Assembly: GCA_000934665.2 (NCBI GenBank)
Contig: KZ538028.1
Location: forward strand, 1 to 64,000
Direction of reading: 5' to 3'
From: Catajapyx aquilonaris
Taxonomy: Eukaryota
DNA: 64,000 nt
Shown here: one piece after another, positions 1 through 64,000 of the stretch
Layout: every line of letters begins with the position of its first letter
How positions within the stretch are numbered: the first letter of the stretch is position 1
The notes under the pieces: generated by a model
What the model was told of the DNA's origin: nothing
The model's database searches: none
Seen by the model: only the letters and a program-made list of their open reading frames with translations
Position numbers and translations under genes: made by a program

Positions 1-123
1 CGGCTACGCCGGCGGTGCGAACACAACGCAGCACCCGTCCCTCGGCCAAACTTGCCCTCCGCGAGTGGGAAAAATCGTCGTGACCGTGCGCCCTTAATGG
101 GTCTACCACTGGGGCACCTACCT

Positions 124-205
124 TATATCGCTCAAAAAGATGGGAGACGATTTTGCATTGAAACCAAATGCAACATCGGCTCCATCTTTTTGAGCGATAT
201 AGTAC
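124..205. mobile_element. Short palindromic MITE-like element, family A, copy 1
   Basis: TATATCGCTCAAAAAGAT...ATCTTTTTGAGCGATATA inverted ends. The same element recurs at 51375-51480 and 54347-54427. Confidence 0.75.
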
Positions 206-2138
206 ACAATCCCTTCATGCATGATCAACTCCACTATCTGACCCTGAAACCAAACCCAAAACCTTGAATGGCTCAGAGACTGTGACATGAACCAATATGA
301 CACTCGCAGATAACACAAGTTGCAAGTCTCCATCTGGGTCACCAAATTCCTGTGACAGCTCTGCTCTTGCATGATATCACATCTTTATGCATACTGCCAA
401 AGATTCACTTTGCAGTGGAGATGTTAGCAGTGAGGAGACAGTTATCAGCAGCACTTCCATGTGACTAGTGTTTAAAAAAAGGGTTCAGAGCTTGGTCTTC
501 TGACAAGGAAACTTTACGAGGTGATAATGATAGATCAGGATGAAACTGAACAAGTAAAAAAATGGAAAACATAATTATGAGAGCCACAAATGAAGTTGTT
601 TTGTGCTGAGCTGTATATTTGCAAAGTTATGATGCGTGAAAGTGCCAAATAGAGTGCATTTCCATATACAATGTGATTTAGTCAGCGACTACATACAATG
701 ACGTTGAAGTCTTATCAGTTTTTATTGTGCCAAATACACATGATAAAACTGTCACACAATTTACTTACACATAATTATGCAGTTCCCTTTTAAATGAAAC
801 ATTAATACAGACACAAATATTATAATGTGCACAACAAAATAAGCTCATATCATGGCGTGTAGTACACTTGTCACTCTCTAAGTTGTCAAAGCGGAACTCT
901 ATATTGGTGTTACGAATGGTGCATTTCAGTCTGAAGTATCCACAAAGTATGTTTTATCATTTCATGGAACATTGGTGCAGAAAACTGAGAGCAGGTAAAT
1001 GCTTGAATGTGAATAAAGATATCTCTGTGCCAAACGTTCCATTCATCCATGAAAATAATAGTATCACTTATGCACTTTACAAAGATTTCGTAGGGTTGGA
1101 ACGGGTTGGAAAAAGTATTTGCCATGAATATAAGCAGTACATTTAGCTAGCATTTGGTGCACATTGAAATATTAGTTTCTGGATAAGCCATTAACGAAAA
1201 AGTGAATTGCAAGTGGAAAATTATACGACAGTTTAACCATGTGTATTTGGCACAATAAAACTGAACACAGACTTCAATGCCATTGTATGTGGTTGCTAAT
1301 TTCTATTGTATATGAAAATGTACTATTGTTGGCACTTTTACATGCCATAACCCACAGGAATCTACCGCTGCCAGCCACCCTAATCCTAGTCTGCAAATGC
1401 CCCCCGAGAAAAGGTCGGTTTGGGTTGGTTCCGAAGGCGGTCAACCCGAACCGATCCGAGATTCCTGTGGGGGGGCGCCAGCATCAAATTCCCTGCATGG
1501 CGGAGACATTTATATTAAACTACTGTCAACACAGGGCTAGGCTGGAAGAGACAGGGGGCTACCATAACTTTCGGAAATTTGCCACTCTGCACAAAATGAT
1601 TTCATTTTCGGTTATCATCACCATTGGCATATATGATGCACTTTTTTCCCCACGAAACAGCCCCTTGTCTTACATGCAAAAATATACTTTTTTTCTGAAT
1701 ATGATCTGCTGAAATGGGGGAGCATCTTACATGCCCATGTGCCGTCAAATACGGTATATATTCTCCTTTATTAGCACCATTCAGTTTCATCCAGATCCGT
1801 TACCCCATCACCTCGTAAAGTTCCATTGCGAGATATGACATCCATTTGTGCCTGAATCGTTCACGACAGCGGAGACCCAGCTTGTTAATGAATACCTAGA
1901 ATCCAGGCAAACCCTAGCAGCTTGGCATAATAGCCCAGTAGCCAACACCATTTACTGACAAGTAATTGAGTCATTCCATTATCCTAGTACATGTAAACTA
2001 ATCGCCTGCACTCTGCAAACACAACATTCCTGCATGTTGATACGTAATGCTGTGCGTCCAGCCTGGCTGCATCTAGCAACCAAGTAATGGACCAGAGTGT
2101 GCCGTGTGAGCACCCCCTGATGCCCCTGATGTGCGTAC

Positions 2139-2276
2139 CTGCAACTGCCTGAGCCTGTTGACCTGGTGGTCGACGGCCTCCATCATCCTCCTGGCCGGGG
2201 AGGGCATCCTCTTCTCGAGGGCCACGCGACGTCGGTCCTTGACCACCCTCGGGGCGCTGCCCAACACGTCCCTCAT
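2139..2276 (-). CDS. Probable first coding exon (46 aa) of an unidentified gene continuing left of the window
   Basis: ORF MRDVLGSAPRVVKDRRRVALEKRMPSPARRMMEAVDHQVNRLRQLQ with G/C-ending codons, ending at phase-0 donor CAG|GTACGC (2138). GC-rich leader lies upstream. No second exon found in 1-2130 and no family recognised. Confidence 0.45.
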
Positions 2277-3635
2277 CTCCGCCGTTCCGAAAGTGTTCCA
2301 AAGTGTTCTTCCAAGCGGTGTGGTTGCCTACGGCGATGGCGGCCCTCCCCCACCTCTTTGTGTGTCTTCTTGTTCCTTCCACCCACCCCAGCCAGCAGGT
2401 AGGGCGCTGCGATGCGACCGACCCAGACACTCTCTGGGGGTGAGGGGTAGGCTCGGGTGGTTGGTGGTCGCCTAGCGAGGGGGGGAACGGCAGCGGTGGT
2501 CTGGCATGGCGCTTCCGCCTAGCTTCTTCTTCCCCCCTACCCGACGTCTAATCAAATGGTCGCCTGCTGCTGATCCACCACATCGATTCGGGACGTCCGA
2601 AGATCGACGAAACGATACTCTCGCCGTTAAAAAGTACTGGGCACAACATCGATTCTGCACGTTCGATATCGGCTGAAAGTATCGGGTTTATTTGGATATG
2701 AATTACGTAACGGGTTGGACTACCGGCCGCCAGGTTCGCATCTGACGCTCATGTGCCGTGCCATCTACTGGCAGCGGAAGAAACTAGTCGGTTCAGATCG
2801 ATTGGGGTGCCGATGGGCCAACTGGTAGTGGCCTATCGTACTACATCCAAGTGGGGGGGAGGGCCAGGCAGTGTTGCCAAATTCTGGCAATGGGGTTCAC
2901 TACTAGTTAACAGTAATCAAATAATGGGTACTTTGCAAGGTTCACTACACTCTTATTGTAAATATGCTTCTCTCTTTATTTCTGTAGTTGGACAATATAA
3001 ATGCACAACAATTATTTCACCATGTGCATCATCGGTCTCTTTATTCTCTCTCTCAGTATATTTCTTTTTCAATTGTTCTTCCTCCAGCACACCAAAAAAA
3101 AAAGGGGGGGGGGGGGGGGGGTTCCCGTNATAAACAAGAGTACAAACTTAAGTAAACACTTGCGCACTGCCTTATATCAAAAACACAAGAAATTGAGGTT
3201 GATAGCATCATGGAGACATTTCCTTTCGGAGGACATGTGAGGAAGTAAAGTCAATAAAAAACAAGTGGAGGGAGGGAAACGTAATATCTATACACTTTAT
3301 GTGCAGTGGCAGATGGCACCAATGCCAATGTACATCAGCAACTGCTCAGATGTCCGGATAGCGTCCAACTAGGGCTATGTTTCTAATCCAGCCGAAGCAT
3401 TGCTCCTCACACACAAAAGTTTGTATAGCGAGTGCCAATGCCTGGGCTCGATATATCTCCTCAGGATTGCTGTGCCATGAGCCATAGGTATCAAGTACCT
3501 CTCTTCGCATAAATATCCGCCACATGGATGACCACTTTCTTAAGCATTGGGTGTGCATCTCACTTTCTTACAACTAAATTTGACAGTAATAAATAAAAAT
3601 GGTAGGACTCTGGGATAATAGGAGGATTGCTGCCC

Positions 3636-6600
3636 TCAGCTGTTGAGCAGCTTTTCCACCTGCAGCCACAAGTTCTGGAAGTCGCTTAATAGTGTCGCAA
3701 GCCACGTCTCGTCAGCTAGTAGCTCCTTCAGGATATCAGTGGTTGCATCAAGCCCCAATCGCTCTCTCTTAACCGTCACCTGGTTAGCGCACTTCACGTA
3801 GAAATGGTACTTCTGATGGGCCAGTTGGTTGTACAGGGTGACCTTTTCGGCACATCTCACACACACTAGGTACTCCTGGAAAGAATTAGTGCATTAGTAG
3901 TGTCAGCAATTATTGTTGGTATTGACAATCATACAAGTGGCTCTATACACATGTAATCCTTTGCCAAAAATAGTTAACATTGTCTAATTTACCTTCTTGT
4001 CAGTGCTTGGCTTCTTGCTCTGCAGTGTGGTCGAGTCATATGGCTGTCCAAACATATGGAGGAGCTGCAGAGAGGGTGAGTAGTCATTGCAAGCTTCACA
4101 GCTTCCTTCAGACCGGCCAACCTTGACAACATTGACGCATGGCCAGGCAGATGCACAGAGCTGAAATCAGACAGTACTCAAGTCAGTACAAATTCAGTAA
4201 ACATGACAAACTCCCAAGCCAAATCCAACACACCTCGAAGGCTGAGTTCCATCGCAGGTACCTCACCATCTTCCTCCTGAGGTCCTCAATTGTACTGTCT
4301 ATATTCTCAACAGTGGGCACAAAGTAGTCATCTGCATGAAGATCAGGTACAAAAATTAGCAAGTCAGCACAAGTCGCCATAGAGATTTGGAAAATGGTAG
4401 TGATATACAGGGTGAAGGGAAACTCGCGGACAATCGCCAGGTAGATTGATAGTACTCCCAAAACTAATATAGGGAAGTGCAATTAGTTTTGGGCGCTGTT
4501 GCGTAGTTAATGCGTACATTAATCCGCCTTAAAACCATCTGACCCAGTTAATGCGTACAGCGCCTTTAAAATGTAGAGGGCCAGATGGTAAAACATGGGG
4601 CAAAAACGACAAAGTGCATGGGTGTTGTACCCGGATTCTTACTCCGATGGGGTTTGATCACCTATTGTACAGTGTTGGACATTAATCGCGGCATGCTGCT
4701 AGAGACATTTTCTGAAGCGGCAGAAGACGGAATCGAAGATAAGGATAGTGCAAGTGAGCAAGATTCCTTCTGCTGCTTCGGAAAATGTCGCTAGCAGCAT
4801 GCATTAATTAATGTCCAACACTGTACGTGGACAATGTGTTACGGACCCAAGGCCGGATTATTCGCAGGCCCTCGAGCTGGCTTTTGCTTCTTTGGAGCTG
4901 GCAGAACGGATGTGACGTCACGAAACTTTGACAGCGCCATACACATTAACTATGCAACAGTGGCCAAAACTAATTGCACATCCTTAAATTAGTTTTACGA
5001 GTACTATCACTCACAAGTCAGTGTCAGTCTACCTGGCGATTGTCCGCGAGTTTCCCTTCACCTTGTATTAATCCAGTACATATTCCAATATTCTCCTGGG
5101 GTCAAGTATTCTCACTCCCAAAAAAGTAGGAATTGAAAAGTTGGCCATATTATTTGTAAAATTTGAGGGAGTACTCGACTATTATTAGGTATTCACAAAA
5201 ATGGTATCAGAGTGGCTTGTACAGTGTATTATTGAAGAAAAAAAACTTTTATATCCCTTCAAGCTCCACAAGCACATGTGGTCATTAATTGACATGTGCA
5301 GCCCTCTTCTGCAAGTACAAGTGCATGCTTCCACCTGCACCTGCTGCCTGCAGGGATACAAGGCAGTTTTTTCCAGCAGCGTAGAGGGTTATGGCAAATA
5401 TTTTGGCACACAAAATTATTCTCAAGGGAAAATGCCAAAGACCCCTGGTATAGATCAAGAATGGGAATGGCACCTTTGTAGCTCAAGACAAATTACACGC
5501 TCAGATAACAAGCCTTACCCTTCTCCTGGTAGATCTCGTTGAGGAAGTTTGTATCCAGTGCTTGGGAAATGAGGGTCTGGACATACACATCAAATTTATC
5601 CTTGAAGGTACCCTGGTCATCATTTCCCACAGATGAAAGGGCAGATCGCTGATTGTTCTGAACTGGTGAGGTTGCCTCTTCTTTTGGGTGAGCAACCACT
5701 TCTGGAGCAGGTGGCGGCTCCCTGATGAACTCCACTATCGTTTCATTGCGGGACTGCAAGACATACTTTACCTGGATTTGCTGATACTGGCCGTGATTGT
5801 TAGGCATCCACGCCGAATACTGTCAATGAAACGTAACTTTTAAACGTTGTCAGGTGTCCATCATATTAACATACTGTATTTTGCATGCGATTAGAAGTAA
5901 TGGTAACACTACAGATGTGCTGTTTAGAAGTTAAGATTGCTCTAGCCCACTTAACAGGACCTCCCTTCCCTAGTCTAATTTCTCGAGTCCTCCTAATCTT
6001 GGAATAGGGGCATTTAAGCATATTCTTAGTTTCTTCATAAATGTATTTTAAAGGCACATGAGAAGTCAACCATGACAGGCCATGTTTCTCACTACAACCC
6101 CAATGGAAAGGTAAGAATTTTTAAGGACCAAACCTCTACTCATCCCTACTTGCTTTTAACAGTGCATGTGCAATTAGGTCTAAATAAATCCTTCACAACC
6201 AAATTGCTGAATATTTAACTCATGTTTCACCGATTCACAAACTTCAATAATAATTACTGTCACCTGAATTGGCAGCCATCTTTGATCACCACAAAACACA
6301 GACTGTATGGACTTGCTCTCCTATCTAGACACAAACACTTAAGACACAACAGCGGTTCCCAACCTTTTTTTCGGGTCGCTGACTTAAGCGAATCACCTAA
6401 TTTCAATATTTAAAGCATTAAAAGTGATAAATCATGGCACAGTCACATCAAAGGAAACTTCCTACAATCTAAAATTACTTTCAAAAATGTGCCAGTCATA
6501 CTAGACCAAACTTCTTTCAGGAAAATGACAACTTAAGCATGCCAATGCAAGTAGCAAGCAATCAACCACCGAGACTGACCGTGGAGATGTTTCTGTAATA

Positions 6601-9600
6601 TGTCTTTCCATCCTTTAGAAATGGAGCATACTTCTGCAGCAGTGTCAGCCCATCCACCCTCCATATGGTGGGGTGTTCCTCCTTCTCTAGTTCAGACTTC
6701 TGGGCAACAAATTCTCCAGACTGGAAAGAACACACCAGGAATGAAAATGAATCAGCACAAATCATTACATGCAGATATCTACAAGAAGTGGCAGCTACCT
6801 TGAAGCGCATGGTATCAGAAATACCATCTTCTGCCTGCAAAGTTGCGTTGTCACCACCTGTCTGATCTGCCATGTTGGTTGATCGAATCCCTGACCCAGG
6901 AGGTCGTCCCCTTGATCTGGACATCTTGGCAGCTGGTTCTCCTCCTCCCCCTGCCTCCATTTCCATTGACCCCTTCCCTCTCTTTCTCCCGAAACTATTA
7001 CCCGCCCTCCTGCTCCTCCTCCTCCCACTTCCTTCCTCATCAGAAGAATCGCCACCACCTCTTGTCTCCTGTTAATATTTGCAAAATTACATTAGCATTT
7101 TTAAAAGAATAACTTCTTCCAGCCCAAAGAAATTGCCATGAAATTGGCATCACCAACTATAACCACTGCTCAAGTCAGTAGTGACGCTGCACACAAAGCT
7201 GGGTTCTCATGGGATGTGGTCCGAAGATGTTATGTTTTTGATGGATGTAACTTGCAATCCACCATTCCCCCCCACTACCATCTTAATAACTGGCCCCAAA
7301 TATAGAGCCGGCCAACTTTTCTGATGCTGATAACCGAGCTCTAGGCTGACTGACTCACGTCAAGCAAGCACATAGGCATTGCTTCCTTAAAGCAAAAGTT
7401 ATTTCTGGAATAGGTGGTGAGGAGCTGCAGTGCTCAGCTTCATTGGGAAAAGGTTATGCCTTGTATGCACCAATGTTCTAGGCCTAAGAGCGCCTAAGAG
7501 AAAGAAGAGTAAGTTCAGTTTCAGATCATATCTCATCTGAACCCAGCTTTGGTTGTTGCATTTTGCATTGATGAATGGTGACGATTTTAAGCATTACGTT
7601 TGTGTCTCTAGTGTATTAATTTTTTCCAATGGGAGAGCCCACCTTAGAAGCATATGGAGTCCATGCAGGGTCAGAGTCTGAGTCCACAATGTCCGGTTCA
7701 TCTGCAAGGAACTCGTCTTCTTCCTCTGCCTCAACATACTTCTTCAGGTTAACCTTCTCCTTAGCTTTCCTGCCCCACAGCTCCCGACGAGGCCTTGTCT
7801 CTTCTCCTACAAACAGTAGTTAATTACCCTACTTTTCCAATGAGGTAGCAGTAAAATGTCAACCACTATTAAAAGCATACGTGCAATTTGCAAGTATTTT
7901 TACACCTACATTGGATTGCTTGCCACCAGATCACAATCAACCAAAGGCATAGTGTAAAAACCCATCAAGAAGAATTTGCCTAAGTCTTTATTTTCGTCAC
8001 AGCTCATCATAGCGGTGAAGGCTCCATCATTTCATGTATTTCAGTTGCCGTATTTTGACTTTGTTCAATATTTCTGACAAATATTCATCATGCATTCATT
8101 TTCACATGACACCAAAATGACCAATGTTTTTGATTGTCATGCAGAGTTTCACGCAGGATGTTAAATGAACAGCTGACCTTTTCCCTCATCATCTTCATCA
8201 TCTTCACCCTTGGCTCTCTTCCCCCCCCTTCCCCTCTTCCCACTGGACACCTCCAAGGTTGATTGTTCCTTTCCTTTGCTCCTCATTTTCCTCGTGCTCC
8301 TCTTTATGCCTCTGCTCCTCTTCCTGCCTCCGTCACCATCCTCATCATCGTCCTCATCTGCATCTTCACTGACACCCTCATCTTCATAATCCCCTCCATC
8401 ATCATCGTCATCATCTTCCTCCTCTTCTCCAGCAGCCCAATCCTCATCCTTGTCCTTCTTGTGGGGTGGTGACAATTGTGGAGGGGATGGAGAAGGGGAT
8501 GGAGTAGTTGCGGCAGGTGGGAGAGTTGGAGGACAGACATTGTTGTTTTTTTCATCTTGCACAGCAGGAGGGGTGGGAATATCTATTCTGGGGGGCAGGG
8601 ATGTACTGACAGGTGATGAAAAGGGAGGTGTACACATTGCAGGAGGCGAGGGTGCACTACCATGACCTTCCTCAAGGAACTTGAGGAATGAGTCCATGAA
8701 GCTGTTACTGGGAGGAGGCCTGGAGATGTTGTTCACTGCTGCAGTTGAATGATTGTCCAAACTTTGGGGGCCTGTGACAGTTGATGTCATGGGGTTTAGT
8801 GGCACTGCTGCAAGGAAGCCCAGCTCTTGCTCAATTTCTACTGGGGGCACAACCACGACCCTTCCTTCTAGAGGTGGTCTCCCTCTAGGCCTACCCCGTG
8901 GACGCAAGCCTCGAGGACTGCCTCGGGTGGTACCCCTTGACCCTCTTGGTCTTCCCCTGGGGCCTCCCCTCACAACCGGCCTCCCTCCCCTGCTTCCTCT
9001 ACCCCGGCCCCTACCCAAACCAGACATTGTGGGTGTTGACAAGGGTGAGCCAGGCAATTCAACAGATTGTTGGACATCGCCTGCCATTGGGGAAGAGCCC
9101 ATCCGGCGCATCTCCTCCAGTGGGAAGTTCTGAACAACACTAATACTGCTGGCACTCGATTTCAATTGGTTTGGATATGGCTGTGGACACTGGGCCACCT
9201 GGGTTGGGTTCACGGGTTCCTCCTGAGGAGGCACATATTGAGAGTATGGGGAAGCTGTGTATGGTGGTGGTGGTGGGGGTGGGGGTGGAGGGGGCTGAGA
9301 GGGTTGTGGATTTGCTGAGTACTGAGGCACATTGTAGGGTGGGAAGTTGCCCATGTGGTTGTAGGTTGGTTGGGGATGGTACGGTGGAGGAGGCAGCTCT
9401 TCACTGGGGTCAACTTTCATTGCTAGGTTAGGCTGCTGATAGGCTTGCTGCTGTTGGCTTTCATGAGATGGGTAATGAGGGTTGTGTGAAACGAACCTCT
9501 GCTGGAGATGATGGGAGGAAGCTGCAGGTGATGGTGTGGGCTGATGGGGCTGGTGGTAAGGTGAGTGGGGCCCACCAGTGTTGGCTGGTGAGGGAGATGA

Positions 9601-10656
9601 TGAGGGAGCCGGGGAAGGTGGATAGGAGTGCAAGAGGGGTGATTGGGGCTTGGGAGGAGGCGCTAGTAAATGGGGATGAGATTGTGAAGAAGGGTGGTAG
9701 TGAGGGTGGTGGTGTTGCTGCAGGTGATGTGGTAGGTAAGGATTATGTGGTGGGCATGTGGTTGAGGTGGCTGATGAACTGGAGGATGGTGTTGGGGACG
9801 AATTGGGAGAGGATGGGGATGGAGATGACGGAGATGGAGAAGGGGGGAAGGCGGCACTGGGCATTCCTGAAGGCATTGCCCCTGAGGAAGAAGAAATGAC
9901 ACCAGTTCTGGAAGTGGATGAAGTAGGAGCAGGTGAAGCAGGAGAAGGAACCTTTGCTGGGGCCAAGAATGGGTGAGGAGTCATTCCTGGCATGGCAGGA
10001 TTTGATGTGAGGTGTGAGAAAGAGGATGACAAGTTGTTCGTACCATTGCTAGTGGTGGTCACACTAGCGAAGGGTACTGGGGAGTGAGACTGCTTTGGAA
10101 TCAAAGTAGGGGCCATACAATAGGGCGTTGGAAAAGGTGGTGGGGCATGGCTAAGTTGGGGGTTGGGATGATGATAAGTAGGGTGGTGTTGATTCTGGTG
10201 ATGCAAATAACCAGAAGTGGAGTCTCCCATACCCATACCCCCCATCCCTAGGCCTCCTAAGCCCATGTCCATGTGAGCATGTGGGAATGAATGGTGTGGC
10301 TTGAGGTAGGATGACTGGAGAAGCAAGTCTGGGGGAGGAGCAGACCCAGGACCACAACCAATTGAATGAGGACTACTGCTGCTGCCACTGTTGCTTCCAT
10401 TGGTATTGATGTACGTGTTACTTGTCATCGTGGATCCAGTTGTGCTCATATGTAGTGACTGGGTCAGGGAATAGCCACCTGGATCCGCTGTGGAGGTCAC
10501 TGGGGTAGTACTTCCGGAGACTACACCTTGTCCCATGCCCAGCCCAGACCCATGTTCTCCCTGTCCTCCACTCCCTCCTCCTCCAGGGTAACTCCCTCCC
10601 ATCCCAACACCACCTAGATGATTGTAGGTGCATGGGGACCACGAACCCGGATCCAT
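3636..10656 (-). CDS. QSER1: QSER1/PRR12-like nuclear protein: low-complexity N-terminus, AT-hooks, C-terminal DUF4211 region
   Basis: Exons 10656-8178, 7806-7643, 7068-6799, 6720-6580, 5819-5519, 4331-4234, 4160-3993, 3875-3636, all GT-AG and in phase. Motifs: SFMDSFLKFL, RGRPR AT-hooks, DSDSDPAWTP, FDVYVQTLISQALD, and the C-terminus LYNQLAHQKYHF...WLATLLSDFQNLW, which resembles the PRR12/QSER1 C-terminus from memory. Confidence 0.82.
4408..5065. mobile_element. Tc1/mariner-type MITE in an intron
   Basis: Near-perfect ~38-bp TIRs CAGGGTGAAGGGAAACTCGCGGACAATCGCCAGGTAGA / TCTACCTGGCGATTGTCCGCGAGTTTCCCTTCACCTTG, subterminal inverted similarity, TA on both sides. Confidence 0.85.
4670..4823. 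mobile_element. Second TA-flanked MITE nested in the 4408-5065 element
   Basis: TA-CAGTGTTGGACATTAAT...ATTAATGTCCAACACTG-TA with imperfect arms of about 55 bp. Confidence 0.8.
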
Positions 10657-13181
10657 CTTGTTCTGGGAATAACTTCTTCCCAATTAACAGTTCCGTCTTC
10701 GCCTTCAGCCTCTCTTCCCTTGTCTCAGCTACCACATTACTCCTGAAACAGAACCTCAGTTCAAGCCAGGCCACTTACCCTCCCTATTAAATTAATTATC
10801 TCCTCTCTTAGTGCTACCACTACCACTCACCAAACTACAACCAGATTGCAGTACCTACTTCCTAACTACACTCTGCTTTAAAAAAATTTGAGGATGTCAA
10901 ATGAACCACACTGGAGCCACAAATATGCATCCAATCATTGCAATTACCTTCAGTCTCAACGCCTTTAATTTAAACACAGGCCTGATCACTCAATTACGCT
11001 TGGTTACAAATTATCAAGAAAGTGACTCATGTGGACTTTTTGAGACCCACAATGCCCACTTGAATGAGAAAAACGTAATGTTGTATGCTCTCAGAATTCC
11101 TGCAATAAACAAGTGCAGTCTCTGACATTGTCTTGTGTCATATATCCATATGATCAGGTCAGGGTGGGGGATAAAAGAGGCACTGCTAGTCACTCAGGAC
11201 ATTTCTACTGGACAGTGGAGTAGTGACAAAAGTACAACAAAAATCAGGCCAATTATCAGGAACAACAAAAGTAAATTGTGGAAGAACTACCACTGGTCAA
11301 AAGGCTGCAACACAGACCGGCACCAGGCAAATAACCACCAATCTGCACAAGAACCAACACCAAATTTAGCATTTCACAACATTCCAAATAAAAATATGCA
11401 AACACTTGTATCACAAGACAAGGTGTCACCTGACCCAGAAGAGGTCAGCCACTAGAAGAACTTGAACTTGGGGTTAATCTAAGTAAGGTAGCAGAGTGAG
11501 TTGAATGCATTTGAGTGAGTGAGTGGAGCAAAACGGAAGGAGCAAAATAAGCAATCAATCAATCAAATCCAAGCCTGGCTTAAAACCCTGGTTCTTTATC
11601 AGGAGGGGTGCATAACATGACAGGAGGGAGCTATGGTAAGAATGGCTTGAGGGGCATTTTTGTGTGGCCCTGGCCAGATTTAAATTCACACTACTATCAT
11701 CCAGTCCACAATGTCAGTCAGTGGTCTCAAGCTTTCAAATACTCTTGGTTCCACAGAAGCCATCCAGTTGCAACAAACAGTAGCAGCAGCAAACAGAATC
11801 TCTTACAGCTACAATGCTGTGCCACCAAATTAAATGATCTTTTCCCTAAGGGAAGTGAGTGCCAGCAATATCAGCTGAAGTCCAACCCACGATTCTTCAC
11901 AAAATATGACTACCTATCATTACTTTGCTCCATGTGTTTCAGGTTCAAAATAAGAACAGTGCAGAAACAAGCCAGAACAAAATTAATTGCAAAGGAACAA
12001 AATAATATGCCACTACAATATATACAAGAGGCACATTCCATCACCAAAGATTCATTTTTGCACAGAAAGGCAACCACATGCACATTAAGCAGCTTTTTGT
12101 GGCATTGCATAATACAGGGCAATACTTCATAATCCATTAACAACCATGTCCTCCAAAAAGAAAATCCTCACCATAATCTGATTCCATTCAGTACTGCAAA
12201 CAGGTTCCATTTTTATTGCACCAAAATGTAAGCAATGCCACAACACACAAAATTAAATTACAAATTTCAGGATTTCCTCATCTGCAAGTAACAGCCAAAA
12301 TTTCATTTTCAAAAAATCACATTTTAAAAACATGGTTAACAATATGTTAATCATCACTGTGTAGGTGACAGAAATATCTTTTGTCTCGTCATCACCAATA
12401 TTTCTTCCACAATAATGTTCTGGCAGATATTCCCGCAACCGCTCAGCCCATTTTGCCAAAACCAAGCACGAGTTAATTCCTTTGGACTTAAAGAGTGTTT
12501 CACAAGTTCAGCAGCAAATGAGTGGTGAGTGAGTGACAGGTGACAAGCAGCAGCCAGCAAGGCAAAAGTGAAATTACAGAACTTGGCTATCCCATATCCA
12601 AGAAAAGACATTCCAATAAACCTTGTGCAGTCCAATATTGCGGTGGCCATTAAGCACTTATCATAGTAACTGACCGCCTTAACCAAGTTTCAAAGGTTTC
12701 CATGGGAAGTTGGTCTGCCCACTTCACTCCGCATTATTGCAGCAACATGTAAATAATGCACAATTCCAAACATCTGTAGTAGGCAAGCTCTTTTTTTTTT
12801 TTACCCCACACAAGCATTCAAATAAGTTTGACCGCCATGGCAAAACATATTTTAAAAACCACTACTAGATTTTTAAAAGCAACACTGCCCACCATGCAAC
12901 AGCAGAAGTGCTACTACTGGTGGGATGCTACTTCTTGATGAATGTGTGCAACATGCCTCAGGGCAAATTCTACAATGGAAATTCATCCCAATGAAAATGT
13001 CTGCTAAAAAGTGCATTCTCAAGATCTCAAGCCACACATTTGAAGTGTTAATCTTAGCAATCAAACGTGATTTACTCGCAATAACATTCCACAAGGTGCA
13101 ATTACCTTGAGGTTTTGTCATCTCTGCAGAGCAGTGGTAGCATGAGTGCATATACAGTATTTCGCAATGCAATAAAAGTTA

Positions 13182-14727
13182 CAGTAAAACTTCTATAAGA
13201 TGAAGAAAATGTTGAGCTTGGTTGGTCACAATGTAAAATAATAGGAAATAAACTTCCCTAACTCGAATTTCTATAACTCAAAGTTCTCCATAACTCGAAG
13301 TGCTGGCAGGGCCTTACTATGGGATATCAATGCATTTTCAGTCTCTCTAGGTTGAAGTTCACGTTGGGGAGTACGGAAATTTTCTCATTTCCCAGCCGAA
13401 GAGTCGAGAGTAGGCCACATGTACAGAAATGCTCAATTTCCTGATCTCCGTCTACCAGACATACTGAAAGAAGTGTTTGACTCGATTGTGCCAATTGAAT
13501 CCTTGAATCAAAGAGTAGGCAAATGTCCACAACAGGTTTTTTTTTCACAACAAAACAACAAGGATCATTGCAAGTGTGATAGTGACAGTTATTTTTAAGT
13601 TTTTAACACCTTTTGTCACTGGATATAAAGGTAGGCTTCCTTATAGAGTTATGTGCTTTAAAAAAGCCAAACTTCTCTAGCTCGAATCTTCTATAACTCG
13701 AAGTTTTTCCCCGGTCCCATGGAGATTCGACTTATATACAGTATAAGTCGAATCTCCATGGGACCGGGGGGTTCAATAAAGACTGGCACTGATTTTTTTC
13801 CCCATGGCTATTACGTACACTATTGAACAAATAGGGTGCGTGCAAAGATCTATCGAATAAGAGTTGGTACCCACATCGACACAGTGATATTTTGAATTGT
13901 CATCCAGAGAGGGCAGCATTACCGACCCCCCCTCTCGCAAATCATCTCCTGCAATCATAGCAGCCATCAGGGACGAGCAGTACGCGGCGCTGAAATTCTA
14001 CTTCCTTTTGAAGAAGACTGCTACGAAAGCATATCATCTGTTGCAAGAAGCATGTGGAGATTATGCCATTCCCCGTCGATCCAGAAAGCAAACAGCAAAG
14101 CACAGTGTGGGAGTCTACGAACTCTCCAACACCGAAAAAAGCAAAGGTGCAGGCGAGTGCAGGGAGAGTGATGGTGATATCGTTTTTTGACATTCGTGGA
14201 ATGGTATGCCAACACATTGTTCCGCTGCATACCATCATTACTGGTGCCTATTACGTGTCTGTGATGAGGGCCCTCTTCAAAAACCGAGATCACCAATTCA
14301 CCACCACTTTCCCTGCACTCGCCTGCACCTTTACTTTTTTCGGTGTTGGAGAGTTCGTATAGACTTCCACACTGTGCTTTGCTGTTTGCTTTCTGGATCG
14401 ACAGGGAATGTCATAATCTCCATATGCTTCTTGCAACAGATGATAGGCTTCCGTAGCAGTCTTCTTCAAGCGGAAGCAGAATTTCAGCGCCGCGTACTGC
14501 TCGTCCCTGATGGCTGCCATGATTGCCAGAGGCGATTTGCAAGAGGGGGGTCGGTAATGCTGCCCTCTCTGGATGACAATTCAAAATATCACTGTGTCGA
14601 TGTGGGTACCAACTCTTATTCGACAGATCTTTGTGCATGCACCATATTTGTTCAATACTGTACGTAATAGCCAGGGAAAAAAATCAGTGCCAGTCTTTAT
14701 TGAACCGCCCTCGTGGAAGTTTTACTG
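13182..14727. mobile_element. pogo/Tigger-like MITE whose right TIR is interrupted by a mariner fold-back element
   Basis: TA-CAGTAAAACTTC at 13182 and GAAGTTTTACTG-TA at 14727, with internal CTATAACTCGAA-type repeats. The right TIR is split into TTCGACTTATA (to 13736) and GAAGTTTTACTG. Confidence 0.7.
13768..14713. mobile_element. Palindromic (fold-back) mariner derivative with internally deleted transposase fragments
   Basis: Arms of about 410 bp (~13768-14178 and ~14297-14713) are inverted copies. They encode a mariner HTH (EQYAALKFCFRLKKTATEAYHLLQEAYGD) and a catalytic-domain piece (SKQQSTVW...PKKAKVQASAGRVMVISFFDIRG). The end reads TTGAACCGCCCTCG, the complement of a CGAGGG-type mariner TIR. 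Confidence 0.88.
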
Positions 14728-15339
14728 TATATCATATGAATGCATTGCCTTGTTGACATTCTCTTAAAACTCTGCATATTTTGTTCTTCATAACGACATT
14801 CTTGTTTGGCAAAGTCAATGTGGATCAACTAGACAAGTTTGCTTCAGAGCCAAGTAATAATAATAAACCTGTCACAATACATGTAGTGTAACATTGTAGC
14901 AAGCTCACAAAGCGTGTCAAGACAGTCTATATGACAGGAGGAGAGAGAGCGACTTCCCCCAAACATAATAGAATTGTTTTTGTAATCCATTAGGTTCATT
15001 ATTTGAATATTCTAAGAAAAATCTTTGCACAGAGCATTATTCAAGTCCAAATCTGTCCAGTGTGCCATATTTTCATGACACAAAACTACTTCATTTATGT
15101 CATTAGTAGTGCACAATAATAGTAACTGCCAGTATTGACTTCAAAACCAATGTATTGTGGCAGCTGGTAATATTTCATGGAATTACGCTGAACCTTTCTA
15201 TTTCCGTCTTGAAGGGATATTAGAATGTCAGAGCAGGCTTTATACCCACCTGGTGGATAAATGCTCATTCAAAGGAAAAGGAGCCAAGGACATAGCAAAC
15301 TGCCGAATTGGTTTCTCGTGGCAACTTCTGCACAAAACT

Positions 15340-16157
15340 AAGATGGTATCGCTGTAGTGTTATGTCGCACTGACATAATACAATTCGATCACATGAAACA
15401 GTGGCAGTCTCTCTTCAAAAACACCATCCAATCCGAGATGAAAGCAATGGACATTGACGGGAGAGTGGTAACCTGGTTGCAAACTGAGTGTCAGGCATAC
15501 AGAAATCCACGCATCGATGCATGAGCACAGTGTGCAAAAACTGTCTGTATTTGTCATGATCAAAACTAGAGTATGAAGTTCAGAGAGGAGTGGCCATCAT
15601 TGCCTGATGATTCCAGGCTAGGGCAAGCAAACCCTGCTGCATCCAATGTTTCCATAGCGAGAATTGACCATCTTTTTCAGGAAGGCATAAGAATATTACG
15701 ATGAAAGAACTTGCCGAAAAACTGGAATCAGTATTGGGAGTGTGCACACCATTCTCTGGGATCATATGCAGTACCACAAGATTTGTGTGTAGTGAGTGCC
15801 ACACAACTTGGGAACCTGTGCAAAAAGATACTTGAATGGGTGTGTCCTTGTAGCATTTGCTGTGGTATCATAAGGTCACCATATCAACCACAGAATGATT
15901 GCAGGAGATGAAACATGCTGCTTTCTGTGGTTAAAAACCTGATTACCAGTCGCTGCTCAATGTTCATTGCTTCCATGTCTGACTTATTGACGGGTGGTCC
16001 TGAACAAAGGCAGAGTGTGTAACTTGCTCAAATTGGCCCCTGTCAGTGCATCGTAACACAACAGCAGTACCACCTTTGTTTTGTGTAATGGATACCATAA
16101 GACATCCATCCAGCAGTTTGCTACAACCGCGGCTAATTTTTATTTGAATGACCCTTA
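15340..16157 (+). pseudogene. Degraded mariner transposon relic; left boundary approximate
   Basis: Broken frames give ITMKELAEK/ISIGSVHTIL, ICV**VPHNL at 15781 (WVPHEL-type motif) and IAGDETC at 15898 (TGDETW-type motif). TIR-like end TTTGAATGACCCTTA. Confidence 0.7.
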
Positions 16158-16778
16158 CAGCACCCTGATCGAAATCATTAGAGAGTTCGATATGATGCAG
16201 ACCGTTACTTTCTCATCGCCCTCAGTCATGTTGTGTTAAATTAAAATAATGTGGCAGGTTGAATCTGCCTTCCGTGTCATCACAGCTAGTAAAATAGTGT
16301 GGAATCACATCAGAACATTGGTCAGGCTAGTCTTTTTGCTTCGATGGGAGGCAAGCATCGTCGTCAACACCCTGATGTGGAAAGCCAGGCCTAACGTGAT
16401 ACTCTGTCTGCACTACAGCATTCTAAGTACGCAATGCCTAACTGCAGCAAATCCATGGCCAAGCCCCCCTTGCATCAAGCCCTGTCCGTCACCCGTTGCA
16501 CCACAACAAAACTCATCAGGCACAATCCAAGCCAAGCTAAGACATGCACATGTACATGATTAATGCACCAGGTTAGCACATGGGAACAAGAACGACAGGC
16601 AAAGGAATCGTGAGGGACGGGGTCGGGAGGCTAGTGTACGTATGTGTCCCTACCAGTCCACCCCATCCGCTCAGAACACACGGGCCGCCCGCAGCCATCC
16701 ATCCACCCCACCCAACCCGCGTTTCGAACACGAACGATCTAAAAAGGAGGAAGGCCTGGAGCTGGCCTAAAAACTCAC

Positions 16779-16900
16779 CCATCGATCTGGATTGTTGTGA
16801 CGCCATCTTGGACGACGCAGGGCAGCAGCCGCACAGAAGGCAGCAGCGGAAACCCTAGGGAAGCGGACAGGAGGGGAGGAGGGGAAGACTGGCGGACACA
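16779..16900 (-). other. Probable first exon of the QSER1/PRR12-like gene, with ATG at 16806; 5' boundary approximate
   Basis: GC-rich promoter-like region, CAAGATGGCG motif, ORF MASQQSRSM-G ending at a perfect donor G|GTGAGT (16778). Confidence 0.6.
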
Positions 16901-18799
16901 GTGCAGCAGAGCGGCGCCCAAGGATTGGAGGGGGGGGGGCAAAACGTCGCTACTTCACACACAGAGAGAGCTTAGGGAGAGAGTTGGAGGGGGGGAGTCG
17001 AACAGTGGGGGCGAAATGAGGGGGTGGCGAGAGACGGATGCGACGTTGCCACCTCATGGAAACGGCAACACCGCATATAACAGCTACAGTGCAATCATAT
17101 AAACAACCTTCCCAGACTGTCACAGCTACCGGGGGATTGTAGCTAATATAGCCTGTAGCGCCCTTGGTGTAGCCTCGGCGGCGGCCTTTTCCTTCAAGCT
17201 TTGGATGTGACGAGAATGATCGGGTCAGCTGCTTCCCACTCCCAGACCCGACCGCCTCTCGCCCACCCACCCGCAGCCTTTCACTGGTTTCCACACCCGG
17301 GGGGTACCGTATCGTGTGGTACGGTACCTGCATCATAATTTCGAACATGTTTGGCGGGCATGCTGCATTGCTGCAGCAGGTGGAGGGGGGCCGGGCGGTT
17401 GAAAGAGCAGAGAGATATTTCTTGCTCTCTGCCTCCCCCTCCACCCACTGTGCCTTGCGCCGGTTGGGTTTTGGCCCACCCACACCCTCCCACCCAGGCA
17501 GCAGACACCAGTCCTCTGTATCGATCCATAATCGCCCCCTAACAGTACAACACCCCAGAGTTATATACTCGCGTCATGTCATGCGTTGATATTCGCTCCC
17601 TCCAATCCACCCCCTCCCCACACCCCCACTACCTTAACTTCTCACGCCTCCCACACTGCACCTGCTTAGAGGGAAATTCCCAGCACCCAAGGGCATTTTC
17701 AAGAGAAGATGAAGAAATGGGGGTGGGATGGTTTTTCCGGAGAGATTAGACGAATGGATAGCCAGGAGTTACATGGAAATGGTTGGACAAGTGTCATGTG
17801 AAGCCCCCATCACACCTGTGATGGCAGGATACCTATGCATAATACTATCTCCTCATTGACCAAAGCAATGGCATGGATAGTGCAAGAAATTGAGAATAAC
17901 TCATCACTATTAATAATTGACACTTCAGTGTCATTGCTGACGGGGCACCAATTCTAATTCGGTGACTAGAGTCGCGAAGAGCAGCACCAACGCACTTGTT
18001 TTTTTGCATGCAATCCAGTCCCGGACGCTTAAGGTCAGGACGGTGGTATCTTGCACAATTCTCAAATCTAATGTGGACATTTTCCTGCAAAAAAAAATAC
18101 ACCATCCTGTATGTGCCCAAGGCCTTCAAGGTCAATCAGTGGTGCCCTTCACATGCCCTAGTTATTTTTCACTCAGGTGCACAGATGCTACGAGGAAAGA
18201 TTTATCCTCTGCACAAGTTTCAATAAAAATGTCCTACTGTTCACTTACATGGTAGCAGCTAAATGGCCTGTTAACATATGACCACATAGGTTCTGATGTG
18301 TAACCCAAGAAGCCAATCTCATTATCGTCCCCATACAGCCATTTACATCACTCAGAACAAATTGTCTTGAAAGGGGAAAAAAACTACTTACAACAGCATA
18401 AAGATGCAATACACATTCTAATGTACACCAACTAGACTACAGGCTGACATATGCATGTCTGAATGTTGTTATTCTTAAAAATGAGAATTCCTAACTAATT
18501 CACAGCCACATCTGTATCACTGATGCTGGATTCTCTCAGGTATAAAGACAAATAAACCAACACCTTCTCAAATTTAAACAACCTTTGATTTTATTATGAA
18601 ATGGGTGAATCGAAAAGTGTCCAAAGAGGTACTTCCTCCTACCCAACAGATGCACCTCACATGTACAAAGCCCAATTGATGCAATATGTTGCATCCTGTG
18701 CACTCACATGATCCACGACAACCAAATGAATATCCCTGCAGATTAGTCCACCGCTTTGCAGTATTACCCTGCACTACGCAAGATCACAATGACAATGTA

Positions 18800-21700
18800 C
18801 TATCTGTATGAATAATGCTGTTTCTTCTGTTGCCAAGAGCCAAACTTGACAAAGGCTGTGTTGAGGAGCCGATTCAAATGGTTTAGGGTGGCAGCTGGGA
18901 CGTGCTCCATGCGCAAGCGTTCCTGTTGAAAAAAATATTTCCTGTTGTCATCTCGCTTCTGTTATCGGTTCTGAAAGTTGTAAATATTGAACCATGGCTT
19001 ATACCTCAAGTGGCCTCAACTTGGCAGTTGCAAACCGGCGCAAGGTGTCATTCATCCGCATTGCCTTCTCTTCCAGTGATGAACTGGTGGGTGGGAAGCA
19101 TGCCCAGAAGTGGCGAAGTAGTTCTCCTAGTGAGGAATACAACTTCCTCACTTCATCCTCCAATTCAGGGGTCAGGTGCTCTACATAAATCCAAAAAGAA
19201 AACGATTAGGGAGTCAATAATGGCATTATATGACAATACTATGGATGTGCTACTTTGATATGCTATGAAACATGAACTTGAATGACTTAATAGGATCATG
19301 TACACCATTATTTCTTGAAATAACTGAATATGAAAATTAAGCAAGACGTATCCCACAAAAATTATTTGAATCTCAGCATGCAATGCTCTGTAAACTGTAA
19401 TATTACAACAAACCTCCACTATAAACTCAAAACATGAGCTTTTAATAGCAATCCACACTTTGCATGTCAAATGATTACGCAAGCACTAGGGATTAGAAGT
19501 TGGTTACGCACGTGCAAGAGTGTCGCTCCTAGGTGCCGTCATAAGGGCTCCACCAGGACTCAAGTCAGCTATCACAAGTCCCACGATGTCGTGGTTAAGA
19601 AGTGGTGAGGATGAGTAGGTCATCCCACTCGATGTAGGCCATTTCGACACCTCTGATCTGAGGATCTGGGCACAGCGGAACGCCTCGTCAAGACTAGGGA
19701 TCTGCCCTGAGGCAGCGACTGAGCCACCAGGAGCACCAGACGATGAGGAAGAATTCATGGAGGCAGTAGGGGTGGCAGTAGGAGCTTGGCAGTAGCGCTC
19801 ACGGTGATTCAGGACTAAGGGCTCGGCAGCCTTGTCTGACCTGCCAATGCCTTGATCCTTGCTATTGCTTATATTGCCAAGGTCTTCGTAGACAATCTTT
19901 TCAGCCACAGCTTGCTTCTGATAATGCAAGCATCGTATTAATTATCCAGTGTACACCTGTATGATAGCGTGACACAAGTACTTAAAGAATGAAACCTAAC
20001 CAGATAACACACCACTACCCAAGAGATTCAAACAAGAGTCAATAGAACCCAAGAGCACCTTTTCCATTGGAGACACCTCCAGTGGTTCATATGTCTCCTC
20101 AACAACTATCTCTTCAGCCTTTCTCTTCTTCCCTTCTGATTTGCTCCCCTTTCCTTCCTTCAGTACATCGTTCTGGCTCCCTTCCTGTGCCAAAGGCGCT
20201 GCTGGTTCACCAGTACTTCCTTGCTGGCATGCACGCAAAACCATAATACTATGCTGATTAAATCTGTAATAAGAAAAAAAGGAAGGCAATGAATACTTTT
20301 TTCATTACACTCACGGCATATTCCCAAGATGGGGTTACCAGCAATGACCAGGAACAATCCACCTGGCCATCTCGTACGAACAGTTTAATGTATCATTAAT
20401 GATTACTTCATTCCAAATAAACAGCTTTTGACCTACTATCTGTTTCAGAATTTAGTACCCATCAATTTCAATTAAAATTTCACACACTTGCTCATGTGAA
20501 GTCACATTAATTCACATAAAATTATCCCCAAGGCTCACAGAATGGGCAGCTCAAGTATCTACTCAGTTAGCCAATCTGACCTGTCCATGGTCTTATGGTC
20601 AATTTCTAGAGCAGTAGTTTAAACTCAGCTTGTGCATACGCCCTTCATTCAGTTTAAACTCCCCTTCTGACACTCCACATTTCTCAAGCACTGCCTAACC
20701 ATTGATTACTACCCAAAACCTCTTCCCACTGGTTATAATTGCACCATTGCCACTTGGCGAGCTTCTGACTAGTCCCCCCTCCATTGCGTGAACCCATCTG
20801 AACTGGACTGTTAGAGTTTACGCTGAGCCTTTTGCCTAGAAAAAAGTAATTTTCCACGACAAGAATATGGGAAAGACATACCGCTTAATAATGTTTTGTT
20901 GAACAATGTTGACTGTGGACTTCCCTGCACCTGGGTCTGTAGGGTCCATATGGCCTTGAGATAGGTCTACAAAGTCATCAAATCTCCCCAGGTCAACCAG
21001 GGGGTTTCTTACTCCTGTGGCTGCATCCCTCTTCAGCTGCGCTTCATCAAGCCGGGCACACTCGGCAAAGAGGTCTTTGGTAGAGGAGGATGAAGACGAG
21101 GGTGGCATGCACAGCCGATCTCGATGGAAGTAATGTGATTGAAAGAAACGTGTCCAGAACTCTGACTCTGTGATTTTCCCAGGCACATATTCAGCATGTT
21201 TCTGTCGCACCACCGGGTATGTCCTGAAGATTGCCTCCATCAGATCTGGGGTGAGGTTATAACGAAGACCATTGCATCCATCTGTTACAGGCCTGATTTC
21301 TGCCAAAAAGGCTCCCGATACACCCACTGCCTGTCGTCCATTAGTAGTTGACACACCATTGTTGGCAAGAAAGTTTGGTGCATGGCGGGTCCAAAACTCC
21401 TCTGCAGTAACCACTTGTGATGCCACCAGGTCATGGTACAGCCGCAGAAGATGTGGGTTGTTGGTCAACACTCTGTTCTTTTCCTCCAGCTCAGGGTTGA
21501 TCTTGCGCTTGAACCGAGGGAGCAATCCCTGAAGCACTTCCTTCACCTGGTCCCTCTCAGACACCTGCTTCTGGTGACCACCAGAGGCACAGAACTGAAA
21601 GGTGGATGACTGGCCATCATGCAGAACAATCTGCAATTGCACCTTTGCTTTTCCCTCTGGGCTGATCTTCTGAAGTTTCACATCTGAGTAGCGGTGGACC

Positions 21701-21831
21701 ACACCAAACTTGTCCTGGTTGGAGTCTGACATCCAGCCCACTCTCTCTGCCATTACGTACAGTGTTCCCTCGCCCTTCTTGTATCGCACATGCTTCATTT
21801 GAAGCAGCACATCTTCTGATTCCCGAGACAT
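18800..21831 (-). CDS. GTF2H1: General transcription factor IIH subunit 1 (p62/Tfb1)
   Basis: Exons 21831-20882, 20263-20059 (donor least certain), 19917-19512, 19180-19005, 18922-18800. PH-like domain (KLQKISPEGKAKVQLQIVLHDG), BSD domains (EEFW; TESEFWTRFFQSHYFHRDR), RFNQHSIMVL and ELLRHFWACFP. Confidence 0.95.
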
Positions 21832-22620
21832 CTTGCTGCAAAGAGAAGTGTCAGGTAAAATTATTACAATTCAAAGACTGCATTACATGATAGGGATTCA
21901 CAATATTGACATCTCTCGTGGTACATCAGAAAAACCCATCGACTAGCTGGACATTTTACTGACTTCTATTGATTCTCGGCGCTAAAAATGGATCCATTGT
22001 GATGTGCATTTTCCCAATTACCTACGCCATACAGGAAGGGTGAGATGCATTATACATCACAGGGTGGTTACAAGAAGTACTATAAAGCATTAGTATGCTT
22101 TGTCAAGATTTTCAGGCCAAACATACTTTCTTCGCTCATTTGTGATGAAAAAACTTGTAATTATAAATGAAACTTGACAACTTTGTATAATGTAGCCTGA
22201 AAAACTCTAGTGCACTTTTTAAAATGCAAACACAACAACCACATTTTCCAGCTTCCTCATGAAATCCATGTGATAGCCACCATTAACCCAGAGCCCTTAG
22301 TTTCAAACCTGCTATGTCAATTTGTGATTCAAAAAGAATATAACACCAGATTTCTCTTGCCAACAACAAATATTCCTGTTGGAAAGTACATTCCACTTTT
22401 TTTCAACACAAAATAAAAACATCACTAAAATGACCACAACTGTTTCTTATCCAATACCAGGCATGAAAGAATGCCGAACAATAGAGCAAAGGATTCTAAG
22501 AATGTTATGTAAGATATGCAGACTTTTTCACTTGACCTTAGCTTCTCCCCTTTGAGTAATACAACAAAAGACCACCTTCCAACTTTTCATGCAATCACTG
22601 TGTTACATAACTTCTTGATG

Positions 22621-22876
22621 GGGGCAACACGGTGGCGGAGTGGTTAGAGCCACAGCCTTCCACCTCTAAGGTCCTGCGTTCGATCCCCGGATCGGACAGA
22701 GGATACTTATGTGGATAAAGTTTCGATGGGTTCTCTCCGTGTTTGCGTGGGTTTTCTAGGGGTTCTCCCCATTTCCTCCCACTATCAAAATCCATCACAG
22801 CAAAGGCAATGATTAAAGTCGGTTAATTGAAAAGATGATCCCCTAAAAAGCTGAAGGAGGCTTATCACGGGGTATC

Positions 22877-22943
<67 letters not shown>
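22621..22943 (+). mobile_element. tRNA-derived SINE with (ATT)n tail
   Basis: A box GGTGGCGGAGTGG, B box GTTCGATCCC, V/Meta-like core GTGGGTTTTCT...TTTCCTCCCCA, (ATT)n at 22878-22943. Target duplication ATA(A/T)CTTCTTGATG at 22607-22620 and 22944-22957. Confidence 0.9.
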
Positions 22944-22947
<4 letters not shown>

Positions 22948-23322
22948 CTTCTTGATGTCTGATGATCCCATTACATCAAAAATAAAATAACATATATTTT
23001 AAATTCCTGGACCAAATATTAAAACCACAGTATAATTTTCTACATACATCTCTGAACTTACTTTCACCATGTGCAAGAATGTGCCCATACTTAGATAGCA
23101 TTTTTAGCAATCATATGAATGTTCTTATCCCATCCTATTTTCAAGGATGCTGTTATCCCAGAACTTGCAATTACTACACATGTGTAACCTGCCCCAAAAA
23201 ACCAGTGCTGTAAGCATTTCCCATTGTGATTGCTCTTTACATTTGCTGTTTTTTCGCTTGACTCAATATAAAGCTGTGCTGCCATTTCATACAGTATTTG
23301 ATCATGGCAAATGTAGCTATTA

Positions 23323-23448
23323 GGGACGGTTTCACCAAGACCGGTTTATAATGAAAACCCGGTTCTTACGGAAAATCCCTACAAATTTGTAGGGGTTTTC
23401 CGAAAGAACAGGGGTTTTATCATAAACCAGTCTTGGTGAAACAGGCCC
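23323..23448. mobile_element. PIF/Harbinger (Tourist-like) palindromic MITE
   Basis: TTA-GGGACGGTTTCACCAAGAC...GTCTTGGTGAAACAGGCCC-TTA: 3-bp TTA duplication, and the whole element is an imperfect hairpin. Confidence 0.75.
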
Positions 23449-23472
23449 TTACTCAGATACCCACAGAACATA

Positions 23473-23701
23473 CAGGGAGTTAATGAATTCAACCAACAAA
23501 CTTCTAGGGGCAATAGAGGGGACCACGACAAACATAATTCATATGGGACCTGTGTCGAGAAACACATCTGACCGATCCATTCCTTGTCTATTGACCCCCT
23601 CTAGATGGCGTTTCTGGACACAGGTTCCTATACGAAATATGTTTGTCTTGGTCCCCTCTATTACCGCTAGAAGATTGTTGATTGAATGCATTAACTCCCT
23701 G
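23473..23701. mobile_element. Tc1/mariner-type MITE
   Basis: TA-CAGGGAGTTAATG...CATTAACTCCCTG-TA with imperfect inverted arms of about 95 bp. Confidence 0.8.
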
Positions 23702-25484
23702 TATAGTCACTCTATCATTAACTACTAGGAAGTATTAATCATTCAAGAGACATGCTTACCAGATCATGGTTCCGGAGCTTTATCACAAACTCAAGCTTTT
23801 TTCATTAATTTCACTGCAGTGACACATGCTAGGCTTTTAAAGAAACCTGCATCTTGAATGACAGCTCCTCTCTCCTACTCTCTCTTATCTCTTGGAAAGC
23901 TGTGATTTAAAATTCCTCTGCACTGATAAAAATTGCACCCAGAAAAATATATTCCAGATGTGAACATGCAGTCAATTAGAGGAGTGTGTGTTCCTTCAAC
24001 ACTTTAAAATTAGTAGTGCCTTTTTCCAGCAGGCATACAAAGTACAATTTCGGTGATTTTGATATATTTACACCACTATAGCACTATGTAGCATTTTTCT
24101 GCTCTATTGCCTGGTAAAGTAGTCTCGAAGATTCAAAATGAAACAGGAAGCCAGGATTTTCTGCCTTCACTGGCATGTAAATAAGTGTAACTCCTACTCG
24201 TAACTGCAAGGTCGTATCTTTACCATGAATTATTTCCAAACTGGCTTTTTCAACTTAATGGATTTTCGTGTCCAAAATTTGAGAACATGTGAATTGGGCT
24301 TGATATAATGAAATATTATTTTGCAAACTGCTATTTACATACTACCAGCATAATTATGTGCTGTGCAAATTGATGTCTACGATCAAGGTCTTGTTCAAGG
24401 CTGCACATTAAACACAACAGCAGCAAGTGCACATGGAGGTGGGGGATGTCAATCATGCCTTGGCAGCACCTTTGGAGTAATTTATAGTTTAACACACACT
24501 TACATGTTCAAGTACCGTTGCTTTAAATACCACTCTTAATCATTATCTGTCATGGTGGAAACAATGCTCCTCCACCCAGCACCACTAGGAGAATTCATAT
24601 TATAGGATCCTTTGGCCAGAATATATCCTGGCCCAATGTGGTCAGCCACGGAAGTGTCACCAAGGGCTGTCCAGGAGAATGGCCATGCCAGCACATGCTA
24701 GCCCCCCCACTGCCTGCTCTCCCTCACACCCCTGAACTACTTGCGCACAGAAAACACTGCCGCCATTAGAGAAACAAATAAAAATCACCCAATGTTGCCC
24801 CAATGCCACCTGACTGCAGGCAAAATGGAGAATTTGCACATCTGGAGCAGCCCAGCTCCCAGACTTCCCTTTTTAAAATGTAGATTTATTCAGGGTTTAA
24901 TCCGTACGAAGTGCAGTGCCTCACGATGCTCCATCGTCCCTCAAAATGCTGCTTGTGCGAACTGACTACTTTTGATTCCTGGCCAGTGGTTTGCAATGAT
25001 TCCCAGCTGGCCAGGAATTTTGCAAGCTTTGTCTCTTGTTATTTCCATTCTTTCACTGCATCACTGTTTTTTAACGGACCCCTTGGCAGGAATCCATTGA
25101 GCACCCTGCCCTATCCTTTCTATTTCTAGCTGCAGAATATGTAGGAAAAATATCTGTATTACAAGAAACCTGTCCCCAACAGATAATTTATCCAACAGAA
25201 ACTTTCCCTTTACGAATATTTCCTTAGTCTTGGTGCCAAATTTTAAGACGCTTCTGTTACATCCAGCAGAAACCTATTCAGTATGGAAAAGGCATGCAGA
25301 ACACAGGAATGCCGTTATAGATCCCATACTTATGCTCAGAATTACTCTTACCATAATTGCATCGATCCATTGATCTCTACTCTGCATTGGACAGCTGCAC
25401 AACTCTGTCAACGTGTACATATTTAAAATTATGTAAAACAGAACAAAGGTGAGAACACGGGAGAAAAAATGAATTTTCCCCGGG

Positions 25485-25486
<2 letters not shown>

Positions 25487-25522
<36 letters not shown>
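25487..25522. repeat. (GA)18 microsatellite
   Basis: Directly visible. Confidence 0.95.
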
Positions 25523-25527
<5 letters not shown>

Positions 25528-25745
25528 CAAAACATTGGGGCAGGTGTGAAACATACCCCCTGCGCCACCATGTTGCGCTTTTAAGAATTTACATCTCCGT
25601 ATAATATGACAGGAGAGTCACATACAGTAGATGGCCTCAAGCGTGGACACTGGAAGATCTTATTCACTAGTGTATGAGCTAATTTTTTGCAGATCCTTGC
25701 AAACATACGAAAAACCACCCGTCTTATTCCGGTTCAAGTGATGAA

Positions 25746-25806
25746 TGAAAAGATGATCTCCAAAAAGGCCCACTGAGGGAGCCTATCACTGGGTATCCAT
25801 TATTAT
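25746..25806 (+). mobile_element. 3'-tail fragment related to the 22621 SINE or its partner LINE
   Basis: TGAAAAGATGATC...TATCACTGGGTATCCATTATTAT matches the SINE tail at about 22828-22885. Confidence 0.65.
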
Positions 25807-26243
25807 AACTCTGTCAACCAAGGGGTAAATCACTCGTCAAGTCCGTTGTATGATGCAAAGTGTCAAGTCTGGGCCCAAGTCCAGCTTTTCACAAGTCCAT
25901 TGTATGCTCAACTGCCGAGTGATTCACCCCTTGCCGCCCCTCGCTGTCAACATAATTACATTGATCCCCCTATGTCTGTTAAATATCATTAATATTGCCC
26001 TACAGTTTCTATATGTTGTAAAATAATATTTAAAAAGTAATTGTGGTGATAGCCTACTTCTATACAATTAGCCATACATCACATTGCATGTAAAAAAAAA
26101 GGCTGCTCTACCACCTGCGTGCTTCACCCGGAGAAACTGCACCTAGTGTAGACCCAGTCCACTTGGTATTTAGGTGCACCGCTGCCTACAACTGAAGGAT
26201 GCTCACTATATCGCCATCGAGAGAGAAGCTTGAAAACACTCAC

Positions 26244-26880
26244 CGCCGGCATTTCATCAGATGGTGAAACAGCTAGTGCACCTAGTGGACCGGGTCTAGA
26301 CCGGTGCCCATCACTAGCCCGTCAAAAACAATGCCCAATATCCTCCGCATTCCTCCTGCGCACAATGCGCCAACTCACCCCTGTGTCTATCTCACGTCGG
26401 CTGCAGAAGGGGGAGGGAGCTGACCGGAGACCTGCAGACGGCGGCTCCTTCTCTCCCTGCCCCCCTTACGGCGGCCCCGGTGCTTCCTGGACCCCAGCCA
26501 GGCCCCGAGGCGGGATGGAGGCCTCACTGGAGGCGGAGCGAGAGGCGAGGGAGGAGAGAGAGCGGCGGGTGTCCCAAGAGACGTGTTGGTGCGTCGGCCA
26601 TGTTGGGATGGAGTGGCAGGGGTGGCCTCTGGCGGCGGGCGAGGGAGACTGTCCTCGGCCTGCATCCTTCTCCCCTTCCTCTTCCCAGCCGAGGAACCAG
26701 CAGCCCAGGCGCCAACCTGCGACGATGGGGGGACACGCACAGGCGCCATCTGACGGGGGAAGGAGCGCCTCTCTCCCATTGGTCCACTCGCTAGGACGCA
26801 GGGGATGGAGAGGTGGAGGGGGACTCGAGGAGGCAACATGCTCATTGGACGAGTGTGTCGATCCCGACGCCATGTTTAGT
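26244..26880 (-). other. Candidate GC-rich 5' leader exon, probably of GTF2H1
   Basis: CpG-rich block starting near AACATGGCG (26868-26876) and ending at donor G|GTGAGT (26243). The GTF2H1 ATG sits 4 nt after an acceptor (TTGCAG|CAAGATG), so an upstream exon is expected. Confidence 0.45.
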
Positions 26881-29800
26881 CCAGACAATCATATCTAATT
26901 GCACATTTTAACGAAAATGCCAACAGTACAGTGCAGGCGGTATCCACACTGTGTCTACACCAACATTTGGCCGCAAGGATTGTCACTTTCACGGATTAGA
27001 GGTGCTTATGTAGATGGATCCAAAATGGCCGCCTTTTGGGGGGATAGACTGACGTTCCATTATTTCGGGTGGAAATGAGCCATGTAGGCGCGATCATTGC
27101 AGAAATTCAGGGGCTAGTGCTGTTAATATAAACAGTTTTGCCCAGTTGGTACAGTACAGTCCACAAGTGGCACCTCCCTAATGTCATACACGCGGTATAA
27201 TGCATGACGGCTACATGATGACCTGTCATAAACGCGGTTCACTGTGAATAATAAGGGGGTGAGCAAGCAAGAAAGCAATAAGGGTCTGGTGTAGACCTAC
27301 TACTGTACTACAATATAAACCGCAGTTTGAGTAATAGGTTGTCGTATGACCTCCATTGACTTATCGACTTTTGTGGTACATGCTATGCTGTCATTTTTCT
27401 TAGAATGTATTCTCAGCAGGTATTCCCACAAATGTGCCCATCATTTTTGTCGGAGTGAATACCCTTTAGTCAGCTGTTAGGAAATAGATCTTATATGACC
27501 CCAGCCTTATCAGAGTACATTCCAATATGCATGTTCACTATAAATTAACACCCTGCGCTTTATTTTCATTTGGTACAACACACCCAAAATCGCTTCCTGG
27601 TCCTCCTGCTCTCATTGTGCAAATGATTGATGGCGAGAAAATACTGGCCTGAACCAGTAGGTGAAATGTGCACGCAATCACGCTCCGTTTGATATATCCG
27701 ATGCCCTAGGTTTGGCCAAAATTGGAGCGGACGAAATTAATCTGCACTGTTGGCAGTAGGCACCTCCCGAGACAGAAATAACCATGCACATTGGCGTCGA
27801 AAACCTCACTTTAGTTAGGCATAAGACTGGTTTCATGTTACTCAGTTGAAGATGTCAATTTTGTCATGCATGTGGCGACCACCAGTTGGAAGTTATTCTA
27901 ATTAACATAATGCCAATTCAAATGCAACCCATGATTCCAATAAAATCCATTGAGGACAATAGAATAACCCAACAGGATGACCCATCATAATATGGAACTT
28001 TCCAGTCCAAATCACACGTCTCAGAGGGCCCCTTTATAGGGGCGTGGCTATCTATATATGCTAATGGCTGTGTTCGATCCATACACTCCTTTCTTGAATT
28101 ATTAAAACCCTCAGGTGCCGCACACAAACAAATTATATCTGACCTTGCCCGGTTCCAACATTGAGGGTTAGTCTACCTTTATGATTGATATTACCGTATC
28201 CACATCTCCCGGCTGTCACTGAGTGTTTAGGTTAACGATCTCCCTACCTGATGAAAACATTTAGGACCTAAGAAGGGTATGAAAACATGCCTCCACCAGT
28301 GGCAGTGCAGTGGCGGAAAAATGGGCAGCAAATGACAATTTCTACGAAATAAGAGTGCGTTTTAAAATGGTGACAGTACAAACTGTAACCAATATAAGGT
28401 TTCGATCGAAAGTAGACCATATAGCATATACCTTCAGCAGTACCACTGTACCACCCAACGTTAATGGATTTACAGTATACGTTTCTGTCTAAAAGGTAAC
28501 GTCACAGGTGAATAAAAGTCGCTGGCAATTGCCGAACGAATATTCAGTCCCGCTTTGATCCTAAGTTATGCATTGTATGAAACAGTCACCGCACACTTGC
28601 GAGTAGTCAAGTCTGTTTTCTACAAGAGCAGTTAGATAACACCTTAGAACAATGCCAAAATAATAACTCTGCGACAAGTCCGCTTTCACATCTGTGTAGT
28701 TACTAAACATGCTATTTTAGAAACGAAGAAGCATATTAAGTACTGTAATACATAATACATAATACAATAATATAATAAGTAATACCTGTAAGTCCAGAAT
28801 TTCAGTTCAAAATGTGAACCTCTGGTGATTATCAATTATGCAAACAGCTGCAATAATAATTATATGCCGGATGCTGTCGGAAACGCTCCTATAGGCAGCA
28901 GAAAGCAAGAAATTGCACCTTCTCGGATTGTCCAGTAGACTACCCATTTTGTCACGTAGGTTGCAGTCGATGGTCAAGACGCGGTGATGCGCACGAAGGG
29001 TTCCGAATAGTGTTTTTCAAGTACTGTACAACCACAAAAGAGGACTAATTGATGTCTCTTTTGACATCCTCTAATAATTGCAGTGTTACCTCAAGAGCAA
29101 TTATCCTACCTCTACATGCCAGTACAATAAAAGTTGCTTATGCCTTTAGTTCAGAATAATCTCTTTTATTGCAGTCGATATTAGAGATGTCACGTGCCTC
29201 TATAGACACTCTCCGGAGACCAATACACTCATTACGTAATCACATGCCAAACGCAGTTTCATATATATAATTCTATGCATTAATTTATTTTTGGCCCTCC
29301 TTACAAATGCTAGTTACATGTATACATATGTAAAATAATGCAAAAATTTGATTGTCAAGTGCTATTTCAAGAGTCCAATATATGCTAGAAAGTTTACCCT
29401 ATAAATACGTAAGCATATACAGTTTCACGGCTTTTCTAAAAATCCAATTTTATTTTTGGCCTTTTTATAAGCGCTAATTACATCAAAATACGTAATTTCG
29501 AGCGAAAGTCTAGCATTTGTACATCCCGTAGGCCGTACGAGTGTGCGAAAATTGCCAGGTGTGACAGACTATAGCTACGAGCAAGCCCCTGGGCCATCAC
29601 TTAAATCCCGTACCGCTCGACAGCCCATCGAAACAATGCTCTTTACAAAACACCTTGGGCGTCCCAGCCTCTCTTGCCCTTCGTTGTTCCGCCTGAGAAG
29701 ACATGCCTTCTCCAACCTTGCAATATTCCTAAAACCGGCCTCTCCCTTTTAACACACTCGCTTTTTTTTTTCTAATACGTATTTCGTCTACATGTGTGTT

Positions 29801-32800
29801 TTGGGGTGGTGCCTCCAGCTGTGAAGGTCTGGGTGCCTCAGGTGTGAACAAAAAAGCAAATTCGTGGAAATATGCGGACGGGTGGCCATCAGCTGAAGAC
29901 ATTCACGAGAGTAGTTGTCCCGCTTTCCTGTTGGCGCCATAAGCAAGAGTCACGTGGTTGACTTCCTCCACTTTCACTCTTGAGGAGAACCCGCCTCCTC
30001 CACCTCCACCATCGCCACAAAGAGAGGCCCAGGTGTGCACTGCTAACCAGAATCTGCGTGCTTCATCCTCTGGCTGTCATGTCCATTGGTGACATCACCA
30101 CTAAAGGACAATTGGCCATCAGCCAGTAGGTGACAACAGGTGTCTTTGGCACCATCAGGTTTCTTCGCCAACAAGGTACGTACCTGATATACACCTGTAC
30201 TGTACATAAAAAATGTCAGAATGCATTGCGTTGCATATACTATGAGGTCAAGGCACCGCCCTCGTTCACTTCACTCTACCTGAAGTTACCAACGATAGTT
30301 TTGCCCAAAATCGTATGGTCCTGGAAACCTGTGGAAACGCACTTTCTGATTGATAAAAATTTGAAAATATGAAACATTCATCATGTAAATTTTATTTTCG
30401 AGTGCAAATCTGGTTGAAAATCTGGTTACATCAGCCGGTATATAATAAGGGCAGTGGGGGAGTCTAAATGTTGGTGCCGGCCCTCCATGGGAAAAGGCCA
30501 CCGTAATCAATGTTAGGGAGAATAATTAATAAGGGCGAATAGGCAGGCGAGGATAAGGTAAAGGTGGTGGGGGAGGTAGGGCCAAAAGCTGCTGTGATTG
30601 GCCACATTGGAGCGCCGGAATTCGGCCAGGCGTCGTTGGCGTCCAGGCACGTCGCGCACGACGATTAGTATACCCGTGGCATATACTTCAGTTCGCGTAC
30701 CGTCACGTATTCCTGGTAAATACTTTGGTGGCTCGCTTCTAGGAGGCAAGGTTAGGAATTTTTGGTGGAAACACTTTGGCACGTCAATGTGATACGCACC
30801 ATTGCCGCACTGCATAATTACATTATCAGCTCACGCACTTTGATGGCACGCACTTACTGCATTAGTAACCTTGACCAAATTGACATTTTAAGCCTGCAGG
30901 CAAAGTTTGAAGCAAAAAGGTTAATGGAAAATCGCAATCAGAGCAAAAGCGGCTTGTTTTGAAGGTCTTATGCAGTTGGGTGTCGTAAATAAGAACCGCA
31001 GTAAAAGCTGTGTTCTGAGAGTCGTAAAATGTTTGCGAGAGAACAACTGCATAACGGGTAATTATGGCTTCAAAAAATTAAAGTACTTGAGCATTTGGCT
31101 TCAGATGTCGGATCAAATGCCAATTTGTCCGCATTGACGTCTCGCGGTGTGGAAATGTGCACATTTCTTCATGATATTCACTTTTGGAAAATAATTTAAC
31201 AATGATAAATCGGTAATCATAATGCAAAAGTTACTTGCGACTATTGTTTTCGCATCGTAGGTATCGTTCGGAAAGGTCATTTTCTGCTGATATGAGGGCA
31301 CAATTTCTTTGAACGCTGTGTCATTTGCTTGAGTTTTGATGGTTGTCGAGGGTTGCTTTAGTTTATTATGTTGCTTGGTATACGATATCCCATGGCTGCA
31401 TGCACCTCTTGAAAAAAGATTTGGCCCACAGGAAACCATAATGCTCTGGATGAATAACTTGAGGTAGAAGACCCCCTGACATTTTATAGAGCCTTTGCGT
31501 GTTTCAGGTAGTGAACCCCGCCCTCCTTTACTCCACCAATTTGGGCATAAAATTATGCACATATGTAGCACTACCGCTGATGAGCAAACTACAGCACCGC
31601 ATTTTTAAACACAACCTAACGAAGGTCGAGCCAATTAAATATGCAGCAGATAACTACAAAGTGTGCGTGCAAAGTGATTCTTAACAGTAAATGCAAGCGA
31701 TAAACACTGTTGGATAGAAACCGCCTTTTGTGCAATTAGGGGCCAGTATATAGCTACGGGTTGACTGTATCCCACGCAACAGGCTATCGCCCATACAGTA
31801 CCCCCTAAGATCCGATGCAGATATACAAGTACACGTCGAACTCAAGTTTAGCGCGTCATTGCAGCCTACTCGTTTCCAATGCTTCTCTATAATGAATTAA
31901 TTAGAAGCCCTGATTATGTATATAGGAGGCACTCAGGTATTCTCAATCGGCCCATGACCCTGTAGACATTTCTTAGAATTTTTATAAGCAATCTTTGTAC
32001 AATTCCTGGGGGAGGAGAGACATATTGAATGGAGCTGATCACCAACCCACCCCGTCACTACGAGCCACAAAAATACAAAACAAAGTAGGTACAAAAAAAA
32101 AGAAGAAGGAATGCATATGCTGTCCTGAGCTAATCGAAGGTGTACCCATGGTAACCCACCACACCAACGGGCCACAACACAACACTCAGCTCCCCTATCC
32201 ATTTAGCACCCAACCATCGATTGATTACGTAGGAGGGTATCGTAACCTACGGTTGCAACCTACATACCACCAGCACAATTCGCAATTGGCCGCAGTCGTA
32301 GCATGTTGTCACGCTGTCGTTCTGGAAAATTGCTGACGGAATTTTTAAAAAAGTCACGGGATCGACTATGGTCACGTCAACCTTTTAGTAATATAAGGAA
32401 GCCATTGATGGTGCGTGACTGCTGAAGAGGTCGCGGATCATGTAAACATGGATCAAAGTGGCGCCGAAGATCTGCCTCGAAGACGCTCATTACTGCCAGA
32501 TAATGCTATGCTAATGATGTGTATAGATCGTTGCCATCGATTTACACTGCCCGAGACAGATACATGTCAATCTGTTTACATCCACATGATATAGCCTCTT
32601 CAATTATTCGCGGGGACTATACAATTAATCGTAAAGCGGCACGATAAAATCGGCGTTTGGAGTCAGAAATAGAGTAGATCATAGGTAGCGATGAGGGCAT
32701 TGCCCCTAGGGGCACCTACCCACCCACCCACTTAGCTGCCCAACCCTTTGCGTGTCCATGTCCACTCTTTGGCTTTAACTTCAGAGGGGGGTCTTGCGAA

Positions 32801-32971
32801 TCTTTTTTCGGTATAACCCACGCCCATCCAATAGCCTCAAGCCACTTCCGCTTTCAGTGGAAGACTGCAAACAACCTCTGAGGCGAAACACCTGAGAGAC
32901 AACCAGCCAGGAGAGCCAGCTAGGCCGAGGAGGAGGACACAGGGTGGTCGGTGGTCCACCCTCCAGACAAG

Positions 32972-34792
32972 ATGGGGTTCGGACAGGAAATGGACGACTG
33001 TGGGAAGTTCATGAAGTACAGCATGTTTGCTGTCAACTTCTTGATCTTGGTAGGTGATTGTTGGGGGGAAAGGTCATTGTATTATACCGGTACTACAGGT
33101 GTTCCAACTGAATTATTGGATTGTCATCTCTTCACCATTTACTGTTTCGTTTGGAATTTCTTGATGATTGCTAGTTTAATTATTTTAAAAAGTGGCTTAA
33201 ATTTCGGTTTCAGCGAAAAACCGCAAATAGCGACATCATAGAATTGCATATAGGGAAATGGCCTATTTGCGAATTTATTTCATGAAATTAATGACTGTGT
33301 ACGTATGGCAGCTCATTAGAAGGAATATCACAATGTGCTATCACGTTCACATAATCATTAAGTGCTATTTTCAGCAAATTGTTACGCCAGATGACCTTGT
33401 CAATATTGCAAAGTGCAGAGCAGGGGAATATCGTGAGCTAACACCCACGATCGAGATTCTGCAGGGCTGGATGGCATATGGACTTTACAACTTTAATTTT
33501 AGCAAAAAACTAAGCAAAGAGTCTGAAAATTTTTTATGATCATCAGGTTCGAGGTGCAATCGTATTTTTTTTTAATGTCGCAGATCACCAGTTTCGATCT
33601 CGATATAAATTGGGTAGGTTTTGAATAATGAAACATTATCCAGCATCCACAAAAACAATTCCAAACCATATGGTCCTAAATATGCAATTCATGACTACAT
33701 AATATACAGTAGCTATAAATTAATAACCAATTGCTTACACTAAGTTTTTCTGGCTTTAGGAGATTTTCTCGTGTTTATAACTTTTCAGCTCTTGACCCCA
33801 TAAGCCAATGAAGTACATGCTTTTGAATTTCTCATAATTTTTTTTGTCCATGGAGGCACAGGTAGGCCATCTTAGGCCACCTGTCAAGTAACAGACTTTC
33901 CGTTACAGACACCCATTATTGGGATCAATAATAAAAGTCACATTTTCATGTGCAGGTGGGAGGCATCGTGGTGTTGTCAGTAGGCGTTTACACAGTAGTG
34001 GACAAAGCGTTTATGGAGCAACTTCTTGGCAACAATCTGTACATGAGTGCGGCATACATCCTGATTGGGACTGGAGTTGTGGTGGTGATGGTGGCCTTCC
34101 TGGGCTGCTTGGGAGCCATCAAGGAAATCAAATGCATGCTACTCATATACTTCCTGATCCTCTTGCTGCTCTTTGTTGTACTCATGGTTGGAGGAATCCT
34201 GGCTTATGTCTACAGGGGGAGGGTGCGGGAGACGATGGAGAATCAGATGCAAGCCTCCATCAAGCGGTACAAAACAGAGGCACTTGTGACCAACTCTTGG
34301 GATGACACACAGAGGCTGGTAAGGTGCAAGCATGCAAATGACCGGATTTCGCCATTTACCATGTTTCCCATTTCAGCTCGGATGCTGTGGAATTAAAAAC
34401 TATGAAGACTGGTTCGGAATCAAGACAGGAGAAGTCAACGTGATCAGCAACCAGGTCCCCAAGTCATGCTGCAGGCAAAAGCCAGACAAGAGTGTAAGTC
34501 ACTCGTTATCTTCCTGTCATGCCCATAGATTTTCACAGACTCACTTTTCAGTTTGAAAATTGTGAGAACAGTCCCAACAATTCAACTACATACTCCGTTG
34601 GATGCCTGGCCAAAGGAGAAAAATTTGCCAAGACACATTCCGCAGTCATCGGTGCAGCTGGCATTGTTGTTGCATGCCTCATGGTAATAACAGTTGTGCA
34701 CACAAGTCATTCATTAATCCTATCCATCACATCTTTACTTGCAGATACTAGGGATGGCCTTCTCCTGCGCACTCTTCAAGATGATTGAGTAA
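32972..34792 (+). CDS. Tetraspanin (CD151/tetraspanin-11-like)
   Basis: Exons 32972-33049, 33956-34318, 34377-34493, 34552-34683, 34745-34792. Four hydrophobic segments, KYSMFAVNF, FLGCLGA, and EC2 motifs CCG, PKSCC and GC. Confidence 0.93.
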
Positions 34793-36434
34793 ACAGGGAT
34801 GGTGCAGGAGTGTTGGAATGTCAATAACATACTTTGTGTCATTCCCTCCATCATCCCATCCATTAAGTGAAGGGTTTGGTTTAAAAATGTTATCACCAAA
34901 TATTTTTAATGTTTATGGATGTACAAGTGGACTTGCAATAGTCAGTCTAGTAGTCAGCGTGCCTTTCTTTCTTGACAAGTGAGCCTGCCTAACATGCATG
35001 TTGAGCAGAACATGTTATCCACCGGAAAAGGTTTGAGATATGGAGATTTATTTTTAAACAAAATTCTTCAAATTCCCATGTGACCAAATTGCTCTATGTA
35101 GAGTGACCTGCTACCCTGTCCTCCTTTCCCCCATTGGCCACACATAATCAACACTCATATACGTACATGCTGTAATCACTGTGTTATTAGAGTAGAACTG
35201 CTCACATATGCTGATGTGTGCATGTGAGTATGATTGTGTGTGTATGAAATCACCGCCGTAACCTCCCACCCTTCACTTCCTTCCTTTCCCGATTCCCACC
35301 CACCCCATATGATTGTTGATTGACTCTTTAATATTATTGTGTCTTTCTAATTACTTCCTGTCATAACTTGTGTTGTGTGTGCCCGCCCACCTTCACTCTG
35401 AATTCCTTCTCTGGAAACACTCTATCCCCCACCCATCCTGATAATGAGACAAACACTCACTGGACAATTATTCCCATATAAAGTGTGCTATGGGCAGGTC
35501 GCAACACAAGCCTCTGTTGTACAAAATAAAGTCCTTTGTTGACTGAAAAGTGGTAATTATGAATTTTATTCTGCATACAGTAACAGAAGAATTGAATTAT
35601 TATCCAAGCTCTCTAATTACAATGAGTAAAAATGGGGTGTAAGTTCAACCTAATTTTGTATTCTACAATCAGGAAATTTTCATTTTTCTTGAGACTCCTT
35701 GTTATGTCCATTTGCAAAACTGGCAGCTAATGATGATTGACTCCTCAGCTTTCCAAATATTTAAATTGCCATGGGTGCAGCCCGAAAACCTGCAGGGGGT
35801 CATCCGTGAACCAGTTGACTTATCATCTCAAAAAGTTATGGCATAACTGTCGCCTTCCCATCCACTCTTTGCTCAAAATGCAAGTTACTTTTCAGGAAGG
35901 GAGGTCCATCACTGGTAAATTGTTGGTAAATGTACGACAATAAGCATTGATAACTGGTTGAATTTCACATGAAGAAGGTAATGTTACCAACAAACCATAA
36001 ATATGTTTATTCTCAATTAGAAGGCTTTAAAAACTTGACAATTACTGTATCATTTATAGAGGCAAACAAATGGAGGTAATCGTTACAAAACAGATCCCAG
36101 GGTACAGCACGTGTGGTGATAAAAAATGGAGATTTTCTGTGCTACCACTTATCCACAAAATGCTGAGAATTCACTTTAAAAAAAAAGTATAATGTATGTA
36201 TGTATGTATGGTTATACCCTTCTGGAAATAAGAAAATGTGACTCTCACAGTCACACTTCACATCTAGTGCACACCCAAATAGGCTAATAACGCAATCATT
36301 AATGTGCCACAGATCAACGAAGCAGGGTGTTTATTGCCATTGGCTGCTAACAGACACTAATGTGCAATAAGAAAATATAAATTCCATATGTGACGGAGGC
36401 AGTGAAGTAAATTCCAAGACCGTCAGTTGGACTC

Positions 36435-37533
36435 TCAACCAACCTGCCACTAGAGAAAAAAAGGAGTTAGGATGTAATATCAAAGAAATGCACCATTTAT
36501 AAATATTGGTTCAGTAGACTTGATTTTATATTCCCTTCCACTCCAACCCTTGAAATTAATCTTCAATCCAAGCAAACCATTTGTGGTTTATGACATAGGC
36601 CAGTGCTTCCCAATTTCTTTCGTTGGCGACCCCAAAAAATCGTCTTGCAAAATTTGCGACCCCCTATATGTGCACATTTCGATCCGCCAATATGAAAAGA
36701 CAGGTAAACAGTGAAATGACCTTACCTTATGGTCCTGATTTTCAAGAAGGATAGCATCATTTTGTGAAAATAATTTGTGACCCTCCCTCGCGACCCCATC
36801 GGGTCGCAACCCACAATTTGGGAAGTACTGACATAGGCATTAAGTGCCCATTTGTATGAAAGCAAATGAAGGAAAACCTGTGTTTATGCATAGCCATTCA
36901 CAATATATACTCTGGCATAATTAGAGATTTCCTCAATTAAATTTGTGACGTAAGTCATTACTTCATATTACCCCTGAATAATACGGTAACACTCGACCAA
37001 CAACAAAGTTAACCCAACGCATTCTAAGCAGGCCAGATTCATAACCATTTGTTTGTGACGATTAAGGGTGGAATTTTCATCCCACTGCTAGTTACTGCTA
37101 ACTTAGTAGTAACTAGCAGTGCGACGAAAATTCCACCCTAAGCCTTTTAAAAAGCTGACTAACCCTGAGCCCTCCATCTGGTTTTCCAGCCTGCATGGCA
37201 GCCGCCTCTGCCCTTTCCTGCCTTTCCTGCTGTGCCTTTAAACGTGCAAAAGTTGACTGGTCCTTCAGGCCACGGCCCTCCTGCTCCCTCAACCTCCTCT
37301 CAGCCGCTTCAGCCATCTGACGACGACGAGTCTCCTGCAGCAGGAAAAATGAATGGCAAAAACCGGAGAATCAATGTATCCTGCAACAACAACACACAGT
37401 TCTAAAGGCCATCAGTCATTACCGGATCGGGGCTGACGGGCGACCCCTTGGATCCCCTGTAGTGTCGCGTCAGGTCTATCCGCGACGACTCAGGAGAAGT
37501 ATCCCCACAGCAGCACGACGACAATGCGCCCAT
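36435..37533 (-). CDS. SVIP: Small VCP/p97-interacting protein (98 aa)
   Basis: Exons 37533-37423, 37334-37164, 36449-36435. MGALSSCCCG acylation-type N-terminus, VIM motif RRRQMAEAAERR, C-terminus GGLRWQVG. Confidence 0.9.
36601..36830. mobile_element. hAT (Charlie-like) MITE in SVIP intron 2
   Basis: TIRs CAGTGCTTCCCAA / TTGGGAAGTACTG, perfect 8-bp duplication ACATAGGC (36593-36600 and 36831-36838), internal GCGACCCC repeats. Confidence 0.92.
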
Positions 37534-38045
37534 CGGGATCAAGCATCACAGGCAATATTCTTCCTTCTGTCTTCTCACTTCCCGTAGGCCGCCATCTTCC
37601 CTAGGGCGTTATCGCATCAGCGATTATGAAAAGTGAAGAGCTCCAGATGTATCTCTATTAGTTAATAATTAACATTGCATTATATGAAGGAAAATTTTAC
37701 AATGGTGTATATATTATTGTAAGTAATTAATTGTCGAATTTATATAAACAATGACGTGTTAAGCAGCCGCCCGAACAGTGCTAAGTGCAAGTTGCCCAAG
37801 AAGTTGCCAAAACAACAGCACTGTAAGATTTTTAATTTAAAGTGACGTACATGTTATATAAATATTTTATTCATATGCGTAAGTAATACTGATTAGTAAA
37901 CACATTTATGTGAATCAAGTTGAAGTTAGCGGATGTGGCCAGATGCAGCGCGCATTGTCCCTCCCTCCCGCCGCCATCTTGGCTGATTGGAACAGTTGAT
38001 CGGAAAAGGAATCGGGTGAAAAAGTCGGAAAAAAAAGAGATCAGG
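37534..38045. promoter_or_regulatory. Bidirectional promoter region between SVIP and ATP synthase b
   Basis: Start codons are divergent and 512 bp apart, with an AT-rich core and two CGCCATCTT (YY1/Pho-like) motifs at 37590 and 37972. Confidence 0.65.
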
Positions 38046-41015
38046 ATGCTGCGAGCGGTGTCCGCGGCCTGCCGGGCCAAGGGACTGGTCTGTCCACAGG
38101 GTGAGACATATGGTTGATTTTAACAGTACCGGTGGGTCATCATTAACATTGCCAACAATATGATGATATAATTGATGTTGCATCTGCTTGGAATGAACGA
38201 AGAGTCGACCTTTGGCATTCCCAACCGTGTTCAATAGTAGGCCTACATTCTTTGTAATTGCATTGTCTGATAACTGAATTAGTTGCAGGATTGCATTTAG
38301 CCTGGCTTGTCCAACATAGGATTTACTGCGATTTACAACCAGGGCTGTCTATAAAATGCCTGGAAAGGGAGTGGTTTTCTGGCATATGTAAGATCAGAAA
38401 TTAATGAACCACTGATCTCATGTACAGAGATGAATCAACATTTAACCATTTAAAAAATATTAATATGCAATTTTTGAGTTTCAACCGAGGTTTCAACAGC
38501 CACCTCTTTTTTTTTTTTTTTGCCATGTGCAGTGGGTCATTTCTGGCTTCGTCTTAGGTGGGATTCCTTGATATAAATAACTGGGTATTTGACGAAATGG
38601 CCAGTAATGACATTCCCCAACAAATATTGCATGGAAAGAGAGCGATGAAAACTCAAGTGCCAAAAACTGAAGTTATCTGGATTATAATTTGAGGCACAAG
38701 GCACTGTGTTGTCAAATTTCATCTTATTGGGATTGTCTGCCTGTCAGCACAGAAAATGTAAGGTAAATTTATGCACATGTTGGAATCACTGATTATGCAA
38801 CTTATACTTATTTTGCTGGGGGCCTAGTAAGGAAAGTGATGGGTGTGACAAATGCTTATGCAATTTTAGAGTGAAACTGTGTATAAATGAATAATTGAGG
38901 GGAAGGTGTGGTGACCGAGAGGGTTACATCTCGGCTTGCTGTGCGAAAGGTCCCAGGTGATGAATGTATCAAGGATGTACTATCGGCACAGAAACGATAT
39001 GGGTCAATGGTCAGCTTACTCCCAAGTGTCTGTACCTTTTCTGCGCCGATAGTACAGTACAGTCATGAACTCATGATTTATGGTAGTACTGATCGATTTT
39101 GCGTAATTAATTGTGACCTCTCCTCATGTTGCTCAGCTTGTATGGAAATATTGTCATCATTAATTCTAATCTTCCCTTGGCAGCTGTAGTTTCGAGAGCT
39201 GTCATGACCAGCGCAGCCATGCAGTCAGATGCTCCGAGTCGCCCAGAGCGCTTGGAGTATGGAGGAAAAGTCCGCATGGGCTTCATCCCTGACGAGTGGT
39301 TCCAATTCTTCTACAAAAAGACTGGTGTCACTGGGCCCTACATGTTTGGTGTATCCTTTGGCACCTACCTGTTGTCCAAAGAGATATGGGTCATGGAGCA
39401 TGAGCACTACAATGGCGTTGCACTTGCCGTCCTGGTCACCTATGCTGTATCGAAGATGATTGGATCAAAGATGGGAGCTTATCTCGATGAAGAAATTAAG
39501 GCGAGTCCCCCTCCCCCCCATGAAGTATTTGCATTATGCCAGAGTGTCAGTTGGGGACATCCATAAAATATTAGTGTTTTTAGGAGGCTGTGGTAGAACA
39601 CATTGTGAGATGGTGTCATGTAATTAATGGGCAGGCCTTATCTATTTTTCAATAATTTTTGCAGTGAAATGAAAGTTTACTAATGAAAAGCAACATCTGC
39701 AATATTCCTGTGTAGCTTTTTCGCCCTTCTCACACAACATGCAAACTAAGAAGAGGTGCAAAAATAGTCCTAAAATTTTAGCCAGTCTTATAATCTTTGA
39801 CCTTCATGACAGAATCCTCCAAAGAAGAATGTAGACCTTGACCTCCAGATTTCTGGGGGTTGTGGGACTGAATCAGGAAGGCACCCCAAAAACATCAGTA
39901 ATGTTTCCCATCCAAAAAGTACCTCAATTGTACTAATCTTGAGTTAGAACAATAACTTATTTGTGAGTAATATGTTGCTGGAGGAGCACAGCATGTGAAG
40001 GATGAAGCACTGCTCCTCGGACATGCATCTCTGGTGGAATAAGTTTAACATTGCTTTTTGCTGAACCCTACTGTGGGGCTGTTAAGTAGGAGTAAAGCTT
40101 AGAACCCTGTTATTCAGAAATTAGGGGTATGGTTGCCCAACACAAACAGAGTATTGCCGTAACACTACTGACACCTCAGGAAGTGACCGCAACAGTAATC
40201 ACTGCCTTTGTGTTTCAGGTTGTGGAGGATGGGTGGAAGGCATACAAGGATGACAACGTGAATCACTTCAAGAATGCCATCGAGGAAGAGAAGAAAGAGC
40301 AATGGCGTGCAGAAGGACAGAATCTTCTCTTTGAAGCCAAGCATGAGAATGTGGCCATGCAGCTTGAGGCAGTGTATAGGGAGCGTCTCCTTCATGTCTA
40401 CAATGAGGTAAGATTTCTACCTGAATTTTGCACTTACCCTGCAATCGTAAAAGAGCTTGTCTGCCTGGACATTCCTTTTTTCTTATAATCAATTAGACAG
40501 TACAGGCATCAGACACTCCTCTCTCCAGCAGATTTTGAAAAGTCTAGTAAAATAGTTCCCTGATGCTCCCTAACTCCTCCTCCCCCTTACCATCCCCACT
40601 ACATGCTGGCATTTTTGGCTCGGCACCACCAACGTAACATGGATGCTCTCCAGGCTTCCTACAGTTCGGTTGGTCAGCTAGAATTTCCACAAGTACCACG
40701 TCAAATTGTGTTAGCTTCATATTTAAAACAGCCGTGTTCGTACTTTTCTACCAGCATGGGATGATATAAGAAGCATTTCCATCATGTTGTGTACAATGCA
40801 TACTTATGCGTACTTGTGTTGCTCATTGATGCTTTCAGGTGAAGCGCAGGCTGGACTACCAGGTGGAGTCCCAGGAGAGCCAACGGCGATTGGAGCAGCG
40901 TCACATGGTCAACTGGGTGTCTGAAAATGTGCGCAAGTCCATCACCTCGCAGCAAGAGAAGGAGGCTCTCGCTCAGTGCATCTCTGACCTGCGGTCACTT
41001 GCATCAAAGGCCTAG
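38046..41015 (+). CDS. ATP5PB: Mitochondrial ATP synthase peripheral-stalk subunit b
   Basis: Exons 38046-38100, 39184-39500, 40219-40407, 40839-41015. GKVRMGFIPDEWFQFFYKKTGVTGPY, QLEAVYRERL, EVKRRLDYQ, HMVNWV, and a basic presequence. Intron 2 is GC-AG. AATAAA at 41064. Confidence 0.96.
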
Positions 41016-41467
41016 GCATGTAAAGCTGCAAATTTAGTTGGTCCCCAGTTTCCCTTCAAACACAATAAAAAGTGTTCAGTTGTACATTTAAAAACAAGTA
41101 AAACAGCAATTTTATTCAAAACTCGGCTCGATTCCATTTGATGGCAGGTGGAAGCACCAGTTCACCGGGATGGGTATTGTTAAGGCAACAATTCCACCTG
41201 AGGACAACAGTCCCTTTTCATAAAATAACCGCACTTCAGTGAGCCTGTTAGACAGGTATGCTCATCTACATTACTAACATTTGGGATGGCAGTTAAGAGT
41301 TAACTTGTGTGGATGTTTCCAAAAAAATATAGATTCAGAAGTTTGTGAGATGAGTGAGGGGAAGGGTGTTTTGGCACTGAAGCAGGCAAAAAAACAAATA
41401 ATTTGAGGCACAGGACGGCACAATAAAAGAGGCTTGTCAGGAGGGAGGGGATGGGGGAGGGACGTGG

Positions 41468-44400
41468 TTATAGCAGGGTGCACTTGCTCTTCTTCTTCTT
41501 GTATGGGGCCTTGATGAGCGGCCTTTCCAGAGCCTGAAACTTACGTACAATTCGTACCAGCTCCTGGAAGGCCTGGTCCACGTTCATGCGAAGCTTGGCG
41601 CTGCACTCAATGTAAGGGATCTTCAGCTGGCGGGACAGGTGGTAGGCTTCCTCTAGGGACACCTGTGGGAAGGGAGGAAATGCTATGTTTTAAGTTGGAA
41701 CCTTGGTGTACTCTAGGTTTTCAAGCGAGAAGATGGTGTTGACTTGGTTCCGGCAGATGGGAGGGTGGGGTGACATGCAAGGTCTGGCATGTTGCCATTG
41801 CCCCCTGCTTTTAATGGGATGTTGTCCTCTAGGTATCCTATTCCCTCCCCATTAGGGAGCCTAGGGCAATATAGCAGGTTCTGCAACATAATATCAAAGA
41901 GCACTTTTGTCAAGACTGCAATAGGATATTGTGGGGGTGCACTTGCAGAACCTCGTAAATCAACAAATTAATTTTTCAGCACGACACAAATGTTACTTTC
42001 TGTTACCGCTAGGGTGCACGATCCACAGGAAACCGCCAAACAAGTGGTTGACCCTTGTTATTAATTGTTTAAAATATTGTTACATCAGTGAATAATGATC
42101 AACCGCTTGTTATAGATTTACTATCAATGATGCAGAATAGGCTAAGGGCCAGTTGCACCGGCCTCAGTATAACAATGATCAACAATGATTGCTATGGCAA
42201 TTCTTGTTATACCCGAGGTTCTAAGTTATACTGAGGCCGGTGCAACTGGCCCTAAGTATATATCTGGTAATATGGTACGTTAAGAAAATGCAATTATTTG
42301 ACTCGAAAGAAGCTTGGGAAATTTCAGGACCTTCATAAGTTGCAATTTGTATAGGCAGCAATAGCTATCATCCAGTTTTACAACCTTAAAATAATACCAA
42401 ATCAACTCACTAAAAGCGGCAAGTACAGTAAGCGGATTTAGTGCAAGGTGACGAGTTCTTATATGTGGGGTCCCCAGGTTGAAGCTATGGAATGTTCATC
42501 AAGGCAAAAAGTTCCCATCATAAACAGTACCGGTAATTCACTTGTCACAATATTGTTTTCTTTTTAATATGGTTCCTGGGGTAAACAATCCATAACTTCT
42601 TCCCTTGAACTGGTGACCTTAGCAGTGCCCCACCCTGAATCGTGTATATCAAAGCATTGCAGGTGAATGGGGAATCCATACACATTAGAATAATTACCTC
42701 ACGTTTTTGCAAGTCAACTTGTTATTCCAGCACCAGCTTTTCCCTCTCTGAGTCATGAAAAGGTTTATCTCGGCGAACAGTTAGGACTGCATAACTATTG
42801 GAACATTGTGATCAGATGTTCAATTGCAGTTGTGTTGCATTTTATGACTGTCTATTTCAAGAGGCTGATGCATAGGTAATCCAGGTTTGCAAATAGATCT
42901 ATTATTGTCGGATTCAAAGCTTGACGGAGTTCCCTGGTTTTTCCCAACCACCCAAATCCTCCTGTCCCTACCCATGCCCTACCCCACCACCTCCAAAATG
43001 TGACCATTTCTTCCGAGCCTAATCCGCAAAAGGGTTCTGGAGAAAGAGATTAAAATGCGATGGTGCCGTACGTCTCCTGTAAGATAAATAATTTACAAGA
43101 ATTAACTACTAAGACACAGCACTGGTCCTGTATCGGCGTCTGTAATAGGCAACACCGGTTTCTGGCCTGACCCATACGAACCCTTTTGCATATTAGGTGT
43201 GGTAGGAATGGGGGCTAATTTTGAGGTAGTGGGGTTGGGACATGAGGATTTGGGTGGTTAGGAAAAACCCAGAAACTCAGTCAAGTTTTGAATCCGACAA
43301 TACCACCCTGATATCGTAACAGAAAAATTTAATTAGCATGCATTCCAATGGACTGCAAAAAAATGATTATTTAAAATAAGTTAATATGCTTTAAAAGTGT
43401 TATGTAAACACTCTACTATATCATAGGTATTAGCTCATTGTACCTAGATTTTACTGCAAGTACATTGGTCATTATCATCCATACAATTGCCATAATTAAG
43501 ATCTAGATAGGCTATAATGATACAGTGAGCATTTTGACATTCTCAAGGGCCTTTCGTGATTTGATTTGTACGGTTGACTTTACGTTTTTTCCCCCCTGCA
43601 ACTAACCTTGTGCTGGTTAGGACGTTTTTGCCAGGGGCTCTCCATGCATGATACATTATTAATGGAAGGACAAGGTGGAAACAGTCAGATTGCTGTTTGA
43701 AACCCTTCATTATTTAAGGCCACAATGCCCAGTCTCACAATTTACCGCCACTGTAAACCAAAGGGAAGATGTAGCCTGAATATTTCAAAGCCTTTTCTAT
43801 ACAGTAACATTGAGCAAACACATGAATGCATCTCATTTAATTTCCTCACATGGAAATGCTACTGAATTTTTCACATTTTTGGCGCAACAAGGCATTATTT
43901 GAATTAATCTTTGATGACCTCTTTCCACACCCTGCCCCATTGTCTTGTACACTGCATAAAACATCTGGCATGATCCACAACACTACTGTACATAAAGCTG
44001 GGCATCACAGGTTAATATTGTGCTGCTCCTCAATCACTCCAATTAAAGAGAACTATAACAGTCAGCTCTATGTGCACAGCCTACATTGATTGTGAGCTGA
44101 TGCTGTCAATTATAACACAAAGCGAAAGGTCTATCCTTCTAAATGTAAAACATTCAACACTCTAATTAGCACAGGAAGTAATTACATTTACAACATCGAA
44201 GAAATCCCTACACACCCAGAGCAATCCCATTTGGGTGCGGAAACATTAATTAGAATATATCCCATCCCATTTATGGATTTTAATGGCTTTATTATACCCC
44301 CCAGGCTTGTCATAACAGGTTCACATGGCAATGCCTATTCTGGGTCATGACAGGAGCTAACGCTAGGAAACGCAGTGATAAAAGTGATAGCTGCATCCCA

Positions 44401-47260
44401 ACTATGGTCACGAGTGGGATGCAAAATTCCGGGAAAGGACCACTACTAAGGAATGTGCCACTGACACACATTCATTCTGTTCTAAGAACTAACAAGCTGT
44501 TGAATCTAGCAGTGGGAGTGATCCATTAGAGGTGGGCAAAGGGTGTGTTTGCATCTATAATTAGTAGGAGAGAGAGAGAGAGAGCAAGAGATGGAGAGAC
44601 AGTGCAGTTGCATAATTGGTGGTGGGTGGGGAGTGACGTCATCCAGTGTGTGTACAAGGTGGGATAGAGCGGGGTGGAGGGTGAGTGGGAGCAAACTTGC
44701 TTTCTTTTTTGTTACGCGTGTTCCATAAATGGTAAGGACAAGAGCCCTGGACGAAGGCTCGGCATTCCAGTTGCAAGACGCTGTTTGGGTGTTTAACTTT
44801 CCCCCCCACCCCATCTAATCTCCTGAAGGCAGGCAGCTGGATGATGAGTAAAAATCCCCTCCTCTTGCCACCAGCCTGTTGTCCCACTTTTTCCCCAGTC
44901 TATTTCGGCTGGCTCTGATTTAGCTCACACACTCACGCCCACACACGCACACATAGACACACTCTGCCACCGTTAATTAAAATGAAAGGTTTACTTACGC
45001 CCCTCTGGTGGTCCAGGTCACACTTGTTCCCAACCAGGAGCATGGGGAACTCGTCCCTGTCTTTGACCCGGAGGATTTGCTTGTGGAACTTGAACACTTC
45101 GTCGAATGAGGCGCGGTCAGATACACTGAACACTAGCAGGAATCCTTCTCCGCTGCGCATGTATTGTTCTCTCATGGCGCTGAATTCTTCTTGGCCGGCA
45201 GTGTCCAGAACTGTCAACATTCAAACTCATTAGAATGACCGGTGATTGTTGCAAGATATCGCAAATATGTAGAACAATCAAAATTTGATGCACCTCTGAA
45301 GTAATGATGTGCACAATGTTCAAAATTTAAATACTGGCATTATTACTCGTATTATTAGTTCTGTGCTGTAAGGCCTGAATTTACGAGCTGATTGATGGGA
45401 TTGTAATGGTTACACAATACGGTGCAGCTAGGACTAGAGAATGAGATTACAGAATTGTAACTGTTAAAATAACTCAGCATCAGTTGAATTTTTGCAAATA
45501 TTATGTGCAAAGACGCAATCGCCATGCAAACACAGGCTAATGAAGTCTTGTAAACACTCAGCTTATCCATGCAAGTCATGCATTCAACAATAGCTTATAA
45601 GTGGGTGAGTCATGAAAGAATGAGTGACCTTGAGTAACTCTGCAATGACCTTCACATTACTCCACTACTACCACTAGCTTTGCATGTAGAGTGCATGAAA
45701 GTGACAGCTGCACTTGCAAGCGGTTATGTAAAGTGATGGAGGATGCAAGATGAACGAGATAGACTCACTGTCTAGTTTAGCTGGAATCTCATCTATGACG
45801 CACTGCTTGGTGTAAGAGTCCTCGATGGTTGGGTCGTAATCTGGCACGAAGTAGCTCTAAAAACCATGGAATGAAAAGCATTTTAATCGCAAGTACAGGC
45901 AAGAAGGTATCTTCAGCGGACATTGCAATGCATTGTGCTCCAAAAGAGTAACATGACACTATTATAGTCATAGCCACATGGCTTTATCAGGTGGCGCATT
46001 ATTATCAGTGTCTTGATATATGTCCTGAGGAAGTAGCGACTTTAGTAACCACAAATATTCCTTAAGAAGGGAGTGGATTTTTCCAGAGGAAATGCATGTG
46101 GTTGTGAGAGTCATGGTTTATCACAAAAAGCAACTGAAAACCACAGCAGTTCCTTAAATACTTCAAACCAGTTTTGCAAACCAATCCAGACAACCCTGAA
46201 GGGCAGGTGTAATCGTTAAAAGTTTCTCACGGGTCAGGCGTAACCACTGCTTTGACTTGACAAAATTGATGGCCAGCAGTGATTTTTGCAAACCTGTCAG
46301 ATGTGCATACAGGCCAGTTCCCTTAGCCCTAAACCACTAATAGCAGGCTAATCATGGGACAAGAACCAGCCACTAGTTTTTTTAATCCTGCAAAGGACAA
46401 AAGAAGCAGTTTTTGCACGACTTCTGGACAACATGAACAGAATTAATAATGCTACGTACACAAACTGAAATGCGATTAAAATTGTCTGACGTTACTCAGG
46501 ACAAATGTAACCACCCTTCATTTAATGGGGTTTAAACAATGACATTAATAATTAAAAACTGAAATTAAGTTAATTGAAATTTCACAGTTTGAAAATTAAC
46601 TATCTTCCAAATTATGGTGTTCAGTAGTACTTGAATAGCAAATTGGTGAATTGGTGCAAACTATGTTAGACAAAGTGTCTGAATCCTGCCCTAAAGGACT
46701 GAAACACTGAATCTGTGGACAGTTAGAGCAGACTTCAGAGGGGGTTGTTGAACTTAAATGCAGTGCCTAAGATGTTGTGTGATAATCCTCTGATTCATAG
46801 GCCGCATTTATTCCAGACATATTAGGGAGCCCATTCCAAGCTAGCTATTGTCTTCACTAAAACATGCCGTCACTTACATTGAAAGTTACCATTGTGTGCA
46901 ATGACACCGATGATTTTAAAAGAGCACCGCTGTTATGCAACATCCACCTGACGTTCATGATCAGATAGTTCAATTTGTGTTTACAACAATTTTAAACATG
47001 GAACTCATCCCACGTGTTTTTGCGTGTGGCATATTCCCCCGAAGCAGGTTTCGCAAATATCTCGTTATTCCATACCACCTGAGCCCAAAAACGAGCCGTA
47101 CCTGTATGAACTGTATGGTGAGCGCTGATTTTCCGACGCCTCCACCTCCGACCACCACCAACTTGTAGGTCGGCGACACCGGGTATCCCCCTGCATTGTT
47201 GTAGCTGTGATTGTACGTCACCGACCTCTCAGACGAGTAGCTGCGACTCTCGTACGGCAT
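41468..47260 (-). CDS. RRAS2: R-Ras subfamily GTPase (R-Ras2/Ras64B-like)
   Basis: Exons 47260-47102, 45856-45769, 45210-44999, 41662-41468. G1 GGGGVGKS, effector [24 protein letters not shown], polybasic tail with CaaX CTLL. Confidence 0.95.
42146..42252. mobile_element. PIF/Harbinger-type MITE
   Basis: Perfect 28-bp TIRs GGGCCAGTTGCACCGGCCTCAGTATAAC with TAA on both sides. Confidence 0.85.
42903..43302. mobile_element. Long inverted-repeat (MITE-like) element
   Basis: TATTGTCGGATTCAAA...TTTGAATCCGACAATA ends with imperfect arms of about 135 bp. Confidence 0.7.
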
Positions 47261-48573
47261 CCTTATTAACTCCGACGATGAGTGTCTGTGGCACGTGCAC
47301 TTTGATCGGTTGTCAACAGCGACTGTGCGTCACCAGTCAGCAACACGTCATAGGGAAACACACACTGTCGGGCTATAACGATGACGACCACTCCATTGCC
47401 CTGCCCGACGACTCTTTTCTTCTCTTCTTTTTTTTGGGTTCGCAGGCAGCTACACACAACCTGCTTGCTTGCTCCCACCCTCCTTGGCTCTCCCCTAGTG
47501 TAGTCCCCTTCCTTGAATTACTTGAATCCTGAATACCCCGCCCGCGGCACCAGCTCCCCCCTCAAAACCCCACACCCACAGCCTGTTGCGCCTGGCCACC
47601 CACCCACTTTACCACCCACGTACGTACTCCATGTACAGGATGCTGGCTACATCTCCTGGCATACAAGTGGACTCCACCAAGGCCAATGATTCACATGCTC
47701 CATCTACCGGTCGTGTAATCCGTAACTTTTTTTTTTCATTAAAAAAAAAAGCTACTGTATTTTCACGCTCATAATGAATACAGTAGGCTGACTTTAATTT
47801 TTTGTAACATTATCCAGGCAGCTGGATTGCATGAGAAAGGCAGAACTAAGCCCACTTTGTGGCCGCGGCTCTGTCGTCTGAACCCCACTAGCCCCGACCG
47901 GCCATGGATTTGCCGGGGCATGGCCCCGGCAAACTGGTCCCGTCTGGACGACCCCTATCAAGTTTACTGCTTCATGGGTCCAGATTTTTCCTAGCAGAAC
48001 TGTTGGCGAAAAAATACAAATGGCACGTATTATCTCACCGGATTTATTTCCCCCACATCAGCATTCAGAAAATCCTTAACAGTAAATTGGCCATCCATAC
48101 ATTTCATCCCTGACTGTCATCCACACTGGCAAAGAAGTGATATTTCTCTTCCAGTTAACTCTGCATCTTCATTGTGCATGAATAAGTAATTAAAATAATA
48201 AATGATCGGAGATATTAATAAATACTTTTCTCAACATTATCAAACGGCTGCTACATAACTGAAATGATTGTCTGTAAAACTTGAGATACAAGATACCACA
48301 AGGTAGTAAACCATTAAACTGAGCTTACCGTACATGTCTAATATGCCCGACTGCTATTGTAAATAAAAAGGGAAAGAATTACACACGTTTCCCGAAGGAG
48401 CAATGAGCAGTGTTCAATCATACCTGGAAGACCCTATTCTTCTCACCTTGCGACATACTGATTCATCCATATTCCCACCCAAAATTACATCATGCATAGC
48501 AGGAAATAGAATTCAATTGGTCCATTTTGCACAACTTCATCCATAAACAACAAGGGAAGAAGCCTCCATCCTA

Positions 48574-51500
48574 CTACTGCTGCAGCTGGACGTAGTTTGC
48601 AGGGAACAGCCCATATTGTCCCTTGCACAGGCCACGCCACCAGCCTTCGTCAATCTGCAAATTTCCACAACAAAACGTCACCAAAAGCTGCCCCTGCACT
48701 TCATGGAACAACTTACCATTTCAACACTGGTGATGATGTCATCTGGATCAAATGAAATCTCGTCCTCTGCAGCTGTGAAAGAAGAGGATTTATGAAGCCA
48801 GCTTCTGTCTATACCTTAGACGCATGCTAAAAATCTATCCATAACACAGGAGGTGAGAGGGAATTGTGAGGTCGAATCTTGTAAACGAGGAGTAGGGTGG
48901 TGGGCAAACATTTGTCGCTACTTTATTTTTGGGTCATCTCTTTGCATGATTCTCCTCTAAGTTCCAATGCAAATAGTGCACTCACCAGCCTGATAATCAT
49001 ATAGTGCAATTGCACTGATGCCTGTGTCCTCTCCCATCTCACCAACCACCACTCCCTCCTCTTCTGCTTCTTCCTCCACAATGGTATTCTCATAAGTAGC
49101 CTCTTCCACTTCTGGAACTTCAATCCGTGGGGCCACAGCTTCCTCAACATGCTGTTTGGGTGGTTCTGGTGGCGGTTGTTGCGGAATATGAATCTGCGGT
49201 TGTTGCGGCATCTGAATCTGCGGTTGTTGCGGCATCTGAATCTGCGGTTGTTGCGGCATCTGAATCTGTGGTTGTTGTGGCATCTGAATCTGCGGTTGAT
49301 GCACATTCTGCGGTTGCATTGTTTGTGGCTCTGGTGTTGGTTCAGGTTGCTGTATGCCTTCTGGTTCAGGCCTCATTGCAATAGTCGATGTCTTGTTCTC
49401 AATTGTTGGCACTGCTGTGACAGTTGCATTGTTTGTGGTATCCCTCTGCCTTTCCTCCTCCTCCCTCTCCTTCCTCCTCTGCCTCTCTGCCATTGTCCTC
49501 TTTGCACCTTCGTCCTCCTGGCTGCGAGCCATGCTCTCAAACTTAGCCCTCAGACCTGACGCCTTTCTCTCTGGAACTGGACATCCAACGTTAACCTTGC
49601 TAACCCCTAAATTCATTGTAATGGGTATTACCTGGCACGTTAGCCCTTTCTGGTACACCCCTAGGTAGACCACCCTCCTCCTCCTGGAATCCATGAGCAC
49701 TCTTATCCATTCTGTCGCTCTGCACGCCAAATTTCCCTCCAAACCCCTTCTTTTGATCGGTCTGGCTCTCATGCTGGTGAAGCGACTCCACGTGATCCCA
49801 TCCAACTGCTGACCTGTCAGTCCTGTCGCTCTGGACACCAAACTTGCCACCAAATCCCACGGAGTAGTCTAAGGAATTTTCAATACACATGCATTAACAC
49901 ACGAGTCAAAGTTGAGGTTCAAATACACCACCACCATAATGGCAATACGATTAACAGGTCACAGTGCAGGGTGTGTTAGACAACTTCCAACAACAGGTGC
50001 AAGCTTAGGTCAAACCAACACCACAATTGCAAAACTCCATCATTTTTTTACCCTTCTGTGAAGGATGTTTCTCGACCTTCTCAATGTGATCCCAACCAAG
50101 GGCACACTTGTCCTGCTGGTTCTTCTGCACTCCGTACCTCCCACCAAATCCAAATGAATAGTCTGAAAATTCCACTACTCATTACATCTTGCCCATTAAT
50201 GTTAAGCCAGCCATGTCCTGGCCAATCACAAAACATGAAGCCATGACATGTATTGCATTTTACGAATGAACCGGAAAAGAGTACGTATACATTACTTCAC
50301 AATAATTATAATGTTTAAAACTTGAAGAGCATAGCAATTCATTGAAAGCAAGTATCATTGAAAAATCTGAAAGTGAGCAAATCTACAGTCAGTTGAAACG
50401 ACACTGATTTAACTTTCACTAATTCCTTATGTCAAAGTTTTTGGACCAATGACCACTGACCTTTCTGTGACTCATGCTTCTGAAGTTTCTCAACATGATC
50501 CCAGCCAACTGCAGACTTGTCTTGCCGATCTGTCTGCAGCCCATATTTGCCCCCAAATCCAGCTGAATAATCCTTCTGTGACCCATGCTTCTCTACTTTC
50601 TCCACATGCTCCCAGTTCACAGCACACTAAAAGAGACGCAGGCATCCTAATATACCTTCACATCTTAAACCGTGCGAATGGGAGACTCTTGAAGGAAAGT
50701 ACCTTGTCAAATCGATCCTTCTGCACTCCAAACTTTCCACCAAATCCTGAGGAGTAATCTTTCTGCGATGCATGCTTCTCAACCTTCTCGATGTGGTCAT
50801 GTCCCAGAGCAGACCTATCCATCCTGTCAATTGCACGAAATTAATGACTGGAAAGTCCAGATAGAGCATCATCATCCCTTACCTGTCAGACTGAACTCCA
50901 AATTTCCCGCCATATCCATACGATGCCTGAGGCCCCTCCTCCATTTGCTGCCGCTTAAACTCTGCATCCTCTTTTGTGGCCTCCTCCCTCAGGCGGCTCA
51001 TGCTATACAAAAATCATGCAAGTTAGTGGTATGCAGTACGCATGTAAAAAGAGATCTGCTTGTTTTTCTGTCAGGTTAACAAGGCCAACCATACTACAAT
51101 TTGCATGCTGTAACAAATCACAACCGAAGGAGAATATTCCTGTTGTGTATTTGGCTACATAAGATGGCACATACCAACAAGTAATGTGTGACATTCCAAT
51201 GCATCTATTTTTCAAATATTCTCTGCCATGTTATTACACTCCATGTCTGAATAACACCATAGGATAAAACTACACTCATCACCATCATACATCATGGCAT
51301 GTCCGATGTCCCAATAAAAGGTGTTCCAGCAAATCAAGAGGAACTTCTACAATCCTCATGTAAAACTACAAATGGTACTATATCGCTCAAAAAGATAGAG
51401 ACGATTGGCATTTGATTCAAGTGCAAGTTGCACTTGAGTCAAATGCAAAATCGTCTCTATCTTTTTGGGCGATATAGTACATATGAATATTGCACACTAA

Positions 51501-52533
51501 TGTGAAGAAAGGAATGGCCAATTAAGCCTGATGCTTATTAGTTTTTGGTTGTTTGGATGATAAACAATACAAACTTCATGAATACTGAATATCAACAAAT
51601 TTTAATATGCACCATACTACACCAAACAACAACAATCTAAGCATAATAATAACCTATCACCAGATATTATCTGTATCTGGTGATAGGTCAGTATCTTGCT
51701 TAGATTGCCGTTGCTTCGAGTTAGCCAAGTTGTTTTGGATTTTTACAATGCATTACTCTGCACTGAATGATGCCAACTACTTCGCAAATTTTTGTTAATT
51801 AACTTCATATCTAGCTTCAGCGCTGGCTAGTCCTTTACAGGCGTGTTTGAAATCTTGTGAGAACCAACTTCTTGCTAAGTAAGAGAGCCTACGTGGGTGC
51901 AACCATTTTGTTTCAGGCCAGCGAGAATAGTGACAATCTAGTTCTTGCAAGCTTTCAAACCCACTGCGCAGGGAAATGTGCTTTTTTTTTCATTACGGCA
52001 TCTACTGTCACTGCAGCAATGCTACTGCAGTTGACAGATCATTTGTGTCACATGTGCATGATGTTACCTTTGCTAATTGCTTATATCGAGGGTGACAGGT
52101 CAGAAGGGGGTATGAGCCTGTAAGGGAATTTTACATGAGAGGGAAATAACGGTTTATTATTTCAATAGTCGTTATAATTTTGTAACTTTTTTGTGCAGCA
52201 CACACACGTTTTAATGCAGGTGAGATGTTACAAAATTATAATGAATATTGAAATAATGAAACGTTTTCCCCCTCTCATGTAAAATTCCCTTACAGGCTCA
52301 TACGCCCTTCTGACCTGTCACCCCCCCCGATATATTGTGACGCTTGCAACAGGAGTCACTTACTCGACTGCCCCCGCAGTCCTCCCTGACCCGGACACCG
52401 TCTTGGAGCCCCATCTCTGCTCCTCCTCGCTGACATCGTTCACGAAGTCCGGGTCCGTCTCCCAGTCGTCATCCGCATTGTTGTTGTTCCCATTGGACAC
52501 GTCCACCTTGGCACCAATCGACGCCTTCCACAT
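48574..52533 (-). CDS. CTTN: Cortactin (NTA, about 5.5 HS1 repeats, coiled coil, Pro/Gln-rich linker, SH3)
   Basis: Exons 52533-52364, 51002-50883, 50823-50703, 50626-50461, 50162-50052, 49868-49632, 49576-48986, 48772-48717, 48654-48574. [16 protein letters not shown], repeated [11 protein letters not shown]3 motifs ALYDY, GWW and GLFPANYV. Confidence 0.96.
49172..49298 (-). repeat. Coding 24-bp minisatellite (about 5 copies) encoding (PQIQMPQQ)n in cortactin
   Basis: Unit CTGAATCTGCGGTTGTTGCGGCAT on the + strand. Confidence 0.9.
51375..51480. mobile_element. Palindromic MITE-like family A, copy 2
   Basis: GTACTATATCGCTCAAAAAGAT...ATCTTTTTGGGCGATATAGTAC, almost fully self-complementary. 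Confidence 0.8.
52082..52334. mobile_element. Fold-back MITE in cortactin intron 1
   Basis: Inverted arms of about 100 bp (GGGTGACAGGTCAGAAGGG...GAGCCTGTAAGGGAATTTTACATGAGAGGG and its complement) with TATA at both ends. Confidence 0.8.
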
Positions 52534-53353
52534 CGTCGCGTCGCAGGCTTCAAAACCTCCTCTAGCCTTAAAAACCACAGGCTTCCTGGGCGTCTCTCTC
52601 TGCTACGAAATTCCTTATCAGAGCCTCGTCACATATCCGTCAAATCTGCTTCTAGATTAGGACTCCAGCTCCTGTCACCACACCAACGGCCCTGCAAATG
52701 TCTCACTGTCACACCTGCACTGTGCTCATTAAAGTCAGATATTAAAGTGATGGTGACTCACCCTCCTCTCTGATGAAGCAAACTTCTCGGTATGCAAGCT
52801 GAATAACCGGAAAAAAACTGACCTGTCCGCACTTGCCAATGGACACAACATGGCCGACACTAGATATGTAGTATTTAAAATAAATAGTATTAGCATGTTT
52901 AATTATGTAATTAACATGTGGTATATTAAACGGTGCTGCAACAATCCGGCAACACTGTCGGGCACGTTCATACAACCAACCCAGCGGTCGCATAACGTTT
53001 ATTCCGCACACTGATGACGTCACAGAGACGCTCGCCAGTTACGAAACGCACCCGTTCGGTTAGGTCAACATCCGCTTCGCTCAGTTGCTTTTCTTGGTAA
53101 AATTTTTTTCTTTCTTTCTTTTCCTTTCTGTGCACCTCGTTTCACACCCTTTGAATCCCAAATTCAGTCCCTGTTGCCTCCCTCTTTCTTCCTAGTCCGC
53201 CCTCGCACCAGAAACGGGGCTGAGGGAGCTTCCTAAATGCCACCCACTGGCTGAGAGAAGGGGTGGTAAACGCCCATCATCTGTGTGGACACATCATATA
53301 CTTGGAAGAAGGAAAATAATCATCAAAATCACGTCCCTTTCGAATAGGAAGCC

Positions 53354-56300
53354 ATGGGTGAGTGAGTCTCCTGCACTTGACCTCATTTCAGGAGCCATAA
53401 GGCGCCACACACGACATTGGATATATTAATAGCGGATATTTGCACTGTATGTGACAGACGCTTAGAAAATGCGTTATCAGATAATGGGAGATAACAGGTG
53501 GCTATAGGCAGTGGTGTGGCGAACAAAGGTAGTATAGTCCGGGATGAGTCAACACAGGAGTCACAGGCGGAGGCAGGGATCCATGGACTACGTGGGCGGC
53601 AACCGTTTCCGTACGTGCCTCTTCACATGGGTTTGGCCTGCGGAATACTGCAAATAAGTTTAAGCGTCGCAATTATTTGCAATCAAAAGTAATGTGGACT
53701 TGCTATTTGCTGTAGCTGTGATATTACCTGCAGATTAGAGAGAATTCACCCACAAAATATTAATGACCAAATTTTGTTACAATAGTAATCATCATCACCA
53801 TTTCCCTAACAAATGGGGGCCAGCAAATAATTAGGAAAAGGCCCTCTTTATCCTCACAATAGTAGTAATAATACACAGCCGGCATTGGTGGACTAGTGGT
53901 CAGCGAGCTCGCCTCTGGTCCCAAGGTTGTGGGTTCGAACCCGGCCGAGGTCGGTGACTTTCCTCCGGGTGGTAGAAAAGTGAGAGTGCGCCTTCCTTCG
54001 GAGGGGAAGTAAAGCCGTCGGTCCCGTGTGCTTGTGACATTGCGCGAGTGCACGTTAAAGATCCCCAGAGTGGCCAAATTTCCAGGAGGAGGACCACCCC
54101 CTGGCCTTAGAGCAGAAATAGGCCGACGTTAAGCCCCACTGAACCCAGTAGTAATAATACACTGTACTTCAGATTATCTGGGTGCGGATTATCTGTGCAT
54201 CACCAAAGCAAAGGAAATAGTTCCAGTACGAAAAAAAATGTATGTCTTGCAAATTAAGAAATATTGCCAACTTTTTCCAGAAGACAGACTAAAAATGTAT
54301 TGAAAGTTTCATTATTTTGACTCTAAAGCAGAGTAAAGTATGTACTCTATATCGCTCAAAAAGATGGAGATGATTTTGCATTTGTTTCCATGCAAAATCA
54401 TCTCTATCTTTTTGAGCGATATAGTACAGTGGTTCACTTAAAACCTCAGAACAGCTCACTTTTACGGTATTTAGAACCTTCTGATTATCCATGTTTTTAA
54501 AATTATCTGGCGACACCTGCACAATCATTAGCCGGGGTAATCAGCAGTACAGTTAATAAAAATGAGGTCCAGCTTAGCTGTGTGAATGACCATATTTTTG
54601 TGTAACTCGGTAGCAAATTTTGTCACGTGCTATTTATACCCATCTCATCTTAGGACAAGAGTGTGAATCATGCATGACACGGATCCCATACGGCACCCTG
54701 ATTGCGACCATCCTGTGTGTCGTTGGGGTGGGGGTGTTCTGCGGTGGGGCGTACCGTGGAGCGATGCTGGCTCGGCTGATGTTGGAGAAGGTGTTCTACG
54801 TTCAACCAGGGTGGCTTGAGCCTACCCAGATGGCGCTGGTGGTGCTTGGAGCATGCACAGGTGCTGTGGGGCTGCTGGTGCTGGTGGTTGGCTGCCTGGC
54901 CACGGGAGAGACCCGCACCCGCGTCTACAGGGCTTGGAGGGCCAGGGTTGGCGGACGGGTCTCCTGCGGGGTTCTGATGGGCCTCTGCTACCTGCTGTGG
55001 ATGGCCTGGTGCTTGGTGTTCCTCTTCGTGGCCTCCGTGACTGTCACCTGCACCTTCTGCTTCCTGCTGTGCTACCACATGAGCGGGGAGGCCAACCACC
55101 AAACCATCGATTTCCAGCAGTTCTGGTTCCTGTTTCCAGAGGGAACTAAGAGGGAGCACATGATCCTCTCCAAGCAGGAGCAGGTCAGGGAATTCTGCAA
55201 GGACTACATTGAAAGGGCTGAGGTCATGTTTGGTGTCGCCTTGATTGCTGCCTTCATTGTCGTGCTGAGCCTGGTGAGTGACAAGAGCATGGAATATTGA
55301 CTCATGTGCTATTTCACTAGCCATGAAAATCTCATACTGTGAGCACATATTGTAAGATATTAATTTTACAAGGTAACTTGCATTTTCTCCATCATTTTTG
55401 GAGGACCTCAGTAATAACATGTCAGTTTCAAACTAATCTACCAGTTCTGCTCTATGTATCAGTAAACAACATGTTTTATGCAAACTGAGTGGTTGGCTAG
55501 CGCATCCCAGATGGTCATAGAGCACAGGCATGTCCCATGACACAATTCCCATGATGTTGCCTTTCATTGGTGAAAGTTTGGATCCAGATGGGTAATCACT
55601 GATAATTGTGGCTGGGATGGAGCTTACTGCATTCATTGCAACTGTTACCTTCAACCACTGGGTGTGTAATTTTAATGAGACGCCTAGTAATGAGTATTAC
55701 AGGGAATACTGAGGTGTACTGTTATGAAATGAAGTTCACACAAAATAAGAAACAAGTGAAACTTATATGCAGTGTGTATATATTTGATTCGTTTAGCAGG
55801 TCGAGTACTACAGTAATTCATAAATGAGCCAAGGATAACAGAAAATATTTATTCGTATTGCATTTCCCAACAAATCCTAAAATGCATGGTCACCAAGATT
55901 AACACAAATTTTGTCAAGTTAGTACATTATCACTGCAATAATAGTAATGACAAAAATTGGTACTCTCCATGCCTAACACTGAATTGTGCATGAGAATTTA
56001 CTAATGCCGCTGTATGCTCAGTCTCTTATTGCTTTGATATCACAAGCTGGCAGTGAAAGTGATGAAGTGGTTTGTACATATCAAGAGTCATTGTTTAGTC
56101 CATTGCCGCATTAGTGAATTCTACAGCTACAATTCAATGTTGCTGGTGTAGGGCACTGCTGACAGTCATGGTTAATTCTTAATGATAATTACATTTGATT
56201 TGAGAAAAATTTGCCTAGGTCGACAGTACACTTCCAATCCCACAAAAACAGTTGAGGTCATTTTTCCTCTCGCAATAAATTCAGTGTCCATCTAGGGGGG

Positions 56301-56672
56301 GTCACAGAACTGAATTATTGGTACTCGCGGTTGAAACTGAATAACATATTCCTCAATTCTCCACCAACATTAACCTGCAGTAAAAATTAAAATAATTTCA
56401 TGTTTTTGCACATGTGCAAATTCCTCAGGGAAGGAGCCAGAGAGTTCAAAAAATTCATTGCATATGGCATTTAACATGTTACGAAACATAAATTTCAATT
56501 GGTATAATTGCACACAAGACTAACAGAAGCCTCTCACTTGCAGACACACTACCTAATGTGTCTGTCAGCCAACTACGCCCACATCAAGGACCACGAGAAG
56601 CTCCAGGACCTGCAGGAGATGCAGTTCCTGCATGAGTCGGAGATGTCCGCTCTGTCCAAGGACCGCTTCTAG
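53354..56672 (+). CDS. M6: Proteolipid protein M6 (PLP/DM20/GPM6 family)
   Basis: Exons 53354-53357 (ATG G only, as in PLP1), 54654-55273, 56544-56672. CESCMTRIPYGTLIATILC, GCLATG.TR, GGRVSC, HYLMCLSANYAHIKD and four TM segments. Confidence 0.93.
53877..54146 (+). mobile_element. tRNA-derived SINE with Nin/Deu-type central domain
   Basis: A box TGGACTAGTGG, B box GGTTCGAACCC, core GTAAAGCCGTCGGTCCC...GCACGTTAAAGA. Perfect 16-bp duplication AGTAGTAATAATACAC (53861-53876 and 54147-54162). Confidence 0.9.
54347..54427. mobile_element. Palindromic MITE-like family A, copy 3
   Basis: CTATATCGCTCAAAAAGAT...ATCTTTTTGAGCGATATAG. Confidence 0.8.
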
Positions 56673-57442
56673 GATGCAGCACAAGAGATCTTCCGAGGAG
56701 AGGCCTGGGCCACGCAGCTGGCCACCTTGATGGACCCAGGGTCCGCCTATGGGTCCCGATCATCTACCCCTTCCTTCAACAGGAGGAACCTGTAGAGCAG
56801 CTGACTCTTGCCTCTCATCGGCAGACCTCTTGGGCAGGTTGTCAGCGAGTCAGCAGCCTAGGAGGAGGAAATGACCTCCTTCGTGGCTGACTCCCAGACA
56901 CTGCCACTTACTCTGTCTGCACTTGTACATTTCCAGTAGCTCTTTAATCATGCATTAATCACTGGGGCCACACAATCACACTATGCATTCCATTTGATCC
57001 GTCCGGATTGTTGCATTTAATGCGCACATTTTGTACTTACCATATTTTATAAACTGTGCAGTGGAATCTACTCACAATGAACATTTTGTTACGATATTCT
57101 AACAATATATGTGTTAGTTGTTATGTTGCCTACTAGTTAGAACATTTAACGGCAACTGTATCATTAGCCTTTTAAAAAAGTAGGAAGCTGCTGAGTGCAA
57201 TTAGATTGACAACTGGCAGCAAATTAAAGTACTTGCAAGTAACTTGCAATTATAATTTTATATCCAATTAATAACTGGGGGGAAATGATGGTTGTGTCAT
57301 TATAAGTGGATTCCACTACATTGTGACTACATTTTTACAAAATAAAGTAGTATTTATCCCTCCCTTCGTTTGTAACGCTATCAACTTTAAATATAAAACT
57401 TGTATTCTGATTGTCACTTGCTTTTTTTGACCCCCATTGTCA

Positions 57443-60400
57443 TCACGTGCGACCTCTCTGTCCTCCGTCACTGTTGACGAGCCATTCAAGAACCTTAGGC
57501 ATGAGAGCCATCCGCCCTTGCAGTCCTTGGGGAAGGGGCTGACTCGGACGGTATGTCTTGACACCATCACCGTGCCCACCATCTTTTACCTTTACGATGT
57601 CAGATTTGGAGCTGAAAGACACTTTCATCCCGTCACTGAACTCAACTTCCACTTCCCCGCTTGACAGTTGCGTTGCCAGTCCAACCCCGGGAACCTTGGT
57701 GCGCTTCATAACTAGGCGGCGCCCCTGCATTGAGTTCACGCTAGACGTAGGCGGAACATTCTCCTTGCCTCGCAGGATGTTTTTGTCATAGGTCTGTGTT
57801 GGCGGGTCAGTCGTAGGTCTCCTACCCAGCACTATGGGGAAGTAGAAAGAGGAATTTGATCCTCGAGATGACTCCGTCATAGAAGTTGCACTTGACGCCA
57901 TCATGGATCCCATTCCTGTCACATGAGTTTGCAAACCCTCAATAGCAGCCTCGATTCGAAGGCAGTGTTGAAGGCAGTCAAATGTATGTGACAGAAGGTC
58001 AGAGGCATTGGGACCCAAGCCTGGGGCCAAACCATGGACCAACACACTGGCAGACAGCTGGTGAGATTTCCCATTACGCTCAATTACCTTCACACCCTCT
58101 GTTGTCCGTGTCACTTTCCCACCTGCAAGGAAAGAGGGGAATGACGACGTGCACTTGCATTGCTATGGACACATGACATTTGAAACTAACCTTTATAAAA
58201 TACAGCTTCCACGTCTGAGTTGGGCGAGTTCTCCATTAGCATGAATTTCGACCTGGGGCTGTAGAAGGTAATCTTGGGTGTCTTGGCCCTGACCAAGTTC
58301 ACAAACCGAGCAGCGTAGGTGTACTTCTTCCAGTACTTCTTCGGGAGACTCTCGTAGCCAAAGATGGCATCTGCACCCTCAGGTGCTAAGAGTGGTGGGG
58401 ACTCGCCCAGCATTGTCCCTGAAGGTGGCTTGTGCACAGCCACCCTCAGCCCATCCGATGAGACGCGATACACTTCTCCCACCCTCTCGCCTGCCTTGAG
58501 CACCTCAAGGACCACCTCCCCTGATTGGGTTATAGTCAGGACCATGTTCTTGGCCCTCTGGCGGTTTGGGCGGAGACGTTGGGAATTCAAGGGTGGGCCC
58601 AGAGTCACTTGGGATGGCTCGGGAGTTGGCACACGTTTTGGTGGATACTGTGGTTTAGGAGGACACTGGTGGTGTCTGCAGGAGCACAGATCGTAATGAG
58701 AGCATGTGGTGCAGGGGTGCGGATGGTTACACTGTGCACCAGCACTTGCCCCTGCTTCGGATCTGGGGCGGGCATGCTGGTTGGTTGGAGGGAGAGGGGC
58801 TAACTGAGGATGATGGTAAAGGGATGGCTCTGACAGGGTGGAGGCTCGCCCCAAGCCGGCACGTCCTGACCTCGCATGGAAAGGTGGTGCCACATTGCTG
58901 GGCCCAGGATACTTAGCTCTCAGGCAATTCTTCGCATCCACACAAGAAGGGTCACTCATGGCCGATTCAGGTGGTTCACTTCTTGCAGGCAAACCTGAGA
59001 ACTGATCTTTCAGGTGACTCCTGAAATAAAATATTCTGATGTAATGCACTATTTTGAAGTAATTGACATGGCAATTCACAGAACGTATTTGTACTGTACA
59101 GTCTACGTTACTGCGTATTTATTAATATGGCTCACTCTCACAATGAATGAACGGATTTCATATTTTGGGAATATTCATGAATATACTCAGCATACCTTTG
59201 CCTGGACAATGCTGATCCTGTAGACATGGTACAATGTCCACTGTCAATTGAACCTAGGCCAGATCCAGTAGGCCCGTGCACTTGCCTTCCGGCCCCTGTG
59301 GTCAGGAATGGGTGTGATAAAATATCCGTCAATGGTATCCTCTCCTTGGGATTCTTCCTGAGGAGCTTTTCCAGCAGGTCTTTCACTTCCCTGGAAAGCG
59401 AGTCTGGGAGGGTGAGGTCATCCATGGCCACCCGGGTCAGCGTCCCTCGAACCCCATCCACCTCCGAGTCGAACGGAGGCCTGCCCACCACCATCGAGTA
59501 GAGGAGGACTCCTACACCCCAAACATCCACTTCTAGGCCATGGGCTGCCCTGGTGGCCACCTCAGGGGATATGAAGTTAGGGGTGCCACACAAGGTCAAG
59601 TGCTTCTCATCAGCACGACGCAGCTGTGTTGCAAGGCCAAAGTCGCCTATTTTCTGTGGTTATAAGCTCCGAATTAGGTGACTGTGACATTATGGCCTTC
59701 AATCAACATTAAATTAATTTTAGGCTGCATGTTTAGCCCAACTTGGTCACCATCTTATACCAATTTGCAACTGAAGTGTTTACATGTGAGCGATTTGACA
59801 AGTGAAGCGGAGCGAAGTCATCGCCGAGTGAGGTAACCAATATTGTTTGTGGTGGAAGTAACAATCGATTTTCGCCTCAAACAATACTGGTTACTCAGCA
59901 TTATTATCGCCAATGATCAAATCGCTCACATGTAAGCCCACATTTATGATCATGCAAAAACACTCCAATGGGAATATCTTACAAGTTTCAGTACTTACAA
60001 GCTGCATGTCATGTGTGAGAAGCAGATTGGACAAGGTAAGGTCCCGGTGGAGTATCCTGTGAGAGTGCAGGTAGAGAATTCCATCGGCAAGCTGCCTGAG
60101 GAACCTTCCCGCTTCATGCTCCGGAATGGCACCTCCTTTCAGTTTGAGGTAAGCCTGCAGCTGCCCCCCGAGGCACAACTCCAGCACCAGGCACACCCGG
60201 CTGTGGTCCTCGAAGCAACCCAAGAGCGTCACCACAGAGGGATGCTTCAGCCTCGAGTGTATCTCCACCTCCTGGCGCACACGCTGCAGCAGGCCCGCAG
60301 CCCGCATCCGGCTCTTCTCTATAACCTGCCAAAATTTACAATCAGTCACACTGGGGTATGGATACCCCGTACTGTCTGGAGTGGGACATACCTTGAGCGC

Positions 60401-60634
60401 CACGTGTCTTCCCGACAACCTGCATCGTGCCCGGTACACAGAAGCGAACCCTCCTTTTCCAAGAAGCTCCACCAACTCGAAATCCTCGAACCGGGTTCCA
60501 AGAGAGGGCTGCCCAGAGGACGACGAGGCGGCAGGGGTCTCGTCCATGCAGGTGTTCGCCCCGGGGCGGCCACCGGTCTCGCCCCTGACACGACCCGCGT
60601 CTATTCGCGCGAACCGGACGGACGAAGATTCCAT
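57443..60634 (-). CDS. PLK4: Polo-like kinase 4 (SAK); start could also be the ATG at 60547
   Basis: Exons 60634-60392, 60325-59999, 59653-59196, 59020-58191, 58122-57443. GKGGFA, VALK, HRDLTLSN, DFGLATQL, CGTPNFISPE, DSGHCT degron, cryptic polo box (KKYTYAARFV..VRAKTPK, LMENSP), FPIVLGRRP, and PB3 GVGLATQL. Confidence 0.95.
59780..59935. repeat. Inverted repeat, probably a MITE, in PLK4 intron 2
   Basis: TTACATGTGAGCGATTTGA / TCAAATCGCTCACATGTAA plus an inner GTAACCAATATTGTTTG / CAAACAATACTGGTTAC pair. Confidence 0.65.
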
Positions 60635-60953
60635 TGCCGCCAAACGGACGCCATCTTGAAACCAGGTCAGACGCAGCAGGGTGGCCAGATCAAGCCACCA
60701 CTCGTAACGGTCTTGGCCGGAGGACGCACTGCACAATGGCCACGACGCCAATTTGGAAAACTGCACTGACCTGGTAACCTTGTCGTATGTAAATGTACTT
60801 GCATGGTAAAGAGGGGCTTACAGTACTTGTGGTATTTATTTGACAAAATAATATGCCGTTACGTACGTGCAGTACAATACGTCACGCAATTCATGTAACC
60901 CAGGTACGGTCATACCGCGGGTATTTTGAAGTATTGCCTTTTGATTGCTTGAT

Positions 60954-61117
60954 CGGGGGTTAGCGCGAACGCAGTCCCCCACTACCAGAAATAACGCACA
61001 CGAGTTATCCACATTTGGGATAATCGCAGGGGTCAACCCAACCGTAGTGCAATGGAAGGGCCTCGCCCTGGGACAACCGCCTTGGTGATCAAGGTATGTC
61101 CCGTGCCAGGTAAGTAT
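60954..61117 (-). ncRNA. U1: U1 spliceosomal snRNA (variant sequence), about 164 nt
   Basis: 5' ATACTTACCTGG, loop I GATCAC, loop II ATTGCAC, stem-loop III CCCAAATGTGG, Sm site TATTTCTGG, terminal GGGGGACTGCGTTCGCGCTAACCCC hairpin. Confidence 0.96.
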
Positions 61118-61141
61118 GCTTTTCCCACTGCCCACGGTCGC

Positions 61142-61149
61142 TCTCCATA
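61142..61149 (-). promoter_or_regulatory. PSEB-like element of the U1 promoter
   Basis: TATGGAGA at -32 to -25 from the U1 start, the position and near-consensus of the Drosophila Pol II snRNA PSEB. Confidence 0.6.
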
Positions 61150-61579
61150 GCGGGAGGGGACAAGCTCGCACCCCTTGGCATCCCAATCGAAAGGCTCTGG
61201 AAAATTAATTGGTCATTTAAAGAGGGAGGGGGTAATTGGACTGGATGCTGTGCAGTATGAGGCCACCTTTGCACACGTGCAATGGACAATATTAATTCGC
61301 ATTGTCGTGGGATAAATCGGAGAAGATGCGTAACGAGAGTCCGACGCCAGCGCCATCTGGACGCGGGAAGCTGCCAGGAGTCGATCGATTCCTGGCAGGA
61401 ACAGTAAAAAGAGGAGGGTGGGGAGTCCAGGGAGAGAGGGCATGAATGCTGGATGAATGGGACACGTGTCTTTTTAAAAATGGACAAGACACATTACTGC
61501 AAAAATCAAGGGGGTATTCACTATTCACTCCTCACAAAATTGTACACTGGATCACCAAAAGCATCGGATCGCCGACGGT

Positions 61580-61584
61580 AAAAA
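61580..61584 (-). terminator. Pol III terminator (T5) of the expanded 5S copy
   Basis: TTTTT 3 nt after the 3' end on the minus strand. Confidence 0.6.
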
Positions 61585-61587
61585 TGT

Positions 61588-61731
61588 TGCCAAGTGCATC
61601 CGTCATTCTAGGCTGTCACCCATCCAAGTACTACCTGCCGTACCCGGGGTCCCGGGACCTACCACGTACCACCTACGTAGCTTCGCTGATCGGACAAGAA
61701 CCGGTGCTTTCAACGCGGTATGGCCCTTGGC
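61588..61731 (-). ncRNA. 5S rRNA-derived copy with 26-nt internal expansion (144 nt); variant gene or pseudogene
   Basis: Reverse complement begins GCCAAGGGCCATACCGCGTTGAAAGCACCGGTTC and ends GGTAGTACTTGGATGGGTGAC...GCACTTGGCA. 45 nt replace the 19 nt found in the + copy. Confidence 0.85.
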
Positions 61732-61826
61732 TGAGATACGATGGGGCTGTCCGGCAGTACTCATACGTCATATCCACATTCCACACATGCTGGATCCAAG
61801 TACCCCCACGATCCACTCACCCTCTC

Positions 61827-61945
61827 GCCAAGGGCCATACCACGTTGAAAGCACCGGTTCTCGTCCGATCCCCGAAGTTAAGCAACGTCGGGCCCGGGTA
61901 GTACTTGGATGGGTGACCGCCTAGGAATGCCAGGTGCACTTGGCA
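61827..61945 (+). rRNA. 5S rRNA gene (119 nt) with a few helix mismatches
   Basis: GCCAAGGGCCATACCACGTTGAAAGCACCGGTTCTCGTCCGATC..GAAGTTAAGC..TAGTACTTGGATGGGTGACC..CTTGGCA. Box A, intermediate element and box C are present. Confidence 0.92.
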
Positions 61946-61948
61946 TCA

Positions 61949-61953
61949 TTTTT
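61949..61953 (+). terminator. Pol III terminator (T5) of the 5S gene
   Basis: TTTTT 3 nt after the 3' end. Confidence 0.7.
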
Positions 61954-62482
61954 ATTGCAATCGGCCCATACATAATGCATAGTGGATATACCTGGGATAT
62001 ACTGTTTTAACTTTTGTGTCAACATATTCGTTTGCGAGACATCGTATTTTCATACTTATTTTTAATTCTACTTGTTGCAGTTGGCGATGCACGGTAGCAC
62101 GGACCAGTGTGAGAATCCGGAGCTGCCGATACAGTATAATTATGCAGTGGTTCATTAAATAAAGTAATGATTTTTATAGCGTACGCCGTACGGTTAATTG
62201 GTATTACATTACCCTTACCGTTGATGTAACACTGATACAACGTTGCCAGTTTAGTGACACGAATGCATTATGCACGAACAACTGCAGCCTGGCAGGTCAT
62301 GTCTGACCCACCACCACCGGTGAAGTTTGAGTATTGTCTTTTGATTTGTTTATCCGCCTGCTCCTGGCAGGCGACAAGAAATTACATAAGACTCAGAGTG
62401 TACCTCTCCACGGAAATCTTTAGTAAAAGGCGAAAGATTTACACGAGGATTGAAGAGGAACCAGAGTATGAATTTCAGCTCG

Positions 62483-62795
62483 TTGTTGGTTGGTTGCAAG
62501 ATGGATAAACAGGTTTACCCTGTTTATCCATCTTGGTTGGTTGGTTTTTAGGGAAATGCCTGGCTTGTATGGCTCTTTCGTATTGAGCCTTGGCAGCCAG
62601 GGGCCAGGAGTGTTATTGACCCTCCTTAGCCGGTGGGGCTGGGTAGGATGAGGATGATGTGGGTTGGAAGGGGTTGGACGGGGACGGGTGATGAGGGCGC
62701 TGTTCTCCCCAGCCGATCGCTGGGCAAGCCAACCGTGTCAACTGGTTCGACCAGGTGCCTACATACATCGATGGTCGGGCAAGCCCTTCGTGTCG
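62483..62795 (-). mobile_element. Short retroposed insertion, probably a 5'-truncated non-LTR 3' end
   Basis: Perfect 14-bp direct repeats TGAATTTCAGCTCG (62469-62482 and 62796-62809), (CCAA)n tail on the minus strand, nested 3' stem-loop CCTGGC-GGCTC/GAGCC-GCCAGG. Confidence 0.7.
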
Positions 62796-64000
62796 TGAAT
62801 TTCAGCTCGCAACAGGCGCCCAGACCTACGCGGGACTGGACGTGCTCGATCCCCTCAACGCTGGCTATGAATCATTGTAGAAATTTTACTCATTCTATGT
62901 GTACTAAGTAAAATATTCGAAGTTCATCTACCAGCATGTCTCTTTGTGTCTGCTATTTTTAATGTACGTATATTTAAGCATGAAAGTGAAAACAATTGCA
63001 AATGTGATAATTCGTCTAATGTTTCGGTGTTCCCATGGCCAGGTGGCGCGTCAAGCTTTGCAAGCCGGTCAGTAGGTGGAAGAAGCCTTCAGGAGACGGG
63101 AGATGGCGGCGCCCTGTGTAAATAACCTTTTCGTCTACAACTGCTGCTCAGGATGGGACGAAGCTGCCCGTCACATTATGTATTATTGTATATAACCTCT
63201 TCGCATCTTGGAACATAATTGTCGCATGCAGGATGTGCTCTCTACCCGATACACTCAATTTTAGAATATTTGTGGGAATGCCAGCTGCAGTGTTGCTCTG
63301 ACTGACTACCCTTCATATGCTTGAAGATCACGATGCAATGCAAATTTTTACGAAATATTTTAATGGCATGGCATACCGTCAACCATCTGGGGCGTATCTT
63401 GTGGATGCCCATCCATAGAAAATGCAAGAAGAGCCACAATGATGCTACAGTTAATCACTTTGCATGCGTATGTCATATTTTCATAGATCAATTTGCCTAA
63501 TATGATCGGCAAGAGAAATGTCGCTTCCTGAACATTGTTTTCCCACTTGGGCCCGTATTGAATTGTGGTCGTCTGTCATACTATTGCCAACATCTCATGT
63601 TCTCAAGGATAAGAAGTTCCGCTCCCCACAGATGAATAATGAAGTCACATGGTATAGTAGCAAATGTCAACAGCAACTTTTATTTCATCACTCCTTTATT
63701 CCTCTTCTTAGCCTTCAACGTCTTCCATGCTGCAGAAAATGTCCAACAGATTCCAGCAGAAATGCCCTCTTGGTCAACTGGATGAAGCAAAAACCACTCA
63801 ATACTTCACTTGTAAGCATTCAACTTTTTGATGGTCTGTGGGACAGCCACACACGATAACTCACTCAGCTCAAGGAACAAGTGATTATTACTAGCATTTT
63901 ATGACCCCAAACCTACTCTTACTACCTACTACACTGTTTATTGGTACACCCTCACAGTTGTCCATTTTTCATGCTTCTCATCAACCACCTGCAAACAATT

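Follow-up and report, generated by a model that had tools for sequence, protein, structure and literature searches.

Two 5S rRNA sequences lie head-to-head in the last 3 kb of the window (the whole 64-kb stretch of DNA that was analyzed), and the copy on the minus strand is longer than the canonical gene beside it. The question raised by this locus is what the longer copy is. The earlier note on this sequence had held four options open, namely an expanded 5S, a 5S-derived RNA polymerase III (Pol III) RNA, a SINE3 precursor, and a young pseudogene. An Rfam search identified U1, the plus-strand 5S, and U5 as the three above-threshold genes in this part of the window, and the match to the minus copy surfaced only in a more permissive RF00001 scan. 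The features of the locus are the following:

61827 to 61945, plus strand: canonical 5S rRNA gene, 119 nt (RF00001, 102.2 bits, E 3.1e-21, model positions 1–120).
61588 to 61731, minus strand: 5S-like copy, read as a pseudogene, 144 nt (RF00001, 30.1 bits; gathering score 38).
61636 to 61680, minus strand: rearranged, expanded 45-nt segment of the minus copy, standing for the canonical 19 nt (5S nt 52–70).
61580 to 61584, minus strand: T5 run (Pol III terminator-like) after the minus copy, 3 nt past the copy end, read from the sequence.
61949 to 61953, plus strand: T5 run after the plus copy, 3 nt past the gene end, likewise read from the sequence.
61732 to 61826, no strand: spacer of 95 bp between the facing 5' ends.
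60954 to 61117, minus strand: U1 snRNA gene, context (RF00003, 152.5 bits).
62354 to 62469, minus strand: U5 snRNA gene, context (RF00020, 82.4 bits).

The interval from 61580 to 61953 reaches exactly from one T5 run to the other and is part of a single-copy arthropod locus with the gene order Plk4, U1 (−), 5S (−), 5S (+), U5 (−). Open reading frames just left of U1 (57443–60817, minus strand) encode Plk4 kinase and polo-box domains. A further open reading frame, at 20836–21870, corresponds to the N-terminal part of TFIIH p62, and the named matches of this fragment among the best 120 listed were from insects, at 52–58% identity (proteins of 556–2000 aa were searched). This search assigns the window to an arthropod, and the listed matches included none from a near relative. 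Linkage of 5S with U1 exists in a crustacean. Linkage involving U1, U2, and U5 has been reported in fishes and Drosophila, according to the portion of the source used here (PMC3464664). Like these snRNA/5S linkages, the present locus places small-RNA genes of different polymerase classes next to one another. Unlike them, it is a single-copy mini-cluster beside Plk4 and contains no tandemly repeated unit.

Several further elements were observed around these genes. A 25-nt direct repeat (84% identical) was located immediately downstream of both U1 and U5 on the coding strand, at 60930–60954 and 62330–62354, and is probably a common snRNA 3' end (3' box) signal. Alignment of the U1 and U5 upstream regions showed no clear common promoter block. 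Upstream of U5, 28–66 nt from its start, there is a perfect inverted repeat of 17 nt with a 5-nt loop (62497–62535), which is flanked by CCAACCAA repeats. Elsewhere in the window, an 840-aa open frame (8161–10683, minus strand) is rich in Ser, Pro, Gly, and His, has an acidic tail and RG repeats, and belongs to no Pfam family; it probably represents one large exon of a gene for a nuclear protein of low complexity. Hairpins resembling miRNA families were seen below threshold at 51386–51469, 23321–23450, 54345–54426, and 13700–13776. The family scores (thresholds in parentheses) were 38.3 bits (58) for mir-999, 66.6 (107) for MIR1882, 45.4 (90) for mir-3129, and 40.2 (86) for mir-9261, and the mir-9261 and mir-999 matches fall on both strands, as with palindromic repeats.

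The anatomy of the minus copy was established by aligning the plus copy against it (alignment A1), which sets the true minus unit at 61588–61731. The alignment agrees with the earlier description of the locus as a head-to-head 5S pair (61588–61731 on the minus strand and 61827–61945 on the plus strand) across a 95-bp spacer, with a minus copy of 144 nt. Specifically, the interval between GAAG and GGTAGTACTTGG holds 45 nt in the minus copy vs. 19 in the plus copy, a net gain of 26 nt, as that description had it. The same holds for the parts said to be kept. Helix I retains 8 of 9 standard pairs, identical in the minus and plus copies, and so still closes; box C is intact apart from one substitution (C92A), with a 1-nt deletion (G98) adjoining it; and the T5 terminator lies at an equal distance in both copies, 3 nt past the end. 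Both copies open with identical GCCAAGGGCC, close with identical CACTTGGCA, and end ..CATTTTT. Sixteen aligned positions differ between them (15 substitutions and 1 deletion), seven of these within nt 52–70 and nine in the remaining 100 positions. Two strands are overwritten by the rearranged segment, the 3' strand of helix II and the 5' strand of helix V. Two alternative pairings had been proposed for the segment: the letters for a second helix II partner exist (CCGCGT at nt 14–19 and ACGTGG at nt 65–70), and the CCCGGG-based hairpin appears as CCCGG/CCGGG pairing in the centroid fold of the minus copy.

The covariance-model check that had been suggested for both copies was run with RF00001. 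The plus copy scored 102.2 bits, and the minus copy scored 30.1 bits (E = 0.0023 in 4 kb and 0.036 in the 64-kb window), below the gathering score of 38. The minus copy thus falls short of the score of a functional 5S (at least 38 bits), and with 144 nt and broken pairs, it also departs from the usual ~120 nt folded as a five-helix, three-way junction. The model fits only 61622–61731 of the minus copy, where it misuses a box-C-like stretch as the 3' strand of helix I.

Rfam consensus pairs were placed on the plus copy and transferred to the minus copy via A1. Standard consensus pairs numbered 27 of 34 in the minus copy vs. 32 of 34 in the plus copy. The pairs newly broken in the minus copy are 17-61 in helix II, 31-46 in helix III, 79-98 (G98 deleted) and 85-92 in helix IV, and 68-107 and 71-104 in helix V. 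In addition, a 23-nt block interrupts helix II on its 3' strand. Pairing is improved or kept at a few positions, where 25-52 changes from G-U to G-C, 32-45 changes from U-C to U-A, and 67-108 changes from C-G to U-A, the last in an alignment-dependent manner; A106G could pair with C69. At position 45, it is the plus copy that has a U-C mismatch in helix III, and the minus copy has U-A there.

Because 5S genes carry their promoter internally, the rearranged segment also bears on transcription. The promoter elements are an A box at about nt 50–64, an intermediate element at about nt 67–72, and a C box at about nt 80–97, and in the usual view, TFIIIA-dependent transcription needs a set spacing between them. 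The A box, intermediate element, and C box together form the internal control region, which TFIIIA binds first and to which it then recruits TFIIIC, as stated in the sections of the two sources drawn on here (PMC3123226; PMC10245719). Placed on this element map, the rearranged segment stands where most of box A and all of the intermediate element would be, and box C of the minus copy lies 26 bp further from +1. By its sequence, the minus copy does not have the three elements at fixed spacing that define a type 1 Pol III promoter, and it does have the T-run directly after the gene that belongs to this type. TFIIIA-dependent transcription of the minus copy may have been weakened or lost.

Folding of both copies, which had also been proposed, gave minimum free energies (MFE) of −53.8 kcal/mol for the minus copy and −40.7 kcal/mol for the plus copy. 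Folding of the 144-nt RNA does not stand out from that of shuffled sequences (z −0.87), 39 of 200 of which fold equally well or better. When the minus copy was constrained to its surviving 5S pairs, a three-way fold of −38.1 kcal/mol was obtained vs. the MFE of −53.8, and this fold rebuilds helix II using the first GGUGGUA of the insert. The consensus structure of the plus copy has −24.7 kcal/mol vs. its MFE of −40.7. Given that the gap between the constrained structure and the MFE is alike in both copies, nearest-neighbor energy does not discriminate.

The origin of the extra nucleotides is suggested by the motifs that they contain. GGTA[CG] occurs four times in the minus segment vs. once in the plus copy, and CCCGGG occurs twice vs. 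once, from which we infer micro-duplication or slippage. The insert looks like the product of repeated short local duplication or slippage around GGTAG and CCCGGG and not like a foreign element. The rearranged segment contains a 12-nt perfect palindrome. The 28-nt core of the insert has one occurrence in the 64-kb window, where 0 are expected by chance, and a 24-nt core had 0 exact matches in metagenome contigs and genome contigs, neither of which is a eukaryote-genome collection.

Outside the transcribed part, the two copies have little in common. The 50 nt upstream of the minus copy and of the plus copy are unrelated (local alignment p 0.62), and downstream of both copies, only CATTTTTA is common (p 0.046). 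Since the flanks are unrelated, the homology between the copies is that of the transcription unit, from +1 to the T-run. Remnants of 5S or U1 were sought in the spacer, and a 10-nt exact 5S match (p ~0.02) and a U1 match (p 0.05) were nonsignificant after correction for six comparisons. Inspection of the flanks of the minus copy by eye revealed no target-site duplication of the kind that borders a retropseudogene. Three histories fit these limits of homology: an old DNA duplication in which past selection, or gene conversion between the neighbors, preserved the similarity of the gene part, an RNA-mediated copy, and present selection on the transcription unit.

The public runs listed as containing the stretch 61120–62350 were four DNA runs of one sample and study, with no RNA run among them; a fifth run, of another sample, contained almost none of its sequence words. 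Raw-read support and copy number were judged from DNA contigs of three runs (X1, X2, and X3), which come from one sample that is probably the source of the assembly, and their support is not independent. In X1, a 325-nt contig with a depth of 19.5 spans 61486–61810, and in X2, a 331-nt contig with a depth of 25.3 spans 61486–61816; both have 0 other letters and 0 gaps. The unique flank at 61952–62100 has depths of 31.6 (X1) and 35.9 (X2). Contigs with zero differences at a depth near that of the flank indicate that the insert is real and about single-copy, and it is not a repeated family. The earlier note had made read support a requirement and had named a single-copy insert, together with lack of expression and absence in relatives, as the mark of a plain pseudogene; the reads of this one sample provide the read support, and contig depth points to a single copy. 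Run X3 has no contig over 61592–61687, and such a hole proves nothing. Contigs of X5, a run from another sample and of unstated kind, cover the canonical 5S only (61822–61944). Just beyond the minus terminator, at 61520–61567, contig depth reached 424–713 vs. ~30 in the flanks, with unlike sequence flanking it in other contigs; this stretch contains a roughly 30-nt piece of a repeated element.

Depths in the canonical 5S bins summed to ~22,000–180,000, a figure that should not be taken for the number of copies. The many other 5S copies in the sample do not share the trailer or the upstream region of the window copies (loose ends behind 61944 and before 61820–61824), and their contigs differ from the plus copy by 1–8 letters per 60–110 nt. 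The plus copy is itself a dispersed 5S copy. As the flanks of the bulk 5S genes differ, both copies in the window belong to one small lineage that is distinct from the main array.

A second form of the minus copy was present as a contig in X1, X2, and X3, at depths of 46.9, 35.7, and 51.8, respectively. Its path matches 61704–61741, skips 61742–61783 (42 nt of the spacer), and resumes at 61784; the form was noted over the interval 61704–61813. In the X1 bin 61688–61711, a depth of 35.1 was expected (19.5 + 46.9 × 8/24) and 35.2 was seen, which fits the second form. The unlike letters before 61704 in X1 finish with a motif resembling the helix I 3' strand, together with the first two trailer letters of the minus copy. 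We read this form as a putative relative of the minus copy that lacks the interior, roughly 5S nt 29–113. Both minus-copy forms sum to ~2× the flank depth, and an allele and a paralogous locus are both possible. An interior-deleted relative would indicate that the minus-copy lineage is losing sequence, as in decay, whether it is an allele or a paralogue. Loss of this sort agrees with the birth-and-death evolution of 5S genes (PMC3464664; PMC3123226).

The sub-threshold score, the replaced core and promoter, the broken pairs in helices III, IV, and V, the single-copy depth, and the interior-deleted relative favor reading the minus copy as a 5S rRNA pseudogene in decay, present roughly once, that faces an intact dispersed 5S gene head-to-head within a small U1/5S/5S/U5 cluster upstream of Plk4. 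We give this reading a probability of about 0.7. Among the options first listed for the locus, the pseudogene is therefore preferred (30.1 vs. 38 bits, with an overwritten core), and the qualifier "young" became doubtful because there are nine differences per 100 positions outside the segment and the flanks are unrelated beyond the T-run. Under the pseudogene reading, the middle of the minus copy (5S nt 52–70) would have been rebuilt by short local duplications around GGTAG/CCCGGG. This rebuilding would have cost the copy its in-register helix II 3' strand, its helix V 5' strand, and the box A/intermediate element, and would have shifted box C 26 bp further from +1. Incomplete decay would account for the survival of helix I, most of box C, and the T-run, with no need for selection for a new RNA. 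The minus copy would make little or no RNA, any product would not be expected to serve as a ribosomal 5S, and the copy would probably have no function. Several points stand against a pseudogene. Homology that begins precisely at +1 and stops at the T-run is also what selection on the transcription unit would be expected to leave; helix I is untouched, the T5 distance is the same, and some changes keep or improve pairing; and a 5S-like three-way fold is predicted to be possible at −38.1 kcal/mol.

Copies of this kind are already known, and on the preferred reading, the minus copy would be another example of a 5S pseudogene. A tilapia paper cited in PMC3123226 reportedly deals, by its title, with 5S "inverted sequences, pseudogenes". 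In the parts of two sources considered here, there are many reports of structurally abnormal 5S copies next to functional arrays, and these copies are attributed to birth-and-death evolution (PMC3464664; PMC3123226). Like the 5S pseudogenes and variants of fish, molluscs, and crustaceans described in those parts, the minus copy is a diverged copy with an abnormal secondary structure and indels in the coding region that is found beside functional genes, together with a large homogeneous array (PMC3464664; PMC3123226). Unlike them, it is at a unique locus, is arranged exactly head-to-head, and shows an internal gain of 26 nt instead of point changes or truncation.

A retroposed origin was considered separately. 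SINE3 is a 5S-derived SINE of zebrafish in which a 5S head is followed by a body or a LINE-related tail. In the minus copy, nothing like a tail follows the T5 run, and the copy is not repeated, so that the suggestion of a SINE3 precursor is not supported. The many dispersed copies of a 5S-derived, SINE3-like SINE are not seen in the depth (19.5 and 25.3 vs. 31.6 and 35.9 in the flanks) or in the 64-kb window, which holds a single match. Tailless 5S retropseudogenes occur in mammals, according to the excerpted text of PMC5322556. Like the 5S retropseudogenes and SINEs treated in that excerpt, the minus copy has homology limited to the transcribed part and an internal promoter (PMC5322556). Unlike them, it has neither an A-tail nor a LINE tail and is not repeated, and a source-like gene lies only 95 bp away, which would be unusual for retroposition.

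With what is left of box C and with upstream sequence, the minus copy could still be a template for Pol III and give a ~144-nt non-ribosomal RNA that is noise, a regulator, or a decoy. The start, helix I, most of box C, and the T5 run at its canonical distance are all kept, the homology is confined to the transcription unit, a 5S-like fold is predicted to be possible, and transcripts of 5S pseudogenes are known in mammals. However, other sequence stands in place of the box A/intermediate region and box C lies 26 bp out of position, the 50 nt upstream are unrelated to the upstream region of the plus copy, and a single copy with no sign of conservation speaks against a maintained RNA gene. We consider such a transcript unlikely.

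A bolder proposal is very improbable in our view. It holds that the 144-nt copy is an expressed eukaryotic 5S variant expanded at the hinge of helix II and helix V, with a Pol III promoter that tolerates 26 extra bp. Such an RNA would serve as a specialized ribosomal 5S or as a decoy for TFIIIA or for uL18/uL5, and the pair would share upstream factors. No eukaryotic 5S expansion segment was found in the consulted portion of the literature on 5S expansion segments (PMC7812874).

The pair could also act as a hairpin locus, in which Pol II readthrough from U5 or the neighboring genes would produce an imperfect dsRNA of ~110 bp that is diced. The arms of the inverted repeat are 54 nt (91%), 28 nt (96%), and 30 nt (87%), far beyond chance, and U5 lies upstream on the minus strand and is directed at the pair. 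For an RNA across the whole pair, the predicted folding energy is −239.8 kcal/mol (z −17.3), a value matched by 0 of 100 shuffles; the expectation that a transcript crossing both copies would form long dsRNA is thus thermodynamically right. Every inverted duplicate folds in this way, however, and T-runs and snRNA 3' end signals lie in between. The hairpin locus is likewise very improbable in our view.

A functional, expanded ribosomal 5S has a still lower standing. The 144-nt copy has both ends intact and its insert forms small hairpins, and expanded and normal 5S genes coexist in prokaryotes, as reported in part of PMC7812874. The same part describes 89 5S expansion segments in bacteria and archaea, whose inserts pair within themselves and spare the conserved sequence and the core pairing (PMC7812874). 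Like these bacterial and archaeal expansions (Halococcus morrhuae and others), the minus copy exceeds 120 nt and may coexist with normal copies, as far as the relevant portions of the sources extend (PMC7812874; PMC7530397). Unlike them, its core is overwritten and further pairs are broken. A clean expansion segment is not supported, as core nt 52–70 are overwritten and six further pairs are broken, and a functional 5S is also opposed by the score (30.1 bits vs. 38) and by one copy vs. a summed depth of 2e4 to 1.8e5 for normal 5S. Least credible of all is the idea that the insert arose as an artefact of assembly or sequencing, the site being palindromic and GC-rich. The 12-nt perfect palindrome, the repeated motifs, and the hole in X3 over 61592–61687 might be cited for it, against contigs of X1 and X2 that cover 61486–61810 and 61486–61816 with 0 other letters, in runs that may be the assembly's own data.

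Read as a pseudogene, the minus copy matters little in itself and is one more case of the birth-and-death turnover of dispersed 5S genes. It also marks a place where annotation pipelines will miss or mis-call a 5S-like locus. If an RNA is made from it, a working promoter with box C displaced by 26 bp would contradict the usual view of the spacing required for TFIIIA-dependent transcription. A normal 5S and a rearranged one, 95 bp from each other in the same chromatin, make this locus a compact natural test case.
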